From a virus: a DNA stretch of 64,000 nt. The stretch lies in the IMG/VR virus record IMGVR_UViG_3300029922_000039; one strand, given 5' to 3'. A model generated the notes under the pieces. The model did not search any database, was not told the DNA's origin, and worked only from the letters and a program-made list of their open reading frames with translations. Positions 1 to 64,000 of the stretch are shown here, in pieces (within the stretch, counting starts at the first letter, position 1; each line of letters starts with the position of its first letter). A program made the position numbers and the translations under genes.

Positions 1-148
1 ATCTCTGCATTTTCTCGATAAAGAACTCAAGAGCGAATCGCACGTCCTCAATGTGCTGGAAACTACTGGATAGCAAAGTGTCTTTGCTTGTGTTTGCAAA
101 GTCGCAGGTGCGTGTATCAGCCGTGGGACTCTTCTTGATTTGGATCAT
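1..148 (-). CDS. hypothetical protein, N-terminal fragment running off the window edge
   Basis: ATG at 148 preceded by GGAGAA. Frame stays open to position 1 (MIQIKKSPTADTRTCDF...). Confidence 0.35.
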   Translation of the reverse strand, partial: MIQIKKSPTADTRTCDFANTSKDTLLSSSFQHIEDVRFALEFFIEKMQR

Positions 149-176
149 CTATTTCTCCTGTTCTGATTCTAGTTCA

Positions 177-209
177 CAGGTAACGTAGCACGTGTCGCGA
201 CGTTACCTG
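177..209 (-). terminator. hairpin CAGGTAACGT-N13-ACGTTACCTG at the 3' end of the HAD gene
   Basis: 10-bp inverted repeat overlapping the stop codon. Related hairpins follow both ASCH genes. Confidence 0.5.
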
Positions 210-676
210 TTCAGAAGTGCAACCGCCTGAGCAGTGTGGTCCTCGGTAATCCCCGTTTCAAACGGAGTCTGCACGAGATATGGCATCAGATGCTCCATGT
301 CTGAATCGTCATCGAGAATCACGAATGCCTCAACTTCCTCGCGGTCGTATTCATCGAGCCATTTCTGGATTTCCTGCCCACGAGGGTGCGAAATCCATAG
401 GCCGCTCTTTGGGTCGCGCTCGTCCATATGTGGAGTAATCGCTATGCAATCGGCCTTTATTCCCCATTTATGCAAGCGTTCTCGGGTCTTCATCAGGCCA
501 TCTGCACGCCATGTGCTGCTCACGACTATGACGGCTCCCGTTGCGTCTGTGATCTTGTTGAGTTGGTCCACACAACAAGGCAACGCCTGTGCTCCGCTAC
601 CCGGAATCCTGTAAGGCGGTTGGTGCGAGGCCATCGGGATAATCGGGCCATCGAAATCAAGAAAGACAACTTTCAT
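203..676 (-). CDS. HAD-superfamily phosphatase-like protein (HAD domain of the type found in RNA-repair 'Swiss army knife' proteins)
   Basis: N-terminal FLDFDGP (DxDx motif), SSTWR and LDDDSD motifs. SD GAAGGGAAG before the ATG. Confidence 0.7.
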   Translation of the reverse strand: MKVVFLDFDGPIIPMASHQPPYRIPGSGAQALPCCVDQLNKITDATGAVIVVSSTWRADGLMKTRERLHKWGIKADCIAITPHMDERDPKSGLWISHPRGQEIQKWLDEYDREEVEAFVILDDDSDMEHLMPYLVQTPFETGITEDHTAQAVALLNR

Positions 677-690
677 GGTGCTTCCCTTCG

Positions 691-716
691 GGCACTGTAG
701 TGTCTATTCAACGTGG
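691..716 (-). promoter_or_regulatory. copy 1 of a conserved 26-nt upstream element (sense: CCACGTTGAATAGACACTACAGTGCC)
   Basis: Lies 14 nt upstream of the HAD start codon. Three further copies sit at 12931, 31451 and 35791. Confidence 0.5.
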
Positions 717-807
717 TTGTTAATTGAATTGGGTGGTCCCCGTTTAATAGCGGGGCTTCCTCCGGTTTCCCGGCCAGCCGACCACCCAAACTTAGGAAGC
801 AGACAGT

Positions 808-1041
808 CTACCCCTTAATCAAGTTCCAAACGTCCTGGTGCGAGAACTTGGAACCTTTCGGCGCCAGGTAGCTGAGGATCTTCTCGTTCCCAATGCTCCT
901 GTCGCCCTTATAGATTTGGGACAGAAGCTGAAAACTGATTTGAAGTTCCTTCGCAAACGCCTGCTGGGTAAGATTCCCCTGCCGATCCTTCAGCATCGCC
1001 ACCAGTTCCTCTGCCGTGTACGGTGTTGGTCCCTTAGCCAT
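808..1041 (-). CDS. XRE-family helix-turn-helix DNA-binding protein
   Basis: LTQQAFAKELQISFQLLSQIYKGDRSIG HTH pattern. Internal ATG at 1041 preceded by GGGAGGA. Confidence 0.7.
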   Translation of the reverse strand: MAKGPTPYTAEELVAMLKDRQGNLTQQAFAKELQISFQLLSQIYKGDRSIGNEKILSYLAPKGSKFSHQDVWNLIKG

Positions 1042-1447
1042 CGTTCCTCCCGAAAGCTCCCTTGACGTGAAGGCCGAAGGGTAGTTCGTATCCAGCCGGC
1101 AGGATCCAGAGAACACGCAGACCAATCTTCGTGTGCCACTCGTGCTTGAGCGCCGGGAAAATCTCCACCGCGGTCACGTCGTCGCCGAAGAGGTCGTGAA
1201 TCGATTTTTGAATTTCCTCCCAGGACAGTGTAGCCACATCGCCGTGGCGGATGATCGTCACCATGTTCACACCGCCGATGGGCGTTTCCATCGAGAAGAT
1301 TTGCACCTCACAGCGACTGTTTCTGTACAGGTACGTGCATCCCTTGAGAAGCGGATAAGCAGCCCGCATAGCATCCGTGATTTCAACTTCCTCAAACGGC
1401 GTGTTCTGCCGCGCCGCCGCCTTGATTAGTGCCGTGCGTCTCGCCAT
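1034..1447 (-). CDS. hypothetical protein
   Basis: ORF with ATG at 1447 preceded by GAGGA. Its end overlaps the next start by 8 nt. Confidence 0.55.
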   Translation of the reverse strand: MARRTALIKAAARQNTPFEEVEITDAMRAAYPLLKGCTYLYRNSRCEVQIFSMETPIGGVNMVTIIRHGDVATLSWEEIQKSIHDLFGDDVTAVEIFPALKHEWHTKIGLRVLWILPAGYELPFGLHVKGAFGRNDG

Positions 1448-1457
1448 GATTCCTCGT

Positions 1458-1655
1458 CTACACTTGGTCGCTTGCGTAAATATCGTCGAGAGGCTTGCAC
1501 TCGAAGGATGGTATTTCAAACGCCTTGTGGCTATCAGGACATGATGGACTGAAAGGGTGGGTTGCTACTTCTTTCCCCATCTTTACTTCCGTCCATAATT
1601 TATACCCACAAGTACTGCATGTCGGACTTGCGGACGGCCTTACGATAATCGCCAT
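1458..1655 (-). CDS. small Cys-containing hypothetical protein
   Basis: 65-aa ORF with SD GAGGAG before the ATG. Confidence 0.5.
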   Translation of the reverse strand: MAIIVRPSASPTCSTCGYKLWTEVKMGKEVATHPFSPSCPDSHKAFEIPSFECKPLDDIYASDQV

Positions 1656-1671
1656 TTACTTCTCCTCTTGT

Positions 1672-1956
1672 CTACTGCGAAATTGAATGGACCACCGAAT
1701 ACGGCTGCCCGTTGCTGTGCTCGTGACGTGTCGGTTCGCACCAGCACATCTCCGATATCTGGTGGCTGACCCCATGCGTCGGGATGATGTGATACCGCGT
1801 GCCAGGCTCAGGATCGCCATCCTCGTCTACCTTGTCCGCCACGACCGCCCACATGCCCTGTTCGCGCTCGCTCTCGGTAGGCTCGTACATCTCCTGGTCC
1901 CGCGTCAACGGCTGGGCCGCGATGTCTGCGATCGACTTTTGGTAGAGAAGTGTCAT
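1672..1956 (-). CDS. hypothetical protein
   Basis: ATG at 1956 forms an ATGA overlap with the stop of the upstream gene. The longer alternative starts at 1986. Confidence 0.5.
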   Translation of the reverse strand: MTLLYQKSIADIAAQPLTRDQEMYEPTESEREQGMWAVVADKVDEDGDPEPGTRYHIIPTHGVSHQISEMCWCEPTRHEHSNGQPYSVVHSISQ

Positions 1957-2180
1957 TCGATATCTTTCTGAAGCGGTTCGGGGCATCTACCCCACCCATT
2001 TGAATGATGGTCCAAGTAGCAGTTCTCACAGAACGAAACGGTTCCTCCGCAGCGATGCCGTCCTGAATCATCGAAGGGGCCGAAGCACTCATGCACGTTA
2101 TCCCAAGTCGCATATCCGTTGCCGTCTCGTTGCGGTTTGAAGTCGCTGCATGGCTGCTTGCCTTCTGTAAACTTGCTCAC
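1953..2180 (-). CDS. Cys/His-rich small protein
   Basis: GTG start preceded by AAGGAG. Multiple Cys/His residues (CxxC...HH). Confidence 0.5.
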   Translation of the reverse strand: MSKFTEGKQPCSDFKPQRDGNGYATWDNVHECFGPFDDSGRHRCGGTVSFCENCYLDHHSNGWGRCPEPLQKDIE

Positions 2181-2470
2181 TAGAACTCCTTGGTGTTGCT
2201 GATGCGCGGTCCGGTCTCGATTCCGTCCAGAGTCTCACGTGTAGACCCTATCTGACTCCACCCCGGCTATGTCTACATGACGTATCGCTACGCCGCGCAT
2301 CTTCCCCGTAGGGAACTCATCTACGCAGTGCCGGAGTCTCACCGGAATCTAGGACTGGTACCCGTCCCTCATCTCCGTGATCGGCCGTGCCACGATCCTT
2401 TGGACTCAGAGATGAACGATTTAGCCTCGAAGGGCTCACTGCGTATTTCCCCTTGCGGGGAACTCAAACT

Positions 2471-2581
2471 CTACTTCGAGTGACCCAGTATTCCGCCAAA
2501 AACACAGACGAGACCGAGTGCCATCAGAATAGCTAAACAGACAGATTCCAGTGTGCGGTACCACTTGAGATCCTTCATCAT
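2471..2581 (-). CDS. small membrane protein (36 aa)
   Basis: MMKDLKWYRTLESVCLAILMALGLVCVFGGILGHSK. The start abuts the stop of the upstream gene. Below the ORF-track size cut-off. Confidence 0.35.
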   Translation of the reverse strand: MMKDLKWYRTLESVCLAILMALGLVCVFGGILGHSK

Positions 2582-2766
2582 GCCACCTTCTCATGCACTG
2601 GATAGTCCTCCGTGAACCCGCACTGCCCACAACCAACATGGCACGCACGACGGATATCCACGAAACGATGCACCTGCTCCGGAGGCACCTGCGCGTCAAG
2701 CGTGCGCCATCCAGAGAACTTCAACTCGGGAAACTTCGGGACTTCATAGAACACTATCGTCTTCAT
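2578..2766 (-). CDS. hypothetical protein
   Basis: ATG at 2766 preceded by GGAAGGAGG (MKTIVFYEVPKF...). Confidence 0.5.
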   Translation of the reverse strand: MKTIVFYEVPKFPELKFSGWRTLDAQVPPEQVHRFVDIRRACHVGCGQCGFTEDYPVHEKVA

Positions 2767-2818
2767 CAGGTACCTCCTTCCCATATAGTTCCACGATTCC
2801 GTTGAAATGTCGAGAGAA

Positions 2819-3262
2819 TTATCTGCGGTCGTGCGGAATGTCTCCTCCATACCCAACCAAATTCCGCAGTATGCACCACACCGGCGTCATCGGCACAACC
2901 CGCACATCCACCGCGCAGCAACACCGCGCCGGCACAAACTTCTCCACCACCGGCTCCGCCAGCCCAATCGCCGCCATCAGAACCTGCTTCCAGTCCGGCC
3001 GAACCGGGATAGCCCCCGCATACGCCGCGTGCCCAACGCCCTTCTTCTCCAACCGCCCAGGATTCTTCCGCACCACCCGCTTCACCCCGAGCATCTGCCG
3101 CAACGTCGCCAACTGGTTCCGCTCCGCCCGCACATCAGACGCCGAGCTCGCCGCCACAAACGTCCGCCCGTCAGGGAACTTCCAAACGTGGTGCTTCTTC
3201 GTTCGGTCCAGAACCGCCCCGTGCGCCTTCAGCAAGTCGTCGATCTCCTCTTGCACCGTCAT
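2819..3262 (-). CDS. hypothetical protein (N-terminal ~60 aa weakly HicA-like)
   Basis: 147-aa ORF. KKHHVWKFPDGRTFV resembles the HicA core only loosely. Confidence 0.45.
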   Translation of the reverse strand: MTVQEEIDDLLKAHGAVLDRTKKHHVWKFPDGRTFVAASSASDVRAERNQLATLRQMLGVKRVVRKNPGRLEKKGVGHAAYAGAIPVRPDWKQVLMAAIGLAEPVVEKFVPARCCCAVDVRVVPMTPVWCILRNLVGYGGDIPHDRR

Positions 3263-3852
3263 TCGGCCACCTGCGGGTACGGCAATACCTTCTCCATCTT
3301 TCCACCCTCAATCATCATGCGCGCCTGCCTCCTCCATGCTTCTGCCTCGTCCCGCGTTATGACTCTGTTCCGTTGTTGAGTAGGTCCGAGGCTAGATGAC
3401 TTTCTATGCAGCGGGCACAGGTCTGGAACAAACACGCCCGATGGATCAAAATGGGAGCCCTCGCCTAAAGACTCACGGAACCATCGTTCCTCAGTGCCTC
3501 CGCAAAAGAAAATAGGCTCACCAGTTGTCCTGCAACTCAAGCACACCGGCAAATCGCAAGTGAACATCTCCGACTTGCTATCCAGGTATCGATAGCCATC
3601 AACCGCCTTCGTGAACGGGGTCTTCAGTACCGGATCCTTGTACCCCGCCATCTCAAAACCAATCGGCGCATCGCAAACCAAATCCGTCAGGTTCTTCCCG
3701 CAGAACAAGCACGTCTCATAATCCCCGCGGTGTTCCATAAACTTCTGAGCGGAATCGATCATCTCCTGACGGGCTTCCGCGTCCATACCGCTGATCATCG
3801 AGGCGAAGTCGGTCACTTGATCTCCTTCAGAAACAAGTCCGACATCGCCCAT
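3259..3852 (-). CDS. Cys-rich hypothetical protein
   Basis: ATG at 3852 preceded by GGAGGG. Several CxxC pairs. ATGA-type overlap with the downstream gene. Confidence 0.55.
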   Translation of the reverse strand: MGDVGLVSEGDQVTDFASMISGMDAEARQEMIDSAQKFMEHRGDYETCLFCGKNLTDLVCDAPIGFEMAGYKDPVLKTPFTKAVDGYRYLDSKSEMFTCDLPVCLSCRTTGEPIFFCGGTEERWFRESLGEGSHFDPSGVFVPDLCPLHRKSSSLGPTQQRNRVITRDEAEAWRRQARMMIEGGKMEKVLPYPQVAE

Positions 3853-3998
3853 AGTATCCCTCCAGAAGCACAAAGAAAAAGATCAGCCAACACGTGCGGA
3901 TTCTGAGAATCAGGCGGCAAGAAAATACCCACCACTATAGCCACCACCGATACCCGAAACCCAATAAACGGAAGATACCCCAAATACGATTTATTCAT
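3813..3998 (-). CDS. small membrane protein
   Basis: 61-aa hydrophobic ORF with SD GAAGGGAG. Confidence 0.45.
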   Translation of the reverse strand: MNKSYLGYLPFIGFRVSVVAIVVGIFLPPDSQNPHVLADLFLCASGGILWAMSDLFLKEIK

Positions 3999-4168
3999 GA
4001 ATTCACTCCCTTCTGCATCGACTCTCGCAGATCATCCGAACCTTTATGTTTTAACTCCGACCAGCGCGTACCTGGAACATGCCGCTTGCCCATATGCTCC
4101 TCGTATGCCTCCAGCCCCTCTACAACCAAACCGCACACCGGGCAGATATGCTCGCCTTCACTTAGCAT
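3995..4168 (-). CDS. small zinc-finger protein
   Basis: MLSEGEHICPVCG...HMGKRH (C2H2-like). ATG at 4168 preceded by GGGAGG. Confidence 0.5.
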   Translation of the reverse strand: MLSEGEHICPVCGLVVEGLEAYEEHMGKRHVPGTRWSELKHKGSDDLRESMQKGVNS

Positions 4169-4535
4169 CGGACCTCCCACGGCGGTACGCCTCAACAATC
4201 CGATCATTGTAGATGTCAGGACGGAAGTATGCTTCCGCATCTCCGCCACCGCAAAGCAAATCCTTGATTGGCTCCAGAACTTCCGGCTCGGGCGCGAGGA
4301 ACATCCGGCGCTGCCACTCCAGAACAGTGAACTCAATCAACTCTGTCACGTCTTGTTGCGCAAGGAAAGAACCCCTGATTGCCTCCGTCTGATCTTCATT
4401 GGGAGAAGTCGGATTCTCCGACAACCACAAGAGCGCAGCCTCCACAACGTCTCGTACCCCCGCGCAGTCTGGTTCCCCCCACGCAACCCACGCCGCATGG
4501 ACCATCTCGTCAGGCGCCACTATTCGCTTGCTCAT
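4158..4535 (-). CDS. hypothetical protein
   Basis: ATG at 4535 preceded by AAGGGAG, 8 nt after the RHH stop. Confidence 0.5.
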   Translation of the reverse strand: MSKRIVAPDEMVHAAWVAWGEPDCAGVRDVVEAALLWLSENPTSPNEDQTEAIRGSFLAQQDVTELIEFTVLEWQRRMFLAPEPEVLEPIKDLLCGGGDAEAYFRPDIYNDRIVEAYRRGRSDAK

Positions 4536-4543
4536 GACTCCCT

Positions 4544-4723
4544 TCAGCACTTCGAGCCACCCTTCTGCGATGGCGTGGAAACCTTGCCGGATGGGCCACG
4601 TTGAAAAACACGCTCAAGGCGCTCAATACAAACATCGCGAAGAGTCTTCCCATTTTCAGCAGCCTCGATTTTCAAAGCACGGATCAAATCATCCGGGACT
4701 TTCCGAATATTCAAATCACTCAT
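4544..4723 (-). CDS. ribbon-helix-helix (Arc/MetJ, FitA/VapB-like) DNA-binding protein
   Basis: MSDLNIRKVPDDLIRALKIEAAENGKTLRDVCIERLE pattern. ATG at 4723 preceded by GAGGT. The rest of the 200-aa track ORF looks non-coding. Confidence 0.65.
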   Translation of the reverse strand: MSDLNIRKVPDDLIRALKIEAAENGKTLRDVCIERLERVFQRGPSGKVSTPSQKGGSKC

Positions 4724-5499
4724 CTGTAACCTCTGTAAATATTGTAACATATGAAACGGATGATATTTTTTGAAATTGAGAAAATTATGCATGAAGAGTT
4801 GGTCGGGCGAAGCCCGACTATGGGCGAGCCCACCCCCTTGAGGTCGCGTTCCCCGCAGAGAGGGCGCGGCGAGAGGGGGAAGACCTGGCCGGGGCAAGGA
4901 CGGGAGGGTGGCCGGAGAGGGGTCGAGTCCGGCGGGCAGGGCTGGCGACGGTCGGCGATGGCTGCGCAGCAAGGCGACGGAGGTCGGAAAACACTTCGCA
5001 GGGCGCCGCATCATATATAGTGGCGCATCTGCTGTGTAATCAATAGGTTGCAACGATTCAGAGCATCCTATTAGTTCAGACCATACAAAGAGGATGGAGG
5101 TTGACCCACGCAAACGCCCTGCATCGTGGCGCATTGCGTTGCGCACTTACCGCTTGGGATTGCACTCAGGGCATTGCAGCCAGCTTGCCCAACCGTGGGG
5201 GCACTTCTCACCGGGTCGAGGGCGAGGGGATGACAGGACGGCCAGCAGACGAGCGGCTGCGTCCTCGGCCTGCACGCTCACCGGCAGGACGGGCGACGGG
5301 TCGAGGGCTGGCCGGGTTACCGGGTAGGCACGCTCGCTGGTACGAATGGATGGGACGGGCGACGAGTCCGGGGCTCAAGGCCAAAACTGCCATGCCGTAG
5401 TACCTCCGAGGTCCTGCCGATGCGTCCTAGAGGCTCCTAGAGGGGCCTTTATGGCAAAAAACAGCCTCCACGCGGCGAGGGCGGCGTTATGATGAATAT

Positions 5500-5733
5500 A
5501 TGAATCATGATTGTGTTTGCCTCCGTTGCTCCGCTACATGGACAAAGAGAGTAGAGGGAAAGCCGCGCCAATGCCCAGTGTGTCATTCTGCCGCCTGGGA
5601 TAGGCCACGCCTACGCTCTACGAAGCCGCCTACGCCTAAGCCTATCGCCGATCCTCCACGGCTCACAGGTACAATCCTCGACATCATCAACAGGCCACGA
5701 AAGGAAACAACGTATGAGCCGTTTAACGACTGA
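5500..5733 (+). CDS. small zinc-ribbon protein
   Basis: CxxC...CPVC pairs. The ATG sits 6 nt after TATGAT, so the mRNA may be leaderless. Confidence 0.5.
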   Translation: MNHDCVCLRCSATWTKRVEGKPRQCPVCHSAAWDRPRLRSTKPPTPKPIADPPRLTGTILDIINRPRKETTYEPFND

Positions 5734-6190
5734 CTTCCACGCGCGTAACCGCAGCTATGTCTATGTCATATGGTCCGAGTGCGGCCGCGCCAAGATCGGC
5801 ACAACTGATAACCCTAGCGCGAGAGTCAGTACGCTGGCAAGACAAAGCCCTTACCCGCTAGATTTTATTGCGCTTATGATGTGTAAGCGGGGGCTTGGAT
5901 GGTTCTTTGAAGAGCGGCTGCATGAATTATTCAAGTCTCGGCGCGTTCATGGAGAGTGGTTTGACCTGACCCTGGAGGAGATTCACAAGGCTTTCCATGT
6001 TGGCCCGATCATCATGCAGGTAGGAAACCTTGTGCTGGAGCCTGCTATCTGCACATGCAAGGCGTGCATCGAGCGGGTTCAGGCATACATCCGGGAGAAT
6101 CCTGGGCCGTGTGATTGCTGCCCGGCTTGGCATCGTGAGCGGATGATGCTGCGCGACCCAGACACGGGCAATGTCCCTGGAGAGGAATAA
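5714..6190 (+). CDS. T5orf172 / GIY-YIG-superfamily domain protein
   Basis: YVYVIWSECGRAKIGTTDNPSARVSTL...HGEWF pattern typical of T5orf172 (MUG113-like) domains. Confidence 0.65.
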   Translation: MSRLTTDFHARNRSYVYVIWSECGRAKIGTTDNPSARVSTLARQSPYPLDFIALMMCKRGLGWFFEERLHELFKSRRVHGEWFDLTLEEIHKAFHVGPIIMQVGNLVLEPAICTCKACIERVQAYIRENPGPCDCCPAWHRERMMLRDPDTGNVPGEE

Positions 6191-6201
6191 CCTTGCTGTG
6201 G

Positions 6202-6243
6202 GCGCGGTTTAGGCGGTATATCACTAAGCCGCGCGTTTTTATT
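6202..6243 (+). terminator. intrinsic terminator
   Basis: GCGCGGTTTAG-N11-CTAAGCCGCGC stem followed by GTTTTTATT. Confidence 0.7.
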
Positions 6244-6458
6244 GCACGTTTGGGTATTTTCTCGCACAGATAGCGCGTTGCCGTTGCGCTTTTAGTTTTC
6301 TCCCCGGTTTCGCGTTGTGGCTCCCTGGGCTTGCGGTGTGGCTGGCATATATAAGGATCGTTGTCGGGCGAGTGGTTGGCGCATAGAGTGTGTGCTGTGC
6401 GCGGTAGTCGTGGTGTGTGAGGTTGCGAGGGGTGTACTAAAAATAGTTGAGAAAGTAG

Positions 6459-6487
6459 TTGACACGCTATTATGTCGCAGGCTATAA
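6459..6487 (+). promoter_or_regulatory. sigma70-like promoter
   Basis: TTGACA, 17-nt spacer, CTATAA. Followed by the AAGGCAAGGCAAGG leader and the ATG at 6541. Confidence 0.6.
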
Positions 6488-6540
6488 GTAGACAACATCA
6501 TTTAAGGATTTAGCGCAACACAGAAAGGCAAGGCAAGGAA

Positions 6541-6846
6541 ATGGATAAGACTCCCACACAAGAGAAGACTTTGCGGCTGTTTAACTTCGCGGCGGTGTCT
6601 ATATTGGCAACGTTTGCGATTGGTATAGAGGTGTTTCAGTATCAATCGGATCGCGCTGATCAGTGGATGAGGATGGACGCGGCAGCTACTTTGTCGGCTC
6701 GCTCTCCCCGACTGAAGGCCCTTCGGATAAATAATGGCCACCATGGACACAGGACAATTAAGGACACCGCAGAGAATAAAGTGCGGTGGGCTTGGGGTGT
6801 TGCTCCTGGAGACGGATACCTGTACTCCGCTTGGTGGGTTAGATAG
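6541..6846 (+). CDS. hypothetical protein (one hydrophobic segment)
   Basis: First ORF after the promoter. AAGGCAAGGAA precedes the ATG. Confidence 0.5.
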   Translation: MDKTPTQEKTLRLFNFAAVSILATFAIGIEVFQYQSDRADQWMRMDAAATLSARSPRLKALRINNGHHGHRTIKDTAENKVRWAWGVAPGDGYLYSAWWVR

Positions 6847-6887
6847 CGGTTCACCGAGACAACAGGCGGTCAGAACGGAAAACCCTT

Positions 6888-7139
6888 ATGCAAGCGTGCT
6901 CAAATAATACGAGAGGGATTTGCCAGCGGTGCGGGCGGCGAGAGCGGTTTGTTCTGGCGTCGGCGTTCAATTCTGACGGATCGTTTCGGTTTCTGTGCGC
7001 GCATTGTGAGCGGATGGAGTGGAGCCGGAACAATCGGGTTTTGTTTGACGGTGGCGCGGTTCGGCCGGTTGCCGTTGTGGAAGTGGCCGAGGTTGAGCCT
7101 GTGTGTGCGGTTGAGCGTGCACAGCTTTCGTTATTCTGA
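6888..7139 (+). CDS. small zinc-ribbon protein
   Basis: CQRCG...CAHC pairs. Confidence 0.5.
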   Translation: MQACSNNTRGICQRCGRRERFVLASAFNSDGSFRFLCAHCERMEWSRNNRVLFDGGAVRPVAVVEVAEVEPVCAVERAQLSLF

Positions 7140-7148
7140 GGGGGTTGT

Positions 7149-7373
7149 ATGTTGAAGACTGAGACGAACACGAGCGCAGTTGAAGCCCTTATATTCAAGG
7201 CGATCCGCGCACAACTCGTGAATCGCGCGCGCCGCATTGCGGAGTTCACGACTTTCTTTGAGCATGGTCAGTGGTGGGCTGAGCACCTTCCGAGCGGGGC
7301 ACAGTGGTCAGTCTGTGATTGCTCCGTCGGAGATTTTTGCTTTGAGCAGGTGACCGAGGGGGAAGAGGTATGA
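7149..7373 (+). CDS. hypothetical protein
   Basis: 74-aa ORF, tightly packed in the plus-strand operon. Confidence 0.45.
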   Translation: MLKTETNTSAVEALIFKAIRAQLVNRARRIAEFTTFFEHGQWWAEHLPSGAQWSVCDCSVGDFCFEQVTEGEEV

Positions 7374-7588
7374 AGATGGGATTGCCGTACAGCGTTGAAC
7401 TGTTGGAGCGGCACCAGAACGGAGAGGCCGCGCGGGTTGTGCTCATGCGGGCGGCTGATCATCTTTACCACACGCTACATCTGGTAGACACTATCGCCAG
7501 CCGTCGCGGGGACTTGGCTGCGATTGACCTAATGGACGGGATTCGGGCAGATATGCGGGAAGAGGCGGAGAAAGGCGGCAAGGGATGA
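7370..7588 (+). CDS. hypothetical protein
   Basis: ATGA overlap with the previous gene. Confidence 0.5.
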   Translation: MKMGLPYSVELLERHQNGEAARVVLMRAADHLYHTLHLVDTIASRRGDLAAIDLMDGIRADMREEAEKGGKG

Positions 7589-7788
7589 CACACGAGCAAA
7601 ATTTAGCCGTTCAGGCATTTAAAGACGGTCAGAAGCGCATTTTTGGCCTTACTGGTCCATCAATGGCCGCTCACCGTCAAACTATCATGCAGTTGGCCAC
7701 AGGGCGCAAGGTGCCACAATCAAAGTGCGGTATCCACGCTTTAACGTGCGCTCTTTCGCTGCTTGATCCAACCATTCGCCAATACTGA
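7585..7788 (+). CDS. hypothetical protein
   Basis: ATGA overlap with the previous gene. Confidence 0.45.
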   Translation: MTHEQNLAVQAFKDGQKRIFGLTGPSMAAHRQTIMQLATGRKVPQSKCGIHALTCALSLLDPTIRQY

Positions 7789-7800
7789 AAGGCTATCACG

Positions 7801-8067
7801 ATGAAATCCCACTCTTTCGCGATCTCCGCTGTAACCGGGCGCTGCGTCCTATGCGATCGGCACGCGGGCGACGTTGCGCACGTCCTGACCTTGGCAGGCT
7901 GCGAAACGGTAGACGATGACCGGGCCGCGGCTGCTGGGCTCGCCCTGGCGGAGGATCTGACGGCACTCATGCGCACGCCAAAAGCCGATGTAAGCGCCAA
8001 GGCGGGCCGGATGGAACGGAGTTCGCCTCTGTTTTTCGGTCAAGGCGACAATCCCACACTGTTTTAG
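7801..8067 (+). CDS. hypothetical protein
   Basis: 88-aa ORF in the operon. Confidence 0.4.
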   Translation: MKSHSFAISAVTGRCVLCDRHAGDVAHVLTLAGCETVDDDRAAAAGLALAEDLTALMRTPKADVSAKAGRMERSSPLFFGQGDNPTLF

Positions 8068-8105
8068 CACCAGCCGGATTTTCCGGCAGAAAGGCACGGC
8101 AAAAA

Positions 8106-8288
8106 ATGAAGTTCACGCTAGAGATCGAAATGGGGAACGAGGCAATGCTTTCCTATGCAGATATCGCCTCTTCTGTACGGCGCATCTTCTCCGCCTTTGC
8201 GCGCACGCACGAGGAGGTAGAAGACAACGCGGGGAGAATCTACGACGCCAACGGGAACAAGGTTGGACACTGGAGCATCGACGAATAA
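8106..8288 (+). CDS. hypothetical protein
   Basis: 60-aa ORF with protein-like composition. Confidence 0.45.
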   Translation: MKFTLEIEMGNEAMLSYADIASSVRRIFSAFARTHEEVEDNAGRIYDANGNKVGHWSIDE

Positions 8289-8374
8289 CAGCGGGCGGGG
8301 GTGACTCCGCCAAAGCCTCTAGTCTGTGACGGGGGTTTTGGCGGCGCCATTCGGGCCGGAAAGGACAGGAAAGC

Positions 8375-8650
8375 ATGAGACACGGTTACAAGATTCGCAC
8401 GTATCAGAGAGGCCAGCGCGGCGCCTTCGCCTGCGTCTTTTACGGCAACCTGGGAGAAGTTTACCGCACGCCCACACTACAAGGCGATGTGTCCGAGGGC
8501 TACAAGGACGGGTCCGACCGGCGCGCGGCCGCCTTCGCCGCCCGAGAGTGGATCCGGGAGCAGCGCGAGGCCGGCAAAACTCCACGAGACGCCAAGCAGG
8601 AACTAGGCTATAGTGGTTACGGATTCCCAACCACAGCGGGAGCGTTCTAA
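8375..8650 (+). CDS. hypothetical protein
   Basis: 91-aa ORF preceded by GGAAAGGACAGGAAAGC. Confidence 0.5.
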   Translation: MRHGYKIRTYQRGQRGAFACVFYGNLGEVYRTPTLQGDVSEGYKDGSDRRAAAFAAREWIREQREAGKTPRDAKQELGYSGYGFPTTAGAF

Positions 8651-8651
8651 A

Positions 8652-8789
8652 ATGAAAACTCTTTTGCACCTGGCCGGGCTGGCCGCTCGCCTTTACTTCT
8701 GCGCCGCTATCGTTACTTGCGCGGTTGTGCTTTTTCCTCTCGTCGTAGTCGCCGGAATCTTTACGAGGTTTAGCAGGGGGCGAGCGTGA
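8652..8789 (+). CDS. small membrane protein (45 aa)
   Basis: MKTLLHLAGLAARLYFCAAIVTCAVVLFPLVVVAGIF... Starts 2 nt after the previous stop. Below the track cut-off. Confidence 0.35.
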   Translation: MKTLLHLAGLAARLYFCAAIVTCAVVLFPLVVVAGIFTRFSRGRA

Positions 8790-8983
8790 CACATCAAGAG
8801 GCAGCTTGGCAGCATCGCCCAGATATCGAGCAAGTAGAGTTCGAACGCGCTCACCCTTACCCGTTCGCCATCGTCACAGGCAAGGCGAGCGCCACCAGTG
8901 ACACACCAGACGCACGCGCCGACCGTTCCCGCCTCATCTGGTTCGCCTTTGCCGTTGCCCTCTCTATGCTGGTCCTGTTCTAG
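8786..8983 (+). CDS. hypothetical protein with a C-terminal hydrophobic segment
   Basis: GTG start in a GTGA overlap with the previous ORF. Confidence 0.4.
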   Translation: MTHQEAAWQHRPDIEQVEFERAHPYPFAIVTGKASATSDTPDARADRSRLIWFAFAVALSMLVLF

Positions 8984-8999
8984 TCTCATATGAGACTGG
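8981..8999 (+). repeat. copy 1 of the GTCTC-N4-GAGACTGG hairpin motif
   Basis: TAGTCTC ATAT GAGACTGG followed by GATTTTGTT. Intergenic, so probably also a terminator. Confidence 0.6.
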
Positions 9000-9029
9000 G
9001 ATTTTGTTCTCTGATTTTCAATTTAACGG

Positions 9030-9058
9030 TTGACAATTCGCCTCCAATTTTGTATATA
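9030..9058 (+). promoter_or_regulatory. sigma70-like promoter
   Basis: TTGACA, 17-nt spacer, TATATA. The leader contains GCAAGGCAAGGAAAGG. Confidence 0.65.
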
Positions 9059-9092
9059 TGGAGATGCAAGGCAAGGAAAGGGACGAACCACC

Positions 9093-11129
9093 ATGCAAAA
9101 ATGGGAAAACACCAGCGCGGGAAAGATCCAGTGCAAGCGGTTTAACGAAGCGTGGAACGCGCTTAACTGGGAGCACAATACCTTTGTTGAACTAACCGGC
9201 GTTGCCGGTCAGTCTGAGCGTTCCTCCGTGCTGTCAGTTCTGTGCGGCAGTAACGCAAAGCGCGCGGACGTTACAGCGGCACAAGAGGCCATCGGCGCGC
9301 GTTTCGGGTGGACGGTCACCGCGAAGAATGTAAACGAGATTATCGAAGCCGTAAAGGCTGAGACGATCATTTTGCAACAGAATCGCCCCGTACATGACGA
9401 GCGCACCACCCCAGACGCCGAAGCAGTACGCAGGGCCGAACAACAGCGCAGGCAAGAAGAAGGAAAGCTCAAGGCTGCGCAGGCTTCGGCCGCTTTTGTG
9501 GCCCACTACGGCAGCGGCGAGAAAATCACCGTACAGCCTGGACAGATGGCCGTTGTTGCGCGAGTTTGCTTCGACAATTCCGACACGATGAGCGATTATT
9601 TCGACCGGCACGCGAGTCTGTCTCAATCGTTCGCGTTGCTGGTTGTCCCGAAGCAGGCAGAAACCGAACGCCTGGCGCGCCGTGGCGCTGAATTGCTGGC
9701 AGATGTGGAATTTGGATGGCACACTGAAAAATACAGCATGGGCCATGGAAACTACCTGGAGGCCACGGAAGGCTTCGAACTTCCGGCCGACCTTCAGGGG
9801 ATCCGCGCGAACGCACAGCGCGCACACTGGGAAATCACTTTCGAGCACCCCTACCATGACGCAAAGACGCTGGACACGTTTAAGGGTTACGGACAGGACC
9901 AGACGCCACCAGACACGCGCAAGACGGTACAGGTCGAAGGCGTGACCGTCACCGAGAACGACGAGAAGAACGGCATAGAAATTCGTTTCTCCTCGAAGCC
10001 TTCTGCCGAGGTTCTGGACTCCCTGAAGGCGAACGGCTGGCGCTGGTCGCGGTTCTCGTCGTGCTGGTACGCCAAGCGCAGCGAATCGGCGCGGCAGTTT
10101 ACACAGTCCCTCGGCGGGGCCAGCACGGAAGGCGGGCAGGAGGCGGGAGAGAAACCCGCCGCGCCTGTCTTTTCTCCGGCGGCTTCCATTGCTGCCAAGT
10201 TTCGCACCCTGGCCGACGCTCTACAGCCGAAGATTGACCACGCAGGCCGGGAGATGACCCAGAATCCCACACCCAAGCGCAATAAGGAATATCAGAGCCG
10301 TCTGCACGATTGCCGGAACATGGAGCGGACACAGAAAGCCCTGCGAGTGCTGGCCGATGCCCACGAATCCGGGAAGATTCCCGCAGAACTGGCAGGATTG
10401 AAGACGCGGGACCAGATCGGCGCAATGGTTCGTAAATCCATCGACGGCAGCAAGGGAGGATTTTATTCTTGCATCGAGTCCGACGACTACGCCGAGAAGA
10501 CGCCAGCGGCGCGGGTGCTGCAAGGAATGATTGAAGGCGACCCAGAACAGAGGGCAGAGCGCGAACGCCTGCGGAAGATTGCCACACTGGAAGCAGAAAT
10601 CAAACTATCCGATTTTCCCGGATACTTCCCCACGCCTGCCGCCGTTGTCGCTGTCATGCTTGACCGGGCGCGGCTAGAGGACGGCTTGACGGTACTGGAG
10701 CCCGAAGCCGGCAGCGGGCACATTGCCGACGGCGTGAGAGCGGCGGTCCCAGGCGTCATCTTGGAAGTAATCGAGCCTGTTTTTAAGTTGCGTGAACTCC
10801 TGGAGCTGAAGGGATACAAGTTGGTAGGACAAGACTTCATGCAGCTTTCACGCTCCGAGTTGGGCCAGTATGACCGCATCGTCATGAACCCGCCGTTTGA
10901 GCGGCAGCAAGACCTAGACCACATCCGCCACGCATACAGCCTACTAGCCCCGCGCGGCATTCTCGTTTCTGTCTTGAGCCCTAGCTTCGAATTCCGCTCA
11001 GACCGCAAGAGCGCCGACTTTCGCGCATGGCTTGAAGAGGTAAACGCCACACGGGAAAAACTTCCCGATGGATCTTTCAAGGCCAGCGGGACTGGCGTAA
11101 GCACGCGCCTCGTCGTCATCAACAAATAG
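9093..11129 (+). CDS. N6-adenine-type DNA methyltransferase with a long N-terminal extension (DUF3560-like segment)
   Basis: C-terminal VLEPEAGSGHIA (SAM motif I) and MNPPF (motif IV). Central GIEIRFSSKPSAEVLDSLKANGWRWSRFSSCWYA, a motif common in plasmid and phage polyproteins. ATG at 9093; the track start at 9030 is the promoter TTG. Confidence 0.75.
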   Translation: MQKWENTSAGKIQCKRFNEAWNALNWEHNTFVELTGVAGQSERSSVLSVLCGSNAKRADVTAAQEAIGARFGWTVTAKNVNEIIEAVKAETIILQQNRPVHDERTTPDAEAVRRAEQQRRQEEGKLKAAQASAAFVAHYGSGEKITVQPGQMAVVARVCFDNSDTMSDYFDRHASLSQSFALLVVPKQAETERLARRGAELLADVEFGWHTEKYSMGHGNYLEATEGFELPADLQGIRANAQRAHWEITFEHPYHDAKTLDTFKGYGQDQTPPDTRKTVQVEGVTVTENDEKNGIEIRFSSKPSAEVLDSLKANGWRWSRFSSCWYAKRSESARQFTQSLGGASTEGGQEAGEKPAAPVFSPAASIAAKFRTLADALQPKIDHAGREMTQNPTPKRNKEYQSRLHDCRNMERTQKALRVLADAHESGKIPAELAGLKTRDQIGAMVRKSIDGSKGGFYSCIESDDYAEKTPAARVLQGMIEGDPEQRAERERLRKIATLEAEIKLSDFPGYFPTPAAVVAVMLDRARLEDGLTVLEPEAGSGHIADGVRAAVPGVILEVIEPVFKLRELLELKGYKLVGQDFMQLSRSELGQYDRIVMNPPFERQQDLDHIRHAYSLLAPRGILVSVLSPSFEFRSDRKSADFRAWLEEVNATREKLPDGSFKASGTGVSTRLVVINK

Positions 11130-11181
11130 CTTCCCGAGGCCGGCGGAATCCGGCCGAACCACCAGAAAGGAACGGCAAGGG

Positions 11182-11460
11182 ATGACCATCACCAAGCGAA
11201 AAGGCAAGGCCCTGGAACTGGTTGAGACGCGCCGCGGTTGCGCGTGCTGCGAGACCACACCGCGCTATGACGTGATTTTCTACGATGTGCGGATACCGGG
11301 CGACCGGGGACAGCTCTGGTTTAATATGCGCGGCTACGTTGGGGAACTGCCGACACCTGAAGGCGGTTCGGTCTCGATAGGCGAAAAGTCAATCAGCGCG
11401 TGGCAGAAAGAGGCCGCCAGGCTCAACCGGGAATTCGCCGCCTCTGACCGGGCCAACTGA
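11182..11460 (+). CDS. hypothetical protein
   Basis: 92-aa ORF preceded by GAAAGGAACGGCAAGGG. Confidence 0.5.
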   Translation: MTITKRKGKALELVETRRGCACCETTPRYDVIFYDVRIPGDRGQLWFNMRGYVGELPTPEGGSVSIGEKSISAWQKEAARLNREFAASDRAN

Positions 11461-11518
11461 TCAGAATTCACACCACCAGCCGCAGGCTAGAGCGGAAATC
11501 TAGCCGAAGGGAAAAACC

Positions 11519-11863
11519 GTGAACATCGAAGAATTGACCATTGGCGAAGCCAAGCAACTCGCGGCCATGTTTGGCAGCGTGGCGACCGCCCCAGCATCGC
11601 CCGTAGTCGATCACGGCATTCAGATAGTGATTGCTGATCGTGGTTTCGTCTACGTTGGCCGCGTCAAGACCGACTCGGAATGGGTCTATGTGCGCGATGC
11701 CCTAAACCTGCGCGTATGGGGAACAACCAAGGGCCTAGGCGAACTCGTAAAAGGTCCGCTTGCCAGCACCAAGACAGACGCAACAGGGAACATCAAGATC
11801 AGCCGCAAGGCCCTCATCGCGCTGGTGGAGGTTGAGGGGGAAGCATGGAATTCAAAACTTTAA
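11519..11863 (+). CDS. hypothetical protein
   Basis: GTG start preceded by GAAGGGAAAAACC. 114 aa. Confidence 0.5.
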   Translation: MNIEELTIGEAKQLAAMFGSVATAPASPVVDHGIQIVIADRGFVYVGRVKTDSEWVYVRDALNLRVWGTTKGLGELVKGPLASTKTDATGNIKISRKALIALVEVEGEAWNSKL

Positions 11864-12081
11864 CCCTTGACGGCTCCGGCTACGGCGACGGCGACGGCGG
11901 CGACGGCTCCGGCGACGGCTCCGGCTACGGCTACGGCTACGGCTACGGCTACGGCCCCGGCTACGGCTCCGGCGACGGCTCCGGCTACGGCGACGGCGGC
12001 GACGGCTCCGGCGACGGCTCCGGCTACGGCGACGGCGACGGCGGCGACGGCTCCGGCGACGGCTCCGGCTACGGCTTATAG
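11845..12081 (+). CDS. highly acidic Gly/Tyr/Asp/Ser repeat protein (78 aa)
   Basis: ATG preceded by GAGGGGGAAGC and overlapping the previous gene end. Built almost only from GGC/GAC/TAC/TCC codons. Confidence 0.5.
   Translation: MEFKTLTLDGSGYGDGDGGDGSGDGSGYGYGYGYGYGPGYGSGDGSGYGDGGDGSGDGSGYGDGDGGDGSGDGSGYGL
11871..12075 (+). repeat. in-frame tandem repeat (GGCTCCGGCTACGGCGACGGC... units)
   Basis: Repeated GDGSGYG-type units are visible at the DNA level. Confidence 0.8.
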
Positions 12082-12375
12082 AAGAGGCAACCATGACGCA
12101 ACACGCACGAGCCCCGCCCAGCCACCGCGAGGGCGGATAAACCCAACCAAAATAGGCGGTAGCCGAAAGGCAGAAGTAGCACCCCTGGACCGGGCACGAG
12201 TACACGAGAACGAGAACCAAACCGGGACACATCCCACGGGAGGAGTTATGGAACGGGAGCGGGAAAGCCGCTCAGGGCAGGCCGGAAACCTGCCACAAGG
12301 CCGCAAGGGTAAGCCCTCAGCTTGATAAGCATGGCGCGACCGAGGAATTTACAAATTACCCAAGGAGAGAAACCA

Positions 12376-12624
12376 ATGAGCCTACAAGCCGCCATCGAAC
12401 GCAACCGGGAACGCTGGGCAGCCAAACGGGCTGGGGAAGCCCCACAGCCAACGCAGGCCGGGTTAAACGCCTATCAGATCCGCGTGGCCGATATCCCAAC
12501 CACATACGAGGTCGCAATTGGTCTCCGTAAGCCGGTGCTGGTCGGCCAGGTTCTGCCGGCGAAGACCATCACCATTTTCGGCACGTCGAAGGAAGACGCA
12601 AAGAGACGGCACGGGATTTGCTAG
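12376..12624 (+). CDS. hypothetical protein
   Basis: ATG at 12376 preceded by AAGGAGAG. Confidence 0.5.
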   Translation: MSLQAAIERNRERWAAKRAGEAPQPTQAGLNAYQIRVADIPTTYEVAIGLRKPVLVGQVLPAKTITIFGTSKEDAKRRHGIC

Positions 12625-12681
12625 CCCGGATGTTTTACCTCATCCGTTACGCGCTCCGGCGCCGCCTCGAAAGGAGATTTC

Positions 12682-12909
12682 ATGCGCAAACGAAGCTATA
12701 GCGTTGACCCGCATTACGTAACGGTCAAGTATGCTTGCAAATGCGGCGTGTGCCTCCGGCCTATTGCAGTCGGCGAAACGGCCTGGTACTGGCCCGCTAG
12801 TCGATCTATGGATTGTTCGGGAGAGACGTGCGGCGCACAGTCGGCGCGAGAGTTTAGGGCAGCGCGGCAGGATGAAGATTTTATGTCTGCGCAGTTCTTG
12901 AGGTACTAA
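12682..12909 (+). CDS. small Cys-rich protein
   Basis: CKCGVC...C..ETC. SD AAAGGAG. Confidence 0.5.
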   Translation: MRKRSYSVDPHYVTVKYACKCGVCLRPIAVGETAWYWPASRSMDCSGETCGAQSAREFRAARQDEDFMSAQFLRY

Positions 12910-12930
12910 AATGATTTCAACCGGCGGCAC

Positions 12931-12956
12931 CGTCGTTGAATAGGCACTACGGTGCC
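12931..12956 (+). promoter_or_regulatory. copy 2 of the conserved 26-nt upstream element (CGTCGTTGAATAGGCACTACGGTGCC)
   Basis: 19 nt upstream of the ASCH-A ATG. Confidence 0.5.
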
Positions 12957-12975
12957 AAGAGAAAGAAGGATCTTG

Positions 12976-13380
12976 ATGAAAGCTTTGAGCGTAAGAGCGC
13001 CGTGGTGGTGGGCAATACTCCACGGGAAACCTATTGAAAACCGAGATTGGTACACCAACTTCCGTGGACCTGTACTCCTCCATGCAAGCAAGTTCTGGAA
13101 GGATGTAGATGTTCTTGGCGACTGGAACGATGTCCTGGACAGGGCCGAAGACGATGGGCTTGATTTCCCTAGCGATTGGCCGAAAGAAGAGATGCAAGAG
13201 AAGTCTGGATGCATCGTTGGCAAGGTCACAATTGTGGACTGTGTGCGCAGCCATCCGAGCTCGTTCTTTGTCGGCGAGTGGGGCTTTGTCTTGCGCGATC
13301 CAGTGATATTCGAGAATCCTATCCCATTCAAGGGTGCTCTCGGTTTCTTCAATGTTCCTGATGAGCTTTTAGGTAGGTAA
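12976..13380 (+). CDS. ASCH (PUA-like) domain protein, copy A
   Basis: ALSVRAPWWWAILHGKPIENRDW...LLHASK pattern. ATG at 12976 preceded by AGAAGGA. Confidence 0.65.
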   Translation: MKALSVRAPWWWAILHGKPIENRDWYTNFRGPVLLHASKFWKDVDVLGDWNDVLDRAEDDGLDFPSDWPKEEMQEKSGCIVGKVTIVDCVRSHPSSFFVGEWGFVLRDPVIFENPIPFKGALGFFNVPDELLGR

Positions 13381-13405
13381 CGTCGCGATTCACCGCTACG
13401 GTACC
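13376..13405 (+). terminator. hairpin GGTAACGTCGCG...CGCTACGGTACC
   Basis: Imperfect inverted repeat starting in the stop codon. Homologous to the hairpins at 177 and 31000. Confidence 0.45.
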
Positions 13406-13433
13406 AACACCGAACCACCAGAAAGGGAACACC

Positions 13434-13535
13434 GTGAAGTTGCTTTTGGCTCTATCCGCCCCTGAACTGATCTTTCTCGCCGCCGTCGTTGTCGTCTACA
13501 CCTACAACCTGTTTTTTGGTACGAGGGTACTATGA
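13434..13535 (+). CDS. small membrane protein (33 aa)
   Basis: GTG preceded by GAAAGGGAA. ATGA overlap with the next gene. Confidence 0.35.
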   Translation: MKLLLALSAPELIFLAAVVVVYTYNLFFGTRVL

Positions 13536-13732
13536 CCACACCGAATGCATCATGGCGCCGCCGACCGGGAGACGCCGAAGAGAATCAGGAGCCGGTCACC
13601 ATCCACCAGGAGGAACCGCGCCCCAATCGCTGGGTGTTCATCGCAGGCAATTGCCTTTTGATCGTTGTGATTGTCGTGGGCGTTCTCTGTTGCCTCTACG
13701 AAGCCGGATGCTTCGATAAGGCGGTGCGCTGA
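13532..13732 (+). CDS. small membrane protein
   Basis: Hydrophobic FIAGNCLLIVVIVVGVLCCL segment. Confidence 0.5.
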   Translation: MTTPNASWRRRPGDAEENQEPVTIHQEEPRPNRWVFIAGNCLLIVVIVVGVLCCLYEAGCFDKAVR

Positions 13733-13983
13733 TGGAACACGTTCGAGAAATTGCCAAGAGGGTGGTAGCAGAGATGGAATCCAACCCGCTCCAGCTCCAC
13801 ACGGCTATCAGGGTCAGCATGATCGATTACCGATTGGCCCTGCAAGGCCGCGGCGCGATCGGTGACGCCTATGTGTCGCGCGCCTGGGCCGTTAAGCTCG
13901 GAGCCAGTGACGAACAGATGGAAGAGAAATTCTACAAGCTCCGGCAGTTGTGGGCCGCTGGCAAACTCGGCGGGAATACCTAG
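13732..13983 (+). CDS. hypothetical protein
   Basis: 83-aa ORF. Its start overlaps the previous stop. Confidence 0.5.
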   Translation: MEHVREIAKRVVAEMESNPLQLHTAIRVSMIDYRLALQGRGAIGDAYVSRAWAVKLGASDEQMEEKFYKLRQLWAAGKLGGNT

Positions 13984-14004
13984 TCTCAATTGGGATTAGA
14001 TTTC

Positions 14005-14024
14005 TGCAAGCGTTGAGGTATAAT
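14005..14024 (+). promoter_or_regulatory. TATAAT -10 box (14019-14024) with a TGCAAGCGTT operator-like motif in the spacer
   Basis: Perfect TATAAT with a weak -35 (TTAGAT). The motif is shared with other promoters in the window. Confidence 0.5.
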
Positions 14025-14046
14025 CTGCACTGAAAGGTAAGGCAAG

Positions 14047-14169
14047 ATGCTCAAGACCCATTTCCCGAAGTTCCGCAACGACTATACGCGCAGTGACCGA
14101 CGCCGATCACAGGCCCGTGTCCGCAGAGCGCAGCGCAGGGCTAAGGCCCGCTGCTCGGAGAGAGGCTAA
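14047..14169 (+). CDS. small very basic protein (40 aa)
   Basis: ATG preceded by AAAGGTAAGGCAAG. Arg-rich. Below the track cut-off. Confidence 0.35.
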   Translation: MLKTHFPKFRNDYTRSDRRRSQARVRRAQRRAKARCSERG

Positions 14170-14171
14170 CC

Positions 14172-14765
14172 ATGGCCGGGAAAATCACCTACAACTGTGC
14201 TGTTTGTGAGATCGAGAAAAAGGCCGTCAATGGCTGGTATCTGGTCTGGGTTCTGGCGGCTTCTGGAGTCGCCGAATACAGTCTTCGCGGATGGAACGAC
14301 GAGATTGCGCGAGAAGACGAAGATGTTCTTCCGGTGTGCGGCCGAGCGCACGCGCACGTTCTTCTAGATACCTTTTTTTCTCATAAAGAACCGCTTTCCT
14401 CCTCCGCGCCTTCCGCTTCCGAATGTCCGCCTGAGTCAGTTCCGCCAACTTCTGCATGTTCATCATCGGCATTATTCCCTGCCGCTGGCGCTCATCCTCA
14501 ACCTCTTGATACCACTGCCGATGTTGCTCTCTGTTTAGAATGTGATCTGGATTCAGCTTGTATGTCGGAAGCATCTTCATCACCGGCCCATAGTCTACGT
14601 CTGTCAGCCTTTCTTTCACGACCGGACCCTCCACCAGCAGTCCAGCTTCCAGAATCTGGTCAAGCCACTCCAGATTCATCCTCGGATTACCCGCGACCCT
14701 ATCAATCCGATGCCGCGGCAGGGAGCGAAAGTGGGTCAGATCAAAATGCAGCATCAGCCCCATAA
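14172..14765 (+). CDS. hypothetical protein; only the first ~75 aa look protein-like
   Basis: MAGKITYNCAVCEIEKK...VCGRAHAH, then a Ser/Pro/Ala-rich tail that is antisense to the 14227-14835 gene. Confidence 0.35.
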   Translation: MAGKITYNCAVCEIEKKAVNGWYLVWVLAASGVAEYSLRGWNDEIAREDEDVLPVCGRAHAHVLLDTFFSHKEPLSSSAPSASECPPESVPPTSACSSSALFPAAGAHPQPLDTTADVALCLECDLDSACMSEASSSPAHSLRLSAFLSRPDPPPAVQLPESGQATPDSSSDYPRPYQSDAAAGSESGSDQNAASAP

Positions 14766-14835
14766 ACAGGCGTAGGGCTCCAGGCGATAGCCGGTCTTTG
14801 TCCGAGAGGACGCGGAATGCGTTCAGGTTGAGCAC
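14227..14835 (-). CDS. winged-helix-like DNA-binding protein, lone minus-strand gene in the plus-strand block (candidate regulator)
   Basis: LSPGALRLFMGLMLHFDL...NLEWLDQILEAGLLVE wHTH-like pattern followed by a basic coiled C-terminus. GTG start; ATG at 14763 is an alternative. Confidence 0.5.
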   Translation of the reverse strand: MLNLNAFRVLSDKDRLSPGALRLFMGLMLHFDLTHFRSLPRHRIDRVAGNPRMNLEWLDQILEAGLLVEGPVVKERLTDVDYGPVMKMLPTYKLNPDHILNREQHRQWYQEVEDERQRQGIMPMMNMQKLAELTQADIRKRKARRRKAVLYEKKRYLEERARALGRTPEEHLRLLAQSRRSIREDCIRRLQKPPEPRPDTSH

Positions 14836-14863
14836 GACTCAATTGTAGATCAGGAAGGGAAGC

Positions 14864-15415
14864 ATGAGAACTAGCAGTTTGAAGTGGTGGTGGTACGGGT
14901 TCCGGTCACAGTTCCGGTTTGAGAAGTCCGTCGATATCCCGCATCTGAAGGTGCGCTGTGCTTGCCCATGGGTGGTTGTATGCCTTTTCTGGTACTTCTG
15001 CCCGATGGACTTTAAGGCATGGCCGAACACGTATCAAACCGGCATAGATATCGCCTGGCACTGGCCATGGAAGAAGCATCTTCGCCATAAGACGTGGATG
15101 AAACACCACCCAATGCCGCCGGCCGTCTACTCTGCCATGGATCTCGTGTACCTCGGCCGGGCCACTCCCGGCATGGACCGCAACGACCAGAGGTTTGTGG
15201 GCCAGACGGTCAAGAATCTTGTTGCGCAGGGTCCGGCCTGTGGGCACACCTACTTCATCGCCTCCTGCCCCGGATGCGCGCGCAAGGCGCTCTACTTCGC
15301 CACGCACCAGACGCGAGAGATCAAGGCGCTTACTCAGCAGGTCAAGGAGTTGGGTGGAAAACCAGTCTCATTTGAGACTAAGAAACTGGAGGGCGGCAAT
15401 GCCAACACCAATTGA
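14864..15415 (+). CDS. hypothetical protein (Trp-rich N-terminus)
   Basis: 183-aa ORF with SD AGGAAGGGAAGC. The C-terminal half is the more convincing part. Confidence 0.4.
   Translation: MRTSSLKWWWYGFRSQFRFEKSVDIPHLKVRCACPWVVVCLFWYFCPMDFKAWPNTYQTGIDIAWHWPWKKHLRHKTWMKHHPMPPAVYSAMDLVYLGRATPGMDRNDQRFVGQTVKNLVAQGPACGHTYFIASCPGCARKALYFATHQTREIKALTQQVKELGGKPVSFETKKLEGGNANTN
15362..15380 (-). repeat. copy 5 of the hairpin motif, reverse orientation (CCAGTCTC ATTT GAGACTA on the plus strand)
   Basis: Inside the 14864-15415 ORF. Confidence 0.55.
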
Positions 15416-15644
15416 AACTGCGCTTGAATCAGTTGACTGGAAAGAACTTTCTCCCGACGAAATCAGCACACGCGAAGATGCGTACAAGGCCGGAGGGCTA
15501 CCCTACGCCACGCACGAGGGAACACTGAAGATTGGCGAGATTGAAATCGAGTGCGCCAGACTCAATACCGGGCAGACGGTCATAGTCGCCTTGGATCTGG
15601 AGAAGAGGCTCGGGAGTACTCTGAATGGCGGCCCCCATGACTAG
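15399..15644 (+). CDS. hypothetical protein
   Basis: ATG at 15399 preceded by GGAGGG. Confidence 0.5.
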   Translation: MPTPIETALESVDWKELSPDEISTREDAYKAGGLPYATHEGTLKIGEIEIECARLNTGQTVIVALDLEKRLGSTLNGGPHD

Positions 15645-15735
15645 CCTTTCATGGTCGGACTTGATCTGGCTGCCGATCCTGATCGGACTCGTGAGCCTCA
15701 CCCGCGTAACTTGGGATCTATGGAGGAAGAAGTGA
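15637..15735 (+). CDS. small membrane protein (32 aa)
   Basis: MTSLSWSDLIWLPILIGLVSL... Overlaps the previous stop. Below the track cut-off. Confidence 0.3.
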   Translation: MTSLSWSDLIWLPILIGLVSLTRVTWDLWRKK

Positions 15736-15908
15736 GGCGAGAACCTTTCAGGGAGAGGAACAAGGGGATCCGGTCCGAGGTCTTGGCGAACGCGGTTTCG
15801 GAATTAACCGAGCGCGTCACCGGCTGCCCGTGCCACGTGGAGTCGTGCTATAACGGCACTTGGTACGTCATGCGCGAGTATGCGCCCAACCAATTTGAGG
15901 AAGTGTAA
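15720..15908 (+). CDS. hypothetical protein
   Basis: In-frame ATG at 15720 (MEEEVRREPF...). Start uncertain. Confidence 0.4.
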   Translation: MEEEVRREPFRERNKGIRSEVLANAVSELTERVTGCPCHVESCYNGTWYVMREYAPNQFEEV

Positions 15909-15925
15909 AAGGGAGAGAGGAATCC

Positions 15926-16261
15926 ATGAAGTTAGCAGTCGCAGTTTTTGCACTGGCAATGGCCAGTATCGCAACGGGGCAGACGGTCAAGCCTGATATG
16001 CCGGCGCAATGGACACAACAAAGCGCGCTCTCTACAGCATCTGGACCACCGACTACTCCTACGGTGTGCAGTAAATATAAGCACAGGGAAGCCACAGCAG
16101 GGCACTGCGCCAACACTTGTGGCGTAGGAGAAACGGTCTGTACAGCCGAGTGTCTATACGTACCTGCATCGGATGCCGCCTGCGTTGACAACATCCACCT
16201 TCTCACAGAAGAGGAGTGGCAAAAGCTGTCCGAACGCATTATAGTGCTCGACCAGACATAG
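15926..16261 (+). CDS. secreted Cys-rich protein (signal peptide)
   Basis: MKLAVAVFALAMASIATGQ signal-like N-terminus. SD GGGAGAGAGGAA. Confidence 0.55.
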   Translation: MKLAVAVFALAMASIATGQTVKPDMPAQWTQQSALSTASGPPTTPTVCSKYKHREATAGHCANTCGVGETVCTAECLYVPASDAACVDNIHLLTEEEWQKLSERIIVLDQT

Positions 16262-16351
16262 CTGACATTATGGGGGTGACTCAGTGGCGCGTGTATGCCG
16301 TTCTAAGGAAAAACAAATTAGGTAGGTCAAGCACAGGAAGGCACACTAGGA

Positions 16352-16690
16352 TCAAACCACCAAATACGGAAGCTGAACCGTGTTTAGAGCTGCCTCGAAG
16401 GGGCTGATTGACCACGCCACATAGCCACATAGCTCACAACAAACGAGCGCCACTGACTCATTGGTAGTGTAGTCATACTCTCTCTGAATCAGCGGCGCAT
16501 TCAAGCTATGGCCGCACGGACTGCTCATAACGCCGCTGAGTTCGCTAAAAGGGTGTGTTGAGAAATAATCGACTCCTGTAGCCTGTTGCGGCTCGACAAT
16601 GCCTCCCGGAACAGCCTGAGTCCAGAACCCGCCGCGACCTCCCGGCGACGGGTAGAGCGTCCCAATGGACCATCGATTTGCCTGAGTCAT
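16352..16690 (-). CDS. hypothetical protein
   Basis: ATG at 16690 preceded by AGAGGGGTGA. Confidence 0.45.
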   Translation of the reverse strand: MTQANRWSIGTLYPSPGGRGGFWTQAVPGGIVEPQQATGVDYFSTHPFSELSGVMSSPCGHSLNAPLIQREYDYTTNESVALVCCELCGYVAWSISPFEAALNTVQLPYLVV

Positions 16691-16703
16691 CAATCACCCC
16701 TCT

Positions 16704-17147
16704 TTACGAGCAAGTGTAAGCCACCAAGGCTTCCGCGAGAGTCTTCTGGATATACATCTCCGCATCCTCCCCTGCGCTATCCGCCCAGGACAGTAACGGC
16801 AGGGCCGCTTCTTCGGGCACGGTCACGCGCACGGAGATATCCCCGTTGGGCAACTTCTTGAGCCCTTGGGGTCCCAGCTTGACGGCCGCCTGCACCTCGG
16901 CATCGGTGAACACCTTCGGCTTCTTGGCTTCATCGAGCGCGGCGGTGAGACGCAAGATCTCGGCATCGCGCGCGGCAATCGTCTCTACGCCGTCCTTGAT
17001 CTGGCCCAAGAGGCGGTCCACGTCCTGTTGGGTGGTTGAGATGAGTTCGCCTACGGTCATGCCGTAGACCGTCATTGCTTCGTCTCCGACGACTACCGGC
17101 TGCTCCGGCGCCGGACTGGTTTGCGCTTCGTTGCTGCTTTTCGCCAT
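16704..17147 (-). CDS. hypothetical protein
   Basis: 147-aa ORF with SD GAGGAAACC. Confidence 0.5.
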   Translation of the reverse strand: MAKSSNEAQTSPAPEQPVVVGDEAMTVYGMTVGELISTTQQDVDRLLGQIKDGVETIAARDAEILRLTAALDEAKKPKVFTDAEVQAAVKLGPQGLKKLPNGDISVRVTVPEEAALPLLSWADSAGEDAEMYIQKTLAEALVAYTCS

Positions 17148-17317
17148 GGTTTCCTCTTCTTGGACTTGCGTGCTGTGTTGAGCGCGGCGGCTACCGCCTG
17201 GCGCTGCGCGGTCTTCTTGCCGAACTTCCGCTTGGTCCTGGCGTACTGCGGACCTGTGTGCGCCTCGCGGATATTCGCGCTGATCGTTTCTCTGTCACTG
17301 CCCGGCTTCATTGGCAT
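17093..17317 (-). CDS. small very basic protein
   Basis: SD GGAGG. Lys/Arg-rich (…RTKRKFGKKTAQRQAVAAALNTARKSKKRK…). Confidence 0.5.
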   Translation of the reverse strand: MPMKPGSDRETISANIREAHTGPQYARTKRKFGKKTAQRQAVAAALNTARKSKKRKPWRKAATKRKPVRRRSSR

Positions 17318-17333
17318 TGTCGGCCTCCGGAGT

Positions 17334-17999
17334 CTACTTTGCCAGCATCCCTAACTGCCAGATTACCTGCCATCCTTGCTTTACTGTACCCCAGAAGGTG
17401 CGCTTCTTTGGGGTGTCGATGATCTGCTCGAAGTGATGCGTGACCTTGGCCGTGTCCGCGGTGACGCTGGCGGTGCTGGCCATCGACTTTTGGATATCTG
17501 CCAAGGTCAAACCGATCTGAGGGTTGCTGATTACAATGTCTGCATCCTTCGCCGTGGCCGTCAGTTGGCCCAGGAGAGGCTGGGCGGAGGCGATGGTTGA
17601 TTGGGCTGTACCGATGGCTTGCGTCGCGGCATTGGCCGTTCCCGTAGTCGCAGCAAGTACCCTATCCACGCCGTTGAGCGTTGTATCGCTATGACCTGCC
17701 AATCGAGAAATCTCTGCGTCAAGATTTCGAGCATATCCGTCATACTTTGCAAGTTGCTTGTCTTCATGGGCAATCACCATATCAGCATGAACGGTAGTGG
17801 ACTTGAGAGCGAGGAGCAACTTGTCTGTCTCGGCTATTGTCCCGTTCATGCCTGAGAACTGTCTCGTCGCATCCGAAACGCGATCCGCGGCCGCGATGAG
17901 GTGAGAGGCCATGCCAAAGCACCCCCAAACGCCAATCCCCACCGCCAAAGTGACGGTGAGGACTAGGACAAGTGTTGCGATCTGTATCGCGCGCGCCAT
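17334..17999 (-). CDS. membrane-anchored protein (N-terminal TM, Ala/Thr/Gln-rich helical body)
   Basis: IQIATLVLVLTVTLAVGIGVWGCFG TM segment. Confidence 0.5.
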   Translation of the reverse strand: MARAIQIATLVLVLTVTLAVGIGVWGCFGMASHLIAAADRVSDATRQFSGMNGTIAETDKLLLALKSTTVHADMVIAHEDKQLAKYDGYARNLDAEISRLAGHSDTTLNGVDRVLAATTGTANAATQAIGTAQSTIASAQPLLGQLTATAKDADIVISNPQIGLTLADIQKSMASTASVTADTAKVTHHFEQIIDTPKKRTFWGTVKQGWQVIWQLGMLAK

Positions 18000-18343
18000 C
18001 AGATCATCTTCGCAACGGCCTTGATCGAAGGATCGGCCGCAATAGCCTTGACGGTATTGATGACATTGATATCCAATCCGGCATCAGCCAGTTTGGCTTC
18101 GGCTGCCGCATCGCCAGCATGGAGAACGGCAATCAGTTCACCGATCAGTGCGTATCCTGCCTTCTCCACGGTTACGGCCAAGGGACCATAGACGGGGAGG
18201 GCGGCAGAAACGGTTTCCACTACTTCGGCGCTACCTTCTGCGGCGGTGGCGGAGGCTTCGATCTTCGGCGTGTCGGCGAGAATCCGCTGCACGGCTGTCG
18301 CGAAGAAGTGCCCAAGGGACTTGAATGGCTGAGTGAGGTTCAC
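17999..18343 (-). CDS. hypothetical protein
   Basis: GTG at 18343 preceded by GGAG. The upstream part of the track ORF looks non-coding. Confidence 0.45.
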   Translation of the reverse strand: MNLTQPFKSLGHFFATAVQRILADTPKIEASATAAEGSAEVVETVSAALPVYGPLAVTVEKAGYALIGELIAVLHAGDAAAEAKLADAGLDINVINTVKAIAADPSIKAVAKMI

Positions 18344-18353
18344 GGTTTGCTCC

Positions 18354-18629
18354 TTATTGCTGGTTGCTGGGTGAGTTGGTTCCGGGGGACGGACGATTGA
18401 GCATGCGGACTGCGACGATGCCTCCGACGATAGCGACTCCAATAAGCTTGTGGATGGCTGGGGCGCTGAAGTCGAGTTGCCCGTTGTTGTTGTAGGCTGC
18501 GACGACGGCATTACCGGCTGCGGCGATTGCCCCGCCTTCAAAAGCGACGAAGTAACGGTTGCTCCGAATAGAGAGCCAAAGGCCCTTGCAAATAGCGACG
18601 GCATCAGACAGATCCTCGTTCATAGTCAC
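18354..18629 (-). CDS. small membrane protein (holin-like topology)
   Basis: Hydrophobic segments AIAAAGNAVVAAY and LIGVAIVGGIVAV. ATG at 18623 is an alternative start. Confidence 0.45.
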   Translation of the reverse strand: MTMNEDLSDAVAICKGLWLSIRSNRYFVAFEGGAIAAAGNAVVAAYNNNGQLDFSAPAIHKLIGVAIVGGIVAVRMLNRPSPGTNSPSNQQ

Positions 18630-18645
18630 TCGCTTTCTTCTTCGT

Positions 18646-18776
18646 CTAGCAGTTTACCGGGCCACTCCCCGGAGGTGGATCTCCGGGCACCCACGGGCGC
18701 ATTTCTGGGGTGGGTTCTGGCGCGGGAAGTGGCGCTTCTGGTTCAGGAGATGGGATCAAAGGTGTTTCGTCTGCCA
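18646..18776 (-). CDS. small Pro-rich protein (43 aa)
   Basis: MADETPLIPSPEPEAPLPAPEPTPE... Starts 4 nt after the upstream stop. Confidence 0.3.
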
Positions 18777-18779
18777 TGT

Positions 18780-19196
18780 TCACTCCGATGCTTTCTGGTA
18801 TACCTGATGCTGCGATGATACTCCCGTTGTGGGTGATGCGATATAGGCAACTGGCAAGCCGAAATAATGGCGGATTGCAGGACCCCAGACCGCATTGATC
18901 CCGATCATGGCAACGATAAGCGAGGCGAGGGCAACAAGAGCCTTCCCTGTCCACTTAACTGTGTCGAGGATCAGGTCGAACTTCTGTAGAATCAGGGCAA
19001 CCAGGGTCACGAGCGAGGGATTATCGCCGTCTCCATCGATAAGGATTCTGTGGATCTTGTCCAATTTAGGGTCTGCCACTTCCACCCTCCAATCGGTCAA
19101 TGCCCTCACATCTGAAGTTACGGTCGCCATCCCCTTCTCTAGCTCCCTGATTCGCCCGTGTTCGTCGTGCTCTGGATCGCCTATTCTCGATGGCAT
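18780..19196 (-). CDS. membrane protein (C-terminal TM)
   Basis: SD AAGGGGA. GKALVALASLIVAMIGINAVWG segment. Confidence 0.5.
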   Translation of the reverse strand: MPSRIGDPEHDEHGRIRELEKGMATVTSDVRALTDWRVEVADPKLDKIHRILIDGDGDNPSLVTLVALILQKFDLILDTVKWTGKALVALASLIVAMIGINAVWGPAIRHYFGLPVAYIASPTTGVSSQHQVYQKASE

Positions 19197-19256
19197 CCGA
19201 ATCCCCTTAAAAGAAAATTACTACAAAACGTCAGGCACCGTAGCGGTTATCTAGCT

Positions 19257-21848
19257 TCAGTTCCAGATCGTATATCGATACACGCTCGTGTCGGAGGCAC
19301 CGCATTGTTCTTTGAAACTTGCACCGCTTGATGGTGTATTCATATATGGTTGCGCAGGTGTTCCTCCGCTTGTTTCCATTGTGACTAAAACATCTGATCC
19401 AGTGATAAAGTTAGTGTTTGAAATAAGAATATTTCCACCAGCAGTGCAGGTGAACGTTCCGCGACGGGCTGAGGACACTGTAGCTGTATTTCCGGATATA
19501 TTCCCAGAACCATCAATAACAGCAACAATTGTTCCAGCGCCATTTCCGAAATTAGTTCCTCCGGTTCCGCTACCATTATCGTTGTTGAGAAAAACAGATG
19601 ACGTTCCACCATAAGAATTAAGAATCAGATTATTTCCGGCTGATGATCTTATAGTCGGTCCAAATTGAGATCCGGAGGCATAATTCCCAGAGTATATATT
19701 CAACGATGATCCAGTGCCGATAGTAACATGACCGGAAGTTACTGAATTAAGATTTGTCACATTTCCTAATCCGTCAATAAACGCCGCATTGACACCTCCA
19801 GCTACTCCCCAAAATGCTTTATTAGATGTAGAACCGGAACTGCTATAAGTGAATCCTAGTGCTGTCGAATTATAAGGCGCTGAATTTACACCGATAGATT
19901 CATAGTTTTGATACCCACCACCATTCAGATTGGGCATATAAATGCTTTTTACTGGATTCGAATTACTAAATGCCTCATTGAATGTTTCGGTACAAGAATC
20001 TAATCCATTTGAAGTCTTTGTACATTGTTCAAATGGTCCTTCGCTAAAATAAGTCTGTGTATTGCCAACTATAGAACCAGAAAAATCATTTTTGTAAACA
20101 GTTGTGTCATTCCATGCGTTTGAAAGCGTTGTACCGTTCGCAAAAACTAATCTAACAGAAGAAGGTAATGCGAACCCTGAGCCTGACTCAGAAAATTGTA
20201 TTCCATATTGCGAACCATAAGAATATACTGTCCCAGAGAAAAAATCATTTTGTCCGTTATAAACATAGATATTAGGATAAGAAGAACTAGGCGAAATAGA
20301 CTGAATACCTTGATATATATTTTGTAAATTAAATGGGATAGACGGATTAGTACTATTATTTACATCACATATAGCAGAACTACCCGCCGAACCAAATTGC
20401 ACCGAGTCGAAAATATTAGTTGTAGCTAATTGACTTCCACTCAAACCGTGCACATAGAGACTACATTTAGTGCTGGTCGCACCAGCACCGAGAGAACCTG
20501 TTACAGAGATATCGCCGCCTGTCATCCTAACAGAACCGCAACCCGCTAATTCTATTCCCGAGTAGCCATTGGCTTCAAATTGCGAACCACCTTGAATCCA
20601 TATATCGCCGCTACCAGAACATAGATATCCTTGCTTAGAGTTACCAGCTACAAGAACATTTTCTAAATACAAATTATTGACGCCAGTGCTAATAATTCCT
20701 GCGTCCGTTCCATTCCATATGCCTATACTCGTTAGCCTTTGGTTACCTCCCCCAGAAATAGAAACAACAGGATTTGCTCCACTCATGCCGTTATTTGTAT
20801 GGCAAAGTCCCCAACCAACACCGCATGTATTTCCATCGATATCTATCCAAGCAATTACTACACCGCTCCCAACCGTTATAAGCGGCGTATTTATTGCAGC
20901 ATTATTTGCAGCCTCTATACTTACAGGATTATGACCGTAACTAGGCGACATTCCTATAACTGTATCGCCTCCAGTTAAAATAATACCTTTTAAGACAGTG
21001 TATATTCCTGACTGAATAAACTGAATTGATTGTCCTAATCCTGATGTAGTTAGAACGGTAGTTCCAGTTTGACTGAAACCATTAGAACCGTCCACCGTGC
21101 AAGTTCCTGTTGTGTTCGAAAGTAAACAAGCTTGCAATTTTGAAACCCAATCGTTTCCCGCATACTCTCCTGAATAGTGGATACCATTTGTCGTGGGAGC
21201 CACGACGGTGCCTGAGAAAGTAGCACTCGTGCCGTTGAGGGGGCCTGCGAGTGTGCCACCCGCCAACGGCAAGTACGGCCCTCCGGCTGCTGGCGGCAAT
21301 GTCCACGCTGCGCCGTTGCATGTGTAAATCTCGCCTGTCACTTTGTTGACGTAAATCTGTCCTGCGTTGTTCGCATTGCAGGTTAAGCCTGTAGGCGCAC
21401 CTGTTCCCGATATGCTTCCAGAACCCGTGGATGCTGTCCATCCATATGAGTATGTGATTGTTCCGTTGATGGCGACTTGGACTATGTATGCTCCCGTCGC
21501 GACGTAGACCGTGGCGTTCCCGTAACTGTTTGTCGCGTAGGGCTGCGATAGTGGTACAGTAAGCCCAGGATCGGCGTAGATGGTCGCCTGCGGATAGCAG
21601 GGGATGCCGCTGGCAGTGTACGGGCAGACCGTGAGGCGCGCGTTGGCCGCTGGAGTTCCGCTGGTCGTCACCCACTGGCCGCTGATGGCCGCGCCGACTT
21701 GCGCGAAGGCGCTACTCGCCGAAGCTAGGATCAGGATCGAAGCCGCGAGGAATATCCGGTTGAAAATGCCGAGACCCTTTGTCCTGGTTGCACCGAGGGT
21801 GGCATATTGAGTTGATTGGCTGTCCGTTCTCGTCGATAACGCGATCAT
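19257..21848 (-). CDS. tail-fibre / tailspike-like beta-helix protein with a signal-peptide-like N-terminus
   Basis: ATG at 21848 preceded by GGGAGAAGAG. YLPLAGGTLAGPLNG fibre motif. Repetitive G/S/N/T-rich beta-helix-like body. Confidence 0.6.
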   Translation of the reverse strand: MIALSTRTDSQSTQYATLGATRTKGLGIFNRIFLAASILILASASSAFAQVGAAISGQWVTTSGTPAANARLTVCPYTASGIPCYPQATIYADPGLTVPLSQPYATNSYGNATVYVATGAYIVQVAINGTITYSYGWTASTGSGSISGTGAPTGLTCNANNAGQIYVNKVTGEIYTCNGAAWTLPPAAGGPYLPLAGGTLAGPLNGTSATFSGTVVAPTTNGIHYSGEYAGNDWVSKLQACLLSNTTGTCTVDGSNGFSQTGTTVLTTSGLGQSIQFIQSGIYTVLKGIILTGGDTVIGMSPSYGHNPVSIEAANNAAINTPLITVGSGVVIAWIDIDGNTCGVGWGLCHTNNGMSGANPVVSISGGGNQRLTSIGIWNGTDAGIISTGVNNLYLENVLVAGNSKQGYLCSGSGDIWIQGGSQFEANGYSGIELAGCGSVRMTGGDISVTGSLGAGATSTKCSLYVHGLSGSQLATTNIFDSVQFGSAGSSAICDVNNSTNPSIPFNLQNIYQGIQSISPSSSYPNIYVYNGQNDFFSGTVYSYGSQYGIQFSESGSGFALPSSVRLVFANGTTLSNAWNDTTVYKNDFSGSIVGNTQTYFSEGPFEQCTKTSNGLDSCTETFNEAFSNSNPVKSIYMPNLNGGGYQNYESIGVNSAPYNSTALGFTYSSSGSTSNKAFWGVAGGVNAAFIDGLGNVTNLNSVTSGHVTIGTGSSLNIYSGNYASGSQFGPTIRSSAGNNLILNSYGGTSSVFLNNDNGSGTGGTNFGNGAGTIVAVIDGSGNISGNTATVSSARRGTFTCTAGGNILISNTNFITGSDVLVTMETSGGTPAQPYMNTPSSGASFKEQCGASDTSVYRYTIWN

Positions 21849-22080
21849 CTCTTCTCCCTGAAGTCCGACCTTGAGCGTGCTCAAAGGTGCATTCACTAAG
21901 CGATACTGGTTTTCCGCAGAGGCTACAAAAACCTGACTGACGTTGCCACATGAGCATTTTCCGCTGCTTATAAGCGGCTCGCCCTGCGTCGTTGTTGAGG
22001 CAGATTTCACGCCCCCCTACCTTCTTTACCGCGGTCGGGTTTCGATCGGGCGGCTTGAACCGCTTTCTCACGAGCCTCAC
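21712..22080 (-). CDS. HNH endonuclease
   Basis: CSLCGKPV...FEHAQGRTSGRRDD...CHPRCNQDKGS HNH motifs. GTG at 22080 preceded by GGAGG; TTG at 22104 is an alternative. Confidence 0.7.
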   Translation of the reverse strand: MRLVRKRFKPPDRNPTAVKKVGGREICLNNDAGRAAYKQRKMLMWQRQSGFCSLCGKPVSLSECTFEHAQGRTSGRRDDRVIDENGQPINSICHPRCNQDKGSRHFQPDIPRGFDPDPSFGE

Positions 22081-22816
22081 TGAGTGCCTCCATCGCCAGT
22101 TCAATCCAGTACATCTCGTCCGGTGCCGATATCTTTTTGGACGACAACCCGACGTAGGCCCCCTTGATCAGTTTGAGCGCCTTGTCTACCGATGCCAGTA
22201 GGTTCGTCCGGTCGTGCAGGTCGGCCACCATAAACTCGATAGCCTGCCCCCGGCTGGACAGCATGTTCTTGTCTTTAAATACGTCCAGCATCTCGTCGAT
22301 GGATTGCTTGGCCAGTACCGGGACCTTGAAATGCAGGATCGTAAGAGGCTCGCGGTCGTCGCCGGCCACCTTGTTGCGTTCCGCCACGAGTGCGGCCAGC
22401 TTGGTAGAGGGAAGGGTCTTGGCCTCGAATACCCAGTTGTGGTCGTAGAGGATGGTCGGGCTTACCGACAGCAGGATCTCGGCGTTCGTGACGCTGATCT
22501 TTTCGAGCTCCGCCAAAGGGAGTTGGTGCATAGCCTGGCCGACGCGCACCAGCCGGAACCAGGTCGAGCGCGGGATGCCCACGGACTCGATGTACGCCTC
22601 TTCGCCTCGGGGGCCTGACTCGAACCCCCAAGCTGTCCATCCATCCGCCATCTTCATCCTGAAGCCGTAAAAGGCTATCCGCATGGAACTGACGCGCAGC
22701 GACTTGGCGGCTGCGTGGATCTCGCAGTTGTACTCCTCAACGTCAATTTCTTGGGGCGCAAGGTACTCGGGCTGCGGGATATGCGACGGATTTGCGACAA
22801 CAATTTGGGTGCCCAT
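22007..22816 (-). CDS. HTH-containing protein of unknown role
   Basis: 269-aa ORF. AYIESVGIPRSTWFRLVRVGQAM is HTH-like. The ATG lies 7 nt downstream of TACAAT. Confidence 0.55.
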   Translation of the reverse strand: MGTQIVVANPSHIPQPEYLAPQEIDVEEYNCEIHAAAKSLRVSSMRIAFYGFRMKMADGWTAWGFESGPRGEEAYIESVGIPRSTWFRLVRVGQAMHQLPLAELEKISVTNAEILLSVSPTILYDHNWVFEAKTLPSTKLAALVAERNKVAGDDREPLTILHFKVPVLAKQSIDEMLDVFKDKNMLSSRGQAIEFMVADLHDRTNLLASVDKALKLIKGAYVGLSSKKISAPDEMYWIELAMEALSEAREKAVQAARSKPDRGKEGRGA

Positions 22817-22995
22817 CGCGGGTATTGTAGCGCCAGAAGTTGATGAACGGTTGCATTTGGGAGGTTGATTTTAGGGAAAAGTTGATATAATGGAAGGGTG
22901 TCGGGGCTGGAACCCCGGCGCAAACCCTAATCGGAGGAAAGTCCGACCATGACACCCCAATCCAAGTTTACCGTACTCGCACAGGCGGTGGAGTA

Positions 22996-23721
22996 ATGCT
23001 CTGCTCTGTTTGCCGTGAAGATTTACCAGAGCCATGCTTCAAGCCTGAAGATTACCTCCACGCCCGCATCCACTGCCACTTCGTAAGGTGTTTACTCTGC
23101 GGAAAAATGGATCAGGCGGAAAGGACTAACACCAGAGAAGCAGCCCTTGAGAGACTAGGGGCCGTCACGAAACGAATGAAGATCGCGAAAGCTCATTCTG
23201 CCAATCCTAAAAAGATAAAGAAAGGCAAGGTTGTCAGCGTAATACCTGCATCAAGCACCCAAGAGTCCTACTGGAAAAGCTTGTCTCTCAAAGAAAAGCG
23301 CGAAGACCTTATTAATCGTCAAACTCCATCTGAAATGCTGCTTGCGGGAGAGCTTCTGAAGCAGGCTATATCCTTCGATGCGCAAGTGTCGGTGGGGTCC
23401 TATTTTGTAGACTTCCAGATACTTCCTGGGAAGTTGGCGGTCGAAGTCGATGGTGGATACCATTTCACTCCTGAGCAGCAGACCCTTGACGCGATTCGTA
23501 CTGAATCCATCAGGAAGTTGGGGTGGACCGTTATTCGATTCACAAACCAAGATGTGAAAAAGAACCTTGGTCGAGTAGTTTGGGATATACGGGAAGCCGC
23601 AAAGAAGATAAAGATTCCGCGCAAGCATAAATATCTTTCACCCGACAAAATAGTGGTAATTCCGCCAACTTCATTCTGCTTCGGGGCAAATGGTTCTCCC
23701 CTTGAAGGCCCAATGAGCTAA
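22996..23721 (+). CDS. DUF559 (Vsr-like) endonuclease-domain protein with an N-terminal Cys-rich region
   Basis: SYFVDFQILPGKLAVEVDGGYHF...IRTESIRKLGWTVIRFTNQDV pattern. Visibly more AT-rich than its neighbours. Confidence 0.7.
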   Translation: MLCSVCREDLPEPCFKPEDYLHARIHCHFVRCLLCGKMDQAERTNTREAALERLGAVTKRMKIAKAHSANPKKIKKGKVVSVIPASSTQESYWKSLSLKEKREDLINRQTPSEMLLAGELLKQAISFDAQVSVGSYFVDFQILPGKLAVEVDGGYHFTPEQQTLDAIRTESIRKLGWTVIRFTNQDVKKNLGRVVWDIREAAKKIKIPRKHKYLSPDKIVVIPPTSFCFGANGSPLEGPMS

Positions 23722-23946
23722 CTTTGGAATCAGCGCATACCACTCTTCAGGAGTTCGAGTGCGCGCGTCATCCATTATGGCGGATGGGATTTCTGGTCTC
23801 TTCGTGATGGCCCGGCGCCAACCGCTCGGAGGTGGCCATGGAACGCCCAACTTCGCCAGCGATTCGCGGGAGAATCCTCCCTTTCGAGCCATCGCCGCTT
23901 CGACCTCCTCCGGGGCGAACTGCTTCTTGGGCTTCCACTGGTCCAT
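23671..23946 (-). CDS. hypothetical protein with a GGFSRESLAKLGVPWPPPSGW motif
   Basis: ATG at 23946 preceded by AGAGGA. The 3' end overlaps the convergent DUF559 gene by 51 nt. Confidence 0.5.
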   Translation of the reverse strand: MDQWKPKKQFAPEEVEAAMARKGGFSRESLAKLGVPWPPPSGWRRAITKRPEIPSAIMDDARTRTPEEWYALIPKLAHWAFKGRTICPEAE

Positions 23947-24088
23947 CCTCTTTCCTTTCTGTTTTGGCGCATTCGCACTCGCAAGGCCCGTATCCACCGG
24001 TCGCCAACTGCCGCCGCCCACTGCATCGCCCATGCTTGCCGTGATTACATGCGCTGCAAACGGTGTCACTGTGTCTGTTCTTCCGCAT
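23768..24088 (-). CDS. Cys/His-rich small protein; only the first ~45 aa are convincing
   Basis: ATG at 24088 preceded by GAGGG. CSACNHGKHGRC...CECEC. The remainder overlaps the 23671-23946 frame. Confidence 0.35.
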   Translation of the reverse strand: MRKNRHSDTVCSACNHGKHGRCSGRRQLATGGYGPCECECAKTERKEDGPVEAQEAVRPGGGRSGDGSKGRILPRIAGEVGRSMATSERLAPGHHEETRNPIRHNG

Positions 24089-24212
24089 CTGCCCTCGCCT
24101 GGCGACGGTCGTCGAACCAGTCTATCGTCCAGTTTACCGCGCAGAAGACGGACGCGATGAAGGTGAAGATTATGGCTCCGATGGCGTAGCCGATTAGTTT
24201 CTGGTCGGTCAT
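24066..24212 (-). CDS. small membrane protein
   Basis: MTDQKLIGYAIGAIIFTFIASVFCAV... Confidence 0.45.
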   Translation of the reverse strand: MTDQKLIGYAIGAIIFTFIASVFCAVNWTIDWFDDRRQARADAEEQTQ

Positions 24213-24394
24213 ATTCCGTATCTCACTTTCCAAAGTGCTCGCTCCAGGGTGCGCCCCTTCTGCGCAAACTCCCATCCAATCCACCACGCATCAATGAGAG
24301 GATCGCCCTCGTGGCGAAGCAGGTAAATGTACATCTCGACGTCGCAGGAGAACGTCGGCGAACCCAGCATTGGCAAGGTACAGGTGTCGGTCAT
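24209..24394 (-). CDS. hypothetical protein
   Basis: ATG at 24394. ATGA overlaps at both ends. Confidence 0.45.
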   Translation of the reverse strand: MTDTCTLPMLGSPTFSCDVEMYIYLLRHEGDPLIDAWWIGWEFAQKGRTLERALWKVRYGI

Positions 24395-24732
24395 GGCATC
24401 ACCTCGAATATCCAGCAGGCAAGATCCGGGTCGATGCGGCAGTGGTACCAGTGCCGCCCCCATCCTCCGCGGTTCTCCTTAATGCAGAACTCTTTTGGAT
24501 AGAGAAAGAAGTGTCCCTTGTCATGCCGCACGTAGAATCCCCCGTCTTGATCCGTTCCGGCAAAGCACTTATGCGCCTGCCTGAGAATTGAGCGCATGAA
24601 GTCTCCGGGGCGTAATAGGCCGCTTGGGGAGTTCCAGAGAATGTATAGAGTGGCATTGATGACTCCGTTCTCGATGCGCTGCATTTCAAGGACTTCTCGG
24701 GAGATGTAAGAGATGCCGTAGATGTTATTCAT
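24391..24732 (-). CDS. hypothetical protein
   Basis: ATG at 24732 preceded by GGAGGC. The N-terminus MNNIYGI resembles that of the upstream gene. Confidence 0.5.
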   Translation of the reverse strand: MNNIYGISYISREVLEMQRIENGVINATLYILWNSPSGLLRPGDFMRSILRQAHKCFAGTDQDGGFYVRHDKGHFFLYPKEFCIKENRGGWGRHWYHCRIDPDLACWIFEVMP

Positions 24733-24968
24733 GATGCCTCCGGTGGCTCGGGTAGATGCATCCAATAGGTGATCTCGTCTTCGCAGTGCTTATGCTGCCC
24801 GTTAGTCCAATCTTCCCATCCTTCTCCATCGCGCCATATGGCCATGAAAACGCATTGGTTGAAGGGGTTCCAGATGAGCACCGAAATGGAATGGCCCACT
24901 TCCCCGCGTGTATCTGGCATCTTGTCTTTGACGCTGATCCATTTATTCACTCCGTAGATGTTGCTCAT
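24729..24968 (-). CDS. DUF551-like protein
   Basis: WISVKDKMPD...ITYWMHLPEPP pattern. Confidence 0.55.
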   Translation of the reverse strand: MSNIYGVNKWISVKDKMPDTRGEVGHSISVLIWNPFNQCVFMAIWRDGEGWEDWTNGQHKHCEDEITYWMHLPEPPEAS

Positions 24969-25933
24969 GACGCCTCCATCAATACAGATTCCCGGTATAC
25001 CTTCTTCACTAGAGCATCGATGAATTTCGTGTCAGGATCATTGCGTAGCGTGGAAACTTCCGAAGCTCGTTCGACATCCAAAAGAAGCCCCTCGATTTCC
25101 TCGGCGACCTTACCGTAAGGAAGAAGCCCTTTCTTGATTGCGAGAATATGATCCCTGTTCGGAAGCGGAAAGGTGACGTTCGCGGTCATCAGAAGCTCCA
25201 TAGCCTCATTCGCTACTCGGACAGCGTGCGAAAGGGCCTTCCAGTCGATTCCTTCATTGGTCTGTGCAAGCCGCGCCCGGTGGCCGTACTCGTCGTAGAT
25301 GCGAGTATAGATCGACGCAGCCTCTTTGAGCGTGTTCTTGAAACCTACCATTCGGTTACAGCACTCGAAGTAGGTTTCAAACTTTCCAGGCGCTGTCTCC
25401 TTTGTGATGACTCGCGTATGCTCATCGAACAGTCCCGACAGAAGAGGCTCAAGTTCTCCTACCTTGGCGGTTGCTCCGCTTGACCGATGATGATCTAAAA
25501 AGAACTCAGCGGCCCGCTTCGCCGCCGCCACCCGGCTCCCCTTGATGCCGTACTTGTTCGCCTGGGTCCGGCAATATCCAACGAACGCCGCAGATTTCTT
25601 TGTGAGTAGACGGTCCTTGTTGGCGCGAATCTCTTCCCATAGCGGCGTGGAGATTAGAGGACTGGGAGCGAACAGCATGTCAATGCTGACAGTCTGCCCC
25701 TCGGCTAGAAGTCCCAAATATCTCTGAAGGGAATACGCCTCATCGTCTGTATCTTGAGGCGAGTTCTTCATTCCCTCGTACCGCTTGACTTCGTGGCCAG
25801 TAGATCCCTTTACCCTCTGAAGAAGGATGTCAGAACCGCATGGTATGTACACCGATTTGTAATCGTGATCGCTGGTTTCTGTGTTGGTCCCGTACAAATG
25901 TGAGCCAAATTCAATCCTTACCACTGTGTTCAT
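24965..25933 (-). CDS. pol-beta-superfamily nucleotidyltransferase (RlaP-like)
   Basis: FGSHLYGTNTETSDHDYKSVY (GS...D.D NTase motif), 322 aa. Confidence 0.65.
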   Translation of the reverse strand: MNTVVRIEFGSHLYGTNTETSDHDYKSVYIPCGSDILLQRVKGSTGHEVKRYEGMKNSPQDTDDEAYSLQRYLGLLAEGQTVSIDMLFAPSPLISTPLWEEIRANKDRLLTKKSAAFVGYCRTQANKYGIKGSRVAAAKRAAEFFLDHHRSSGATAKVGELEPLLSGLFDEHTRVITKETAPGKFETYFECCNRMVGFKNTLKEAASIYTRIYDEYGHRARLAQTNEGIDWKALSHAVRVANEAMELLMTANVTFPLPNRDHILAIKKGLLPYGKVAEEIEGLLLDVERASEVSTLRNDPDTKFIDALVKKVYRESVLMEAS

Positions 25934-26448
25934 GCCGTCAATCTCCTCTCGTCGCAGTCTCGTTTGAGACTGGATTCTTCCTGATACGCCCCGCAGAAGT
26001 CCCGCATCCGCTGGCTCCAGTAGGCCGGTTCAGTATCCATCAGGGCCTTCCACCCTCCCAGGCTGCGCAACGCGCGCGCCATAGGCTCAGGAATGGCCGG
26101 GACAGGCACCTCTAGCACTTCATCTCCGCGCCGGTACACATAGGGCTCAAGCCGAATGCCGCCCTCTGGCGCTTCCCTGACGTGCCGCTGGACGATCTCG
26201 GTCACGGTTGCCCACGCCTTCATCGCCGGAGACGGATCAGGGACGTGCTGAAGGCCGGCGCAATCTCTGATCCTGCTGACGGTACAATCGTAACGTCCCT
26301 TGCTGATACTGATTGCCTTCTTCACTGCCGCCAAGAAGGCTTCCGGGCCGACAGCATCCACGACCTCGGCTAGCAACTCGACTCGCAACTTCGCCGCGGC
26401 ATCGGACTCCTGCTGGTTGACCGGAAACATCTCTTTCACCATGACCAT
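25930..26448 (-). CDS. hypothetical protein (start uncertain)
   Basis: First ATG after the upstream stop. ATG at 26508 is an alternative. Confidence 0.45.
   Translation of the reverse strand: MVMVKEMFPVNQQESDAAAKLRVELLAEVVDAVGPEAFLAAVKKAISISKGRYDCTVSRIRDCAGLQHVPDPSPAMKAWATVTEIVQRHVREAPEGGIRLEPYVYRRGDEVLEVPVPAIPEPMARALRSLGGWKALMDTEPAYWSQRMRDFCGAYQEESSLKRDCDERRLTA
25955..25973 (+). repeat. copy 2 of the hairpin motif (CAGTCTC GTTT GAGACTGG)
   Basis: Lies inside a minus-strand coding region. Confidence 0.55.
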
Positions 26449-26467
26449 GCCGACTGCCGCCGTTCGC

Positions 26468-27142
26468 TTATTGGACGAGTCGCTGGGCCTGGGCGCGCTC
26501 TTGGTCATATCCGTTGACGAGTTTGCGCCGCCAGATTGCGGGGTCTTGCTCAAACCTGTGCTCATCGAAGAATCTCCTCGGACTCGGAACGTACTGCATA
26601 TCGGATACCGGCCAGTCACTGACGGCCATAGCGTACAACTGCGTGCGCGCCTTGAGTCGCCGCTCGTGGTTCTCGCGCCGCAGGCCGGGTTGGGACCGCT
26701 CCATATACTCCAGCGCCTTGTCGATCGCGCAGAGGTGCAGCGCGAAGGATGCCGGGTCGGATCCGATCGCGTCTGCCGGCGGCTGGTTGGGGTACTCGGC
26801 CAGGATCTCGATGCAGGCGCTCATCTGCGCCGGCAGTTCGCAGTCCTTGAGTTCGGGGCGCAGGTACCTCGATTGGTTCAGCCATGTAGTCATGTGCGGG
26901 ATGCGTGCGCTGAGTCGGCCGTACATCTGGCGCCGGGCCTCTTCGGTCTTGATCCGCAGAAAGTCGATGGCTTCTGCCTGGGTGCGCGGCTGGCCGTCGA
27001 TCTCGCCGCCGCAGATGCGCCACAGTGCCTTGTTGATGCTCTTTAGAGCGGCTGGGCGGCCGGTCTTGCGCGGGTAGGCGTTGTAGATGGACAGCAGAAC
27101 GGATTCGGGGAACTCGGCGGGCGCGTCGAAGAGGTCGGTCAT
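26468..27142 (-). CDS. hypothetical protein, possibly replication-associated
   Basis: YNAYPRKTGRPAALKSINKA...TTWLNQSRY motif, as I recall it from phage replication-module proteins. Assignment is weak. Confidence 0.45.
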   Translation of the reverse strand: MTDLFDAPAEFPESVLLSIYNAYPRKTGRPAALKSINKALWRICGGEIDGQPRTQAEAIDFLRIKTEEARRQMYGRLSARIPHMTTWLNQSRYLRPELKDCELPAQMSACIEILAEYPNQPPADAIGSDPASFALHLCAIDKALEYMERSQPGLRRENHERRLKARTQLYAMAVSDWPVSDMQYVPSPRRFFDEHRFEQDPAIWRRKLVNGYDQERAQAQRLVQ

Positions 27143-27351
27143 TGGATACTCTCCTTCGTAATTACTGCTCCCGGCATACGCTGCCGAAGCACCATCACCG
27201 CCAACTGTGCAGCATGATCCCTGTCGGCAATGGCCTCCGCTTCGGTGTCCCTTGCAGGGCCTTCCATGTGGTTGTTGGTCTCCGCATCATCCCAAAGGGC
27301 AAACCATTTTCCGTCGCGCTGGCCTACATTGAAATTTAGGGAGTGGATCAT
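27139..27351 (-). CDS. hypothetical protein
   Basis: ATGA-coupled 70-aa ORF. Confidence 0.45.
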   Translation of the reverse strand: MIHSLNFNVGQRDGKWFALWDDAETNNHMEGPARDTEAEAIADRDHAAQLAVMVLRQRMPGAVITKESIQ

Positions 27352-27725
27352 TTGGCATCCTGACTGCTATCGCAAATTCTGGCGATAGCCTGCTTCATCT
27401 CGAACTCGGAGATATTGCCGCCATCTTTCCTGCCAAGGAAATCGGCTTCCTGTAGGAGCTTGGTGCGGAGGTCGGTGAACGGGACGAACTTCTCCGTCTC
27501 GTATCTCTCGCGGGCGCAGCACTCGATGAAGAAAACCGAATCGTCCCATTCAGGTTCCTGCGGCTTCCTCCAGATCGGCTTTGAGCCAGTCCCCGCCGCC
27601 CAATGAATAAGCTCAGGCGTCTGAGAGCGCCGCGCGGCGTTGTTGACGATGCGGTGAATGTCCTGCATCTCGCGGTCTGTTAGTTCAACCGGGACAGCAA
27701 ATTGCACTTCGATGCGGCTTATCAT
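27348..27725 (-). CDS. hypothetical protein
   Basis: ATGA-coupled 125-aa ORF. Confidence 0.5.
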   Translation of the reverse strand: MISRIEVQFAVPVELTDREMQDIHRIVNNAARRSQTPELIHWAAGTGSKPIWRKPQEPEWDDSVFFIECCARERYETEKFVPFTDLRTKLLQEADFLGRKDGGNISEFEMKQAIARICDSSQDAK

Positions 27726-27928
27726 TCGGCAATCTCCCAGTCTTCGGCTAGAATATCGTCAGTAAACATTGTGCCTATCAAGTTCTCACGGGTATCTTCA
27801 TCGAGACAAACGATTTGAAACATGTTCAAGCCTTCTTCTATTTCATTACCCTGATAAAGATACCCGTCGTGGCGAGTTACGGTTCTTCCCTGCTCGATCC
27901 ACTTTGCGGCCTGCTTAATGTCTGCCAT
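27722..27928 (-). CDS. hypothetical protein
   Basis: 68-aa ORF in the coupled array. Confidence 0.45.
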   Translation of the reverse strand: MADIKQAAKWIEQGRTVTRHDGYLYQGNEIEEGLNMFQIVCLDEDTRENLIGTMFTDDILAEDWEIAE

Positions 27929-28087
27929 CTACTTTGCCTCCTTCTTCGGGTCTGGCTTGATCCGCTCTCCGCACTTGCTGCAATAGGTTTCGCGTTCCTC
28001 GAAGTCGAACAGGATGCGTTCGCCCTCATAAATATTGCATGTGCAACTGACACATTCGCCGTTGAACTTCGCCGTCATCCAGTTCAT
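27929..28087 (-). CDS. small zinc-ribbon protein (52 aa)
   Basis: MNWMTAKFNGECVSCTCN...YCSKCGERI. ATGA overlap with the upstream stop. Below the track cut-off. Confidence 0.4.
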   Translation of the reverse strand: MNWMTAKFNGECVSCTCNIYEGERILFDFEERETYCSKCGERIKPDPKKEAK

Positions 28088-28695
28088 TTGGATTCTCCTC
28101 TGCACAGACTCGGCTCATCCTCGTCGCTGATCGGAGTCGGATGATTGCCGATGTTGACTATCTTGAGGATGTCGCCCTTGCTGCTGACCATCCAGAGTTC
28201 GTTCTTCGGAATGTAGGGGTTGACGCGGACCTCTTGGCCGCCGAACTTTGCCGATGCGTAGGCCGCCTGCAAGCTCTTCAGCGTGATATCGCCGCCGTTA
28301 TTTGGGTAGCTACCGTCGCAGGTTGCGTCAAAGGGGTTGGATTGCGGAGCGTTCATCGCCCAAATTGGCTGCGCTCCAGTCATGCGGTCGATTGAATCGT
28401 TGATCCAATCCATCATGTTGAAGGCGGAGGCGGGGATATTCACCACCGGCGGCTTACCGTGGAAGTAGGGGCTGACGTACTCCGCCTCCTCCTTGCTGGC
28501 CATCTGGTAGCCACGGCATCCGCAATCTTCAGCGCATATGTCGCTATTGTGCATGTGACGGTCGTATCCGTGGCCGCAAATGCACTTAGCGGAAGGTGAC
28601 CGCACTGTTGTTCCGGCGCTCTGCTCGTGTGGGCAGTGCGTGCTTCGGATGGACTCCTCATAGGCTACGTGGCACACTCCGCACTCGACGATCAT
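28084..28695 (-). CDS. Cys/His-rich hypothetical protein
   Basis: 203-aa ORF. The start lies in a GGAGGCGGAATGA junction. Confidence 0.5.
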   Translation of the reverse strand: MIVECGVCHVAYEESIRSTHCPHEQSAGTTVRSPSAKCICGHGYDRHMHNSDICAEDCGCRGYQMASKEEAEYVSPYFHGKPPVVNIPASAFNMMDWINDSIDRMTGAQPIWAMNAPQSNPFDATCDGSYPNNGGDITLKSLQAAYASAKFGGQEVRVNPYIPKNELWMVSSKGDILKIVNIGNHPTPISDEDEPSLCRGESK

Positions 28696-28901
28696 TCCGC
28701 CTCCCAGTCTGTTGGCTTAACGGAGCACTGCTTCGATAGAACCGGCGCTTCCGTTTCCACTTCGTAGGACTCAGTAGCGCAATCGGAATCGCCGCCGCCC
28801 ATGCAGAACGCCTGCGCCACCTCGTCTTTCTCGGTCGCGCCGAGGATGAAAAATCCGTTGCCGTCATAGTACCGCTTGATCAGAATGTGGACTATGCTCA
28901 T
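28692..28901 (-). CDS. hypothetical protein
   Basis: ATG at 28901 in a GAGGAGGCGGAATGA junction. Confidence 0.45.
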   Translation of the reverse strand: MSIVHILIKRYYDGNGFFILGATEKDEVAQAFCMGGGDSDCATESYEVETEAPVLSKQCSVKPTDWEAE

Positions 28902-29194
28902 TCCGCCTCCTCCTGATTTTCGTCCCACTCGTCTTCGTCCCAGGCGGGGATGAACGCCTTCTCGCGGCGCTCCTCGATGGGTTCATCGTGCCCTTTGCCG
29001 CTGGGCCTGTAGCCAACGGTTACCGTCATGTAGATCACCCAGCCGTTGCGCTCTCCGCTGAACTCAATCTCGATGTCGTTGGCCGCGCGGACGTGCATGA
29101 GGGCGATGGTCAGGCAATCCAGCGGCTCCTCTTTGTAGATGTTCGGATACATCCAGTCTACGGTGGCGCTTTTCTTCACTTCGATGGATTTCAT
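28898..29194 (-). CDS. hypothetical acidic protein
   Basis: ATG in a GGAGGCGGAATGA junction. Confidence 0.5.
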   Translation of the reverse strand: MKSIEVKKSATVDWMYPNIYKEEPLDCLTIALMHVRAANDIEIEFSGERNGWVIYMTVTVGYRPSGKGHDEPIEERREKAFIPAWDEDEWDENQEEAE

Positions 29195-29472
29195 TCCGCC
29201 TCCGGAATGCCGAGCTTGGCGACATTATTTGCGGTCATGCTAGATTCCGCATACATCATTCCTGATAGCGCCGCCATCGCGAACTGGTCGCGGAGGGTCG
29301 CTTGCGGATCCATGACGGTTAACTTACCGCCGGCAGGGAATACCATGTCTTCCATGTGGTAGAACTTCGCGTTGCAAGTTCCACACGCCCACTCGCCGCT
29401 CCAGCTTACGCCATCGACTTCGTATTTCCGATAAACCTTCGGATGAACACAGACATCTTGTTTTTCGCTCAT
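29191..29472 (-). CDS. hypothetical protein
   Basis: ATG at 29472 in a GGAGGCATAATG junction. Confidence 0.5.
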   Translation of the reverse strand: MSEKQDVCVHPKVYRKYEVDGVSWSGEWACGTCNAKFYHMEDMVFPAGGKLTVMDPQATLRDQFAMAALSGMMYAESSMTANNVAKLGIPEAE

Positions 29473-29762
29473 TATGCCTCCATGTACTTGTGCATCATTG
29501 CGCTGTGAAATTCTCCGTTTTCCTCGACAGTATCCGGCACGAGGAAGACTTCCTGACACTCATTGCACTTGTATCCAACGAAGTATCCCACGCCATTCTT
29601 TTCAAGGTAGAAGTATCCGTGGATGCGGTGCTGACTGGTGTACCAGACACGAGTCGTGACGACCGGGTAAACTATCTCCACGGAGAGGGGATCGAAGTTG
29701 AACGCCCCATCCGTCATTTTCGTCAAGCGCAGCATGTTGATTGCCTGCGGGAAGTTGTGCAT
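29472..29762 (-). CDS. hypothetical protein
   Basis: ATG at 29762, 18 nt after the integrase stop. The rest of the 258-aa track ORF is antisense-frame junk. Confidence 0.45.
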   Translation of the reverse strand: MHNFPQAINMLRLTKMTDGAFNFDPLSVEIVYPVVTTRVWYTSQHRIHGYFYLEKNGVGYFVGYKCNECQEVFLVPDTVEENGEFHSAMMHKYMEA

Positions 29763-29779
29763 CGCTGGTTTCGGTTCGC

Positions 29780-30934
29780 TCAAGATACCTTTCTCCACGG
29801 AAGCACGCGCACGATCTGCTCGTTTGCGGGCCTCGTCTGTTCCAGGTTGTCGTTGCCGCCGTAAGTGTCGATGGTCGTCGCGATGCGGGAGTGGCGCATT
29901 AAATTGCGCTGAGTCTCCATCGGTAGGCCTATTTGCTTCTGAATAGCGCGGTTCAGATGCCTCAAGGAATGCCATCCAAGCCCCGAAGCGCCAATCCTCG
30001 CCCCGGCTGGCTTCAGGTACTCTTCCCTCAACGGATCTCTGTCGTAGGGCCTCCCCGTCCGCTCCGAGCCGAAGATCCAGTCGCCGATAACCGGCCGGTA
30101 AGCGCGCCACTCGCGCAGGAGGTCCACCAGATTCTGATGCAGAGGTAACACCTGCCGGGAGCCCTCCGTCTTCACGTTGTTTGTCTCCCCGCCGATCACG
30201 CCGCGCTCGATGGAGATAGTGTTGGCCTCGAAGTCGAGATCCTTCCACTGGAGCCCCAGCGTCTCCGAGATGCGCAGTCCGAGCGCAGCGGTCACCTGAA
30301 TGATGACCTTGACCAGTTCCGGAAGTTCTGGATCGTCGAGCAATGCTTGGTACCGCGGGATGGTCAGGATGACAATCTCCTTGGCGCGTGCGCTCGATCC
30401 CTTGAGCTTCACCACCTCCACCGGGTTGCGCTGCATCTGGATCACCTTCCAGAGCATTGCCTTCTCTATCAGGAGGTGGAGCAGGGCCTTCACCTGGGCC
30501 TTGTAGAGTCCAGACAGAGGCTTCGCGGGCGCACGCTTCGGGCGCTGTCTGACCGTGGTCAGGCCCTCCAGCCAGTTCTGGACCTGAACCATATCCAGCG
30601 TGAACTTGTCGATGCGCGTACTACCCCAGGCTTCTCGGATGCGCGACAGGATGGACTTGTAGGAGTTGGCGGTGGACTTCCGATCAGGCATCGCTTCGCG
30701 CAGGAAGCGGTCCACCAGGTCGGCCATCGTCACGCACTCGGAGGTCGGCCCGTTGATGATCGACATCATGCGCTCGGCGGCCCGTATCGCGTCGGCTTTG
30801 TCGGGGTACTGGCGCTGCGTCCCGATGAAGTCGGAGAACTGCTTCCCGTCGCGCCGGTAGCGCAACCTCCATACCGGACCCGACTTGAGGGATATGAGGG
30901 TTACTGAGCCGTGCTGATAGCTGTTTTTGGGCAT
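29780..30934 (-). CDS. int: tyrosine recombinase / phage integrase
   Basis: 384 aa. LGLRISETLGLQWKDLD (Arg box), GWHSLRH, and MRHSRIATTIDTYGG with the catalytic Tyr context. Confidence 0.85.
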   Translation of the reverse strand: MPKNSYQHGSVTLISLKSGPVWRLRYRRDGKQFSDFIGTQRQYPDKADAIRAAERMMSIINGPTSECVTMADLVDRFLREAMPDRKSTANSYKSILSRIREAWGSTRIDKFTLDMVQVQNWLEGLTTVRQRPKRAPAKPLSGLYKAQVKALLHLLIEKAMLWKVIQMQRNPVEVVKLKGSSARAKEIVILTIPRYQALLDDPELPELVKVIIQVTAALGLRISETLGLQWKDLDFEANTISIERGVIGGETNNVKTEGSRQVLPLHQNLVDLLREWRAYRPVIGDWIFGSERTGRPYDRDPLREEYLKPAGARIGASGLGWHSLRHLNRAIQKQIGLPMETQRNLMRHSRIATTIDTYGGNDNLEQTRPANEQIVRVLPWRKVS

Positions 30935-30958
30935 CGCTTACCTTTCCTTTCACGAATC

Positions 30959-30988
30959 ACAATACACGGAGGATGAGACATTTTGCAA
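30959..30988 (-). promoter_or_regulatory. candidate integrase promoter (TTGCAA, 18-nt spacer, TATTGT) overlapped by AACGCTTGCA
   Basis: Read on the minus strand. Same hexamers and spacing as the minus promoter at 43272-43301. Confidence 0.45.
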
Positions 30989-30999
30989 GCGTTAAAGCA

Positions 31000-31028
31000 G
31001 GTGACGTAGCGTATATCGCTACGTTACC
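31000..31028 (-). terminator. hairpin GGTAACGTAGCG-ATATA-CGCTACGTCACC after ASCH-B
   Basis: 11 of 12 bp inverted repeat starting in the stop codon. Confidence 0.55.
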
Positions 31029-31431
31029 TACCTAAAAGCTCATCCGGCACATCGAAGAAGCCAGGAGCGCCCTTGAACGGAATCCTGTGTTCCAGATCGA
31101 ACAAGATAGGATCACGGAGCACAAATCCGAACTTACCGACAAAGAATGCACTCGGATGTTCGGTCACACAGTCCACGATCTCAACAGAGCCGACAATCAA
31201 TCCGCCCGTCTCGCGAAGAAGAGAAAAGCTCGGATCAGGCCAGTCCAACCCGTCTTTCCTAACCATCGCCCTGATGCTCTCGTAGTCAAAGTCGATCTCC
31301 GTCCGATTCCACCATTTGCTTGCGTGGAGTAGAAATCGCCCCCGGAACTTCGTAGACCAATCCCGGTTCTCGACGGGCTTTCCATGGATGATCGCCCACC
31401 ACCACGGCGCTCTTACGCTCAAAGCTTTCAT
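31024..31431 (-). CDS. ASCH (PUA-like) domain protein, copy B
   Basis: Paralog of 12976-13380. ATG at 31431 preceded by AGAAGGA. Confidence 0.65.
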   Translation of the reverse strand: MKALSVRAPWWWAIIHGKPVENRDWSTKFRGRFLLHASKWWNRTEIDFDYESIRAMVRKDGLDWPDPSFSLLRETGGLIVGSVEIVDCVTEHPSAFFVGKFGFVLRDPILFDLEHRIPFKGAPGFFDVPDELLGR

Positions 31432-31450
31432 CAAGATCCTTCTTTCTCTT

Positions 31451-31476
31451 GGCACCGTGGCGCCTATTCAGCGACG
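31451..31476 (-). promoter_or_regulatory. copy 3 of the conserved 26-nt upstream element (sense: CGTCGCTGAATAGGCGCCACGGTGCC)
   Basis: 19 nt upstream of the ASCH-B ATG. Confidence 0.5.
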
Positions 31477-31521
31477 ACTGCGTGGGCGGCAGATCAAATG
31501 AGAAGCCGCCCACATATTGAG

Positions 31522-31866
31522 TCAGTCGGCGCCAATCTCGGCCAGAGCCTCACGCCAGACGGAGAGCTTAAATTCCGCCTCCGCCAAGGTCCGCTGGTAC
31601 GTGCCGATGATGCGCTTGATCTCGTCGATATTCTTGGCGAGTTCAGCCTCGCGCTCTTGGTACCGCTGCGCCAATTTCGCCACAGTGGTCCTCTGCTTCT
31701 TCTCGGTGGGCTCGGATGCAGGAGCAGGGCTCACGCCAAGCGCCTGATCCAAGGGGAGGTTTGTAACTGCGGGGTGCTCGACAGCGAACATTGCCGCCAC
31801 TCTCTTGGACGCGGCATCAACTGATTCCGCGTCCAGCTTCTCTGTGTTGAAATCTGTGCTTGCCAT
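31522..31866 (-). CDS. hypothetical coiled-coil protein
   Basis: ATG at 31866 preceded by AAAGGAAAT. Confidence 0.45.
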   Translation of the reverse strand: MASTDFNTEKLDAESVDAASKRVAAMFAVEHPAVTNLPLDQALGVSPAPASEPTEKKQRTTVAKLAQRYQEREAELAKNIDEIKRIIGTYQRTLAEAEFKLSVWREALAEIGAD

Positions 31867-32013
31867 ATTTCCTTTCATCGGGCGACTAGATTTCTGCCGC
31901 TCCTCGTCTAAAACTCGTTGATGGTATGCTTCCAATTCCCGCGGTCCTGACTTTGGCATGGGTCGTGTCCTTCAGGGCAGCCGTGATTCGCCAACGACTG
32001 CCCCTGCCGGCGA

Positions 32014-32274
32014 CTAGCTGATGCGCCAGATGCGGATGACGCCCTCTTCCTTGATGGTGCGCGAGGTGAACTTCACGCCGGGGTGCTTCTTCTGGTATGC
32101 CGCGCGTGCGCCGCCCAGGTTGCCGAGCATCTTCTTGTCAACGTTGGGGGCCGCAAAGCTGTCGCCGACTTCCATCTGCGCAAAAATAGGATACTTCGAC
32201 TCGACGGGTACGCGCTGGCTGAATGGAGAAATCTTCTCGGGGATATAAACCCCTTTTTCGATCACAAAGTCCAT
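32014..32274 (-). CDS. hypothetical protein
   Basis: 86-aa ORF with SD AAGGAA. Confidence 0.5.
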   Translation of the reverse strand: MDFVIEKGVYIPEKISPFSQRVPVESKYPIFAQMEVGDSFAAPNVDKKMLGNLGGARAAYQKKHPGVKFTSRTIKEEGVIRIWRIS

Positions 32275-32303
32275 GGTTCCTTCTTTCGTGGTTGTGCTGA
32301 TTT

Positions 32304-32534
32304 CTAAATCATCTTGTTGATCGTCTCTACCAGATCACGGACAGTCATTGTCGCCGTTATGTCTGTATCTGGTATGCCTACTCCGAACTCGGACTCTAGT
32401 TCTTGCGCTAGATGCACAATGTCTAAAGAGTCCAAGTCAAGATCCAACGTCAGTGTACTCTCGTCGGTTATGTCGATCAAGTCATATCCAGACACATCGG
32501 CAAGAATCTGCTTGATCTTCGGTGCTGCGTTCAT
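32304..32534 (-). CDS. acyl/peptidyl carrier protein
   Basis: 76 aa with LDLDSLDIVHLAQELESEFGV (the DSL phosphopantetheine-attachment motif in the usual helix II context). SD AAGGAG. More AT-rich than its flanks. Confidence 0.7.
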   Translation of the reverse strand: MNAAPKIKQILADVSGYDLIDITDESTLTLDLDLDSLDIVHLAQELESEFGVGIPDTDITATMTVRDLVETINKMI

Positions 32535-32537
32535 GGT

Positions 32538-35174
32538 CTATCTCCTTGCGATATTGTCGAAACGAGTGAGGGAACCTTCAAATGCAAGGTGAATGGTGCG
32601 AGTAGCACCATTACGGTGCTTCGCGCAAATAAGCTCTGCAATCCCCTTCAACTCGTCATTATCTCGGTCATAGTATTCTGGCCTATGGACAAAGTTGAGA
32701 ACATCTGCGTCTTGTTCAATTTGCCCGCTGTTGTGAACCACTATGCCGTTCGCTATGAAATTATTAGGACCTGGCACGATACGATCAAATACCTTAACGT
32801 CTCCTGCCGCGTCTATCCTCTTGAGCCGATCCCAAAAAATGTACGAGTTAATTAGGACAGACAACTCTGGGACCTTGATGCCACGCCTAGAGAATACAGA
32901 GAGGGCCTTGGACAAATCTACTTGGCTTATGCGCTTTCCCTGGCTCCTGTATCCCAAGTCGCCATATGACATCCCATTCGCAAGAGAAATTTCCCTCAGC
33001 TTTGAACTTACCCACACTCCCAAACGGTCTCCATGATTGCTGCCGTGCAAACTAGGGTTCAAGCCAAGAAGAGTTCTTCCTTTTCTCCCTACCAAATTAA
33101 TCTTTGACCGAAATAAATCTACCTCTTTCCCCTCTTGGATCAATACACTATAGCAAACAAAATTAGCCTTGGGACTAAGATCCCCCTCATCAATCTTTGC
33201 AAATACTCCAAGGCGGCTCAAGCACCACATAAATTGCCATGCCATTTTTTTGCTTGTGGTGCTGTACTTTACCATCGGAACAGAGGTGGTAAATACCGAT
33301 CCATCTGTCTCTACTAGGCCAGCTATCATGTTGGCGATAGACTCGTCATCGGCCTGCTCCATAAACCACTCCGGGATGCTTTTCTCGTGGGCTTTTTTAC
33401 CCCACAAGTCGTGGCACATTAGCCAATTTTTTACGGGGTTTCCTTCCCTTGTCCTCTTCGATCGCGTTGTTATGTCGTACTGGAAAACCTTATCGCTTGA
33501 GTGCTTGTGATATCTAGGGATAAGACCGAATAGCCTTTCAGTGTCCTCACAGAAATCCTTGGCAACATCCGCGCAAGAACAAATGAAGGATGGGGATGAA
33601 TACCCTAGCATTGATCCATTTCCGAGCATTCTCCCAATCCACCGAGATTCCGGTATAGAAATACGCCCAGGCAGGCTGTCGATCTTTCTCGCCGCAGCAA
33701 TAGCGTGATCTGGAGTTAGGTCTTTGGCCTTGACCCAGCCAACATCCGTGAGTATGGAGTGATTTGGAGTGCATACAATTTCGCGCCCCGATCTCGTCCT
33801 GACTCTAATCGCTTGCGATACCCCCTTCGGAACGTTGAAGGAAGGGACAGGTTTGATTTTTTCATTGCTTAAACTATACGTGTTCATAGGAGATTCCATA
33901 TTAGATTGAACACCACCAGAAGTAAACAGAAAAGTGTCTTTTTCTGACAAGCATTCCCGCAGATCTGACAATACGGGACGCTTATCTTGGCGCTGTTCGT
34001 TATTCCTATTGAGTTGGGCAAGAGCGATCACGGGGCAATCGAGTTCTTTTGACATTGCCTTCAGGGATCGAGACACAAGCGCCACTTCTTGTTCCCTGTT
34101 TTGGGTTTTTTTGTCTCCCGATACGAGACTGATGTAATCGATCACCACAAGATCAAGGCGCCCCTCGCGCTGCTTTAGCCGGCGACCCTTTGCTCTCATC
34201 TGAATCGGGGTCATATTGGAGCAGTCGTCGATAAATATGCGAGACTCCACCAAGTCATTTAGTGCCTTCTGTAGCTTTCTTTTTTCCTCCGAGCTAAGGA
34301 ATTCTCCCTCCATGGCCCTCTTGATGTCCACGCGAGCCCTAGATGCCATGAACCGACGCTCCACCGAGGGCCTCGACATCTCCAAAGAAAAGAACGCTGC
34401 TACCATATCTGTTCCGCAGCATACGTTTTCGAGAATATTCATTGAAATGCTAGTTTTTCCTTGCGCTGGCCTGGCTGCAATGATCGTCAACTCTCCCTTC
34501 TGAAGACCTCCAGTAAGCCGATCGTAATCAATAAAACCCGTCGGAAGTCCCACCTTGAGGTTCGGTTCGGTGTACTGGCGAATATATTGATCTGGCCCTC
34601 CCGCTTGAGTTACAGAAGATCCGAAGTCTCGCAACTTGCTGGTATTCGACTCCTGGGCCACCTCCAGCAACTGCGATTCCGCGTCTTCCAGAACCGCCAT
34701 CGCCGTCTCGCTCTGGTCGGCCGCGCGCGACAGCACAGAGGAGCAGATTGCCATCAGCCGGCGGAGTTGGGACTTCTCCTTGACGATGCGAATGTAGTCG
34801 GCAATCTGGGGCCGCCGCGGTAGTCCATCCGTAAGGCCGGAAATGAACGCCGCGCCACCGACTGACTCGCGCTCCTTGTGGCGGTCGAGTTCCGCGCATA
34901 GGGTCACAAGGTCTACGGCTTGCTGCGCGTCGATCAGGTCGGCCATGCGCTGAAAGATGCGCCGATGGCTGTCGAGGAAGAAGTCCTCCGGCGTCAGCGC
35001 CTCGGCAATCTCGTTGAAGCAGGCCGGGTCTAGGAGCACAGCCCCGAGTAGGACTCGTTCTCCATCGATCGAGCACGGAGCCACTGCTTCCACCGTTTGG
35101 GGCCGTGGACGCTCCTTCTCTTCCGGGTACTCCGGTGCCTGGTCGGGGATGCGGTATTCGGAGATGTCAGACAA
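32538..35174 (-). CDS. dnaB: replicative DNA helicase DnaB, interrupted by an intein
   Basis: DnaB N-domain, Walker A ARPAQGKTS, and VVIDYISL. PVLSDLRE|C...VVHN|SGQIEQDAD is split by 408 aa. TTG start preceded by AAGGGAAGG. Confidence 0.85.
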   Translation of the reverse strand: MSDISEYRIPDQAPEYPEEKERPRPQTVEAVAPCSIDGERVLLGAVLLDPACFNEIAEALTPEDFFLDSHRRIFQRMADLIDAQQAVDLVTLCAELDRHKERESVGGAAFISGLTDGLPRRPQIADYIRIVKEKSQLRRLMAICSSVLSRAADQSETAMAVLEDAESQLLEVAQESNTSKLRDFGSSVTQAGGPDQYIRQYTEPNLKVGLPTGFIDYDRLTGGLQKGELTIIAARPAQGKTSISMNILENVCCGTDMVAAFFSLEMSRPSVERRFMASRARVDIKRAMEGEFLSSEEKRKLQKALNDLVESRIFIDDCSNMTPIQMRAKGRRLKQREGRLDLVVIDYISLVSGDKKTQNREQEVALVSRSLKAMSKELDCPVIALAQLNRNNEQRQDKRPVLSDLRECLSEKDTFLFTSGGVQSNMESPMNTYSLSNEKIKPVPSFNVPKGVSQAIRVRTRSGREIVCTPNHSILTDVGWVKAKDLTPDHAIAAARKIDSLPGRISIPESRWIGRMLGNGSMLGYSSPSFICSCADVAKDFCEDTERLFGLIPRYHKHSSDKVFQYDITTRSKRTREGNPVKNWLMCHDLWGKKAHEKSIPEWFMEQADDESIANMIAGLVETDGSVFTTSVPMVKYSTTSKKMAWQFMWCLSRLGVFAKIDEGDLSPKANFVCYSVLIQEGKEVDLFRSKINLVGRKGRTLLGLNPSLHGSNHGDRLGVWVSSKLREISLANGMSYGDLGYRSQGKRISQVDLSKALSVFSRRGIKVPELSVLINSYIFWDRLKRIDAAGDVKVFDRIVPGPNNFIANGIVVHNSGQIEQDADVLNFVHRPEYYDRDNDELKGIAELICAKHRNGATRTIHLAFEGSLTRFDNIARR
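32730..33953 (-). mobile_element. intein with a LAGLIDADG homing-endonuclease domain inside DnaB (residues 408-815)
   Basis: Cys1 after DLRE, and terminal HN followed by Ser+1. IGRMLGNGSM and MIAGLVETDGSV LAGLIDADG-type motifs. AT-rich relative to the exteins. Confidence 0.8.
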
Positions 35175-35213
35175 TGCTTACCTTCCCTTAGATCGTAGAT
35201 CACGCCTGGACTT

Positions 35214-35339
35214 CTATTTCGGAGTGTTGACGCTGATATGTGTGGCCAGCGTTTCAACGTCCTTCTTCCACTCATTCGGCGCGATCCATTGGGCTATCAC
35301 TAGCAGGATTCGAATAACAGTTTTCTCTTTCCAGTCCAT
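35214..35339 (-). CDS. small hypothetical protein (41 aa)
   Basis: ATG preceded by GAGAGGAACTAAGGA. Below the track cut-off. Confidence 0.3.
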   Translation of the reverse strand: MDWKEKTVIRILLVIAQWIAPNEWKKDVETLATHISVNTPK

Positions 35340-35393
35340 TCCTTAGTTCCTCTCTTTCTTGCGTTGGAGTCGTAGCCCGTATCGTTACGGTGC

Positions 35394-35774
35394 CTACGCC
35401 GCGAGACCTTTCCAGGACAACCAGCGGCGCTGTAGTTCCGCTTTTGCCTCTGGGGATTTCAACTTGTTCAAGCAGCTTTGCGAGAACTTCGGGAACAGAT
35501 CATCGTTGATGTAATCCCACAGGCATTCATAACGCCGAGAGTCGCAAAAGAACGCCCAGGCAATCTCAGCGCAGACCGCGCAAGTGTGGTTGGTTGCCCA
35601 CTTTGAGCTTCCTGCTTCCTCTCGAAAACGGGCTTTTTCATGCGGTTCTCCCGCAGGAATGGTGCGACCACATTCACAACATTGCATCGGCGTTTTGAAC
35701 GTCGCTGTATACATCGCAAAATCGTTGTCGCCAAAGTCATGTCCTGAACTCAGGCAAACTCCACAATTGCTCAT
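35394..35774 (-). CDS. Cys-rich hypothetical protein
   Basis: ATG at 35774 preceded by GGGAGGGATGAA. Several CxxC pairs. Confidence 0.5.
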   Translation of the reverse strand: MSNCGVCLSSGHDFGDNDFAMYTATFKTPMQCCECGRTIPAGEPHEKARFREEAGSSKWATNHTCAVCAEIAWAFFCDSRRYECLWDYINDDLFPKFSQSCLNKLKSPEAKAELQRRWLSWKGLAA

Positions 35775-35790
35775 TTCATCCCTCCCATCA

Positions 35791-35816
35791 GGCACCCTAG
35801 TGCCTATTCAACGACG
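35791..35816 (-). promoter_or_regulatory. copy 4 of the conserved 26-nt upstream element (sense: CGTCGTTGAATAGGCACTAGGGTGCC)
   Basis: Starts right after the KTSC stop codon, 16 nt upstream of the ATG at 35774. Confidence 0.5.
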
Positions 35817-36032
35817 TTACAGCGGCTTGTACGGCCTCTGCGGCTTGATGACCGCGTGCAGGTGCTTGCCGGGGCTGTCTGCGTTCTCGAAGTCCCGCGC
35901 GTCCTCTTCCGTGCAGCCCAAATATTGGCCTTGGTGCCCACTGTGAAAGGAAATTGTGATGGTCTGGTCGTCCGGGTTGAATGTTGCACCCTTGATGTTG
36001 CTGCTGCTTTTCAAATTCAGAGCCTGTTCCAT
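35817..36032 (-). CDS. KTSC-domain protein
   Basis: SSSNIKGATFNPDDQTITISFHSGHQGQYLGCTEEDARDFENADSPGKH follows the KTSC pattern. Confidence 0.6.
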   Translation of the reverse strand: MEQALNLKSSSNIKGATFNPDDQTITISFHSGHQGQYLGCTEEDARDFENADSPGKHLHAVIKPQRPYKPL

Positions 36033-36262
36033 TGTTCATCCTCTGCTTTCTCTGGGTCAATAACTGTCACGTTGACTGCCTGCGGCTTGCCGTTGGGAGC
36101 AATCCCCATTTCAAACTGCACGCGCTGTCCCTTGTCGAGCTTCTTGTACCCTTCGCAATTCACAGAACTGAAATGCACGAAAATCTGGGGCTTGCCGGGT
36201 CCTACATCCAAAAATCCGAACCCGCGTTCTGGGCTAAAGGTTACGACTGTTCCTGTTTGCAT
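36017..36262 (-). CDS. cold-shock-domain protein
   Basis: GTVVTFSPERGFGFL...IFVHFSSV...GQRVQFE (RNP1/RNP2-like CSD motifs). Confidence 0.75.
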   Translation of the reverse strand: MQTGTVVTFSPERGFGFLDVGPGKPQIFVHFSSVNCEGYKKLDKGQRVQFEMGIAPNGKPQAVNVTVIDPEKAEDEQWNRL

Positions 36263-36283
36263 TGATTCGTTCTCCCTGTTGAG

Positions 36284-37606
36284 TTATTTCTTGCGGCGTA
36301 CCGAGATTGAGCCCTGATCTTCAGCCCTCATGCCGGGCACGTTGAAAGCGGTCTTGAGGGCTTTGGCAAGCCGGTTGAGTTCCGTCAGATTCGGGCTAAG
36401 AAGTTGCGCCGCCGACTCCAGGGGGAACTTGTCATTTTTCACGGCGCGCAAAAAGTCGATCATCGAGATTTCATCCTCAACGACTTTCCAATTACTGCGC
36501 GATGACTGGCCCTCGATAACCGGAGCGGACGGGGCGATGTAGGTTGGCTGAACGTAAATGTGAGGCACGACCACAGGCGCATCGAATAGCGTCTGCGCCT
36601 TCTCCGTGTCGCCATCTTCCAGTGCGTCACTCACATCAGCCAACTTGATGCGCGCAGCCTCTTCTTCTTGCAGTCGCCGCGATTCAGCCTCTGCCTCTTC
36701 CCGCGCCTTGCGTACCGCCTCCTGGCGCTGACGTTCCATCTCCCTGTCCCACGTAAGGATCTGGGCCTTCACGCTCTTCACGGCGTTCTCAAGGGGGTCA
36801 ATGGCGCTCTTCTTGAGGTCATTGGCATAGGTATAAGAATCGTACAAAATCTTGCGGAACGGATCCAGCAAGGCCAATGTCGTGTCCTTGCGGTCCGTGA
36901 GGATGGTGAGTACGTCGCTGGCCTGTAGGCGCGTCTGCGGCGTCGTGACCTTGATAGAGAGAGCCTTGTCGGAGTCGTTCTTGCATTGAGCGATGATGGC
37001 CTTGATTTCGCCTTCGCGCTCTTGCAGGAGGCTCAGGGCATCAACGGCTGTCACTGGCTCGGTCCACGCGCCCATGACTTCGCCGACAGGCTGGGTGGTG
37101 AGTGCTGTCTGCGCGAGCCGATCCAATTCCTTCTCAACGTAATCTTTCTCCCCCTCTGGCCAGTCGGAGTCCTCCATGACAACTTTGGTGGTCGGATACT
37201 TGGCGGCGGCATACTCGGGAGACATCCTCTCCATAGAATTGGAGCCGTCAGTAAGGGTGGTCTTGGTCAGGAGCGTTTCTGCCACCGGCGCGATGAAGTC
37301 CAACTCCTCTTCGCTCAGTCCGCATTCGACCTCGGCCTTCTTCGGCGCAGGCGGGAGCACGGACGGATCGGCACCAAGGGTTTCGAATGTCCACGCCGAA
37401 TTGCCTTTGATCTGAGAGTTAAAGAATTTCCCCAAAGACTCTGCAAATTTTGCTTCGTCTGCCACTTCGGGCGAAACGTTCTGATAGGCCCGAATCTCTT
37501 TGGTGGACTTGAATTCGAAGAGGAGCTGCCAAGATTCTTCATGGTAGCCGAAGCGACTGAACATACTGCTGGTCACGGGCTGTAGTGCGGAGTATATGCT
37601 TTCCAT
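36284..37606 (-). CDS. KTSC-domain N-terminus fused to a long coiled-coil protein
   Basis: ATG at 37606 preceded by AAGGAAAGGGAA. SSMFSRFGYHEESWQLLFEFKSTKEIRAYQNVSPEV...SLGKFFNSQIKG. Charged coiled-coil near the C-terminus. Confidence 0.55.
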   Translation of the reverse strand: MESIYSALQPVTSSMFSRFGYHEESWQLLFEFKSTKEIRAYQNVSPEVADEAKFAESLGKFFNSQIKGNSAWTFETLGADPSVLPPAPKKAEVECGLSEEELDFIAPVAETLLTKTTLTDGSNSMERMSPEYAAAKYPTTKVVMEDSDWPEGEKDYVEKELDRLAQTALTTQPVGEVMGAWTEPVTAVDALSLLQEREGEIKAIIAQCKNDSDKALSIKVTTPQTRLQASDVLTILTDRKDTTLALLDPFRKILYDSYTYANDLKKSAIDPLENAVKSVKAQILTWDREMERQRQEAVRKAREEAEAESRRLQEEEAARIKLADVSDALEDGDTEKAQTLFDAPVVVPHIYVQPTYIAPSAPVIEGQSSRSNWKVVEDEISMIDFLRAVKNDKFPLESAAQLLSPNLTELNRLAKALKTAFNVPGMRAEDQGSISVRRKK

Positions 37607-37664
37607 GCCTTGATTCCCTTTCCTTGCACTTGCAGTGTACTTCTGCGAGTGCGGGTTGTGCAAC

Positions 37665-38024
37665 CTATTTTAGTGCCGCGATCACATCGTCGATGCTTCG
37701 GACGACGACGTACTTATGCCCTTCGGACTCGACCTGCTCCTGAAATGACTTCTGGACGCTTGACTGCTTGCCCTTTTCGGTCTTCACTTCTAGCCATACA
37801 GCCTTGGTTGGCCAGAACTGACTCTCCTTACTGTGCTGCTTATTTACGCGCACGAACGCCAAGATATCCGCAGTCCCCGGCGCGTGCATGTGGATAGCCC
37901 TCTTCTTCCCCTGGCTCTCGACAATCTGGGTCCCCGAGTTCATCCTGATCGCGAACACATGTTCTGCCGCCAAATAATCCATGATGCTGCGGCTAATCTC
38001 TGCCTCAGTTGCTGTTGTTCTCAC
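37665..38024 (-). CDS. VRR-NUC domain nuclease
   Basis: ISRSIMDYL...RMNSG...GTADILAF...WLEVKTEKGKQSSVQKSF pattern. GTG at 38024 in a GTGA overlap, preceded by AAGGAGAT. Confidence 0.6.
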   Translation of the reverse strand: MRTTATEAEISRSIMDYLAAEHVFAIRMNSGTQIVESQGKKRAIHMHAPGTADILAFVRVNKQHSKESQFWPTKAVWLEVKTEKGKQSSVQKSFQEQVESEGHKYVVVRSIDDVIAALK

Positions 38025-38212
38025 GCTTCCATCTCCTTGCCCAGATTCGGGCACTTGCCGAAGAACTCGTCCAGTTGGGCCTTGCCAGCCTGTGTCGTAG
38101 GCACGTTCGGCATGTGGTGCATGAACGAACTCTTGCCGTCCTCACTCTGCGTGCGCTTGATCAGCAAGCCGCACTCCTGGCAGACAGCATCCTTGCCGTC
38201 GCGAATGATCAT
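38021..38212 (-). CDS. small hypothetical protein
   Basis: 63-aa coupled ORF. Confidence 0.45.
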   Translation of the reverse strand: MIIRDGKDAVCQECGLLIKRTQSEDGKSSFMHHMPNVPTTQAGKAQLDEFFGKCPNLGKEMEA

Positions 38213-38481
38213 CGTGTGGCCTTTATCTGGCTTATGACTTCGATGTGACGATTATTTGATTTGCGGAAAGATATAAGTCTCACGGGAGAAAGTGATTCTA
38301 TGGAATCAACCAGCATCTCTATTTCGGAAGACGCAGCTATCAATGCATTCAGAAGAGAATCCTCACGAGCACGCGCCTTACTGTATTCGCATACCGCTTC
38401 GTTAGGACAGGCGTCATCGGCTTGGTAGTATCCGAGTCCAGTCGAGTCGATCATTAATTTTTCGAGTCGTTCAATACTCAT
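38209..38481 (-). CDS. hypothetical protein
   Basis: ATG at 38481 in an ATGA overlap. Confidence 0.45.
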   Translation of the reverse strand: MSIERLEKLMIDSTGLGYYQADDACPNEAVCEYSKARAREDSLLNALIAASSEIEMLVDSIESLSPVRLISFRKSNNRHIEVISQIKATR

Positions 38482-39128
38482 GCCTTCTCCCAAATTTTCT
38501 CACCGTGATTGATTCGCCACCACACGCACCGCAGCGCGGCGATGCCATCGGCCATATCGTTCTCGTGGTCAGTGTACTCCTCGCCCAGCCGGTACGTGCC
38601 ATCCTTCTTCAGTATCAGGGCATGGCGCCGAACTCGCCCACAGCGATTCGACTTGTAGATGGCGCACTCCTGAATCGCTGTCTGGATCGACCAGTAAGGC
38701 TCCCTGGACGCCGTGCATTTCAGTTCCACGACAGCCTTGTAGCGCCCCAAGGTGCCGTGCGAGTCGGGCGTGACGCCTATCAGCATTCCGCATACATTGG
38801 CGATAATCGGCACTTCCGTCCACTGCGGATCCGGCTTGTATCCGCTCTCCGCCAAGAACTTCATGTAGGAGTTGAAGTAAGGCTCACACTCTTCACTTAC
38901 CCATGCTGGATCAACTTCGCCAAACTGGTTATACGCTGCTGCTAGGGCGTGAACCTCTGTGCCGCGCCGGGCCGCATTCTCAAGTACCGCCGGATCGATG
39001 CCACTAAAATCGGAGAATCCGGCGAGCTTGATTACCTGAGTGATTGACGGAACTCGAACGCCAGCATCGGTCGTATATTCGTGCCTGTCGTCATCGTACC
39101 AACCGCCGTCGATCTTGACCTTGCTCAC
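38478..39128 (-). CDS. PD-(D/E)xK exonuclease (lambda-Exo/YqaJ-type partner of RecT)
   Basis: GTEVHAL..., GVTPDSHG, AVVELKCT motifs. GTG at 39128 in a GTGA overlap. Confidence 0.55.
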   Translation of the reverse strand: MSKVKIDGGWYDDDRHEYTTDAGVRVPSITQVIKLAGFSDFSGIDPAVLENAARRGTEVHALAAAYNQFGEVDPAWVSEECEPYFNSYMKFLAESGYKPDPQWTEVPIIANVCGMLIGVTPDSHGTLGRYKAVVELKCTASREPYWSIQTAIQECAIYKSNRCGRVRRHALILKKDGTYRLGEEYTDHENDMADGIAALRCVWWRINHGEKIWEKA

Positions 39129-39520
39129 AGCACACCGCCATGCTCTTTGTACCACGGCGTCTGGATAGTGCGCAGGTAGTCCCGGAAGGTCTCTCCGAGA
39201 CATCCATTGGAGCTCAGGAACTCGCGGTAGCGGCGCTGGGCCTTGGATAGCTTCGGCGGCGCTAGGCTTGCTTCGCGCATAGCCTTGATGCCAGCGTCGG
39301 TCACTGAGCAATTGAAGTAGGGCAGCCACTTGGTCGTCGCGTGCCGTTCCATATATCCGAGCGCCACCAGTTCCTTGCATACCTCCTCGTCCTTGCCGCC
39401 AGCGCAGAAGTGGTTGCGGTAGTAGGGCGGGTTCGGGATGCGAACTTCAGGATGATCGTTGCGCCCGTATTGGTCGCAGCCGAGAGCGTGTTGGAGGATG
39501 TGTAGCTGCTCTGGGGTCAT
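39125..39520 (-). CDS. hypothetical protein
   Basis: 131-aa coupled ORF. Confidence 0.5.
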   Translation of the reverse strand: MTPEQLHILQHALGCDQYGRNDHPEVRIPNPPYYRNHFCAGGKDEEVCKELVALGYMERHATTKWLPYFNCSVTDAGIKAMREASLAPPKLSKAQRRYREFLSSNGCLGETFRDYLRTIQTPWYKEHGGVL

Positions 39521-39834
39521 TGGTCGCCCTCCGCCTTGGCGATAGCCGCGTCCACCTGCGCCTCAAGTTCATTCCAGGACATAGACGGCGCGATGCTTGA
39601 CTCGTATTCTTTCCATGCCTTCAGTGCGGCCAGCAGAGCTTCCTCGACCGGGCGCGCATTCCATGCGGACGCCGCCGTATCCATACTGTCATGGAATCCG
39701 CTCTCAGGGTTAATTGGGCACTCTTCTCCGCTGTCCTGTGTGCCACAGTAGATCATCGCGGACCCGAAATCAGAGAGGTCATGCTTTGCTGCATGACCGC
39801 AGAACGGGCAGGGCTTCAGTTTCGCTTCGCTCAT
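39517..39834 (-). CDS. Lar-family restriction-alleviation-like protein
   Basis: LKPCPFCGH...IYCG...ECP...AASAWNARP pattern. Confidence 0.6.
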   Translation of the reverse strand: MSEAKLKPCPFCGHAAKHDLSDFGSAMIYCGTQDSGEECPINPESGFHDSMDTAASAWNARPVEEALLAALKAWKEYESSIAPSMSWNELEAQVDAAIAKAEGDQ

Positions 39835-40121
39835 TCCGCCACCGCCTTTCCGCTAGCCGCCGCGCTCACTTCGCGGATTACAGGATCAACCAACTGGAGG
39901 GCGTCGGCGACAGTACGAAGGATCTTGCGCGCCTCTGCCATTTCCTTCTCTTTGGAGGCGATCGCCGTCAGGCTCTCGTACATCGAATGGACGTTGATCC
40001 GGTCTCCAATTCGCAGGGCGTCGTCCATGTTGTACTTCGAGTAGAACCCCAAGAGGTTGGCTACTTCGTTGCCGTCCGCATCTAAGATATAGCCGTTTGC
40101 TGTTTTGCCGATGATCTTCAT
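39831..40121 (-). CDS. hypothetical protein
   Basis: 96-aa coupled ORF. Confidence 0.45.
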   Translation of the reverse strand: MKIIGKTANGYILDADGNEVANLLGFYSKYNMDDALRIGDRINVHSMYESLTAIASKEKEMAEARKILRTVADALQLVDPVIREVSAAASGKAVAE

Positions 40122-40166
40122 TCCTCGTCTCCCCTTCTCTCCAAAATCACCAAAATGGTACTTTTG

Positions 40167-40739
40167 CTATTCGTTGGACTCGATCACGATTGCCAGACTA
40201 TAGTCCGGCTGCCACAGGCTTACGCTCTCGTTGGCCTTGTTAAACGCATCGACCGCCGCTTCTAACTCTTCCACGCCATCCAGATCAGAAGTGTCGGCAT
40301 CGTCCCACATCTCTTCGAGAAGGTTATCGTAGATGCTCTCTGCGCTCGCCTTCGGTAGCCCGACGTTTGTACAGGCCCACAGATACTTCGGAGGGTCCGC
40401 ATCGTTGCTCTCGTAGTGCTCCAGGGCATCTTCTACTCCCGTGAAGTACCTGTCTCCGTCATACACCATGCCGTCGTCGTACTCGGCATTGGTGATCTTC
40501 TTGGCCTTCTCGAACCGCGCAGCCTCTTTTACTGCTTCTTCCGCGTGCATCTCGTCCGAACTGCACTGATCGCACTGCTCGGTACGGTATCCGCGTTGAA
40601 TTTTCTTCCCGCAAGCGCACAGTCGGTCGCCATGGCACCATTCCGCCATTTCCTTGCTCACGTAGACGCAACGGCATTCGACGCAGAAGAACACGCCGCT
40701 AGTAGATCCATCTGGTTTGCAGAGCTCGATTGCACTCAT
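40167..40739 (-). CDS. Cys-rich acidic hypothetical protein
   Basis: 190-aa ORF. CVECRC...CACGKK...CDQC. Confidence 0.5.
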   Translation of the reverse strand: MSAIELCKPDGSTSGVFFCVECRCVYVSKEMAEWCHGDRLCACGKKIQRGYRTEQCDQCSSDEMHAEEAVKEAARFEKAKKITNAEYDDGMVYDGDRYFTGVEDALEHYESNDADPPKYLWACTNVGLPKASAESIYDNLLEEMWDDADTSDLDGVEELEAAVDAFNKANESVSLWQPDYSLAIVIESNE

Positions 40740-41050
40740 GCCGCCACCGCCTTCAGATCATCCTTGATCGCACGCACGATGCGCGTAAGGTACTGCTCGT
40801 GCCCCTTAGTGTGCTTCTGGAACTGTGCGCCAGTCAGACGATTCACGATATATCCGTCGTCGGCGTGCGCGAAGAATTGCTTGATGCTCCGGTCGCCCAT
40901 CGCGCCCCACCAGGCCGTCCAAGCCTCGCCGTAGCAGTGAATGGTCACATGCCCCTTGCCGGGCTCAACGTCCTGCCAGAACACGGCCACAGGGTCCAGC
41001 CCTGCCGCGCCCTCGATGACAAATGCTTCAACTGTTAGAGTCTTTGCCAT
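40736..41050 (-). CDS. hypothetical protein
   Basis: ATG at 41050 preceded by GGAAAGGAAAGG. Confidence 0.5.
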   Translation of the reverse strand: MAKTLTVEAFVIEGAAGLDPVAVFWQDVEPGKGHVTIHCYGEAWTAWWGAMGDRSIKQFFAHADDGYIVNRLTGAQFQKHTKGHEQYLTRIVRAIKDDLKAVAA

Positions 41051-41144
41051 GGTTCTTACCTTTCCTTTCCAGTATCTCCGCCAGCCCGAAGCCGACGAGA
41101 GCAATGATGATCACGGTGATTGCGATTGCGCCGGGTGCGGTCAT
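41028..41144 (-). CDS. small membrane protein (38 aa)
   Basis: MTAPGAIAITVIIIALVGFGLAEIL... ATGA overlap with the upstream stop. Below the track cut-off. Confidence 0.3.
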   Translation of the reverse strand: MTAPGAIAITVIIIALVGFGLAEILERKGKNHGKDSNS

Positions 41145-41344
41145 CTTAGCGGCAACTCCGCAATGACGGTCGTTGACGTTCTGATGCCGCGCGGGTCATC
41201 CAGTTTGCGCTGGAACGCTTCTGCGTGTGCGCTGCCTAAACTCTGCGTGATGAAATGCTTCTGCAATCCGATGTTTATTCCGCATATAGTATCAACTGTG
41301 GTCCATGAGTCCGGAAGGATTACTTCGACAATGAAGGCTTTCAT
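41141..41344 (-). CDS. hypothetical protein
   Basis: ATG at 41344 preceded by GAGAAAGGGAAGAGC. Confidence 0.45.
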   Translation of the reverse strand: MKAFIVEVILPDSWTTVDTICGINIGLQKHFITQSLGSAHAEAFQRKLDDPRGIRTSTTVIAELPLR

Positions 41345-41485
41345 GCTCTTCCCTTTCTCGCGCATCGGGCCGGAGATGGGGTCTTGTTAGCTCCCGACTC
41401 CGCCGGCAGTAGAATCCCGAACTAAGGCGTAACCCTGGAGTCCGACCCGTGCGCTGATTCGCCCCGGTGAAGGCGCGAATGTCTA

Positions 41486-41504
41486 CAGTCTCAAACGAGA
41501 CTGG
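41486..41504 (+). repeat. copy 3 of the hairpin motif (CAGTCTC AAAC GAGACTGG)
   Basis: Immediately next to the RecT stop codon, followed by TTATTTCTCTT. Confidence 0.55.
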
Positions 41505-42461
41505 TTATTTCTCTTCGGCATTGCGCTTGTCCAACTCCGCGCCCGCCAGTTCCGCGATCTTCACCCAATCCGCCTTGTGTTCGTTCACGAATGCAACACA
41601 CTCTTCATGCGTCCAGCCAAGGTACTCGAACAGTTCGTCCACCTTCAGCCGGACCGGAGCCTTCGTGTTGGCCCACTCAAAGGCTTTGGCTTCGCCAGAG
41701 ACGGGAATGTCTGCGGAATTGCGCGGCGCCTCGATTCCGAACTCGGCCTTGAGGTAGGCTTTCGAGTCGTCCGGGGTGTGGCCCGACGAGCGGTACGTTT
41801 TGTACCAGGCGGTCGCCTTCTCCTTGCCGATGGTAGGCTCTGGATCGGGGAGTGCCTGCTGAGTGTTGCCTTCGATCAGCGCGCCGTTTGGCGTACCAGC
41901 CATCACGGTGCCGCCCTTGATGCTTTCCGCCTCTTCCTCGTCCATGATGCCGGAAATCGAAAACGCAACGCGAGCACACTGAACGAGAGCGCGGTGCCGG
42001 GTCATGCGGATCGGCGACTTCTGCCAAGGGTCTGTGTTACGCGAGCACTCCGACCAATACTCGGTGACGACGATGGGGAGGCGACGGTCCTTGCGGTGGA
42101 TCTTGCAGGTCACTCCCGAAATCTTTCCCTTGTCGTCGAAGTGCTCCTCGAACTCGATGCCGTCGAGCGTTTCCTGCCGATTGATGACCTTGCACCATCC
42201 GTCCACGGAAACATAGATCAGCAACTTCCCCTTGGATCGGAAAGCGTAAATCTCTTTGAGAAAAGGGTTTAGATCGTACTGGTTGCAAACCAAGATTGCT
42301 GCGTGAACTTCGTCTGCGGTGAGCGGGGCCTCGTCTTTTCCCTGCTTGAAGATGGTCGATGCCACGATGGACATCACATTGGCCGCGTCGATCTCGAACT
42401 TATCCGCAAATCGAGTCATCAGCGCGTGCCGTGCCGGTGCTACCTGGAGTGCTGTTGCCAT
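41505..42461 (-). CDS. recT: RecT/Bet-family single-strand annealing protein
   Basis: NQYDLNPFLKEIYAF...IYVSVDGWCKVINR pattern. 318 aa. Confidence 0.75.
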   Translation of the reverse strand: MATALQVAPARHALMTRFADKFEIDAANVMSIVASTIFKQGKDEAPLTADEVHAAILVCNQYDLNPFLKEIYAFRSKGKLLIYVSVDGWCKVINRQETLDGIEFEEHFDDKGKISGVTCKIHRKDRRLPIVVTEYWSECSRNTDPWQKSPIRMTRHRALVQCARVAFSISGIMDEEEAESIKGGTVMAGTPNGALIEGNTQQALPDPEPTIGKEKATAWYKTYRSSGHTPDDSKAYLKAEFGIEAPRNSADIPVSGEAKAFEWANTKAPVRLKVDELFEYLGWTHEECVAFVNEHKADWVKIAELAGAELDKRNAEEK

Positions 42462-42476
42462 TGTTGCTTTCCTTCC

Positions 42477-43241
42477 TTACCTGTTAGAGTCTTCATTCTT
42501 CGTGGAGTGCATATCCACGCACATCGGCGTTCCGACGCCGCCAACGAACGTCTGTGTCTCGTAAATCCAAGCCTTCCGTACTACGTCCGATGGCCAAACT
42601 TCATCGGTAGCCCAACCTCTGTCCGAGCCAATAAGATCCGTTCCGTCTGCGTTGGAAATAGAGCGCACGCGAGGCTGCTTGTCTTCAGGAAACATCTCTC
42701 TATATTTGCGCGCAATGAGATCAGCCTGTATCCCGTTACATACAATCAAGTTTACATCCCCGCCAACCGTCTCGTGAATGTATTCCAGAAGGGCGAGAGT
42801 CTTTCCTGTCTGCCTGCCGCGCGTCACGAGGCTTTCTCCGCTGCGCAACTCCGCCTTGATAGAGTCCACCGACGCACGCATTTCCGGGCTGAGTTCAATC
42901 TGCATTTGATCCTTTCCTTTACAGGTTAGTCCGTGCATGAATGGACGCTTCAGGTTGTAGGCCATCTTCTCTGCGATCGCCGCTTCCAAATCAAACCCGA
43001 CAGTTCCGGCAATATCTCCTGCGCGAATCACGATGTCTGCAATCTCCGAAGGGAAACCGGAAGGTTTTCCGTTCAATTCGTAGCGGTTCACCGTCAGGTC
43101 GTTACCGTCGCGAATCTCGTCAAACGCTTCGGTCGCTTCCTGTATAAGCAGGAGCAGTGCTGTAGGAATATGGATACTCTTATGGAAGCCGTGCTTCTCT
43201 GAGTTTTCCCACGCATCTGCCTGCATTTTTCTGATTTCCAT
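42477..43241 (-). CDS. MazG-like NTP pyrophosphohydrolase fused to a P-loop-containing C-terminal region
   Basis: LLLLIQEATEAFDEIR...FPSEIADIVIRAGDIA...KMAYNLKRPFMHG, then VTRGRQTGKTLALL. ATG at 43241 preceded by GGAGGAA. Confidence 0.6.
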   Translation of the reverse strand: MEIRKMQADAWENSEKHGFHKSIHIPTALLLLIQEATEAFDEIRDGNDLTVNRYELNGKPSGFPSEIADIVIRAGDIAGTVGFDLEAAIAEKMAYNLKRPFMHGLTCKGKDQMQIELSPEMRASVDSIKAELRSGESLVTRGRQTGKTLALLEYIHETVGGDVNLIVCNGIQADLIARKYREMFPEDKQPRVRSISNADGTDLIGSDRGWATDEVWPSDVVRKAWIYETQTFVGGVGTPMCVDMHSTKNEDSNR

Positions 43242-43271
43242 TCGTTCCTCCACTGCCTCAATAACAACCCA

Positions 43272-43336
43272 ACAATACACCAACGCTTGCACGAATTGCA
43301 ACAACGCTTGCAACTTTTTTGCGACCGTCGTAGAAT
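43272..43336. promoter_or_regulatory. divergent promoter region with two AACGCTTGCA motifs
   Basis: Plus strand: TTGCAA (43308), 17-nt spacer, TAGAAT (43331). Minus strand: TTGCAA (43296-43301), 18-nt spacer, TATTGT (43272-43277). Motifs at 43282-43291 and 43303-43312. Confidence 0.6.
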
Positions 43337-43343
43337 CTCTACT

Positions 43344-43601
43344 ATGCCGAGACCCAAGCCACTACCGAAAGCACCCAAGAAGAAGGCCGAATCGCGTGGA
43401 ACCAAAAAAGTTACCTTGGGAAGACTTACTGCCGAAGAGAGAAAAGCCTTCTTCCTTAAGATTGGCTCCGAGGGGGGTACCACTACCCTCGCCAATTACG
43501 GGCCGGACTACTACGTCCGTCTCGCTATCCGTTCCCATCAAGTCAGACGAGAGCGCCGTGCCGCAGCTCTTGCTGCGCAAAGGCTTGGTCCCAGCGCCTG
43601 A
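43344..43601 (+). CDS. small basic protein, probably from a leaderless mRNA (candidate regulator)
   Basis: The ATG is 7 nt after TAGAAT and has no SD. MPRPKPLPKAPKKK... Confidence 0.5.
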   Translation: MPRPKPLPKAPKKKAESRGTKKVTLGRLTAEERKAFFLKIGSEGGTTTLANYGPDYYVRLAIRSHQVRRERRAAALAAQRLGPSA

Positions 43602-43611
43602 CCAGATCACG

Positions 43612-44421
43612 GTGGCGCAAATCGCCGCCGATCTTGGAGTGGAGACTGACCGCATCCAGCCGCTGATCGACCGGGGCTACCTGCGCGTTATGATCGCCGG
43701 CGAGACTCTGGAGACCACCATCGTCGCCCGGCCTCTCCCTGCGGCAATGGCTTGGCTGTCCACAATGTTCGTGCCCCTTCGGATGCGCCCTATGCTGCCT
43801 GCCGGGGAGGTGGCGACCTTCCTCCAGTTGTCGGCGGCTGCATTCCGCTCCTACGCGATCCACTACAACATCCCCGTCTACGACGATCCGGTCTTCGGCG
43901 AACTGATAACCCTAGCATCCCTGTACGCCTTCCAGCAGGCCCTCTACGACGAGCGCAGCGTGACGCGCTACGACCGGCAGACCATGCTCGCCATGATGTG
44001 CAAGAAGAATCCCGTCCTTGGAAGAACCAAATACACGGCCTACAGCAAGAAGATCGAAGCGGAGATCATGCGCATCTCGCACATGGAGGAGCCAGACAGG
44101 ACCATGCGCGCCGTGGCCTTCTGGACGGCCTACAGGGACGCGGAGACGGTCTACAAGTGCCTGGAGGACTACGAGGGGACTGTGCGGGAACTGACGCCGT
44201 GGGATCTGCGCCAGAAGAAAAAGGTAGCCTTGCTCCTCAAGTGGACGGAGATGAAGCGCAAATGGGGAGACACGCCACGGAAAAAGCGCACGAAGATGCG
44301 CAAGGACAAGGGAACGCACAAGCCCGGATGGGTGCCGAGGCCGAAGAAGAAGGTGCGGTGGGGGAAGCGGTACGAGTCGAAGACGAGGAAGAAGTCGGGG
44401 TACTGGACGAGCGAGGACTGA
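43612..44421 (+). CDS. HTH-containing protein with a very basic C-terminal tail (start uncertain)
   Basis: ITVAQIAADLGVETDRIQPLIDRGYL is HTH-like. GTG at 43612 is the first start after the upstream stop; the track ORF begins at 43396. Confidence 0.5.
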   Translation: MAQIAADLGVETDRIQPLIDRGYLRVMIAGETLETTIVARPLPAAMAWLSTMFVPLRMRPMLPAGEVATFLQLSAAAFRSYAIHYNIPVYDDPVFGELITLASLYAFQQALYDERSVTRYDRQTMLAMMCKKNPVLGRTKYTAYSKKIEAEIMRISHMEEPDRTMRAVAFWTAYRDAETVYKCLEDYEGTVRELTPWDLRQKKKVALLLKWTEMKRKWGDTPRKKRTKMRKDKGTHKPGWVPRPKKKVRWGKRYESKTRKKSGYWTSED

Positions 44422-44495
44422 CTGCTCCCCATGTCTAAAGCCAGGGGGTTGCGCTCACGGTTCGGTCACCCCCGCCCGCCGGTGAGTGAGCTATT

Positions 44496-44753
44496 CTACC
44501 TCGCCTCACAGAATTCCGGCATGTAGCGGCTGTCGAACTCTTCCGCCGTCATGAAAGTGAAATCGTAAGGGCCACGCACCACATAATACATACCTTCTCG
44601 CGGCTCCGGTTCATCTTTCACCTGTTCAAAAGTGTAGGCATACACCGCTCCCGGCCTATCCTGCACCTCAAAAATGTAGCTCCCTGGGCCTTTGCCCACC
44701 TTCGAGATTCGAGAGGCTCTGATGGAAGTTCGACTGTCAACGAAAACCTGCAT
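44496..44753 (-). CDS. hypothetical protein
   Basis: ATG at 44753 preceded by AAGGAG. Confidence 0.5.
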   Translation of the reverse strand: MQVFVDSRTSIRASRISKVGKGPGSYIFEVQDRPGAVYAYTFEQVKDEPEPREGMYYVVRGPYDFTFMTAEEFDSRYMPEFCEAR

Positions 44754-44780
44754 ATCGCCACATCTCCTTTTATGCAAGAG

Positions 44781-47700
44781 TTATTGCAGAACGCTCGTCA
44801 TGCGATGCCTGCGCCCAGGGAAGGACGGTGCCACCTTCTTCGGCTTCAGGCCGGGAACGTAGCGGCTGATTGGAACTTCCTCGTTCACCGTCTGCTTGAC
44901 GATGTTCGCACGGCGCTCTTCTGGGGTCTGCTTGTGGTGGCCAGTATCCATATAGGTAGCCCCTACCTCTCCGGCAGCCTTCACCGCATTATAAGCATCC
45001 GTAACGGCTACTCCTACGACAATCTGCACCATCGAGTTCGTTACGCGGCTCTGCTGGACCAACTTCTGCGCGTCCTTGGGGTCATGCGTGGCCAGTTCGT
45101 TGAAGAGTTGCGTCAGAGTCTCGACGCCCATACCCATCGAAATATAGTGCAGCGCGTTGAAGAGTGCTTCCTTCGAGACGGGATGCTCTTCCAGCCACTT
45201 CTTCTTCCGGTCTTCCATGGCCGCTTCCGGAGATCCCGACATCTGGTGACGCAGGTGGAGCAGTTCCGAGAGCGCATACCCGGCCAGGCCGAAGCTCGCG
45301 CTGAACCTGCCGATCAGTTTGTACGGCTCGGCGCTCTTGTAATCGGACTTGTAGAGTTCCTGCCACACCGTCCGGTTGACGAGGTTGGCCGTCTTGAACA
45401 TGAAGCCGTGAAGCGACTGCGCAATGCGCATCAGGGTCGTCAGGCGCTGGAATATCGGAGGGTCACTCAACTGATTGCGCGCGGCCATGGGGAGTTCGGA
45501 GGGCCTGCCGCTCCCGGTGGTCCAGTTTGCCGCAGCCAGTTCCATGCGGCGCACGTCCTCTGGTCCATAGCCCTTGGTCGCCATGTTGTCCATTTGCTCG
45601 TCAGTGAATCCGTAAAGGTCGGTGAGCTTGCGGCGCAGTACGGCGCTCTTGGGGTCCTTGACCAGTTCCGGGTAGGCGTACTTCTCAAACCACAGACGGC
45701 CAGCCCCGGACGCAACCACGCGGCTCCAGTTCATGATGGCGGTGAAACCGTTGTAGTCCAGCATCTTCTGGTCCCACCCTCCGCCATTCATTCCGTATTC
45801 CCGCATCCAAGCCTGCTTGATGTAGTTGACCATGGCGCCACAGTCTACCGCGTTCTTGCGCATCTCACGCGGATTGATCGCAGAGCGAATGAACGACTCC
45901 GCCAGGCTGCGCGTGTTGGTCGCCAATACCGTCTTGGCAAGGTGAAGCGGGAGTTTGATGGGGCTCAGGTGCATCTTGCTCAGAATCAGCCAGCGGTTCG
46001 CCCAGCGCAGGGCAATGCGGTCCGAGTCATGCAGCCGGGCCGGGTCCAAGTCGGAGGTGATGATATGGTTCACCATCGAGCGGGTGCGGCTGTCCGGCAA
46101 GGCGTCGATCAGCGGGTCTGTCTTCTCGCGGAACTGTCCATGGACTTCGGCGGAGGCCAACTTCTCTGAGATTTCATTGACGTAGCGATCAAGAACCTTG
46201 CGGTCGCGGCCATACATCGGGATCTCGAACTCGCGGGCACGCTCCACGTTGCCTGCGAGGCGAATGCCGCGCGCGTTCTTGTCGAAGAACAGTTGCGCCT
46301 TGATCTTGGAAATACCCTTCTGCTCGGCCACCTTCTCGATCAGAGCTTCGCGGCGCTCATCGCCCTTGGGCATCCTCATGATGTCACCCAAAGAGGCAAC
46401 TACCTTGTCGCCTTTGGCGTCCGTGATGATGAACTTCTCTTCCCAGTTGTAGATGCGCGGCCAGTAACGCGGGTCATCGGCGATCTTCGAGTATGGCACA
46501 TCGCTACGCTTGCCCTTCTCGTCATAGAAAACAACGGCCATCCCGGCATCGGCCAGGCGTTTGCGCACGGTAGCCGTGAACTTACGGAATTCAGTGACGG
46601 CTTTATCGATACGCGGGTCGGTCGTTGTCTCTTGTCCCTCGACCACCTTGGAAACCGTCCTCAGATCATTCGGGGTGAGTTTGTTCTTGGAGATAATCTC
46701 CTCGACCATGCCGCCGAACTCTCCTCGGTAGTTCCCAGATCGGATGTCATAGTCGATCAGGCGGCGCTTCAGTTCCATACCCATCTTTTCGTGGCCAGCA
46801 TCCCTGCAAATCTGCTCTACGGCTCGGTCACCAGACATTCCGAACATCCAGAGGCTCGACTTGACGAGGTGCGCGGCGGAGCGACCAGTGCCCTTCATGC
46901 CGTCGAACCATAGAAGAGCGTCGTTCTCAAGGTCGCGGGTCCGGCGGTCGATGGCTTCCTTCGGATTCTCCCCGGCGGCCTTAGCGGCGCGCCCGGCGTG
47001 CTGTGCTTCAGCCTGAAACGCTCCTTGATGAGCGGCAATGGCTTGGGACTGCTCCGCTGGCAGGCTCTTGGTACGTCCCATCATGTCTTCCCACGCAGAC
47101 TGAGCGAGAGAATTCAGGTGCGCTTCGGGGTCTTCATCCTTCGGCCCCTGATAGAGTTTCTTGCCCTGCCCCTTGTACTTCATGGGCTGGTGCATAGCCT
47201 TCTTAGCGTCGGGGATCTCGAACTCGCTGATCGGAGTGAACTTCGCCTCGTCCGTCGTGCGCTCGAAGTCTGCCGCTTCGGGGGCGTATTCGTTACCCTG
47301 GTCGTACTCAAGCATCTCTTCTGGGATGCCTGCCGCCTCGCGCAGGTTCTTCGACAACTGGGTTTCGTTGCGTTCGCCATAGACGGCCGCCTTGAGTGCC
47401 CTCATGCGCGGCAGAACCTTGGTCCCCAAGAGCTTGATCTCCGGCAGGGCATCGGTGGTCAGGAAGATATTGGCAACTCCCGACTGGCGCCCATAGCGGT
47501 CAGTGCGGCTCGTAGCCTGCTCCAGCATGATCGAACTCCACGGCGGAGTGATGAAGATACCCATGCGCGGCTTGTTGCCCACCTTGTCGTGCGCGCTGGC
47601 GCCGACGCCGCCAGCGGCATAGGTCGCATACAGCGCATCCTTCTCGCCGCTCTGGAAGCCTTCCAACTCTTCAGCGCGCAACTGGTTCGCGTCCCCGGCG

Positions 47701-50700
47701 AAGATGCCGATCTTGTCGCCGAATTGCGCGCGCATCGCCTTCACCATATCCGGCAATGGCGGGAGCATTGCATTGATCTGCTTGCCCAGGTCGCCCGGCA
47801 GACGGTTGATGAAGTCCATCCCTTCTTCCGCGGCAGAACGGTACTCAGTGAAGAGAACCGGGCTCCACCCATCCTTGATCGCCTTCGCCGCCAGTTCGAT
47901 CGCATGTGGCAACTTGGCCGCCTCAAGGTAGCGTTTCAGGTAGATCGCCTCGTGGCCGGCCGCAGCCTTGATCAGACTCGACATCTTGTTGCGCTGGAAG
48001 GCGGCACGCGCCATCGTGAACGCCTTGCGGATGCTGCGCACCCCGGCGCGAACCTCTTCAGTCTGCGGAACAAGTACGACGTGGGCCTCGGTGCCTTCCA
48101 TGTCCTTGTGAAGTTGCTGCCACTGCCCGCGTTCGATAAGCTGCTGCCGCAACTTCTCCAACTTGCGCGGCGCGGAACCGCCGCTGTAGCTGTTCGGACC
48201 GCTCTCCACCAGACCAAACTGGCTTGCCCATCCCGTGAACCCTCCATGCGGCCAGAGTCCCAACTTGTGCATGTAGCCGATTTCGAGAGTGGTGCTGTAC
48301 GGCGTGGCGCTCGAATAGATCACCTTCTTCGCCGCGTGTCCCAGCATAATGACAGCCTTACCCTGCTCGGAATCCGTCCACTTGCGCGCCTCGGAACTCT
48401 CATCAAAGAGAACAAAGTCCCATGGAACTGACAAGACGCTGCGGTTGCCGCGAATGCCTGCGTAGGTCGCTGCGTACATGCCGGTCTGCATCTCTTCCAT
48501 ATTGCTTGGGAGGTCGTTCACGTCCACGCCAAAGCGCCGGGCAACGTCTTTGAGTCCGTCTGCTTCGTGAATAAGGTTTTGGCTGCGCGTTACCCACAAT
48601 CCAACCTTGTCGCCACTCGTTCCGAGAAGGTGGCTGCAAAGTGCTGATCCTAAAAAGGTTTTTCCAGTACCCGCACCGCTAGCAAGAATCGTCGCGTCGT
48701 ACTGCTGCAACGCCGAAATAACGCCATCGGCAACTTCCGGCTGCCCAGGGAAGATGAGCAAGTCGCGCAGGTCGGTAGCAAGGCGCTGTGTCGGCGGCGG
48801 TGTTCCCTTCGGCAAGCCAAGGTCCTCCACATGACCACGCCACTTGTCAGGATCGACGACCGGCGTGCCGCGTGGTCGCTCCGGCGATTGGAGCTTTGCC
48901 GCCTTTACTTTTGCGAGGGGGTCTGCTGCCGGTTTGGCAATGGCCCCTCGTCCGGAAGTTCGTGAACCGCCGGGGGCCGCATGTTCCCTGTCGGCCGATC
49001 CGGCTCCGCCATGAACTTCTCCAGCATCGCCCGGTTCTCGAACCCCAGAAGTTCCATGAGATACGCTTCTCGATCGTGCATTTTCCCCTCCCAGTGCAAT
49101 CGCCGTGGGGTCGCCCATCACCTGCTGGACGGTCGCGGCCTGTGCTGGCGTGGTTGGTTCGTTCTGCGTCGGCATCTCGCTCAGTCCGTGGACGAGTTGG
49201 ATGACGCTGGTATCCTTCGGTTCAGGCTTCGACCCTATAATGCCTGTTGCGCCGCGGAGTTTGTCCTCAATGCCGTTCAATTGGCCGCGCAAGAGAGCCT
49301 GGCGGCGGGGATCTTGCTCTCGCTTCAGTTCATCCTCAAGAGACTTCGCCCGGCGGGACAGATCGACCATCTCGCTCAGGCTCGGCTGGAACAGTTTCTT
49401 GCCGCGCTTCATCTGAATGCGGAGGTAGACTTGCTGCTCACCGCGGACTTGCAGGATCTCCCATCCCTTGATGTCGGCACCACGCTCCTCGATCACGTCC
49501 AAAGCGTCGGCCATGTTCTGCTTGTGGATTACCTTCGAGTTATCTCCTGGCTTCGGGCCGGAGCGGATCACCTTGGCATCACGCGGAACCTCGACGCTGC
49601 CGGTATCCATGGCCTGCTTGCCCATCTTCTCGATCGCGTCCACGTCCAGACGGGTAGTGAGTGGTTTGCGCTCGGTGCGGGTCCAGTCGTACCAGTTGTC
49701 AAACATGGCCTTGAGTTCCGGGGACCCTTGCGCCAACTTCTTGCCGGTGACCGCATTGTAGACCGACTGCATCGAACGCGAGAGGGTTGCGAAAACCTTC
49801 TCCAGTTTGCCGCGCCGAATGCCGCCATCGTAGTGATACCGCTCAAAAGCCTGGGCAAACAACTCTTCCTGTTTTTCCGTCCACTCTTCTCCTGGCTTTG
49901 CGCCGACAAAAGCATTGGCCACGCTCTGATCTGCCGGGCTGAGGTATTGGCGAACATAATGCGCCATCTCATGAATGAAGGTGGAAGTATCGGCAGTGTC
50001 GCAAAGGCGAATAATCGCCCGCCCATCTTCCAAAATCTGCGTGTAGCCGCGCTGGCCGCCCTTCTCCTTGCCGCCGAAAGCGATAGTGAGACGCCGATTG
50101 CCTAGCAACTCTTCGAGCTTCATCCCAAGAGCCTGCGGCAAGATATGCTCCATCATGTCGCCGACCGCCGCCGCTTCTTCGGGGGAGAGGTTCGGGTGAC
50201 TCTCCAGCGCACGGCGCAGGTCCTGCACGGTGCGCGGTCCCTCTGGCAATGCCACTTCCACGCTGGACGAATCCGGCGCGGTGTCGGCTATCACGGTCTC
50301 ATGTGAGACTGGAACCTCAACCGGCAACTCGCCGCGCGCGTCCTCAATAACAGTCTTCATGGCGTCGGACAGGCCAGCAACAGAACCCCACTCTTCGGGG
50401 ATAACGTTCAACCCGTACTTCGAAGCGATCTCGTCGGTGAATACGTCTGCCGGGTGCTCCGCGCCAAACATCGAAGCCTGGACGCCAGTAGCGCGGTCGG
50501 CGTATTTCGCCAGCATCTCGGTGTACTTGGCCGGCGACTCTTCGAGCGCCATGGCAAGCGCCTCAACTCCGGCATGAACTGGCTTGTGGAGCGACTGGCC
50601 ATCGAAGTCTGTGATATCCAAGTCACCTTGGACTCCAGTATCCTTCTTCCCTTGGTATCGCTCCGGGTGCAGGCCCTTCTCGATCAGCGAATCCCTGCCG

Positions 50701-53700
50701 GAGCCCTTTGAGACTTCTCCCGGCTTGCCCTGCAAATGATGCAACGATGCCGCGGCGTCTTCCAGTCGGGTCAACATGCGCACTGCGTCGGAGTTCATCG
50801 ACGCCAGATTCCAGTTCTCCCCGGCGTTCCGCATCTTGACGAAGAAGATTCCGGCGCGCGTCAGGCTGTTCTTCGTGGACGGGCTGATCCCTTCGAGTGA
50901 GGTGGGGTCGCTGACTGTGAGGCCGACCAGCATGTTCTCGAAAAGGCTCTTGGCCTTATCCGTCAGATCGCCCTTGTCGTCTCCTGTCTGGATCACGTAC
51001 TCGGCCAATTGGTTCGGCGCAATGATGCCGGAATCCACCATCAACTGAGCGATATCGGCGGAGCGCGCGCGCATCGCCTGCCGCGCTGTGAGTGTGCGGG
51101 TCTTGCCTGTCTTCTTGTCTACTTCGGTGCTGGGCATTGAGCTGACGATGTTATCCAGGCGGTCGAGGTAGTCCGTCGTGAGCAGCCGCGACATAGCCGC
51201 GCCCATTTCCACTTCATTGATTCCGTAGGCAGGGGGGCGGTTGAGGTCCAGACCAAGCATCGACCACTGGTGTTCGTCTACCGGCGCATCGATGCGCTTC
51301 ATCAGGATAGGGTTCCGGTACTTTTCAATCTCGGCTGGGTCGATCCCGAGCGACTGCGCGCGGCGCAACAGTTCATCGCGGTAGCGCGCGTATTCCTTGG
51401 GGTTCTTGATGAGAGCGGTCAGGATCGAGAGCGTGCGCCCGTTGCCGGAAATGACGTGGCCGCTCTGGTCGATGATGCCAGGACCCTCCATTGTCGTCAC
51501 GCCATTGCTGAGAACCTGGTCGAGATCGAGATTGGAGACACGTTCCTCCACGCCAGTCTGAGCCTGCTTATCGCTCTTGTAATCGCGCGGTTGCCCATTC
51601 TGGTTGTATCCATCCCGGTACTCATAGGTCATCGGCATGTGCGAAGTCTGCGCGTCTGTGGCCTCCATCACAACATAGTGTGACGGGATACCTTCCCTGT
51701 TCTGAGGCGACACAACACGGGTAGCGCCGCCGATCGACATTGGGTACGCCGGGGTGGCCGCTGGTGGAGGGGGTGGCGGATTGATAACCGACTGAGCGCC
51801 AGCCACCACTGCATCCGCCTTCTTTTGTGATTCATCTGCTGCTGCTTGAGCAGCTTCGGCTTGCGCCGTGTTTCCCCCAGCCCTTAAATTCTCTGCCGCG
51901 TTTTGCAGGTCGTGCGCCTGATCGGTAAACTCGATCACCTGCTTTGCGGCTTTCTCGCGCGCTCCCTCGATATCCACATGGAAGGACGCGGCGGTGTCGT
52001 CGGCAATCTTCCGGGCAACATGCTCAGATGCGGCGGCGCGGACACGCTGCATCCGTCCAATAAAATCCCGCATCTTCGGCGTGCGAAGATCGTTGCGTGT
52101 GTCCTTTACGGTCTTCTCGATTTTGAACAGGTCGTCCATGCTGTCAACGGGACCAAGGCCCAGGTCGCGGGCATCCTGAGTCAAGCCGGCGGTGGCCTCG
52201 ACAATCGGGCGAAGGTTCTGCGGACCCTCCGGCGACTGCGCCTCAGTCATCAAGCCTGTCAGTTCTGCCCTGTGCTTCGCTGCGGCGTCAGCCGCCATAT
52301 TGGTAGCCAGATCAGTTTCCATGTCCCGCTGGATCTGGTCGCGGTACTCCATCAGCATCTGGGCTTGCTGCCGGCTCCGCAACTGGTCCTCGATGTTTGC
52401 GAGGTCGATGTGCTGTCCAGAGGCAATGCGCTCCGAAAGGTCTGGAGTCAGGAATGCCTTCAACTTCTCCGGTTTGGCGCGTAGGTAGTCGGCCAGCACC
52501 GCGCTGCGGTCTTCTGGCGCCAGCGAGTCCCATGACTTGCCCATGGACTTCTCGGTGTGTTCGTTCAGATCGCGGTGCGTGGCCGGGTCTGCCTGGAGAG
52601 CGGAGTCCATGTTTGTCCGAGCAATGATGAGCTTGGCCAGGCCAGAGTGGAAGTCCGCGCCGGGCGCCAATGGCTGCTCATTGCCGGTAGAGTGCCGTTC
52701 CAGATAACGCTTCGACGCTGCATCGACCATCGCTGCATCTCGCACGCGGTCGGCATGATCCTGATAGGCGGGGGTATCGCGGAACGCCTGCCATGCTTCG
52801 GGATGGAACCGCTCAAGCCAGCGCGCGGCGACGGTCTGCCGGGAGAGGGGAAGCATCGAGAACGAGGTCTTGAATCGATCTTCTGTGAGTTCCTGAACCT
52901 TGGACTCGGCGGCGGCAACTTCCGGGGCTGGGGCAGGCAATGGCTCCCCGGCGGCAGTGCGGCGCTCGACTACGGGAATGGCGGTTGACTCTGCCGTCTC
53001 TGGCTCATACCGCTGGCCGGGTTCGCGCTCGGTGGTCTGCTTGAGACCGCGTGTAGTCTGTCCCGACCGACCCTCTTCAACGGGAACTGCCGGAGCCTCT
53101 ACCGCGGCTTGTTTGGCGGCCTCGGCGCGGTCCTTCTCGCCCTGTACCTTGGAGGCAGTCACCTTGTCTTCGGCGGCCTTCCGAGCGGCAGACTCGCGCT
53201 GCATGGCTTCGTGCTGTGCGGCGGCGCGGCGCGCCTTGGCGACAAGGGTTTTCCGAACAAGAGCCTTTGCTGCTTCAAGGCGTTCCGCGGTGACGCGAGT
53301 CCCGAGTCCAGCATCTACTGGTGATTCATCTGGGGATATTTCTATCCCTCCGGCGGTATTCTTCTTTACCTTCTCGCCTAGCGGAGACTTGCCATACTTG
53401 GCCCTGATACGCTTGACTTCCGCATCCACCTTCTTCTTGAATTCAGGATCGGCATCTTCCATCGACCGATACAGAACATCTGCCTTCTGCTCATCGGTCA
53501 ACTTTACGAACGGCTTCTTGTAGAGGTCTTCCGAAGGCTTATTGAAGTCCCAGGTGCGAACGCGGTCCTTGACGGCTTCCGACCCGGCGTGCCCGTAGTG
53601 CATCCCTACAACGACAAGAGCGTTGCCGAACAGATCGCCCCACTTCTCCGCAGAGTCACCTTCTCCTGTTGCCGAAGACGCCGACGCATCGGCCACGCCA

Positions 53701-54500
53701 GAAACACCACTAGAGATCAACTGCCCCTGATACGACATGCCAACCGCCTTGCCGATTTGGCCCGGCATGAGGGGTATCGTGGCGAGGGTGTACAGGTTCT
53801 CAATGCTTGTCTGGTTCTCGATGGCCTTGACTGCGTGAGTGGCGAAACGAGATCCCCAGTTCTTGCTATTCGGATCAAATAGCGACTGGAAAGCCTTCGT
53901 TCCGGTTACGTTCAAGCGCGCCTTGCCTGCCGACTCTATCGTTTCGAGGGCCTGCTTGGCGTACTTGTCACCCTTGGCGGCCTGCTCCTGAGTGGCCTGC
54001 ATCACCACATCTTGAACTTCTTTGTCTGCCGGATTCGGAACTCCAGAAGTTGCCGTGCCGCCGCCGAACAGCAATCCCCCCATGAACCCAGGGAATGACT
54101 TGACGATATCTTTGGCGTCCTTCCAGTTGGGCTTAGGAGCGTTTGCCTTCGCGTTCTCCCACCACGACGGTTCGTGTACGGTCGATGGGGCCGCGTGAAA
54201 GTCGTCGATCCACTTCTGCGCGTCATCCTTGTTGGCGAAGTCCATGCCAGACCCGCGCACCTTACTGAACGGGACATGATAGGTCTTGTCGCCACGGCGC
54301 ATGGCGTAGGTGCCTTCGCCTTGTCCGGTGCTGGGGTCGATGGGGTTGTCTTCGACGGTAGAGAGATGATCGACAGGAGGAGTGGGAGCTTCGGCCGGCT
54401 TCGTATCGACAACTGCCCAAGGGTCGCTCGGCGGCTGCTTAGTGGCAGTCGGCGGAGGTGCTGGCGTCGTGCTGACAACTGCCCATGGATCCTGAGCCAT
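44781..54500 (-). CDS. giant multi-domain (polyvalent-type) virion protein: ParB-like segment, HExxH metallopeptidase motif, SF2 helicase
   Basis: 3239-codon uninterrupted ORF. QPRDY...SGNGRTLSIL, HEMAH, GAGTGKT, DESS and QATSRTDRYGRQ motifs. Its start overlaps the upstream stop (TAATG). Confidence 0.8.
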   Translation of the reverse strand: MAQDPWAVVSTTPAPPPTATKQPPSDPWAVVDTKPAEAPTPPVDHLSTVEDNPIDPSTGQGEGTYAMRRGDKTYHVPFSKVRGSGMDFANKDDAQKWIDDFHAAPSTVHEPSWWENAKANAPKPNWKDAKDIVKSFPGFMGGLLFGGGTATSGVPNPADKEVQDVVMQATQEQAAKGDKYAKQALETIESAGKARLNVTGTKAFQSLFDPNSKNWGSRFATHAVKAIENQTSIENLYTLATIPLMPGQIGKAVGMSYQGQLISSGVSGVADASASSATGEGDSAEKWGDLFGNALVVVGMHYGHAGSEAVKDRVRTWDFNKPSEDLYKKPFVKLTDEQKADVLYRSMEDADPEFKKKVDAEVKRIRAKYGKSPLGEKVKKNTAGGIEISPDESPVDAGLGTRVTAERLEAAKALVRKTLVAKARRAAAQHEAMQRESAARKAAEDKVTASKVQGEKDRAEAAKQAAVEAPAVPVEEGRSGQTTRGLKQTTEREPGQRYEPETAESTAIPVVERRTAAGEPLPAPAPEVAAAESKVQELTEDRFKTSFSMLPLSRQTVAARWLERFHPEAWQAFRDTPAYQDHADRVRDAAMVDAASKRYLERHSTGNEQPLAPGADFHSGLAKLIIARTNMDSALQADPATHRDLNEHTEKSMGKSWDSLAPEDRSAVLADYLRAKPEKLKAFLTPDLSERIASGQHIDLANIEDQLRSRQQAQMLMEYRDQIQRDMETDLATNMAADAAAKHRAELTGLMTEAQSPEGPQNLRPIVEATAGLTQDARDLGLGPVDSMDDLFKIEKTVKDTRNDLRTPKMRDFIGRMQRVRAAASEHVARKIADDTAASFHVDIEGAREKAAKQVIEFTDQAHDLQNAAENLRAGGNTAQAEAAQAAADESQKKADAVVAGAQSVINPPPPPPAATPAYPMSIGGATRVVSPQNREGIPSHYVVMEATDAQTSHMPMTYEYRDGYNQNGQPRDYKSDKQAQTGVEERVSNLDLDQVLSNGVTTMEGPGIIDQSGHVISGNGRTLSILTALIKNPKEYARYRDELLRRAQSLGIDPAEIEKYRNPILMKRIDAPVDEHQWSMLGLDLNRPPAYGINEVEMGAAMSRLLTTDYLDRLDNIVSSMPSTEVDKKTGKTRTLTARQAMRARSADIAQLMVDSGIIAPNQLAEYVIQTGDDKGDLTDKAKSLFENMLVGLTVSDPTSLEGISPSTKNSLTRAGIFFVKMRNAGENWNLASMNSDAVRMLTRLEDAAASLHHLQGKPGEVSKGSGRDSLIEKGLHPERYQGKKDTGVQGDLDITDFDGQSLHKPVHAGVEALAMALEESPAKYTEMLAKYADRATGVQASMFGAEHPADVFTDEIASKYGLNVIPEEWGSVAGLSDAMKTVIEDARGELPVEVPVSHETVIADTAPDSSSVEVALPEGPRTVQDLRRALESHPNLSPEEAAAVGDMMEHILPQALGMKLEELLGNRRLTIAFGGKEKGGQRGYTQILEDGRAIIRLCDTADTSTFIHEMAHYVRQYLSPADQSVANAFVGAKPGEEWTEKQEELFAQAFERYHYDGGIRRGKLEKVFATLSRSMQSVYNAVTGKKLAQGSPELKAMFDNWYDWTRTERKPLTTRLDVDAIEKMGKQAMDTGSVEVPRDAKVIRSGPKPGDNSKVIHKQNMADALDVIEERGADIKGWEILQVRGEQQVYLRIQMKRGKKLFQPSLSEMVDLSRRAKSLEDELKREQDPRRQALLRGQLNGIEDKLRGATGIIGSKPEPKDTSVIQLVHGLSEMPTQNEPTTPAQAATVQQVMGDPTAIALGGENARSRSVSHGTSGVREPGDAGEVHGGAGSADREHAAPGGSRTSGRGAIAKPAADPLAKVKAAKLQSPERPRGTPVVDPDKWRGHVEDLGLPKGTPPPTQRLATDLRDLLIFPGQPEVADGVISALQQYDATILASGAGTGKTFLGSALCSHLLGTSGDKVGLWVTRSQNLIHEADGLKDVARRFGVDVNDLPSNMEEMQTGMYAATYAGIRGNRSVLSVPWDFVLFDESSEARKWTDSEQGKAVIMLGHAAKKVIYSSATPYSTTLEIGYMHKLGLWPHGGFTGWASQFGLVESGPNSYSGGSAPRKLEKLRQQLIERGQWQQLHKDMEGTEAHVVLVPQTEEVRAGVRSIRKAFTMARAAFQRNKMSSLIKAAAGHEAIYLKRYLEAAKLPHAIELAAKAIKDGWSPVLFTEYRSAAEEGMDFINRLPGDLGKQINAMLPPLPDMVKAMRAQFGDKIGIFAGDANQLRAEELEGFQSGEKDALYATYAAGGVGASAHDKVGNKPRMGIFITPPWSSIMLEQATSRTDRYGRQSGVANIFLTTDALPEIKLLGTKVLPRMRALKAAVYGERNETQLSKNLREAAGIPEEMLEYDQGNEYAPEAADFERTTDEAKFTPISEFEIPDAKKAMHQPMKYKGQGKKLYQGPKDEDPEAHLNSLAQSAWEDMMGRTKSLPAEQSQAIAAHQGAFQAEAQHAGRAAKAAGENPKEAIDRRTRDLENDALLWFDGMKGTGRSAAHLVKSSLWMFGMSGDRAVEQICRDAGHEKMGMELKRRLIDYDIRSGNYRGEFGGMVEEIISKNKLTPNDLRTVSKVVEGQETTTDPRIDKAVTEFRKFTATVRKRLADAGMAVVFYDEKGKRSDVPYSKIADDPRYWPRIYNWEEKFIITDAKGDKVVASLGDIMRMPKGDERREALIEKVAEQKGISKIKAQLFFDKNARGIRLAGNVERAREFEIPMYGRDRKVLDRYVNEISEKLASAEVHGQFREKTDPLIDALPDSRTRSMVNHIITSDLDPARLHDSDRIALRWANRWLILSKMHLSPIKLPLHLAKTVLATNTRSLAESFIRSAINPREMRKNAVDCGAMVNYIKQAWMREYGMNGGGWDQKMLDYNGFTAIMNWSRVVASGAGRLWFEKYAYPELVKDPKSAVLRRKLTDLYGFTDEQMDNMATKGYGPEDVRRMELAAANWTTGSGRPSELPMAARNQLSDPPIFQRLTTLMRIAQSLHGFMFKTANLVNRTVWQELYKSDYKSAEPYKLIGRFSASFGLAGYALSELLHLRHQMSGSPEAAMEDRKKKWLEEHPVSKEALFNALHYISMGMGVETLTQLFNELATHDPKDAQKLVQQSRVTNSMVQIVVGVAVTDAYNAVKAAGEVGATYMDTGHHKQTPEERRANIVKQTVNEEVPISRYVPGLKPKKVAPSFPGRRHRMTSVLQ
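50294..50312 (+). repeat. copy 4 of the hairpin motif (CGGTCTC ATGT GAGACTGG)
   Basis: Inside the giant gene. The G-T position is compatible with wobble pairing on the plus strand. Confidence 0.5.
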
Positions 54501-56884
54501 TACCTTTCAGCCTTTCCGGTTTTCAAATAGTCCTGCATCTTTTTCAAGAGTCCGATCTGTTTTGGAGAATACATTGTATTTCCAGAATCCGCTTGGCCTT
54601 TCTTGCCATCCCCTTCATTCGTTATCCACCCTCTGATATATGCGTCATAGGTTGGACCGTTCCGGTCTTTGGAGCCGTTCACATCGTCCCACCATGTATC
54701 GTGTCGCTCCTGTCGTTTAAGTTCCTGAGGGGTAAAATTCTGCATGAATTCGTTGCGTAAACGACTCCAATATGGATCGCTTCCCATGCCGTGCATCAAA
54801 TCGCCATAAATGGCCTGCTTTAAGAGCGATGGGTTGGATTTTAGTTTGTCGTCATAGATTTCAAGGACATTCTTACCCGGTATAGGCGAAGGGAAATCCT
54901 TCATGCCCGCTTCGGTTGGCGACCAAAACTCTAGCCCACCTCTTTCTTTAAGGCCGCGTTCGGCGCGCTTTCCAGTGGCGAATACAACAGACGTGTTACC
55001 TGCGTTGAAATTTTTGGCAAGTCCAGGGTATTCCTGAAGCACTTCATGTAAAACAGGGTTTATAGCTTGTTTACTCTCATGGCTAGGGAACCTCCTTCGG
55101 TCTGTTTCCTGCCTCTCCGGGCCGACCTGCACGGGTTTTCCATTCCGTAATGTCCATTGCTGCCCATTAGCAAAGGTCGTTATATTGCCATCGCGGAGAT
55201 GTTTAACCGCCTCAGGAGGCAAAGCACCCGCACCCCCCGGAGACGAGGCCGGGGGAGCAGGCGTTGCGGCTGCCTGTGGCGATACAGGCGCAGTGCCGCT
55301 TCCCGTTGGGGCTGCCGGTCCAAACAGAGGGGCCATACGGCTTGCTGCCGCGCGCCTCGATTCCGGTGTCAGCGCCGTTTCTTTCGGACCACTTACCACG
55401 GCCCTGATTTGAGTCTGAAGATCGCGCTCTAGGTTCTTGAGTTGGTCTTCCGTCACACCCCCAGAATATTTTCCATGGCTGTCTGGCTTCCCGACTTGCC
55501 CGCGATTGTGATACTGATACCCGTTATCGCCCTGGCCAACGATATTCGCCAGCGCATCGTCTAGGGTGGGCATCGTCTTGTACTGCGGCAATCCCCGCAG
55601 ACGGTCGATCGCCGCCGTCAGAACGTCGTTGTCGAACTGCTTTGGATCAGAGACGGCATTGTGGGCAATGACCCCGGCCTGCTGCTGCCCGGCGCCCTCC
55701 ACCTTGCGATGAGCCAACGACTCGCGCTCGTCCTCCGGCATGTCTGGGTATTCTTCTTTGTAATAGGCAAGAGCCTTCTGATACGAACCCTCCATGCCTT
55801 TGCCGCCACCAGCGCCCGTGCCTGCCTTCGGAGGCGCACCCAAACGATGGCCGCGCGCGGTCTCTTCAGCCGTCCACTGCTCGAATGATCCCTTGTATCC
55901 ACCCTTGACGGCCGTATCGTAGTCAGTACGCTTTTCTTCCGTTGGCGTAGGTGCTTTCTGCGCAGGCTGCCAACCTTCCGGCTCATTGCCGGGAGTGTAG
56001 TATTCCTGGCTTTTGCTGTCTGGCGACTGGTAGAGATGAGCCGCCCCTGTACCGCGCCGCTGCGATTCGTCCATAATCCGACGCGCAGAATTGTATTGGT
56101 CGACAACTTCTTTCTGCGCCGGAGTCCTGTTCGCTTCCGGGATCTTCTCGTATTCCGAAGCCTGCCCGCCCAACTTGTATACCGTGCCCTGAGCATCGGT
56201 TACGGCCTTCTTGACGGAAATTTCTGCGGATTCAAGATCTGCGCCGGCTACTTGGTTCTGCGTTCCCTGCTGCTGCGCCTTGCGCCTCTGTTGCGCCTCT
56301 GGAGTATTCAGCATGGCGATCTGTCCGTATACCGGAGGGCCAGCCTGCTTGGCTACCTGATACCACGCCTGAGCCTTCTCGTAGGGCGTCGAGTTCGGGT
56401 TCGTCAGAACCGCCTGCGGAGGAAGTTGGGGCTGATTCTTCTTCCCCTTGCCCTTCTTCTCGCCGTTCATCTGCTCGATATGCTGGCCGTAGAAGTCTTG
56501 CAGAGCCCCCCACGATCCATCCACAGAGGACTTGGCTGCTTTGTACGAATCCGAGCCGGGGTCCACCCCGGCCTGCGTCAACTGGTAAAGCCGCACCGCA
56601 TCCTGGTTGTAGGAGTTCTGGAGGTCGTCCGACTTCTTTTTGAGCTTCATCACCTGCGCCGCCTGGTGATAGGCCCGGCCCTGCATGAAGCCGCGGAGAA
56701 TGCCATCGGCGACCGTAGCGATCGCTCCCGACTTCTTCACCGCACCATTGATCTCTGGACCCTGCTGCGGGAGTGGAGACGGCATCGCCTGGACAGGTTC
56801 TGGCATGACCGGGGCCTGATACGGTGCCGGGTTCGACGGGTCGTATGCTTGGAACTTTCCGGGATTTTCTTGCCCTGTAGCCAT
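54500..56884 (-). CDS. large virion-associated protein of unknown function (794 aa)
   Basis: SD GGAGAGG. Pro/Gln-rich N-terminus. Directly coupled to the giant gene. Confidence 0.6.
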   Translation of the reverse strand: MATGQENPGKFQAYDPSNPAPYQAPVMPEPVQAMPSPLPQQGPEINGAVKKSGAIATVADGILRGFMQGRAYHQAAQVMKLKKKSDDLQNSYNQDAVRLYQLTQAGVDPGSDSYKAAKSSVDGSWGALQDFYGQHIEQMNGEKKGKGKKNQPQLPPQAVLTNPNSTPYEKAQAWYQVAKQAGPPVYGQIAMLNTPEAQQRRKAQQQGTQNQVAGADLESAEISVKKAVTDAQGTVYKLGGQASEYEKIPEANRTPAQKEVVDQYNSARRIMDESQRRGTGAAHLYQSPDSKSQEYYTPGNEPEGWQPAQKAPTPTEEKRTDYDTAVKGGYKGSFEQWTAEETARGHRLGAPPKAGTGAGGGKGMEGSYQKALAYYKEEYPDMPEDERESLAHRKVEGAGQQQAGVIAHNAVSDPKQFDNDVLTAAIDRLRGLPQYKTMPTLDDALANIVGQGDNGYQYHNRGQVGKPDSHGKYSGGVTEDQLKNLERDLQTQIRAVVSGPKETALTPESRRAAASRMAPLFGPAAPTGSGTAPVSPQAAATPAPPASSPGGAGALPPEAVKHLRDGNITTFANGQQWTLRNGKPVQVGPERQETDRRRFPSHESKQAINPVLHEVLQEYPGLAKNFNAGNTSVVFATGKRAERGLKERGGLEFWSPTEAGMKDFPSPIPGKNVLEIYDDKLKSNPSLLKQAIYGDLMHGMGSDPYWSRLRNEFMQNFTPQELKRQERHDTWWDDVNGSKDRNGPTYDAYIRGWITNEGDGKKGQADSGNTMYSPKQIGLLKKMQDYLKTGKAER

Positions 56885-56899
56885 TGCGCTTCGCCTCTC

Positions 56900-56998
56900 C
56901 TACAAACTCAGGTCAGATACTCCAACCCCACTCACATCCAACTGCATAGGCTGAACAGTACCCGCTGACATAAGGCCGGAAAACGTGGATGGGTCCAT
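56900..56998 (-). CDS. small hypothetical protein (32 aa)
   Basis: ATG preceded by GCGGGGGCGGC. Below the track cut-off. Confidence 0.25.
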   Translation of the reverse strand: MDPSTFSGLMSAGTVQPMQLDVSGVGVSDLSL

Positions 56999-57017
56999 GC
57001 CGCCCCCGCTAGGCTTG

Positions 57018-57578
57018 TCAAGCAAACGCTGCTCCCACGGTAGCAGCATCGCTACCGAGAGAGGTCAGCGCACCCAACTGAGCACCTTTCTGTTGGATTT
57101 GCTGGCTCCCTAGTTGCCCGAGTCCCTGATTCGCAGAGTTATACCCAGAAATGGCCGTACTGGCAGATGAGATTGATTCACCTGTTCCTTGACCGGCGAG
57201 TTGGGCGAGAGCATTGTAGCTGCCCGTTACTGCGCCAGACGTGATATCCCCGATTTTCGCCCCTTGCGCCACGTCCGCCTGCTCCAGAGCGAGATTCTTC
57301 TCGCCTCCAGACGGCGCAGTATTCATGATGTTCTGCTTGGCGCCAGCCGTGGCTGCTGAAATCTGCTGCGCCTGCGGGGCAACGGCACGAGCGATAGCAT
57401 ACGGGTCGCCCGAAGCAAGCGTTTGATACTGATTCTCGGCAGCGACGAAGCCAGGGTTTGACTCATTGAAGAGGGTGTTTGCGTTTTGATTTTGTTGCTG
57501 CGCAATGGCTACAAGGGCGCTACTATTGTCGGCCTCTTGTTGCTGCACGCTGCTGGACAAACCGCTGGATTTTCCCAC
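57018..57578 (-). CDS. Gln/Ala/Gly/Ser-rich protein (internal-virion-protein-like composition)
   Basis: GTG start preceded by AGGAGTG. 186 aa. Confidence 0.5.
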   Translation of the reverse strand: MGKSSGLSSSVQQQEADNSSALVAIAQQQNQNANTLFNESNPGFVAAENQYQTLASGDPYAIARAVAPQAQQISAATAGAKQNIMNTAPSGGEKNLALEQADVAQGAKIGDITSGAVTGSYNALAQLAGQGTGESISSASTAISGYNSANQGLGQLGSQQIQQKGAQLGALTSLGSDAATVGAAFA

Positions 57579-57645
57579 GCCACCACACTCCTACCGGGCA
57601 TGGTATCAGCAAGCGGAGGAAACTACAGGGATTTGGGAGGGATTT

Positions 57646-58452
57646 TTACAACCAAGAAAGAGGGAGTTCCGGCTGCGGCTTGTCCTTGGCTTCTTCTTCG
57701 GTGCGCGCCTTTGCAGCGGCCCAGTCGATCTCGGCCATCTTCTTGGCCCATAAGTCGTCGTCGATCGCCTCGGTAGGCACTTCCGGCTCCACCTCGACAG
57801 GCTCCGCGTTCTCCCTGCGCCACTGCTCCAGGAGGAAGTCCTCGACGCACTTCTCGAAGTCCTCGCGAGTCAAGATGGAGACCACCATCGACACGAGCTT
57901 CGATCCACGCAACTGAAAGCGGGGAATCTCACCACAGTCCTTGAAGCCAAAGCGCCCCATGTACTTCGCGGTGAGCGTGTTGTCGGCGTATCGATTACCG
58001 ATGATGGCCTGAAGGTCGAACTCTTTGATCAGGTAGGCCAGCCCGAGCATGGTCACGATCTTCTGTTCTTCTGATCCCCAGTATTCGCGGAAAAACCCAT
58101 ACCCAGCGATCATAGAACGCTCGGTGTTCGCAGTGCCCACGGTCACCGTATTGAAGGCGAACCCCATCTCGACGAAGTTGTCACCCTCCCACTTGCCGAG
58201 AATGAGCAGAACGGCCCGGCTGGCGAGGTAGGTGATGATCGAGTTGAAGTCGGAGGCGGGATTCCCGCCGAATGTTGCGGTCAGAATCCCATCTCCGGAG
58301 CGGCGCTTCGATTCCCGGCAGCGGCGGTACAAGGTCGCCAAATAGTCGTCGGGAAACAGTTCTGTGCGCGTCTTGTCGTAGCGCACTACGGCGAGGTCGC
58401 CCATGCGGTAACCGTCTTCTCGAAGCGCCGCCAGTACGTCTACTTCGCTCAT
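57646..58452 (-). CDS. GNAT (RimJ/RimL-like) acetyltransferase-fold protein with an acidic C-terminal tail
   Basis: IAGYGFFREYWGS...LQAIIGNRYADNTLTAKYMGRFGFKDCGEIPRF follows the GNAT core pattern. Confidence 0.5.
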   Translation of the reverse strand: MSEVDVLAALREDGYRMGDLAVVRYDKTRTELFPDDYLATLYRRCRESKRRSGDGILTATFGGNPASDFNSIITYLASRAVLLILGKWEGDNFVEMGFAFNTVTVGTANTERSMIAGYGFFREYWGSEEQKIVTMLGLAYLIKEFDLQAIIGNRYADNTLTAKYMGRFGFKDCGEIPRFQLRGSKLVSMVVSILTREDFEKCVEDFLLEQWRRENAEPVEVEPEVPTEAIDDDLWAKKMAEIDWAAAKARTEEEAKDKPQPELPLSWL

Positions 58453-58715
58453 CGGGACATTCTTTCTTTCCTGGCATCCAAGTCATCCCCGGTGGCCAGC
58501 ATCAACTGCATGTCGATCCCCCGGTGAGTCTCCAGGGCCTTCTTGTGAACCCGCTCTGCGTCGTGTTGGGATACTTTCCCCACCATCGACGCCAGTGAAG
58601 CAATCTGCGCGTCTAGTCGGCGTTCCATCTCGGCGCACCATTCGGGGAACTTCGGGGAGGAGACCATCGCCACGATCTCATCCTGCTTCATGTCGCCGTA
58701 GGCTGGGTACGGCAT
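58449..58715 (-). CDS. hypothetical protein
   Basis: ATG at 58715 in a TAATG overlap with the upstream stop. Confidence 0.45.
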   Translation of the reverse strand: MPYPAYGDMKQDEIVAMVSSPKFPEWCAEMERRLDAQIASLASMVGKVSQHDAERVHKKALETHRGIDMQLMLATGDDLDARKERMSR

Positions 58716-58996
58716 TAGTGCCCCCGCACAACATGAGGCCCGGCGGGCTGCGGAACGGCAAGGCCGGATGCAGACGGCCCCGCATCGAACTGGTCGGCGC
58801 ACGCCTTGAGGGTGATCGCGGCATTCAACATCTGCCCGAGCGGCTGGTCGGCCACGGTGTAGCTCTCGTCCAGGATCAGCGCAGCGCCGACGTGGCTAAG
58901 AAAGCGGCTGATTGAACGAAGTGAATTCGTGAGTTGCGTCTTGGTTGGAGCGGAATTGAAGGAGATTTCCTCCAACTTCAAATCTTGAACCTGCAT
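58715..58996 (-). CDS. hypothetical protein
   Basis: ATG at 58996 preceded by GAGGAAGAAAAC. Confidence 0.45.
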   Translation of the reverse strand: MQVQDLKLEEISFNSAPTKTQLTNSLRSISRFLSHVGAALILDESYTVADQPLGQMLNAAITLKACADQFDAGPSASGLAVPQPAGPHVVRGH

Positions 58997-59022
58997 GTTT
59001 TCTTCCTCGTCTTGGCGTAGTG

Positions 59023-59063
59023 ACGCTTGCAACCACTGTACGCTTGCAGAGATAATATTGCAA
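59023..59063 (-). promoter_or_regulatory. candidate promoter (TTGCAA, 17-nt spacer, TACAGT on the minus strand) with two ACGCTTGCA motifs
   Basis: Motifs at 59023-59031 and 59040-59048. On the plus strand the same DNA also reads TTGCAA, 18-nt spacer, GATAAT. Confidence 0.45.
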
Positions 59064-59068
59064 CCGTT

Positions 59069-59290
59069 TTACGCTCCAGCGGTCTGCGCTTCCCGAACAG
59101 GACGGAGGTGGGTCTTGGGGCTGTAATCCTCGTCTCGGCTCGACAGGCGATGAATGGTGTAGTTCTCTTCGCCGTGAAACTCCAAAAACAGTTCCAGGCA
59201 TCGGGAGCACATGGGATGCTGGTTCACCAAATACACCGCAACCCGTTTCTTGCTTTTGCACCCTCTCCCATCGCATAGCCTAAGAGCCAC
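59069..59290 (-). CDS. small zinc-ribbon protein
   Basis: GTG at 59290 preceded by GGAGG. CDGRGC...CSRC. Confidence 0.45.
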   Translation of the reverse strand: MALRLCDGRGCKSKKRVAVYLVNQHPMCSRCLELFLEFHGEENYTIHRLSSRDEDYSPKTHLRPVREAQTAGA

Positions 59291-59292
59291 CG

Positions 59293-62200
59293 TCAAACCT
59301 CCAACTCTTTGATCTTGTATGAGTCGCCGGCGTTTATCGTCTTCCATTCGATACGCGGCTTCTCCCACATCTGAAACTGAGTGCCATCGGAATCATTCAA
59401 GGTGTTCAGGATGATCCTCCACGTTCTGCAAGTAAACGCGGTGGTCCCATTATTCACGTTTCCAAACCTTACGCGCATCACGTATCTCTGTGTCTGCGCA
59501 GGAAGAGCGAACGTGAAGTACGGAATAGGACTATTGTCTGCGTACAGACTGCCCGTTATTGGGTAGGTTGATGTGTAATCGAACCACCCCTGCTTGACGA
59601 ACTTGTCAGTATCCGTACCAAATTTAATAAAATACGAATCGATACTCGCGCTATACTCCGCAAGGAGTGCAGCGTAGATGTCGTCCTGATATAAGATCGG
59701 GGCGGTCGTGACGGATATGGAGTGCTGAATGGACGCGCGATACGCCTGTTCTCCCATGCCGTTATTGACGAACAGTTCAACCTTCTGGCGTGTCGTGTTG
59801 TTGACCACACTCAGCGGCAGGGATATTGTTCCGTCCTCAAATAACAGGGTCGAGGACATATTCTGTCCCTTCGTATTCACATCAACCTCGAACTCATTCC
59901 ACTGCTTTGGGAGGTGCGGTTTGCCGAGGTCGTGATACGGCGTCTGGATGGTCACGGTGATCGGCGTCTGCACGAGCGCGCCGGATACCCATCCACCATC
60001 GTCGTAGTCTCCCACTTGGTCCTGCACGATAGCGTACTGACCGACGCCCATCTGCTTGCCAACGAGGAGGGTGTTGATGTCCTTCTCCCAGAGCATCGCG
60101 GTGGCCGGCACATCATCGTACCGGAACCTACCGTACCGAGAATCCCAGACCATGCGGTAACGCTGGCCGCTGAGGGAGATGTACGAGTCAATGATCTGGT
60201 TGTTGTAGTAGCACATCACGTCCTGCGAAGCCTGGGAGATGTCGGCCTGCGGAACGATGCAGAGCGGATTATTCTGGAATACCCACTCGACCATCAAGGT
60301 CTTGTAAACGCCATCGGCTCCAGTGAACTCGCGCCATCCGTCAGTCGAGCGGTAGGACACCGCTCCCTCGACCACGCACCAGCCGCCCTGCGCAATGATG
60401 CCGTGGACCGATCCGGTAGGCTGCGCGTAGGGCTGGGCGCCGCCCACAATGATGAACCACGACTTCAGCGTGCCGACAATCAGCGTGCCGCGCCAGTTGA
60501 TGACCGCATTGATCGGATCGTCCGGCGTCGAGACGGGAATGTAATTCTGGGGGCCAAAACTCTCCGGCTGGCCCTTCTTAGAGAAGTAGAGGTAGTGCGG
60601 GTTGTTCTTGTCGCCAGCCAGCCATGTCTGGTTATAGGCCAGAGCGCACAGATTACACGCCTGCCGCGGCACGGCATACACATTCACAGGTTCGCCTTGA
60701 TTGTGTTGCAGGCGAAGAATGGCCGTGAATGTCCCGACCCCTCCAGTGACGACATAGATCTCTTCTAGGTTCGAAGCGTTACCAACAATGACAACTTGGT
60801 TCGGCACGAACACAGCACTAGCCTGGACCACAGTCACAGTCTGAGGGTAAAACGTACTGTAGATGGAATTCAGGCCTACGGCCGTAGTCCCCGCCAGTAG
60901 CGCTGTTTGAATCGGGTTCACCAGTGAGGACGTAACAGGCGGGTCATTGTCCAAGATAAGCGGCTGCGCTTGCTCTACATACGAATCAGCAATCACGTCT
61001 TTCAGTATGAACTGACCGCCACCTGTCAGGTTCGGAGACTGGATAACCTGCACCCAGTTTGAAGATAGAATTCCACCACGCCGATAGATGCGGAGGTGTG
61101 TAACTTGTGGATCATTCGAGTATTGCCCCACAATCTGAGCGGCCTGCCTAAGATAGATCGGAGCTTTTGTAGATGAGAGGTACCCGTAATCTTCATTGAA
61201 CGCCTGAATTGATGTGGGATTGGATTCAGTCCCAGTATTCGCGTTGTAGTAGGTCTGACGGTAGTCGTAGCCCACTCCGGCGAACGACGAAGGTCCGTAC
61301 CCCCATTGAAGGTAGAGCCCATTTACTTGGAATGTCACCGTCCCGAGCGAGTTGGTCGTCACAGCTAACTGCCACCCGGTAACGTTCGACCAGTCGAGAC
61401 CAGGCTCCCCGGCCTGCCCCACTGGGAGAAAATTCCCCCTCGGTATATAGCATGACCGCCATGATCCAGATCCAGTCGAAAGCACTGTCGGCTGCAATTG
61501 GGCCGACGTCGTTCCTGGGGGTTGGCCAGTAATTAGGCCCAGCGTATCGGCTAAAATCTGGTTCTCAGTCGCCTGGTATGCTGACACGTTGCCACTCACC
61601 GCGCCTTGGTAATAGGCTGGAGATATAGGGGCTTGGTAGTAATTGTTCGTTCCAGAACCGACGAAGAACTGCAATTCTATCTGTGAGATGTTTGCTGGGG
61701 TGGACACAAGAAGTGTTATTACAATGAGGTCGGCGTCTGTCACCTGATTGCTTTGGTTTAGATCCATCGACACGGTTTTGGAAACTGTCCCCGTAGTACT
61801 TGCCGCGACGGTTCCCCCGCGATATGAAACAGGTAAAGAAGTCGTTGTCGGAGGGACATACTGATAGAACCCATATGCTGAAACTTGCTGCGGGTACGGA
61901 AGATTATACTGATCGCTAAGAACGCAAGCCGATGGAGCCGCCGCTCCTCCATATACAAATCCTCCCGTAGCTCCAATTTGATCCACTGACAAAAACGCCA
62001 CAGTGAACGTAGTGGATGTAGGAGTTGCTATGACCGCATAGAATCCATCTATAAGGTCATTCGATGAGGAATATATCGAAATCATACTTCCGGAAGACAA
62101 TCCATGCGCTGACTGAGTTGTCACCAGAAGTTGCGTATACCTACCACCTGAAAGGCTGGACGATACGGAGCTTACTATCGGGATGCTGATGCTTGTGTTT

Positions 62201-63357
62201 GAGTTCAGAATTGCAATCATTCCATTCTGAACTGCGCTAAAAAACGGAGGAGCTACAGTTAGGAATATATTTGTTATGTTTCCTGTTGTGGTAGACGAAC
62301 TGCCCGAGGAAACTACGTAAGATGTGCAAACTATCCTGGTCTGTATGGTATTGATGTTAGCTACAGAAACTACCACGAAGGCGTTCTGCGGAGGTATAAC
62401 GGCGCTCGAATAAGAGTCAAATTCATATAGATAGTTCCATGTGACTCCAGAGTCTATGCTGTACTGAAAATCTATTTCTCCGTTTGCCGATCCTCCGGTA
62501 ATCGATATCGATCCATTTATGGCAACGTTGAGCGTTACCACATCTCCCGGGGGCGGTACAATTGACGGGAATCCAGAATTCGCAGGAGATGTGACTACCT
62601 TTGTACCCTTCACCCCCTGTGACGATGTTGCCGTATTCGTGGTAGTCGATGGATTGTAAGTGGATCCGCTAGCCGCCGAGGGATAGAACTGGCTGAAATC
62701 AGTGACCATGTTTCCAGCAACTACAGTCAAAGTCTCATACGAGCTCCACGCCCACCCAGTAACATTCGCTGTAGTGTAGGTGTTCGACGACGCGAAACTA
62801 TCGATCATGATAAGTAGAGGGGCATATGGCGTAACGTTGAGAGTGTACGGCGACGGGTCAATGCCTGTAAGTTGGGGAGATCCTGTTCCCTGGTCCTTAA
62901 TGCTGGCGTTCTGATCGTACATGAACAGAAATGGCTGGCTCGTCTCAAAACAGCTATTGACTAAGGATCCAAACGGTTGCCCGGAAAGAGTCACAGGCGT
63001 TCCGTACCATGTGTTCGGAAGGGTCAACTCAGTGTACGCGCCCTGCGCATTCCCGGCCCGGCGCCACAAAGATCCGTCGCCGAGGCCAGCATACCGCCAT
63101 GCGTTGCTCTGGTAGTTCATGCGGGACAGAGACGTGACTGGGGACGAAAAGTAGTGGTTAGATGTGCCAACACCTATGGCATCGCGATTCACTACCTGCG
63201 TTCCATACCTGCTGCTGGTGCTATTTTCTTCTCGTTCATAGACATTGAGATAGTCAATATAGGTATATTCTGGGCACTGATCGTACACGTTTCTTGCAAC
63301 CAGGCCGCGCGACTTGTATACCAGCGATACGGGTTTGTAGTCGGTGTCTTGTGACAT
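59293..63357 (-). CDS. large tail / host-recognition-type structural protein (1354 aa)
   Basis: Long ORF next to a tail-fibre-like gene. The Ser/Thr/Gly/Asn-rich central part is AT-richer. No specific family recognised. Confidence 0.55.
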   Translation of the reverse strand: MSQDTDYKPVSLVYKSRGLVARNVYDQCPEYTYIDYLNVYEREENSTSSRYGTQVVNRDAIGVGTSNHYFSSPVTSLSRMNYQSNAWRYAGLGDGSLWRRAGNAQGAYTELTLPNTWYGTPVTLSGQPFGSLVNSCFETSQPFLFMYDQNASIKDQGTGSPQLTGIDPSPYTLNVTPYAPLLIMIDSFASSNTYTTANVTGWAWSSYETLTVVAGNMVTDFSQFYPSAASGSTYNPSTTTNTATSSQGVKGTKVVTSPANSGFPSIVPPPGDVVTLNVAINGSISITGGSANGEIDFQYSIDSGVTWNYLYEFDSYSSAVIPPQNAFVVVSVANINTIQTRIVCTSYVVSSGSSSTTTGNITNIFLTVAPPFFSAVQNGMIAILNSNTSISIPIVSSVSSSLSGGRYTQLLVTTQSAHGLSSGSMISIYSSSNDLIDGFYAVIATPTSTTFTVAFLSVDQIGATGGFVYGGAAAPSACVLSDQYNLPYPQQVSAYGFYQYVPPTTTSLPVSYRGGTVAASTTGTVSKTVSMDLNQSNQVTDADLIVITLLVSTPANISQIELQFFVGSGTNNYYQAPISPAYYQGAVSGNVSAYQATENQILADTLGLITGQPPGTTSAQLQPTVLSTGSGSWRSCYIPRGNFLPVGQAGEPGLDWSNVTGWQLAVTTNSLGTVTFQVNGLYLQWGYGPSSFAGVGYDYRQTYYNANTGTESNPTSIQAFNEDYGYLSSTKAPIYLRQAAQIVGQYSNDPQVTHLRIYRRGGILSSNWVQVIQSPNLTGGGQFILKDVIADSYVEQAQPLILDNDPPVTSSLVNPIQTALLAGTTAVGLNSIYSTFYPQTVTVVQASAVFVPNQVVIVGNASNLEEIYVVTGGVGTFTAILRLQHNQGEPVNVYAVPRQACNLCALAYNQTWLAGDKNNPHYLYFSKKGQPESFGPQNYIPVSTPDDPINAVINWRGTLIVGTLKSWFIIVGGAQPYAQPTGSVHGIIAQGGWCVVEGAVSYRSTDGWREFTGADGVYKTLMVEWVFQNNPLCIVPQADISQASQDVMCYYNNQIIDSYISLSGQRYRMVWDSRYGRFRYDDVPATAMLWEKDINTLLVGKQMGVGQYAIVQDQVGDYDDGGWVSGALVQTPITVTIQTPYHDLGKPHLPKQWNEFEVDVNTKGQNMSSTLLFEDGTISLPLSVVNNTTRQKVELFVNNGMGEQAYRASIQHSISVTTAPILYQDDIYAALLAEYSASIDSYFIKFGTDTDKFVKQGWFDYTSTYPITGSLYADNSPIPYFTFALPAQTQRYVMRVRFGNVNNGTTAFTCRTWRIILNTLNDSDGTQFQMWEKPRIEWKTINAGDSYKIKELEV

Positions 63358-63396
63358 TGCACCCTGCCAGAGTCAGAATATGAGACCTTGCCTTCC

Positions 63397-63412
63397 ATTC
63401 TACACAAGCGTT
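63397..63412 (-). promoter_or_regulatory. TAGAAT -10-like box adjacent to AACGCTTGTG (one-mismatch operator-like motif)
   Basis: Read on the minus strand and followed by GGAAGGCAAGG. No good -35. Confidence 0.3.
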
Positions 63413-63924
63413 TAGGTCGGAGCGACGTACGCCGTAATCAATCCCCCGACGAAGGTAAGCGATCCGTTCGCGCCGCCTCCGGTGAGTTTGATCAAAGTCA
63501 CTGTTCCGCTTACCCCGGTCGCCAGTGTTGCCTGAATTGCTGCCAAGGCCCCGCTTAGAGAGTTCTGGTTTAACTGAAGCGAAGATAGACCTTTGAGGGC
63601 ATGAGACCCGCCCAGGTCTAAGTCGGGTCCGATTGCGGACGCTCCGTACTGAGACTGTGCATGACCAGCCGAAATGGCGTCAGTCGGTCCTGTAGGTGAT
63701 GCCAGCCCGGTCACGGTAGATCCGGCAACGTTCACGCCTGACGGGAGAACCGTGGCCCCACCTGCGCCCTGTAGGGCCTGCACTGCGCCGATGAGTTGGT
63801 TCATTGTCACATTGAATCGGTTGGTGTTCGTCGAGAAGTCCTCAGATGTGAACTGGACGCGCTGAATTGGTATCGGCGTGGCTGCGGGAGTGACGGAAGC
63901 GGCATTGGGGCGGGAGGTGGACAT
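63412..63924 (-). CDS. tail-fibre-like protein
   Basis: VTGLASPTGPTDAISAGHAQSQY resembles the ...PT..TDA..K.Y motif of phage fibre proteins. Gly/Ala/Ser/Thr-rich. Confidence 0.5.
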   Translation of the reverse strand: MSTSRPNAASVTPAATPIPIQRVQFTSEDFSTNTNRFNVTMNQLIGAVQALQGAGGATVLPSGVNVAGSTVTGLASPTGPTDAISAGHAQSQYGASAIGPDLDLGGSHALKGLSSLQLNQNSLSGALAAIQATLATGVSGTVTLIKLTGGGANGSLTFVGGLITAYVAPT

Positions 63925-64000
63925 TTACTTGCTCCCCATCTTCATCGCTTGGATGTACCGCTGAGTCGCCATGACAACTTGAGCATAGCGCTTGAGGCAG
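63925..64000 (-). CDS. C-terminal fragment of an upstream gene (runs off the window)
   Basis: Open frame ending ...QRYIQAMKMGSK, with its TAA directly before the next ATG. Confidence 0.3.
   Translation of the reverse strand, partial: CLKRYAQVVMATQRYIQAMKMGSK

Follow-up and report, generated by a model that had tools for sequence, protein, structure and literature searches.

Our analysis revealed that a short repeat dispersed over the genome of an uncultured temperate phage, studied here in a stretch of 64,000 nucleotides (the window), is probably a palindrome of duplex DNA, and that its reading as a hairpin in the preliminary description is, judged from the sequences of its copies, probably wrong. 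The element has a defined architecture, is conserved in one syntenic sister phage which also bears the motif, is restricted to this clade, is biased towards gene junctions and carries no covariation of the hairpin type. As the best explanation we tentatively propose an operator or roadblock specific to this clade, at which a dimeric DNA-binding protein, with the phage-encoded p202 as the best candidate, would bind the palindrome and act on transcription.

Copies and architecture of the repeat

The motif GTCTC-N4-GAGACTGG is found at five places in the window and in none of 100 dinucleotide-preserving shuffles, so the repeat is real and far above chance, just as first described. The master copy TAGTCTCATATGAGACTGG at 8981-8999 (plus strand) is a perfect 16-bp palindrome, AGTCTCATATGAGACT, followed by GG; the others are TAGTCTCAAATGAGACTGG in minus-strand reading at 15362-15380, and on the plus strand CAGTCTCGTTTGAGACTGG at 25955-25973, CAGTCTCAAACGAGACTGG at 41486-41504 and CGGTCTCATGTGAGACTGG at 50294-50312. 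Matches to GTCTCNNNNGAGACTGG, again obtained in 0 of 100 shuffles, lie at 8983-8999(+), 15362-15378(-), 25957-25973(+), 41488-41504(+) and 50296-50312(+). One further exact copy and one near-copy are located just beyond the window, and the phage thus has 6-7 copies in total, scattered over about 60 kb or more. Their spacing is fairly even (interval CV 0.40, P=0.03), the statistic being only marginal. The palindrome is the sole over-represented dyad in the window, and the sequences flanking the five copies are mutually unrelated. As for degenerate copies in the window, six matches with three mismatches were found outside the true sites vs 5.6 expected, so that the relative once suspected at 2228-2247 has no support.

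The element is an 18-19-bp near-palindrome, (C)AGTCTCA-NN-TGAGACT(G), with an extra G on one side, that is, a 7-2-7 dyad. The four positions previously regarded as a free loop are in fact partly conserved: the first and the fourth are A and T (GTCTCA-NN-TGAGAC) in 9 of 16 independent family sites vs 0 of 23 background sites (Fisher p=5e-5). The dyad therefore runs into this supposed loop and leaves a centre of 2 nt, which cannot be a hairpin loop. The site has invariant arms and a variable, AT-rich centre, which is the usual pattern of operators for dimers. By its form the site is what a dimeric winged-helix type of protein would read, namely a 16-20-bp palindrome with conserved half-sites, and not the asymmetric site of about 13 bp that a monomer reads at stoperators, being dyad-symmetric with a one-sided GG. 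This GG is fixed whichever way the site faces transcription (18/18, vs 9/18 on the other arm, p=0.001); recognition of a duplex would account for this easily, whereas an RNA would bear it as a 3'-UGG in one copy and as a 5'-CCA in the others, which is awkward.

The variants of the site lead to the same view. At the outermost arm position the seven copies, two of them from outside the window, have C, C, C, T, T, G and G, with a G/G mismatch in two, and hence the wobble at the outer pair, once taken as a sign of strand specificity, is a weak argument. Among the diverged copies in the family genomes (136 kb), uncompensated changes number 8 (3.0 expected), compensated changes 3 (2.6 expected) and wobble changes 0 (1.5 expected). 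This excess of uncompensated changes indicates selection on the sequence and not on pairing. Altogether two simple tests, the extension of the dyad into the loop and the count of compensated vs uncompensated variants, have overturned the hairpin call, and they are reusable on other repeats.

Gene junctions, the sister phage and wider distribution

The copies cluster at gene junctions, with 4 of 5 lying no more than 45 nt from a boundary (P≈0.005). This bias may possibly mirror just the tolerance of a compact genome for a 19-bp motif, so a transcriptional role is not proven by placement. Half of the copies come after stop codons, and three precede a Shine-Dalgarno sequence (GGAGG or AGGAG) and a start codon by 7-22 nt; between motif and start codons only these generic GGAGG/AGGAG sequences are in common. 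The orientation relative to transcription is shared by 5 of 6 exact copies (p=0.22), or by 6 of 7 if the near-copy is included (p=0.125). Three plus-oriented copies do lie opposite minus-strand genes, as noticed earlier; a rule that the motif is always on the template strand was dropped, since the gene calls put the 8981 copy on the sense strand and 5 of 6 is not significant.

The master copy at 8981-8999 overlaps the TAG stop of a 65-aa gene (8786-8983, plus strand) and sits at the boundary between an array of small early genes and a primase-methyltransferase block. A promoter candidate that reads as sigma-70-like, TTGACA-17-TATATA at 9030-9058 (plus strand), lies 31 bp past it and fronts the 678-aa primase-like/methyltransferase gene (9093-11129). 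In this phage only, the copy folds into a stem of 11 bp (-14.4 kcal/mol) with a U-rich tail behind it. The copy at 15362 is within the last 17 codons of the gene 14864-15415(+), where it encodes PVSFET, and ends 7 nt ahead of a GGAGG Shine-Dalgarno sequence and 18 nt ahead of the ATG at 15399. Similarly, the copy at 25955 is within the last 14 codons of the gene 25930-26442(-) and precedes by 21 nt the ATG of an RlaP-like gene (24965-25933, minus strand); on the sense strand a C replaces the usual T before GAGAC, by which an in-frame TGA is avoided. The copy at 41486 abuts the TAA stop of RecT (41505-42461, minus strand) and behaves as an indel of about 21 nt relative to the sister phage; at the same position a relative, L124 (RecT 76%), retains CCAGTCTC-TTTT-AGGACTC. 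Finally, the copy at 50294 is inside a 3239-aa gene (44781-54500, minus strand) as codons 1397-1402 (PVSHET). The motif is lacking in the main divergent regulatory region at 5394-5713, where other repeats occur.

The coding copies had been described as lying all in different reading frames; in fact those at 15362 and 50294 and the two outside the window share the common frame (P/S)-V-S-x-E-T, and 25955 alone deviates. Protein conservation is nevertheless insufficient as an explanation, because non-coding copies exist, and here the preliminary description was right. Moreover, the T-rich 3' flanks, which had been noticed at first, carry in antisense the Lys/Glu/Gly codons with which upstream genes encode their C-terminal tails.

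The conservation of the element in relatives turned out to be of two kinds, for it is missing from most of them and strikingly kept in the one syntenic sister phage. There the master copy (9060-9078 in the sister, L211) is identical at 18 of 19 nt and likewise placed on a stop codon, between flanking genes that are non-homologous and without T-run, extended stem or promoter. At the site homologous to 50294 the sister has GAA GTC TCG CAT GAG ACA (EVSHET), a near-match which already encodes VSHET, so that the full motif at 50294 was completed in place by point changes. In one sister copy the sixth pair is flipped (TGTCTC..GAGACA), and another, at L211 13217, is bordered on one side by a GC-rich inverted repeat with a T-run and on the other by the start of a gene. 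As only two genomes carry the motif, comparative power is low.

Beyond these two phages the element seems to be absent. In 80 RlaP relatives from metagenomes the motif was found neither upstream of RlaP nor anywhere in about 636 kb; these relatives have no neighbouring genes in common with the window, and recurrent hairpin families of the relatives' own were not above chance. The master 18-mer has no match in IMG/VR and just 3, from unrelated taxa, in 596 Gb of genomes, which refutes the idea of a host repeat. Scanning IMG/VR for the motif only (14 specified bases) gave scattered single matches at background level; no relatives of RecT were found in IMG/VR, and among deposited phages no cultured relatives were found by megablast and tblastn. 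Rfam gave no match at the motif or in structured intergenic regions. In a distant p147-encoding phage (L218), an apparent enrichment of near-dyads was discarded as general GA-rich word bias.

Candidate proteins and rival explanations

As a candidate binder, p202 merits the most attention. It is encoded at 14227-14835 on the minus strand as a lone opposite-strand gene within a rightward operon. Its N-terminal domain is winged-helix-like, its C-terminus is long and helical, and there are matches, all weak, to the profiles of HTH_20/ArsR, MarR, Rrf2, Crp-HTH and HxlR (4gcv). It is present in both phages with 30% identity and its reversed position is kept; relatives in IMG/VR were not found, and a single-sequence structure model was too poor for use. 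The GTG start of p202 follows the end of a -10-like hexamer, TACAAT, by 6 nt, so that the transcript is possibly leaderless. No dyad or inverted repeat is present upstream of p202 in the window or in L211, and the link between p202 and the motif is therefore one that we infer from circumstantial evidence. A second protein, p147 (2819-3262, minus strand; 5 homologues in 5.8 billion proteins), is small and clade-restricted and is common to both motif-bearing phages with 53% identity. Its N-terminal domain has the order alpha-beta-beta-beta-alpha, and its C-terminus is Cys-rich and conserved. Its best fold matches are the HicA-family structures 5yrz_B and 1whz, and the topology fits; with E of 0.6-0.9 these matches are too weak for an assignment as a HicA-like protein, which remains a lead.

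The 3239-aa protein, of virion type, has only ddrB-ParB and AAA_34 in Pfam and otherwise PHROGs of unknown function, leaving more than 2,800 residues without annotation; it gave no PDB sequence match, no coherent T7/N4 motif set and no DxDGD. The domains of this polyvalent protein are ParB-superfamily, methyltransferase-like and helicase. The phage also encodes an integrase, RecT, exonucleases and an RHH protein (4544-5134). Pfam, PHROGs, PDB sequence and catalytic-motif searches, which covered about 84 kb of the genome, detected neither an RNAP nor a sigma factor, and a homologue of the sigma factor of L214 is in neither the window phage nor its sister.

According to the operator or roadblock reading, a sequence-specific protein encoded by the phage clade, probably a dimer, would read the duplex palindrome. 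The strongest site would be the perfect palindrome at 8981, between the early small genes and the primase/methyltransferase block, and the 5-6 weaker copies would be placed where the packed genome tolerates 19 fixed bases, namely just past stop codons or in the last codons ahead of the next ribosome-binding site. The bound protein would then control whether transcription passes or starts there, much as is the case at mycobacteriophage stoperators. Several observations were counted against the operator reading: the identity of p202 between the phages is as low as 30% despite identical sites, its promoter has no dyad in either phage, the region 5394-5713 is devoid of the motif, the 8981 copy resembles a competent intrinsic terminator in this phage, and the three copies 7-22 nt before a Shine-Dalgarno sequence would also suit a compact promoter or mRNA element.

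Among the roles first offered, protein binding matches this best reading, and that of a strand-specific RNA or ssDNA hairpin, acting as terminator or antisense terminator, did not hold up. In its present form the hairpin explanation supposes a terminator on the GAGACTGG strand (sense at 8981 and antisense elsewhere), or a hairpin for mRNA processing or stability at cistron junctions, possibly read by p147, and we regard it as unlikely. It is true that all copies fold on the GAGACTGG strand, with stems of 6-11 bp and -8.9 to -14.4 kcal/mol, that several abut stop codons, that several further copies score terminator-like, and that 8981 has its extended stem and U-rich tail at an operon end with a promoter-like site after it; p147, with its dsRBD/HicA-like topology, is in both motif phages, and one copy of the sister has the flipped sixth pair. 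However, a stem followed by a U-run at a unit end is found at 8981 only, the conserved sister copy has no U-run, and 5 of 6 copies could affect antisense transcripts only, with an orientation bias that is not significant. Moreover the palindrome extends through the loop, compensated and wobble variants are not in excess, the side of the RNA on which the invariant GG falls would differ between copies, the T-rich flanks correspond to K/E codons in antisense, and the HicA match of p147 is weak. Intrinsic (Rho-independent) terminators need no fixed sequence, and ordinary ones, with a GC-rich stem and T-run of unrelated sequence, are present elsewhere in this phage. Scans for consensus promoters and terminators gave counts at background.

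A compact phage-specific promoter, read by an unrecognised polymerase or by a factor redirecting the host RNAP, is quite unlikely in our opinion. Its layout could be T7-like, with a purine-rich upstream tract, CCAGTCTC as specificity element, an AT-rich melting region and +1 at GAGAC, or it could be an N4-like hairpin on the template strand. Indeed, R-rich/CCAGTCTC/W-rich N4/GAGACYR is the sense-strand reading of 5 of 6 copies, three of these are the ones closely followed by a ribosome-binding site and start codon, the sister copy at L211 13217 has a gene start on one side and the inverted repeat with T-run on the other, and a large part of the virion-type protein is unannotated. Against it, neither an RNAP nor a sigma factor was detected, the conserved master copy points the wrong way, antisense to the operon of small genes, the bias in orientation lacks significance, and a T7-type layout leaves the dyad symmetry unexplained. 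The N4-like version with a giant vRNAP was rejected, for no polymerase signal was found and the conservation pattern is opposite to that of N4, where 3-nt loops are conserved and stems partly variable.

It is very unlikely that the copies are genome-organising sites, that is, loading palindromes like those of parS, KorB or N15, possibly for the ddrB-ParB domain of the giant protein, or sites of replication or packaging. The 16-18-bp palindrome with its 2-bp centre, the rather even spacing, the ParB-superfamily domain and a junction placement due to mere motif tolerance would agree with this; but the spacing statistic is marginal, the Pfam hits over about 84 kb include neither ParA nor canonical ParB partition families, the ddrB-ParB domain itself is no sequence-reading HTH, and with an integrase present a plasmid lifestyle is not needed. 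In a related version, to which we give the slimmest chance of all, the palindromes would be parS-like sites at which the injected 3239-aa polyvalent protein loads or docks onto the incoming genome; delivered by the virion, this protein would read evenly spaced sites and so protect, organise or activate its own DNA. Highly improbable, too, is a recombination junction or small mobile repeat at module boundaries, copied or exchanged between phages. The master copy is kept amid non-homologous flanking genes, the RecT copy behaves as an indel, the RlaP gene downstream of 25955 occurs in unrelated contexts across 80 relatives, and RecT and exonucleases are phage-encoded; however, target-site duplications and longer shared flanks are absent, the 50294 copy arose from point changes in a conserved coding segment, the motif is missing from all other phages and genomes searched, and the 88-kb and 125-kb variants part at a breakpoint that does not coincide with a copy. 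The mobile repeat suggested at the outset is thus disfavoured.

Comparison with known systems

At the 8981 copy the element resembles intrinsic terminators, since the operon ends there with stem, loop and U-rich tail; most of the copies, however, are directed antisense, and no U-run follows the conserved one in the sister. The RK2 KorB operators, the N15 centromere sites and parS are 13-16-bp palindromes, dispersed on one replicon and read by dimers. The scattered sites here and the ParB-superfamily domain in the giant protein are similar to these; unlike them, the phage has an integrase, a ParA/ParB module was not found, and the ParB-like domain is without recognised HTH. Operators of the MarR/ArsR/HxlR type are 16-20-bp palindromes whose conserved half-sites are separated by about one helical turn and whose AT-rich centre varies, and operators of dimeric winged-helix proteins normally overlap the regulator's own promoter. 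Our element shares the palindrome form, and the candidate p202 weakly matches such families, but no copy is at the p202 promoter and the sites extend across about 60 kb or more.

In phage N4, three promoters at one genome end depend on the vRNAP; their 3-nt loop (-11 purine, -10G) is conserved and their stems vary in part (PMC4496689). Short inverted repeats (5-7-bp stem), a podophage-like genome, a giant (>3000 aa) virion-type protein and, in 5 of 6 copies, a would-be hairpin on the template strand a few nt upstream of a 5' UTR are found here as well. The differences are that our stems are invariant and the centre variable, that the copies are dispersed with the master copy on the sense strand, and that a homologue of the vRNAP (N4 gp50) is not detectable here.

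The ESAS of Cluster K phages have 17-bp arms and variable spacers of 4-13 bp, always occur with a 13-bp RBS-containing SAS 3-7 bp before the start, and have no known function (PMC3203893). Like them, our sites are clade-specific imperfect inverted repeats upstream of some gene starts, sometimes over the upstream stop codon, with one arm nearer to the consensus, mostly one orientation with rare reversal, and no presence in the host genome. Unlike ESAS, the arms are 7-8 bp and the spacer is constant at 2 bp (N4 if counted from the 5-bp cores), a partner resembling the SAS is missing, and half of the copies come after stops and not before starts.

The stoperators of Cluster A mycobacteriophages, read by the L5 gp71-type repressor, are asymmetric 13-mers bound by a monomer, with more than 20 per genome and an orientation strictly tied to transcription, and are thought to halt transcription elongation as well as initiation (PMC9283540). 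Here the site is a 7-2-7 palindrome with GG in 6-7 copies, the orientation (5 of 6) is not significant, and the repressor is only a candidate. What the two have in common is a clade-specific short site, repeated genome-wide in or at tiny intergenic spaces within operons, and read by a protein of the phage and not of the host, as is supposed for our element. The finding does not open a long-standing question. If true, it would offer a DNA site that is well defined, together with a few candidate proteins (p202, p147). More specifically, an uncultured peat/soil phage clade would then punctuate its 88-126 kb genome with a few identical palindromic sites, as a symmetric counterpart of the mycobacteriophage stoperators and ESAS in a lineage without cultured relatives.

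A clade-specific palindromic repeat

The GTCTC-N4-GAGAC palindrome is a real, clade-specific and strongly sequence-constrained repeat. An exact search of the window finds GTCTCNNNNGAGACTGG five times, at 8983-8999(+), 15362-15378(-), 25957-25973(+), 41488-41504(+) and 50296-50312(+), while 100 dinucleotide-preserving shuffles of the window gave 0 matches, which confirms the five-copy repeat of the preliminary description. Without its partner arm, GAGACTGG has just one further occurrence in the window, and GTCTC-4-GAGAC is the only over-represented dyad there. The degenerate copy once suspected at 2228-2247 gains no statistical support, as the count of three-mismatch matches away from the true sites, 6, is close to the 5.6 expected. 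Just beyond the window lie an exact copy, GAGTCTCATTCGAGACTGG (L127 5950-5968), and a near-copy ending in TGA (L129 14226-14244), the latter in the 88-kb variant only. As a separate observation, the gene-free 290 nt at 2181-2470 (sense on the minus strand) have a very stable predicted fold (-108.9 kcal/mol), and they contain hairpins of the GAGTTCCCCGCAAGGGGA and GAGTTCCCTACGGGGAAGATGCGCGGCG types, which reappear in the relative L124 downstream of its RecT gene (1740-1790). These may belong to one structured non-coding RNA family; searching 2181-2470 against Rfam by E-value gave no credible match.

The window is part of a phage genome known from metagenomic contigs of two sizes, 88 kb and 126 kb, that come from many peat and bog samples, and no cultured relative was found in the deposited-phage collection. 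It encodes SU10-type portal and adaptor proteins, a tailspike-like protein, a tyrosine integrase, RecT with exonucleases, a 678-aa primase-like/methyltransferase protein, an 878-aa DnaB-type helicase with an intein (32538-35174, minus strand) and a 3239-aa polyvalent protein (44781-54500, minus strand) with ddrB-ParB (aa 935-1070), methyltransferase-like (~aa 1308-1596) and AAA_34 helicase (aa 1938-2086) regions. More than 2,800 residues of the latter are without annotation, and its gene adjoins those of unannotated 794-aa and 1354-aa proteins, an arrangement resembling the podophage ejection-protein block. The intein has a LAGLIDADG_3 endonuclease domain, while DnaB of the sister phage (481 aa, L122) has no intein. 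The 88-kb and 125-kb contig types show 99.6-100% identity in their common part and then diverge completely (position 10971 of contigs L129/L130, ~300 nt before the window start); the explanation is either a pair of phage variants with ~75 kb in common or an assembly join, and the window agrees with the 125-kb type. Gene 11867-12325 contains a tandem repeat, GACGGCTCCGGC, with a period of 6/12/18 and ~17 copies (11869-12076, plus strand), whose product is of low complexity and rich in Gly, Asp, Ser and Tyr. Moreover, 12952-13380(+) and 31024-31431(-) are an inverted pair of paralogous genes (84% nucleotide identity over 161 nt) with homologues in L211, L126, L123 and L175.

Among relatives the motif is narrowly distributed. 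No copy was found anywhere in the ~636 kb of 80 RlaP-like relatives (47-85% identity), including upstream of RlaP, and these share no gene neighbours with the window. It is also absent from the relatives reached through RecT and the 678-aa protein (L123, L124, L126, L212, L213, L214); in L124, CCAGTCTC-TTTT-AGGACTC is kept immediately after the RecT stop. One syntenic sister phage was found, contig SRR32476544_5422 (L122 and L211), in which GAGTCTCATATGAGACTGG at L211 9060-9078 is identical to window 8981-8999 at 18/19 nt, ATAT centre included. This copy, too, extends over a stop codon, that of the last small gene before the methyltransferase-gene block, and the flanking genes on both sides are non-homologous between the two phages. 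The sister also has TTGTCTCAACTGAGACAC in an intergenic gap, with a start codon 22 nt further on, and GTCTCGCATGAGAC at the site homologous to 50294; in total 9 of its dyads have at most one mismatch, against ~1.3-1.6 expected. A search for the 18-mer of the best-conserved copy, 8981, gave no hit in IMG/VR and 3 hits in 596 Gb of genomes, all from unrelated taxa; it is therefore not a host repeat. In L218 (IMGVR_UViG_3300047160_015936), positions 1-6000 have 6.5 GTCTC/GAGAC per kb against a background of 1.8; this enrichment was rejected as a compositional artefact, GA-rich words (GACGA, GAAGA, AAGAC) being in excess there generally.

Gene junctions and the origin of the copies

According to gene calls, with which codon statistics agree, the window has a leftward gene block (1-5393), a rightward one (5714-16261) and a second leftward one from 16352 on. 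Of the five window copies, four lie within 45 nt of a gene boundary, a zone covering 18.8% of the window (P=0.005). Copy 8981 coincides in part with the TAG stop of a 65-aa gene and 41486 abuts the RecT TAA stop, while copies 15362, 25955 and L127 are within the last 6-17 codons of a gene, the next start codon following 18-32 nt on with GGAGG or AGGAG between. The GAGACTGG strand is the template strand in 5/6 exact copies, which is not significant (p=0.22), and the exception is the best-conserved copy 8981. That the coding copies lie in different frames holds for 25955, where a C replaces the T that would make an in-frame TGA, and fails for the other four of five, all reading V-S-x-E-T; some variable positions of the motif are thus due to coding constraints.

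The sequences flanking the five copies cannot be aligned with one another. At the site homologous to 50294 the sister encodes EVSHET (GAA GTC TCG CAT GAG ACA) and the window PVSHET (CCA GTC TCA CAT GAG ACC), and therefore point changes at this site turned a near-match, already supplied by the protein sequence, into the full motif. The motif at the RecT stop behaves as a ~21-nt indel relative to the sister. Downstream of RecT, a ~120-nt non-coding block (window ~41330-41480, minus sense) is kept in the sister (L122 10985-11107), with CAGCGCACGGGTCGGAC, ACTGCCGGCGG and ATCTCCGG..GATGCG in common; it could be a leader or small RNA, and it has no Rfam match.

The 320-nt divergent regulatory gap at 5394-5713 has no copy of the GTCTC dyad. 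It contains a TCCTAGAGG tandem pair (5425-5444), an AT-rich palindrome (5489-5508) and an uncalled 77-aa CxxC...CxxC zinc-ribbon ORF (5500-5733, plus strand), and its elements are probably the main early switch.

Duplex site or hairpin

The preliminary description took the repeat for a strand-specific hairpin with a variable four-base loop, possibly a terminator. The loop turns out to be constrained: A at loop position 1 together with T at position 4 is found in 9/16 independent family sites and in 0/23 same-core background sites (Fisher p=5e-5). The element is thus the palindrome (C)AGTCTCA-NN-TGAGACT(G), with arms of 7 or 8 bp (7-2-7 or 8-2-8), and the two bases left at its centre are too few to make a loop. 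In the diverged copies of both genomes, uncompensated changes in one arm exceed expectation (8 against 3.0), and there is no enrichment of compensated (3 against 2.6) or wobble (0 against 1.5) changes. Moreover, an extra GG is invariant in 18/18 sites, while its mirror positions match in 9/18 (p=0.001), for either direction of the site relative to transcription; this is natural for a duplex site, and in RNA the bases would be 3'-UGG in one copy and 5'-CCA in the others. The T-rich flank, read earlier as a sign of termination, consists of Lys/Glu/Gly codons from the tails of upstream genes, read on the opposite strand, and is missing at the conserved sister copy, after which neither a T-run nor a sigma-70-like promoter follows. 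Ordinary signals are also present in the phage: at about 6270 a terminator made of a GC-rich stem with a T-run, and at about 6480 and 9030 sigma-70-like promoters close to consensus, none of them related to the motif in sequence. These five results point to a duplex site in preference to a hairpin.

Candidate binders and competing readings

Our most likely reading, tentatively held, is that a dimeric phage-encoded protein binds the motif as duplex DNA and acts on transcription at gene junctions. The two motif-bearing phages have few early proteins in common, and two, p202 and p147, are exclusive to them among the loci examined. The gene of p202 (14227-14835, minus strand) is in both phages a lone opposite-strand gene inside the rightward operon. 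Its promoter-like site (14842-14870, minus strand; TTCTCA-17-TACAAT) has the -10-like TACAAT ending 6 nt before the GTG start, so p202 appears leaderless, in an arrangement reminiscent of lambda cI from PRM. The N-terminal 125 residues define a family with 32 representatives; the matches of its members to winged-helix families are weak but consistent (HTH_20/ArsR, Crp-HTH, Rrf2, MarR, and HxlR with 4gcv, E=0.013), and the C-terminus is long and helical. Winged-helix proteins of such families are usually dimeric on palindromes. Against p202 as the binder, the two orthologues have only 30% identity and neither phage has a dyad at the p202 promoter. IMG/VR held no relatives useful for co-occurrence of motif and protein.

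An RNA or ssDNA hairpin is rather unlikely, and what still speaks for it is mainly the resemblance of 8981 to a terminator and p147 (2819-3262, minus strand), which has 53% identity between both phages and only five homologues in 5.8 billion proteins; its N-terminal domain is of alpha-beta-beta-beta-alpha topology, with weak best fold matches to HicA proteins. That the motif is a compact phage promoter we regard as improbable: searches with Pfam, PHROGs and NCBIfam, of PDB sequences and for catalytic motifs turned up no RNA polymerase and no sigma factor. The more distant, dyad-free relative L214 encodes a sigma-70 r2/r4-type factor (1814-2809, minus strand) besides GroES/GroEL homologues, and this factor has no homologue in the window phage or the sister. 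A genome-organising, parS-like site, perhaps for the giant ParB-domain protein, seems quite improbable, and a recombination junction or mobile repeat very improbable. A small mobile repeat had been proposed earlier; the copies are without target duplications or common flanks and 50294 was completed in place, which looks like selection for sites and not transposition.

Among known systems the motif comes nearest to the mycobacteriophage stoperators (PMC9283540) and to the Cluster K inverted repeats called ESAS (PMC3203893); its symmetry, its copy number and its partner elements set it apart from both. N4 hairpin promoters need vRNAP, and in them the 3-nt loop is conserved and the stem varies in part (PMC4496689); the motif shares none of these features.

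Follow-up and report, generated by a model that had tools for sequence, protein, structure and literature searches.

A 26-nt element and its 3' hairpins at the borders of small accessory genes in a temperate peat phage: a candidate portable intercistronic junction

Introduction

Why small accessory genes of different content, placed far apart along one phage genome, should begin behind the same 26-nt element and end in related hairpins that start in their stop codons is the question raised by the IMG/VR record IMGVR_UViG_3300029922_000039. The stretch of DNA analysed here (64,000 nt, hereafter the window) is ~64 kb of the ~88 kb genome of an SU10-like temperate phage from peat metagenomes, the host of which probably belongs to Acidobacteriota. 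An earlier note on this DNA had read the element either as a promoter for a single-subunit phage RNA polymerase (RNAP) or as a hairpin in the RNA leader, and had suggested that the same boundary elements wrap different cargo. The exchange points of accessory genes in mosaic phage genomes are known in very few systems, the main case being the promoter-early stem-loops (PeSLs) of T4-like myoviruses (Arbiol et al. 2010, PMC2839356; Comeau et al. 2014, PMC4122927).

The window phage and its gene cassettes

A near-identity DNA search of 50,697 phage records with positions 12000-20000 as the query gave no match, and protein searches gave distant matches only; a search of IMG/VR by DnaB found no relative, and Rfam 15, at the gathering score, had 0 matches over the whole window. 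The phage encodes homologues of a Bet/RecT-type annealing protein and of an exonuclease, and a tyrosine integrase gene, matching a generic phage integrase family, adjoins the ASCH-B cassette in the same orientation, while the profile scans of the window genes revealed no gene of the HUH/TnpA or IntI type.

The 26-nt element proved to be real, since CGTCGTTGAATAGGCACTACGGTGCC in front of ASCH-A recurs with three mismatches before ASCH-B and with one before the Cys-rich ORF, and its 20-nt core TGAATAGRCRCYANRGTGCC additionally matches before the HAD gene; four window matches of the core stand against 0.09 expected, a number reached in 0 of 100 shuffles. All four copies (4/4) are housed in intergenic gaps of co-oriented gene strings, and the distance of 14-19 nt to the start codon that had been claimed for them holds (ASCH-A and ASCH-B 19 nt each, the Cys-rich ORF 16, HAD 14). 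Across the whole family the distance is 13-21 nt, with a separate Shine-Dalgarno (SD) sequence in between, and leaders related to AAGAGAAAGAAGGATCTTG come after the element in other phages too. A co-oriented upstream ORF stops 2-100 nt before the element in ~20 of the ~20 family copies, none of which was found at a divergent gene junction.

The homology between ASCH-A and ASCH-B spans exactly positions 12931 to 13405 on the ASCH-A side, with none beyond, the ends of the cassettes being nearly identical and the middle ~60-65% identical. The hairpins described earlier at the 3' ends were confirmed, the TAA stop lying within AGGTAACGT in all three, and a fourth, degenerate copy was found past the Cys-rich ORF (Table 1). 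These 3' hairpins resemble hybrids with mismatched arms; the arms themselves are half-site-like (GGYAMCGTMG and CTACGGTRCC), and a conserved C.T mismatch occupies the same stem position in several copies. In the wider set of contigs, the 88-kb type, to which Ga0302275_10000108 belongs, and the 125-kb type part ~250 nt past the HAD cassette, away from the element.

Table 1. Junction elements and cargo genes of the cassettes in the window, with the adjoining integrase gene; z, RNA fold z-score
Feature	Positions	Strand	Remarks
5' junction element, ASCH-A cassette	12931..12956	+	CGTCGTTGAATAGGCACTACGGTGCC
Possible outer hairpin, ASCH-A 5' element	with 12926-12930	+	GGCACCGTCGT...ACTACGGTGCC
Purine-rich Shine-Dalgarno leader	12957..12975	+	AAGAGAAAGAAGGATCTTG; identical in ASCH-B
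Cargo ORF ASCH-A	12976..13380	+	134 aa; PHROG 3193, ASCH-like; TAA stop (13378-13380) within 3' element
3' junction element, ASCH-A	13376..13405	+	imperfect hairpin GGTAACGTCGCG-ATTCAC-CGCTACGGTACC; z -2.43
5' junction element, HAD cassette	691..716	-	CCACGTTGAATAGACACTACAGTGCC; inner hairpin broken; core match 691-710
Cargo ORF HAD phosphatase	203..676	-	157 aa; Pfam HAD_SAK_2
3' hairpin, HAD cassette	176..210	-	ACAGGTAACGTCGCGACACGTGCTACGTTACCTGT; TAA stop in left arm; z -4.35
5' junction element, ASCH-B cassette	31451..31476	-	CGTCGCTGAATAGGCGCCACGGTGCC
Cargo ORF ASCH-B	31024..31431	-	135 aa; diverged paralogue of ASCH-A
3' hairpin, ASCH-B	30999..31029	-	AGGTAACGTAGCGATATACGCTACGTCACCT; strongest of set; z -6.90
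Tyrosine integrase gene	29780..30934	-	
5' junction element, Cys-rich cassette	35791..35816	-	directly after TAA (35817-35819) of KTSC gene
Cargo ORF Cys-rich	35394..35774	-	126 aa; no family match; ATG at 35774
Degenerate 3' junction element after Cys-rich ORF	35366..35396	-	TAGGCACCGTAACGATACGGGCTACGACTCC; z -1.86; then SD of 41-aa ORF
Partial, right-arm-only copy	19234..19247	-	CCGCTACGGTGCC; just past stop of low-GC tail-fibre gene

RNA structure of the element

The inner hairpin carries a C(UACG)G or C(UGCG)G tetraloop in most copies and has a dG of -8.4 to -11.1 kcal/mol and an in-context base-pair probability of 0.57-0.97 in three of the four window copies, the HAD copy forming no hairpin (dG -0.8). 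The inner stem is paired in 99% of cells, a value that is partly ascertainment because most alignment columns were fixed by the search patterns; its sole variable pair is A-U or G-U (13:7), and the loop variants stay mostly within UNCG. Accordingly, the leader hairpin GGCAC-N4-GTGCC proposed in the earlier note stood in so far as it fits better than a T7-type promoter, with a stable UNCG-type loop and an A-U/G-U switch; it did not stand as a structure borne out by covariance, because no two-sided covariation was found in the inner hairpin, nor for the HAD copy, which is unfolded. The MFE folds of the 5' element vary among the copies, and an outer L:R hairpin was rejected as not conserved (42% paired). 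A simple hairpin-plus-SD model leaves the conserved TGAATA in front of the hairpin unexplained.

Transcription signals

Pfam and PHROG scans of the 91 window proteins revealed no RNA_pol or sigma domain, in agreement with the earlier statement that the window has no such polymerase, and none was present in the precomputed Pfam annotations of the genes called on L037 and L042, which represent ~20 kb flanks; the search covered ~95% of the ~88 kb genome, ~2.7 kb between the portal and head genes lying outside. The lack of sigma-70 -35/-10 geometry that had been reported was likewise seen in the scan, which was silent at three of the four copies and gave at the HAD copy a borderline match (TTAACA-18-TACAGT, 9/12) at the chance rate, 10 matches being found in total against 10.0 expected. 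A sigma-70 promoter has its -35 and -10 hexamers 16-18 nt apart and ahead of the SD of the transcript; with TTGAAT taken as the -35 box, the -10 box would overlap the SD, and box and start would land on or after the SD and ATG, 13-21 nt away. A sigma-54 promoter has GG and GC exactly 10 nt apart (TGGCAC-N5-TTGC) and starts transcription ~12 nt downstream; GGCACTACGGTGCC has 9 nt between GG and GC, one short, the HAD copy has GA for GG, and a start 12 nt downstream would strip the conserved SD from the transcript. An ECF-type promoter, considered by hand and by scan, was discarded on spacing, missing factors and SD position. A promoter within the element is nevertheless conceivable.

The host-type promoters of these phages are canonical, with TTGCAA-N17/18-TATAAT/TATTGT before int; in the window a sigma-70-like TTGCAA-N18-TATTGT precedes the integrase gene just downstream of the ASCH-B 3' hairpin. 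An intrinsic terminator is a G+C-rich hairpin with a U-tract directly behind it; the terminator scan reported none at the 3' hairpins, no T-run following any of them (z -6.9 to -1.86). The ASCH-B hairpin, which is strong and has UGCUUU and then the sigma-70-like P_int behind it, may be a true terminator. The same 16-mer followed by a T-run (T7) makes a terminator-like hairpin in other phage contigs, which are low in GC; L135 and most of the 74 matches to the 16-mer were set aside as chance matches or unrelated hairpins.

Occurrence in other genomes and element-bounded indels

That the same boundary elements wrap different cargo was upheld and is extended here from the window to unrelated phage contigs, to the prophage of a cultured bacterium and to the presence or absence of cassettes in relatives. 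Elsewhere (IMG/VR, JGI contigs, Telmatobacter bradus) the core precedes genes for an RNA ligase, a Lar-like protein, a C5 DNA methylase and several ORFans; the element is also carried by unrelated ~40 kb phages and is present twice in the chromosome of Telmatobacter bradus DSM 23630, in a prophage (NZ_CP184532.1; L015 6704-6727 and 7538-7561). The core keeps 18-20 of its 20 positions beside otherwise dissimilar cargo and flanks, the structural modules of the phages being unrelated, and several upstream flanks (GTAACAACGC) are common to different contigs. A bacterial genome collection of 596 Gb contained 26 pattern matches, which is at or below chance (~140 estimated for a ~33-bit pattern in 596 Gb), and the context was shared only by two of them, L015 and L020, both phage-like. 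Of 14 cargo ORFs, 9 end in the 3' motif TA(A/G)G(C/T)A(C/A)CGTCGCGA, as do 11 or more other ORFs of IMG/VR, and L060 is an array of stop-junction-SD-ATG units, L056 being likewise array-forming.

Indels bounded by the element were observed in three comparisons. In L062 the cassette lies directly after the stop of a MuF-like gene, and the relatives L063, L066, L068 and L073 are without it; L161 differs from L153 by an insertion of ~458 nt directly past GGTGCCAAGA, and the ASCH leader with its first codons is fused there to an unrelated ORF; and the Cys cassette of the window is missing in syntenic relatives (L219/L221), in which the KTSC gene abuts DnaB, no copy of the element occurring in 21 kb of L219, L221 and L222. 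The boundaries of the three indels have no single fixed position, and the right ends in L062 and L161 are not at an element; therefore, recombination would not always proceed from element to element. No empty site could be defined for ASCH-A via the homologue of the 678-aa protein, because the contig with this homologue (L223) has an unrelated downstream region.

A candidate portable junction

From 5' to 3' the recurrent arrangement consists of the upstream stop codon within GG(C/T)A(C/A)CGTCG, a variable core (YTGAATAGGCR in the '5' type', CGAYACGCR or similar in the '3' type'), CTACGGTGCC, a purine-rich, AAGAAAGAAGGA-like SD leader and the ATG. The reading that we favour, with a probability of about 0.45, is that the 26-nt element and the 3' hairpin may be two diverged versions of one portable intercistronic junction separating small accessory genes in temperate phages of hosts that are probably Acidobacteriota, which junction would provide a stable C(UNCG)G hairpin followed by a ribosome-binding leader and, at the same time, short homology for cassette exchange. 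We infer its role at the RNA level as follows. The cassettes, co-directional within existing operons, would be transcribed by read-through; in the mRNA, GGCRC-U(A/G)CG-GUGCC would fold into a highly stable hairpin, capped by C(UNCG)G, with an unstructured SD just behind it, and this hairpin may shield the translation start of the cargo from the upstream context and may protect RNA ends, while the 3' copy would restore the same hairpin-plus-SD arrangement for the downstream resident gene. As to the route of recombination, identical stretches of 20-45 nt are shared by many gene boundaries, so that the junctions may act as short homology for a Bet/RecT-type protein and exonuclease, and cargo could therefore be inserted, replaced, duplicated or fused there. 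To judge from such comparisons of sequence, the junction probably marks points where phages acquire accessory genes, lose them or exchange one for another.

Alternative readings

A T7-like promoter has a ~23-bp consensus from -17 to +6, AT-rich at -4..-1, with an initiating G. The proposal that the element is a promoter of a single-subunit (T7/SP6/K11/Syn5-type) phage RNAP would suit its length of ~20-26 nt, a start site within it would still leave the SD in the 5' UTR, and the CACTA core and GGCAC presumably recall the K11, SP6 and Syn5 promoters, with TACG in place of TATA. It is hardly credible, however, in view of the search of ~95% of the genome, which found no RNA_pol-type domain, of four copies only, all before small accessory genes and none heading a major operon, and of syntenic relatives without the element; moreover, the element travels between unrelated phage types (the ~40 kb phages, a prophage), and one dedicated polymerase could therefore not serve all of them. 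Doubtful, rather than incredible, is that the cassettes are classical morons, with the 5' element as the cassette promoter for the host RNAP with some alternative sigma factor or activator and the 3' hairpin as the terminator, in which case the cargo would be expressed independently of the surrounding operon, e.g., from the prophage. The cargo is indeed typical of moron and anti-defence genes (Lar, DNA methylase, RNA ligase, ASCH, HAD), at least two cassettes (Cys, L062) are extra genes between genes adjacent in relatives, the strict conservation covers the 'loop' and the upstream TGAATA, and the ASCH-B hairpin with its UGCUUU is strong; but the sigma-70 scans, silent at three of four copies and at the chance rate in the HAD one, the -10 box and start falling on or after the SD or ATG, the sigma-54 spacing one nucleotide short with GA in the HAD copy, the canonical look of the host-type promoters and the 3' hairpins without U-tracts all speak against it, as do the essential co-oriented genes that follow the hairpins without a visible promoter (DnaB after Cys, the scaffold gene after L062) and the absence of any copy from divergent junctions.

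The hybrid-like 3' hairpins with mismatched arms, as expected from site-by-site exchange, the C.T mismatch at one stem position, the stop codon within the left arm, the oriented and array-forming elements (L060, L056) and the tyrosine integrase adjoining ASCH-B would all be in line with recombination sites of a hairpin-directed or site-specific system (attC-like or IS200/IS605/REP-like), in which a recombinase would act on single-stranded DNA and the cassettes would be circular. This is nonetheless very improbable, given three indels without one fixed position and two right ends off the element, elements of ~30 nt that are far shorter than attC and lack RYYYAAC/GTTRRRY cores, cassettes scattered over unrelated phages without a linked recombinase, no HUH/TnpA or IntI-type gene seen in the window, and arms that are non-complementary in many copies (42% paired). 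Slim chances are also given to a broader idea, that the junctions might be the sites of recombination and expression in a new phage-borne 'mini-integron-like' cassette system. Accessory and anti-defence genes without promoters would then be passed as units among unrelated phages that infect a single host phylum, and the hairpin-forming junction of ~30-45 nt would be recognised by a non-canonical factor of transcription or RNA processing or, as folded single-stranded DNA, by a dedicated recombinase of host or phage origin. The conservation in sequence rather than in compensatory pairs, the fixed orientation close to start codons and the half-site-like arms could point to an operator for a sequence-specific DNA- or RNA-binding protein co-regulating the accessory genes, comparable with stoperators or the start-associated SAS/ESAS repeats, for which mycobacteriophages offer a precedent (PMC3203893); this reading, too, is improbable, since unrelated phages sharing the element are unlikely to share the regulator unless it is host-encoded, the ~2 context-matched copies in 596 Gb of bacterial genomes are both phage-like, and the element is wholly missing from the syntenic relatives of the window phage. 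Finally, the similarity might have no function of its own and be a hitch-hiking remnant, left when one ancestral gene boundary was recently duplicated and spread horizontally, as could be argued from the paralogy of ASCH-A and ASCH-B, the ASCH leader fused to an unrelated ORF in L161 and the upstream flanks common to several contigs. Little probability is assigned to this, too, since 18-20 of the 20 core positions persist beside dissimilar cargo, flanks and structural modules, its orientation and distance to the SD and ATG are always the same, and the loop variants stay mostly within UNCG.

Comparison with known systems

The portable junction, as we prefer to read the element, is like PeSLs in being a compact intergenic motif that links the preceding stop codon, by way of a stem-loop, with the SD and start codon of the gene that follows (PMC2839356). 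Like them, it sits before small accessory genes and ORFans in plastic regions, and its repeated copies bracket genes, with insertions, deletions and replacements between related phages coinciding with them. However, a PeSL has a strong consensus sigma-70 early promoter and a stem-loop shown to terminate, whereas the junction is without sigma-70 geometry and its hairpins are without U-tracts; PeSLs number ~50 per 170-kb lytic genome against ~4 junctions per 88-kb temperate genome, and the junction core is far more strictly conserved and common to unrelated phage types. Recombination between PeSL copies gives rise to mini-circles that are encapsidated.

Morons (the Hendrix/Juhala concept, from lambdoid and other temperate phages) are defined by their own promoter and factor-independent terminator. 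The cassettes resemble them, the Cys and L062 ones as single extra accessory genes between neighbours in relatives, and the set at large in its typical lysogen-benefit or anti-defence cargo and in the conserved signals on both flanks; the scans found no recognisable promoter or U-tract terminator, and the geometry argues against both. Integron cassettes have attC sites of 55-140 nt, with R''/L''/L'/R' boxes (RYYYAAC...GTTRRRY) and extrahelical bases, and need IntI and attI with precise boundaries; in common with them are the seemingly promoter-less ORFs, the imperfect hairpin at or in the stop codon and the ORF-hairpin arrays, to which read-through expression and mRNA hairpins affecting downstream translation may be added as likenesses proposed here, while the elements are ~30 nt long with arms of their own sequence, the indel boundaries vary, and the boxes, extrahelical bases, IntI and attI were not seen. 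REP/BIME sequences, which stabilise upstream mRNA, are found by the hundred in the host chromosome and owe their mobility to RAYT transposases. The junction shares with them short imperfect palindromes right after stop codons within operons and, as proposed here, transcription and action at the RNA level, but in bacterial chromosomes it is essentially confined to prophage-like contexts.

The SAS/ESAS repeats of Cluster K mycobacteriophages are 13 bp long, stand 3-7 bp from the start codon, in the SD position, and occur in 11-19 copies per genome; they are limited to a single phage cluster, within which they remain attached to gene families (Pope et al. 2011, PMC3203893). They are similar to the junction as conserved asymmetric repeats of one orientation just upstream of the start codons of non-structural genes, which sometimes include the preceding stop codon and adjoin an imperfect inverted repeat, in their virtual absence from host genomes and in a suspected role in translation initiation; unlike SAS, the element leaves room for an SD of its own, its distance to the start codon being 13-21 nt, has four copies and moves with cassettes across unrelated phages.

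Significance

The present case adds a much more strictly conserved, non-promoter-like junction around genes of the anti-defence and RNA-repair type in uncultivated peat-soil phages whose virion modules are unrelated. The element is present twice in the chromosome of a cultured bacterium, Telmatobacter bradus, which opens the question to experiment in a phylum whose phages have hardly been studied genetically. If the preferred reading is true, the junction would be a natural 'plug-and-play' module for translation and insulation, by which a promoter-less gene would work wherever it has landed, and the same module would at the same time supply the homology by which the gene is moved.

Junction elements and their distribution

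The four copies of the 5' element that the earlier note had placed upstream of the HAD, ASCH-A, ASCH-B and Cys-rich ORF starts were confirmed, the 20-nt core TGAATAGRCRCYANRGTGCC occurring four times in the window against 0.09 expected. All four copies lie in intergenic gaps between co-oriented genes, 14-19 nt from an ATG preceded by a purine-rich SD. The 3' hairpins described for the HAD, ASCH-A and ASCH-B ends were likewise in place, with the TAA stop within AGGTAACGT in each and RNA folding z-scores of -4.35, -2.43 and -6.90, respectively. The tail-fibre gene, with a K1-lyase_C-like C-terminus, has a G+C of 47-50%, clearly below its surroundings; this low G+C and the partial junction copy adjoining the gene end suggest that the tail-fibre module was replaced.

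Coordinates of repeat elements and associated features in the window
Feature	Position	Strand	Basis or remark
5' element, 20-nt core	691-710	-	core search
5' element, 26-mer	12931-12956	+	pattern search
5' element variant	31451-31476	-	pattern search
5' element variant	35791-35816	-	pattern search
3' element, degenerate fourth copy	35366-35396		after Cys-rich ORF
3' element, right arm only	19234-19247		after tail-fibre gene
Small repeat gene	11845-12081	+	SGDGYG repeats
Tail-fibre gene	19257-22010	-	
Tyrosine integrase	29780-30934		PHROG/Pfam
Sigma-70-like TTGCAA-N18-TATTGT	30959-30988	-	just upstream of integrase gene; by eye
DnaB helicase with intein (LAGLIDADG homing endonuclease domain)	32538-35174	-	PHROG/Pfam
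3239-aa polyvalent protein (ddrB-ParB, AAA_34)	44781-54500	-	PHROG/Pfam
Palindromes (C)AGTCTC-N4-GAGACT(G)	8981-8998, 25955-25972, 41486-41503, 50294-50311		

In the cassette-end alignment the 3' motif TA(A/G)-G(C/T)A(C/A)CGT(C/A)GCGA(Y)AC...CTAC follows 9 of the 14 aligned cassettes, and in IMG/VR at least 11 more ORFs end in the exact TAGGCACCGTCGCGA. Direct-repeat similarity links this motif to the 5' element (CGTCG-CGAYACGCR-CTAC in the motif versus CGTCG-YTGAATAGGCR-CTAC in the element), and GGCACCGTCG of the 3' motif is the inverted complement of CTACGGTGCC in the 5' element. Since both halves are merged between consecutive ORFs in the contigs L060 and L167 (for example TAG-GCACCGTCGTGACAGATACAACGC-TGGCGCTGCGGTGCC-SD-ATG), they are two flavours of one junction.

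Pattern scans found the core elsewhere with the same surroundings (upstream stop codon, element, SD, ATG): in other phages' contigs from IMG/VR and JGI (L008, L009, L010/L062, L057, L153, L161, L167, L172, L127 and the contiguous L058+L059), in two short arrays (L056 and L060), in the Terracidiphilus MAG contig L020, and at two sites of the Telmatobacter bradus DSM 23630 chromosome (L015). Across 596 Gb of bacterial genomes, the remaining core matches did not exceed our chance estimate, so that the element is neither a host chromosomal repeat nor a common host promoter. The cargo behind it comprises a HAD_SAK_2 phosphatase, an RNA ligase, a Lar-like protein, a C5 DNA methylase, two ASCH paralogues, the Cys-rich ORF and several ORFans; thus, the claim that the same boundary elements wrap different cargo holds, and conservation extends beyond the ASCH paralogues to unrelated cargo in other phage contigs and T. 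bradus.

Further phage groups also carry the 16-mer TAGGC(A/G)CT(A/G)CGGTGCC (L129, L132, L150, L151 and others; L122, L136, L143, L144). In low-GC contigs it makes a perfect, terminator-like hairpin with a T7 run behind it; in contigs of ~44% GC it separates the TTGACA and GATAGT boxes of a promoter, an arrangement like the promoter-early stem-loops (PeSLs) of T4-like phages. These occurrences show the capability of the hairpin in other settings and are no indication of homology.

The window phage

Exact-protein matches placed the window within peat metagenome contigs of 87.7-88.0 kb with SU10-type portal and adaptor genes, and no near relative was found among 50,697 deposited phages. The PHROG and Pfam gene set also includes a Bet/RecT annealing protein, exonucleases, and tail fibre, Lar, CSD and HTH proteins. 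The DnaB intein is missing from close relatives (P0004, P0006-P0008), and the polyvalent protein has 3403-3646 aa in relatives, one version carrying an intein and an ART-PolyVal domain. Almost the whole of the small repeat gene is built from tandem 12-nt units that encode Gly/Ser/Asp/Tyr, and a similar gene occurs in the unrelated contig L058+L059. Genome types of 88 kb and 125 kb (L037 versus L038, from position 10726 onward) have a left arm identical over at least 10.7 kb and diverge completely ~250 nt past the HAD cassette, within the next gene. The palindromes form a second repeat family: three sit between genes where operons meet, and the fourth falls within the gene for the 3239-aa protein. 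Three of the four are terminator-like by scan, and a role as operators or bidirectional terminators is possible.

Promoter, terminator and leader readings

The likeness to T7/SP6/K11-type promoters was not sustained: no RNA polymerase (as had been noted) or sigma domain was found in the window, nor in L037 and L042, which extend beyond it (window, L037 and L042 together cover about 95% of the genome, from coordinates). The extra ~20 kb yielded no further copies, and the element is off operon heads, absent from relatives and present in unrelated phages. The head module of L010/L062 (portal/MuF/scaffold) is unrelated to that of the SU10-type window phage, so the element is unlikely to be recognised by a dedicated factor that the phages themselves encode. 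The lack of sigma-70 geometry was borne out, no -35/-10 pair being reported at three 5' copies and one chance-level match at the HAD copy; TTGAAT as a -35 box would leave the SD and ATG too close. The sigma-54 reading was rejected on the GG-GC spacing of 9 instead of 10 nt, the GA of the HAD copy, and a start site that would remove the SD. The site upstream of the integrase gene is likely a sigma-70-type P_int, with TTGCAA-N17-TATAAT seen by eye at about 12600-12640 in the syntenic relative L219, and this conservation suggests that host promoters in these phages look canonical. Efficient termination is improbable at the 3' hairpins, which are without U-tracts and lie upstream of co-oriented genes that are essential, ASCH-B being a possible exception.

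The proposed leader hairpin GGCAC-N4-GTGCC stood in part. The inner stem GGCRC/GUGCC closes a UACG or UGCG loop, a C(UNCG)G tetraloop, with an energy of -8.4 to -11.1 kcal/mol and a pairing probability of 0.57-0.97 in 90-nt contexts of three window copies; however, the HAD copy is unable to form it. No consistent MFE fold was found among 5' elements cut short, and their outer L:R pairing is unconserved (42% of cells paired). A comparison of 20 copies, with most columns fixed by the search patterns, gave an inner stem paired in 99% of cells, a single pair switching between A-U and G-U (13:7) and no two-sided compensation, so that the hairpin is plausible but unproven.

Cassette mobility and the proposed role

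The similarity of ASCH-A and ASCH-B is confined to 12931-13405, with two near-identical ends (at the 5' side the element, the leader and the initial 15 codons, at the 3' side the last ~30 nt and the hairpin) and a middle about 60-65% identical. In L062 the element, a 220-aa ORF and the 3' hairpin directly follow the stop of a MuF-like gene, a site that is a plain intergenic spacer in four relatives (75-80% protein identity); the motif occurs in 0 of 59 relatives. L153 and L161 have the upstream flank and element in common, and L161 carries about 458 nt inserted directly after GGTGCCAAGA, opening with the ASCH leader and codons MKALSVRAP. At 2210-2740 of L161 the ASCH leader and the first ~9-17 codons (MKALSVRAP...HGKPVEN) are joined to an unrelated ORF, a fusion showing that recombination has taken place within the conserved 5' module. 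A small KTSC gene and DnaB, immediate neighbours in syntenic relatives, are separated in the window by the Cys cassette and a 41-aa ORF; no element was found in 21 kb of these relatives. L219 has, at 11709-12032, an Acb2/Tad1-like anti-defence gene in place of ASCH-B, in a hypervariable stretch between a PP-binding gene and the integrase. Right-hand indel boundaries are sometimes away from any element, which favours exchange by homologous recombination or microhomology rather than by a site-specific system; the phage carries recombination genes (Bet/RecT protein and exonucleases).

Among known systems, PeSLs are the closest in working, but no sigma-70 promoter of the PeSL kind was recognised at the junction. 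Morons, the start-associated sequences (SAS/ESAS) of Cluster K mycobacteriophages, and integron cassettes have some features in common with the junction, which belongs to none of them. The best-supported reading, held at somewhat less than even odds (about 0.45), is a portable intercistronic junction doubling as recombination homology: it would consist of a hairpin and SD, a diverged copy would re-create this context downstream, and the junction would also serve as homology in cassette exchange.
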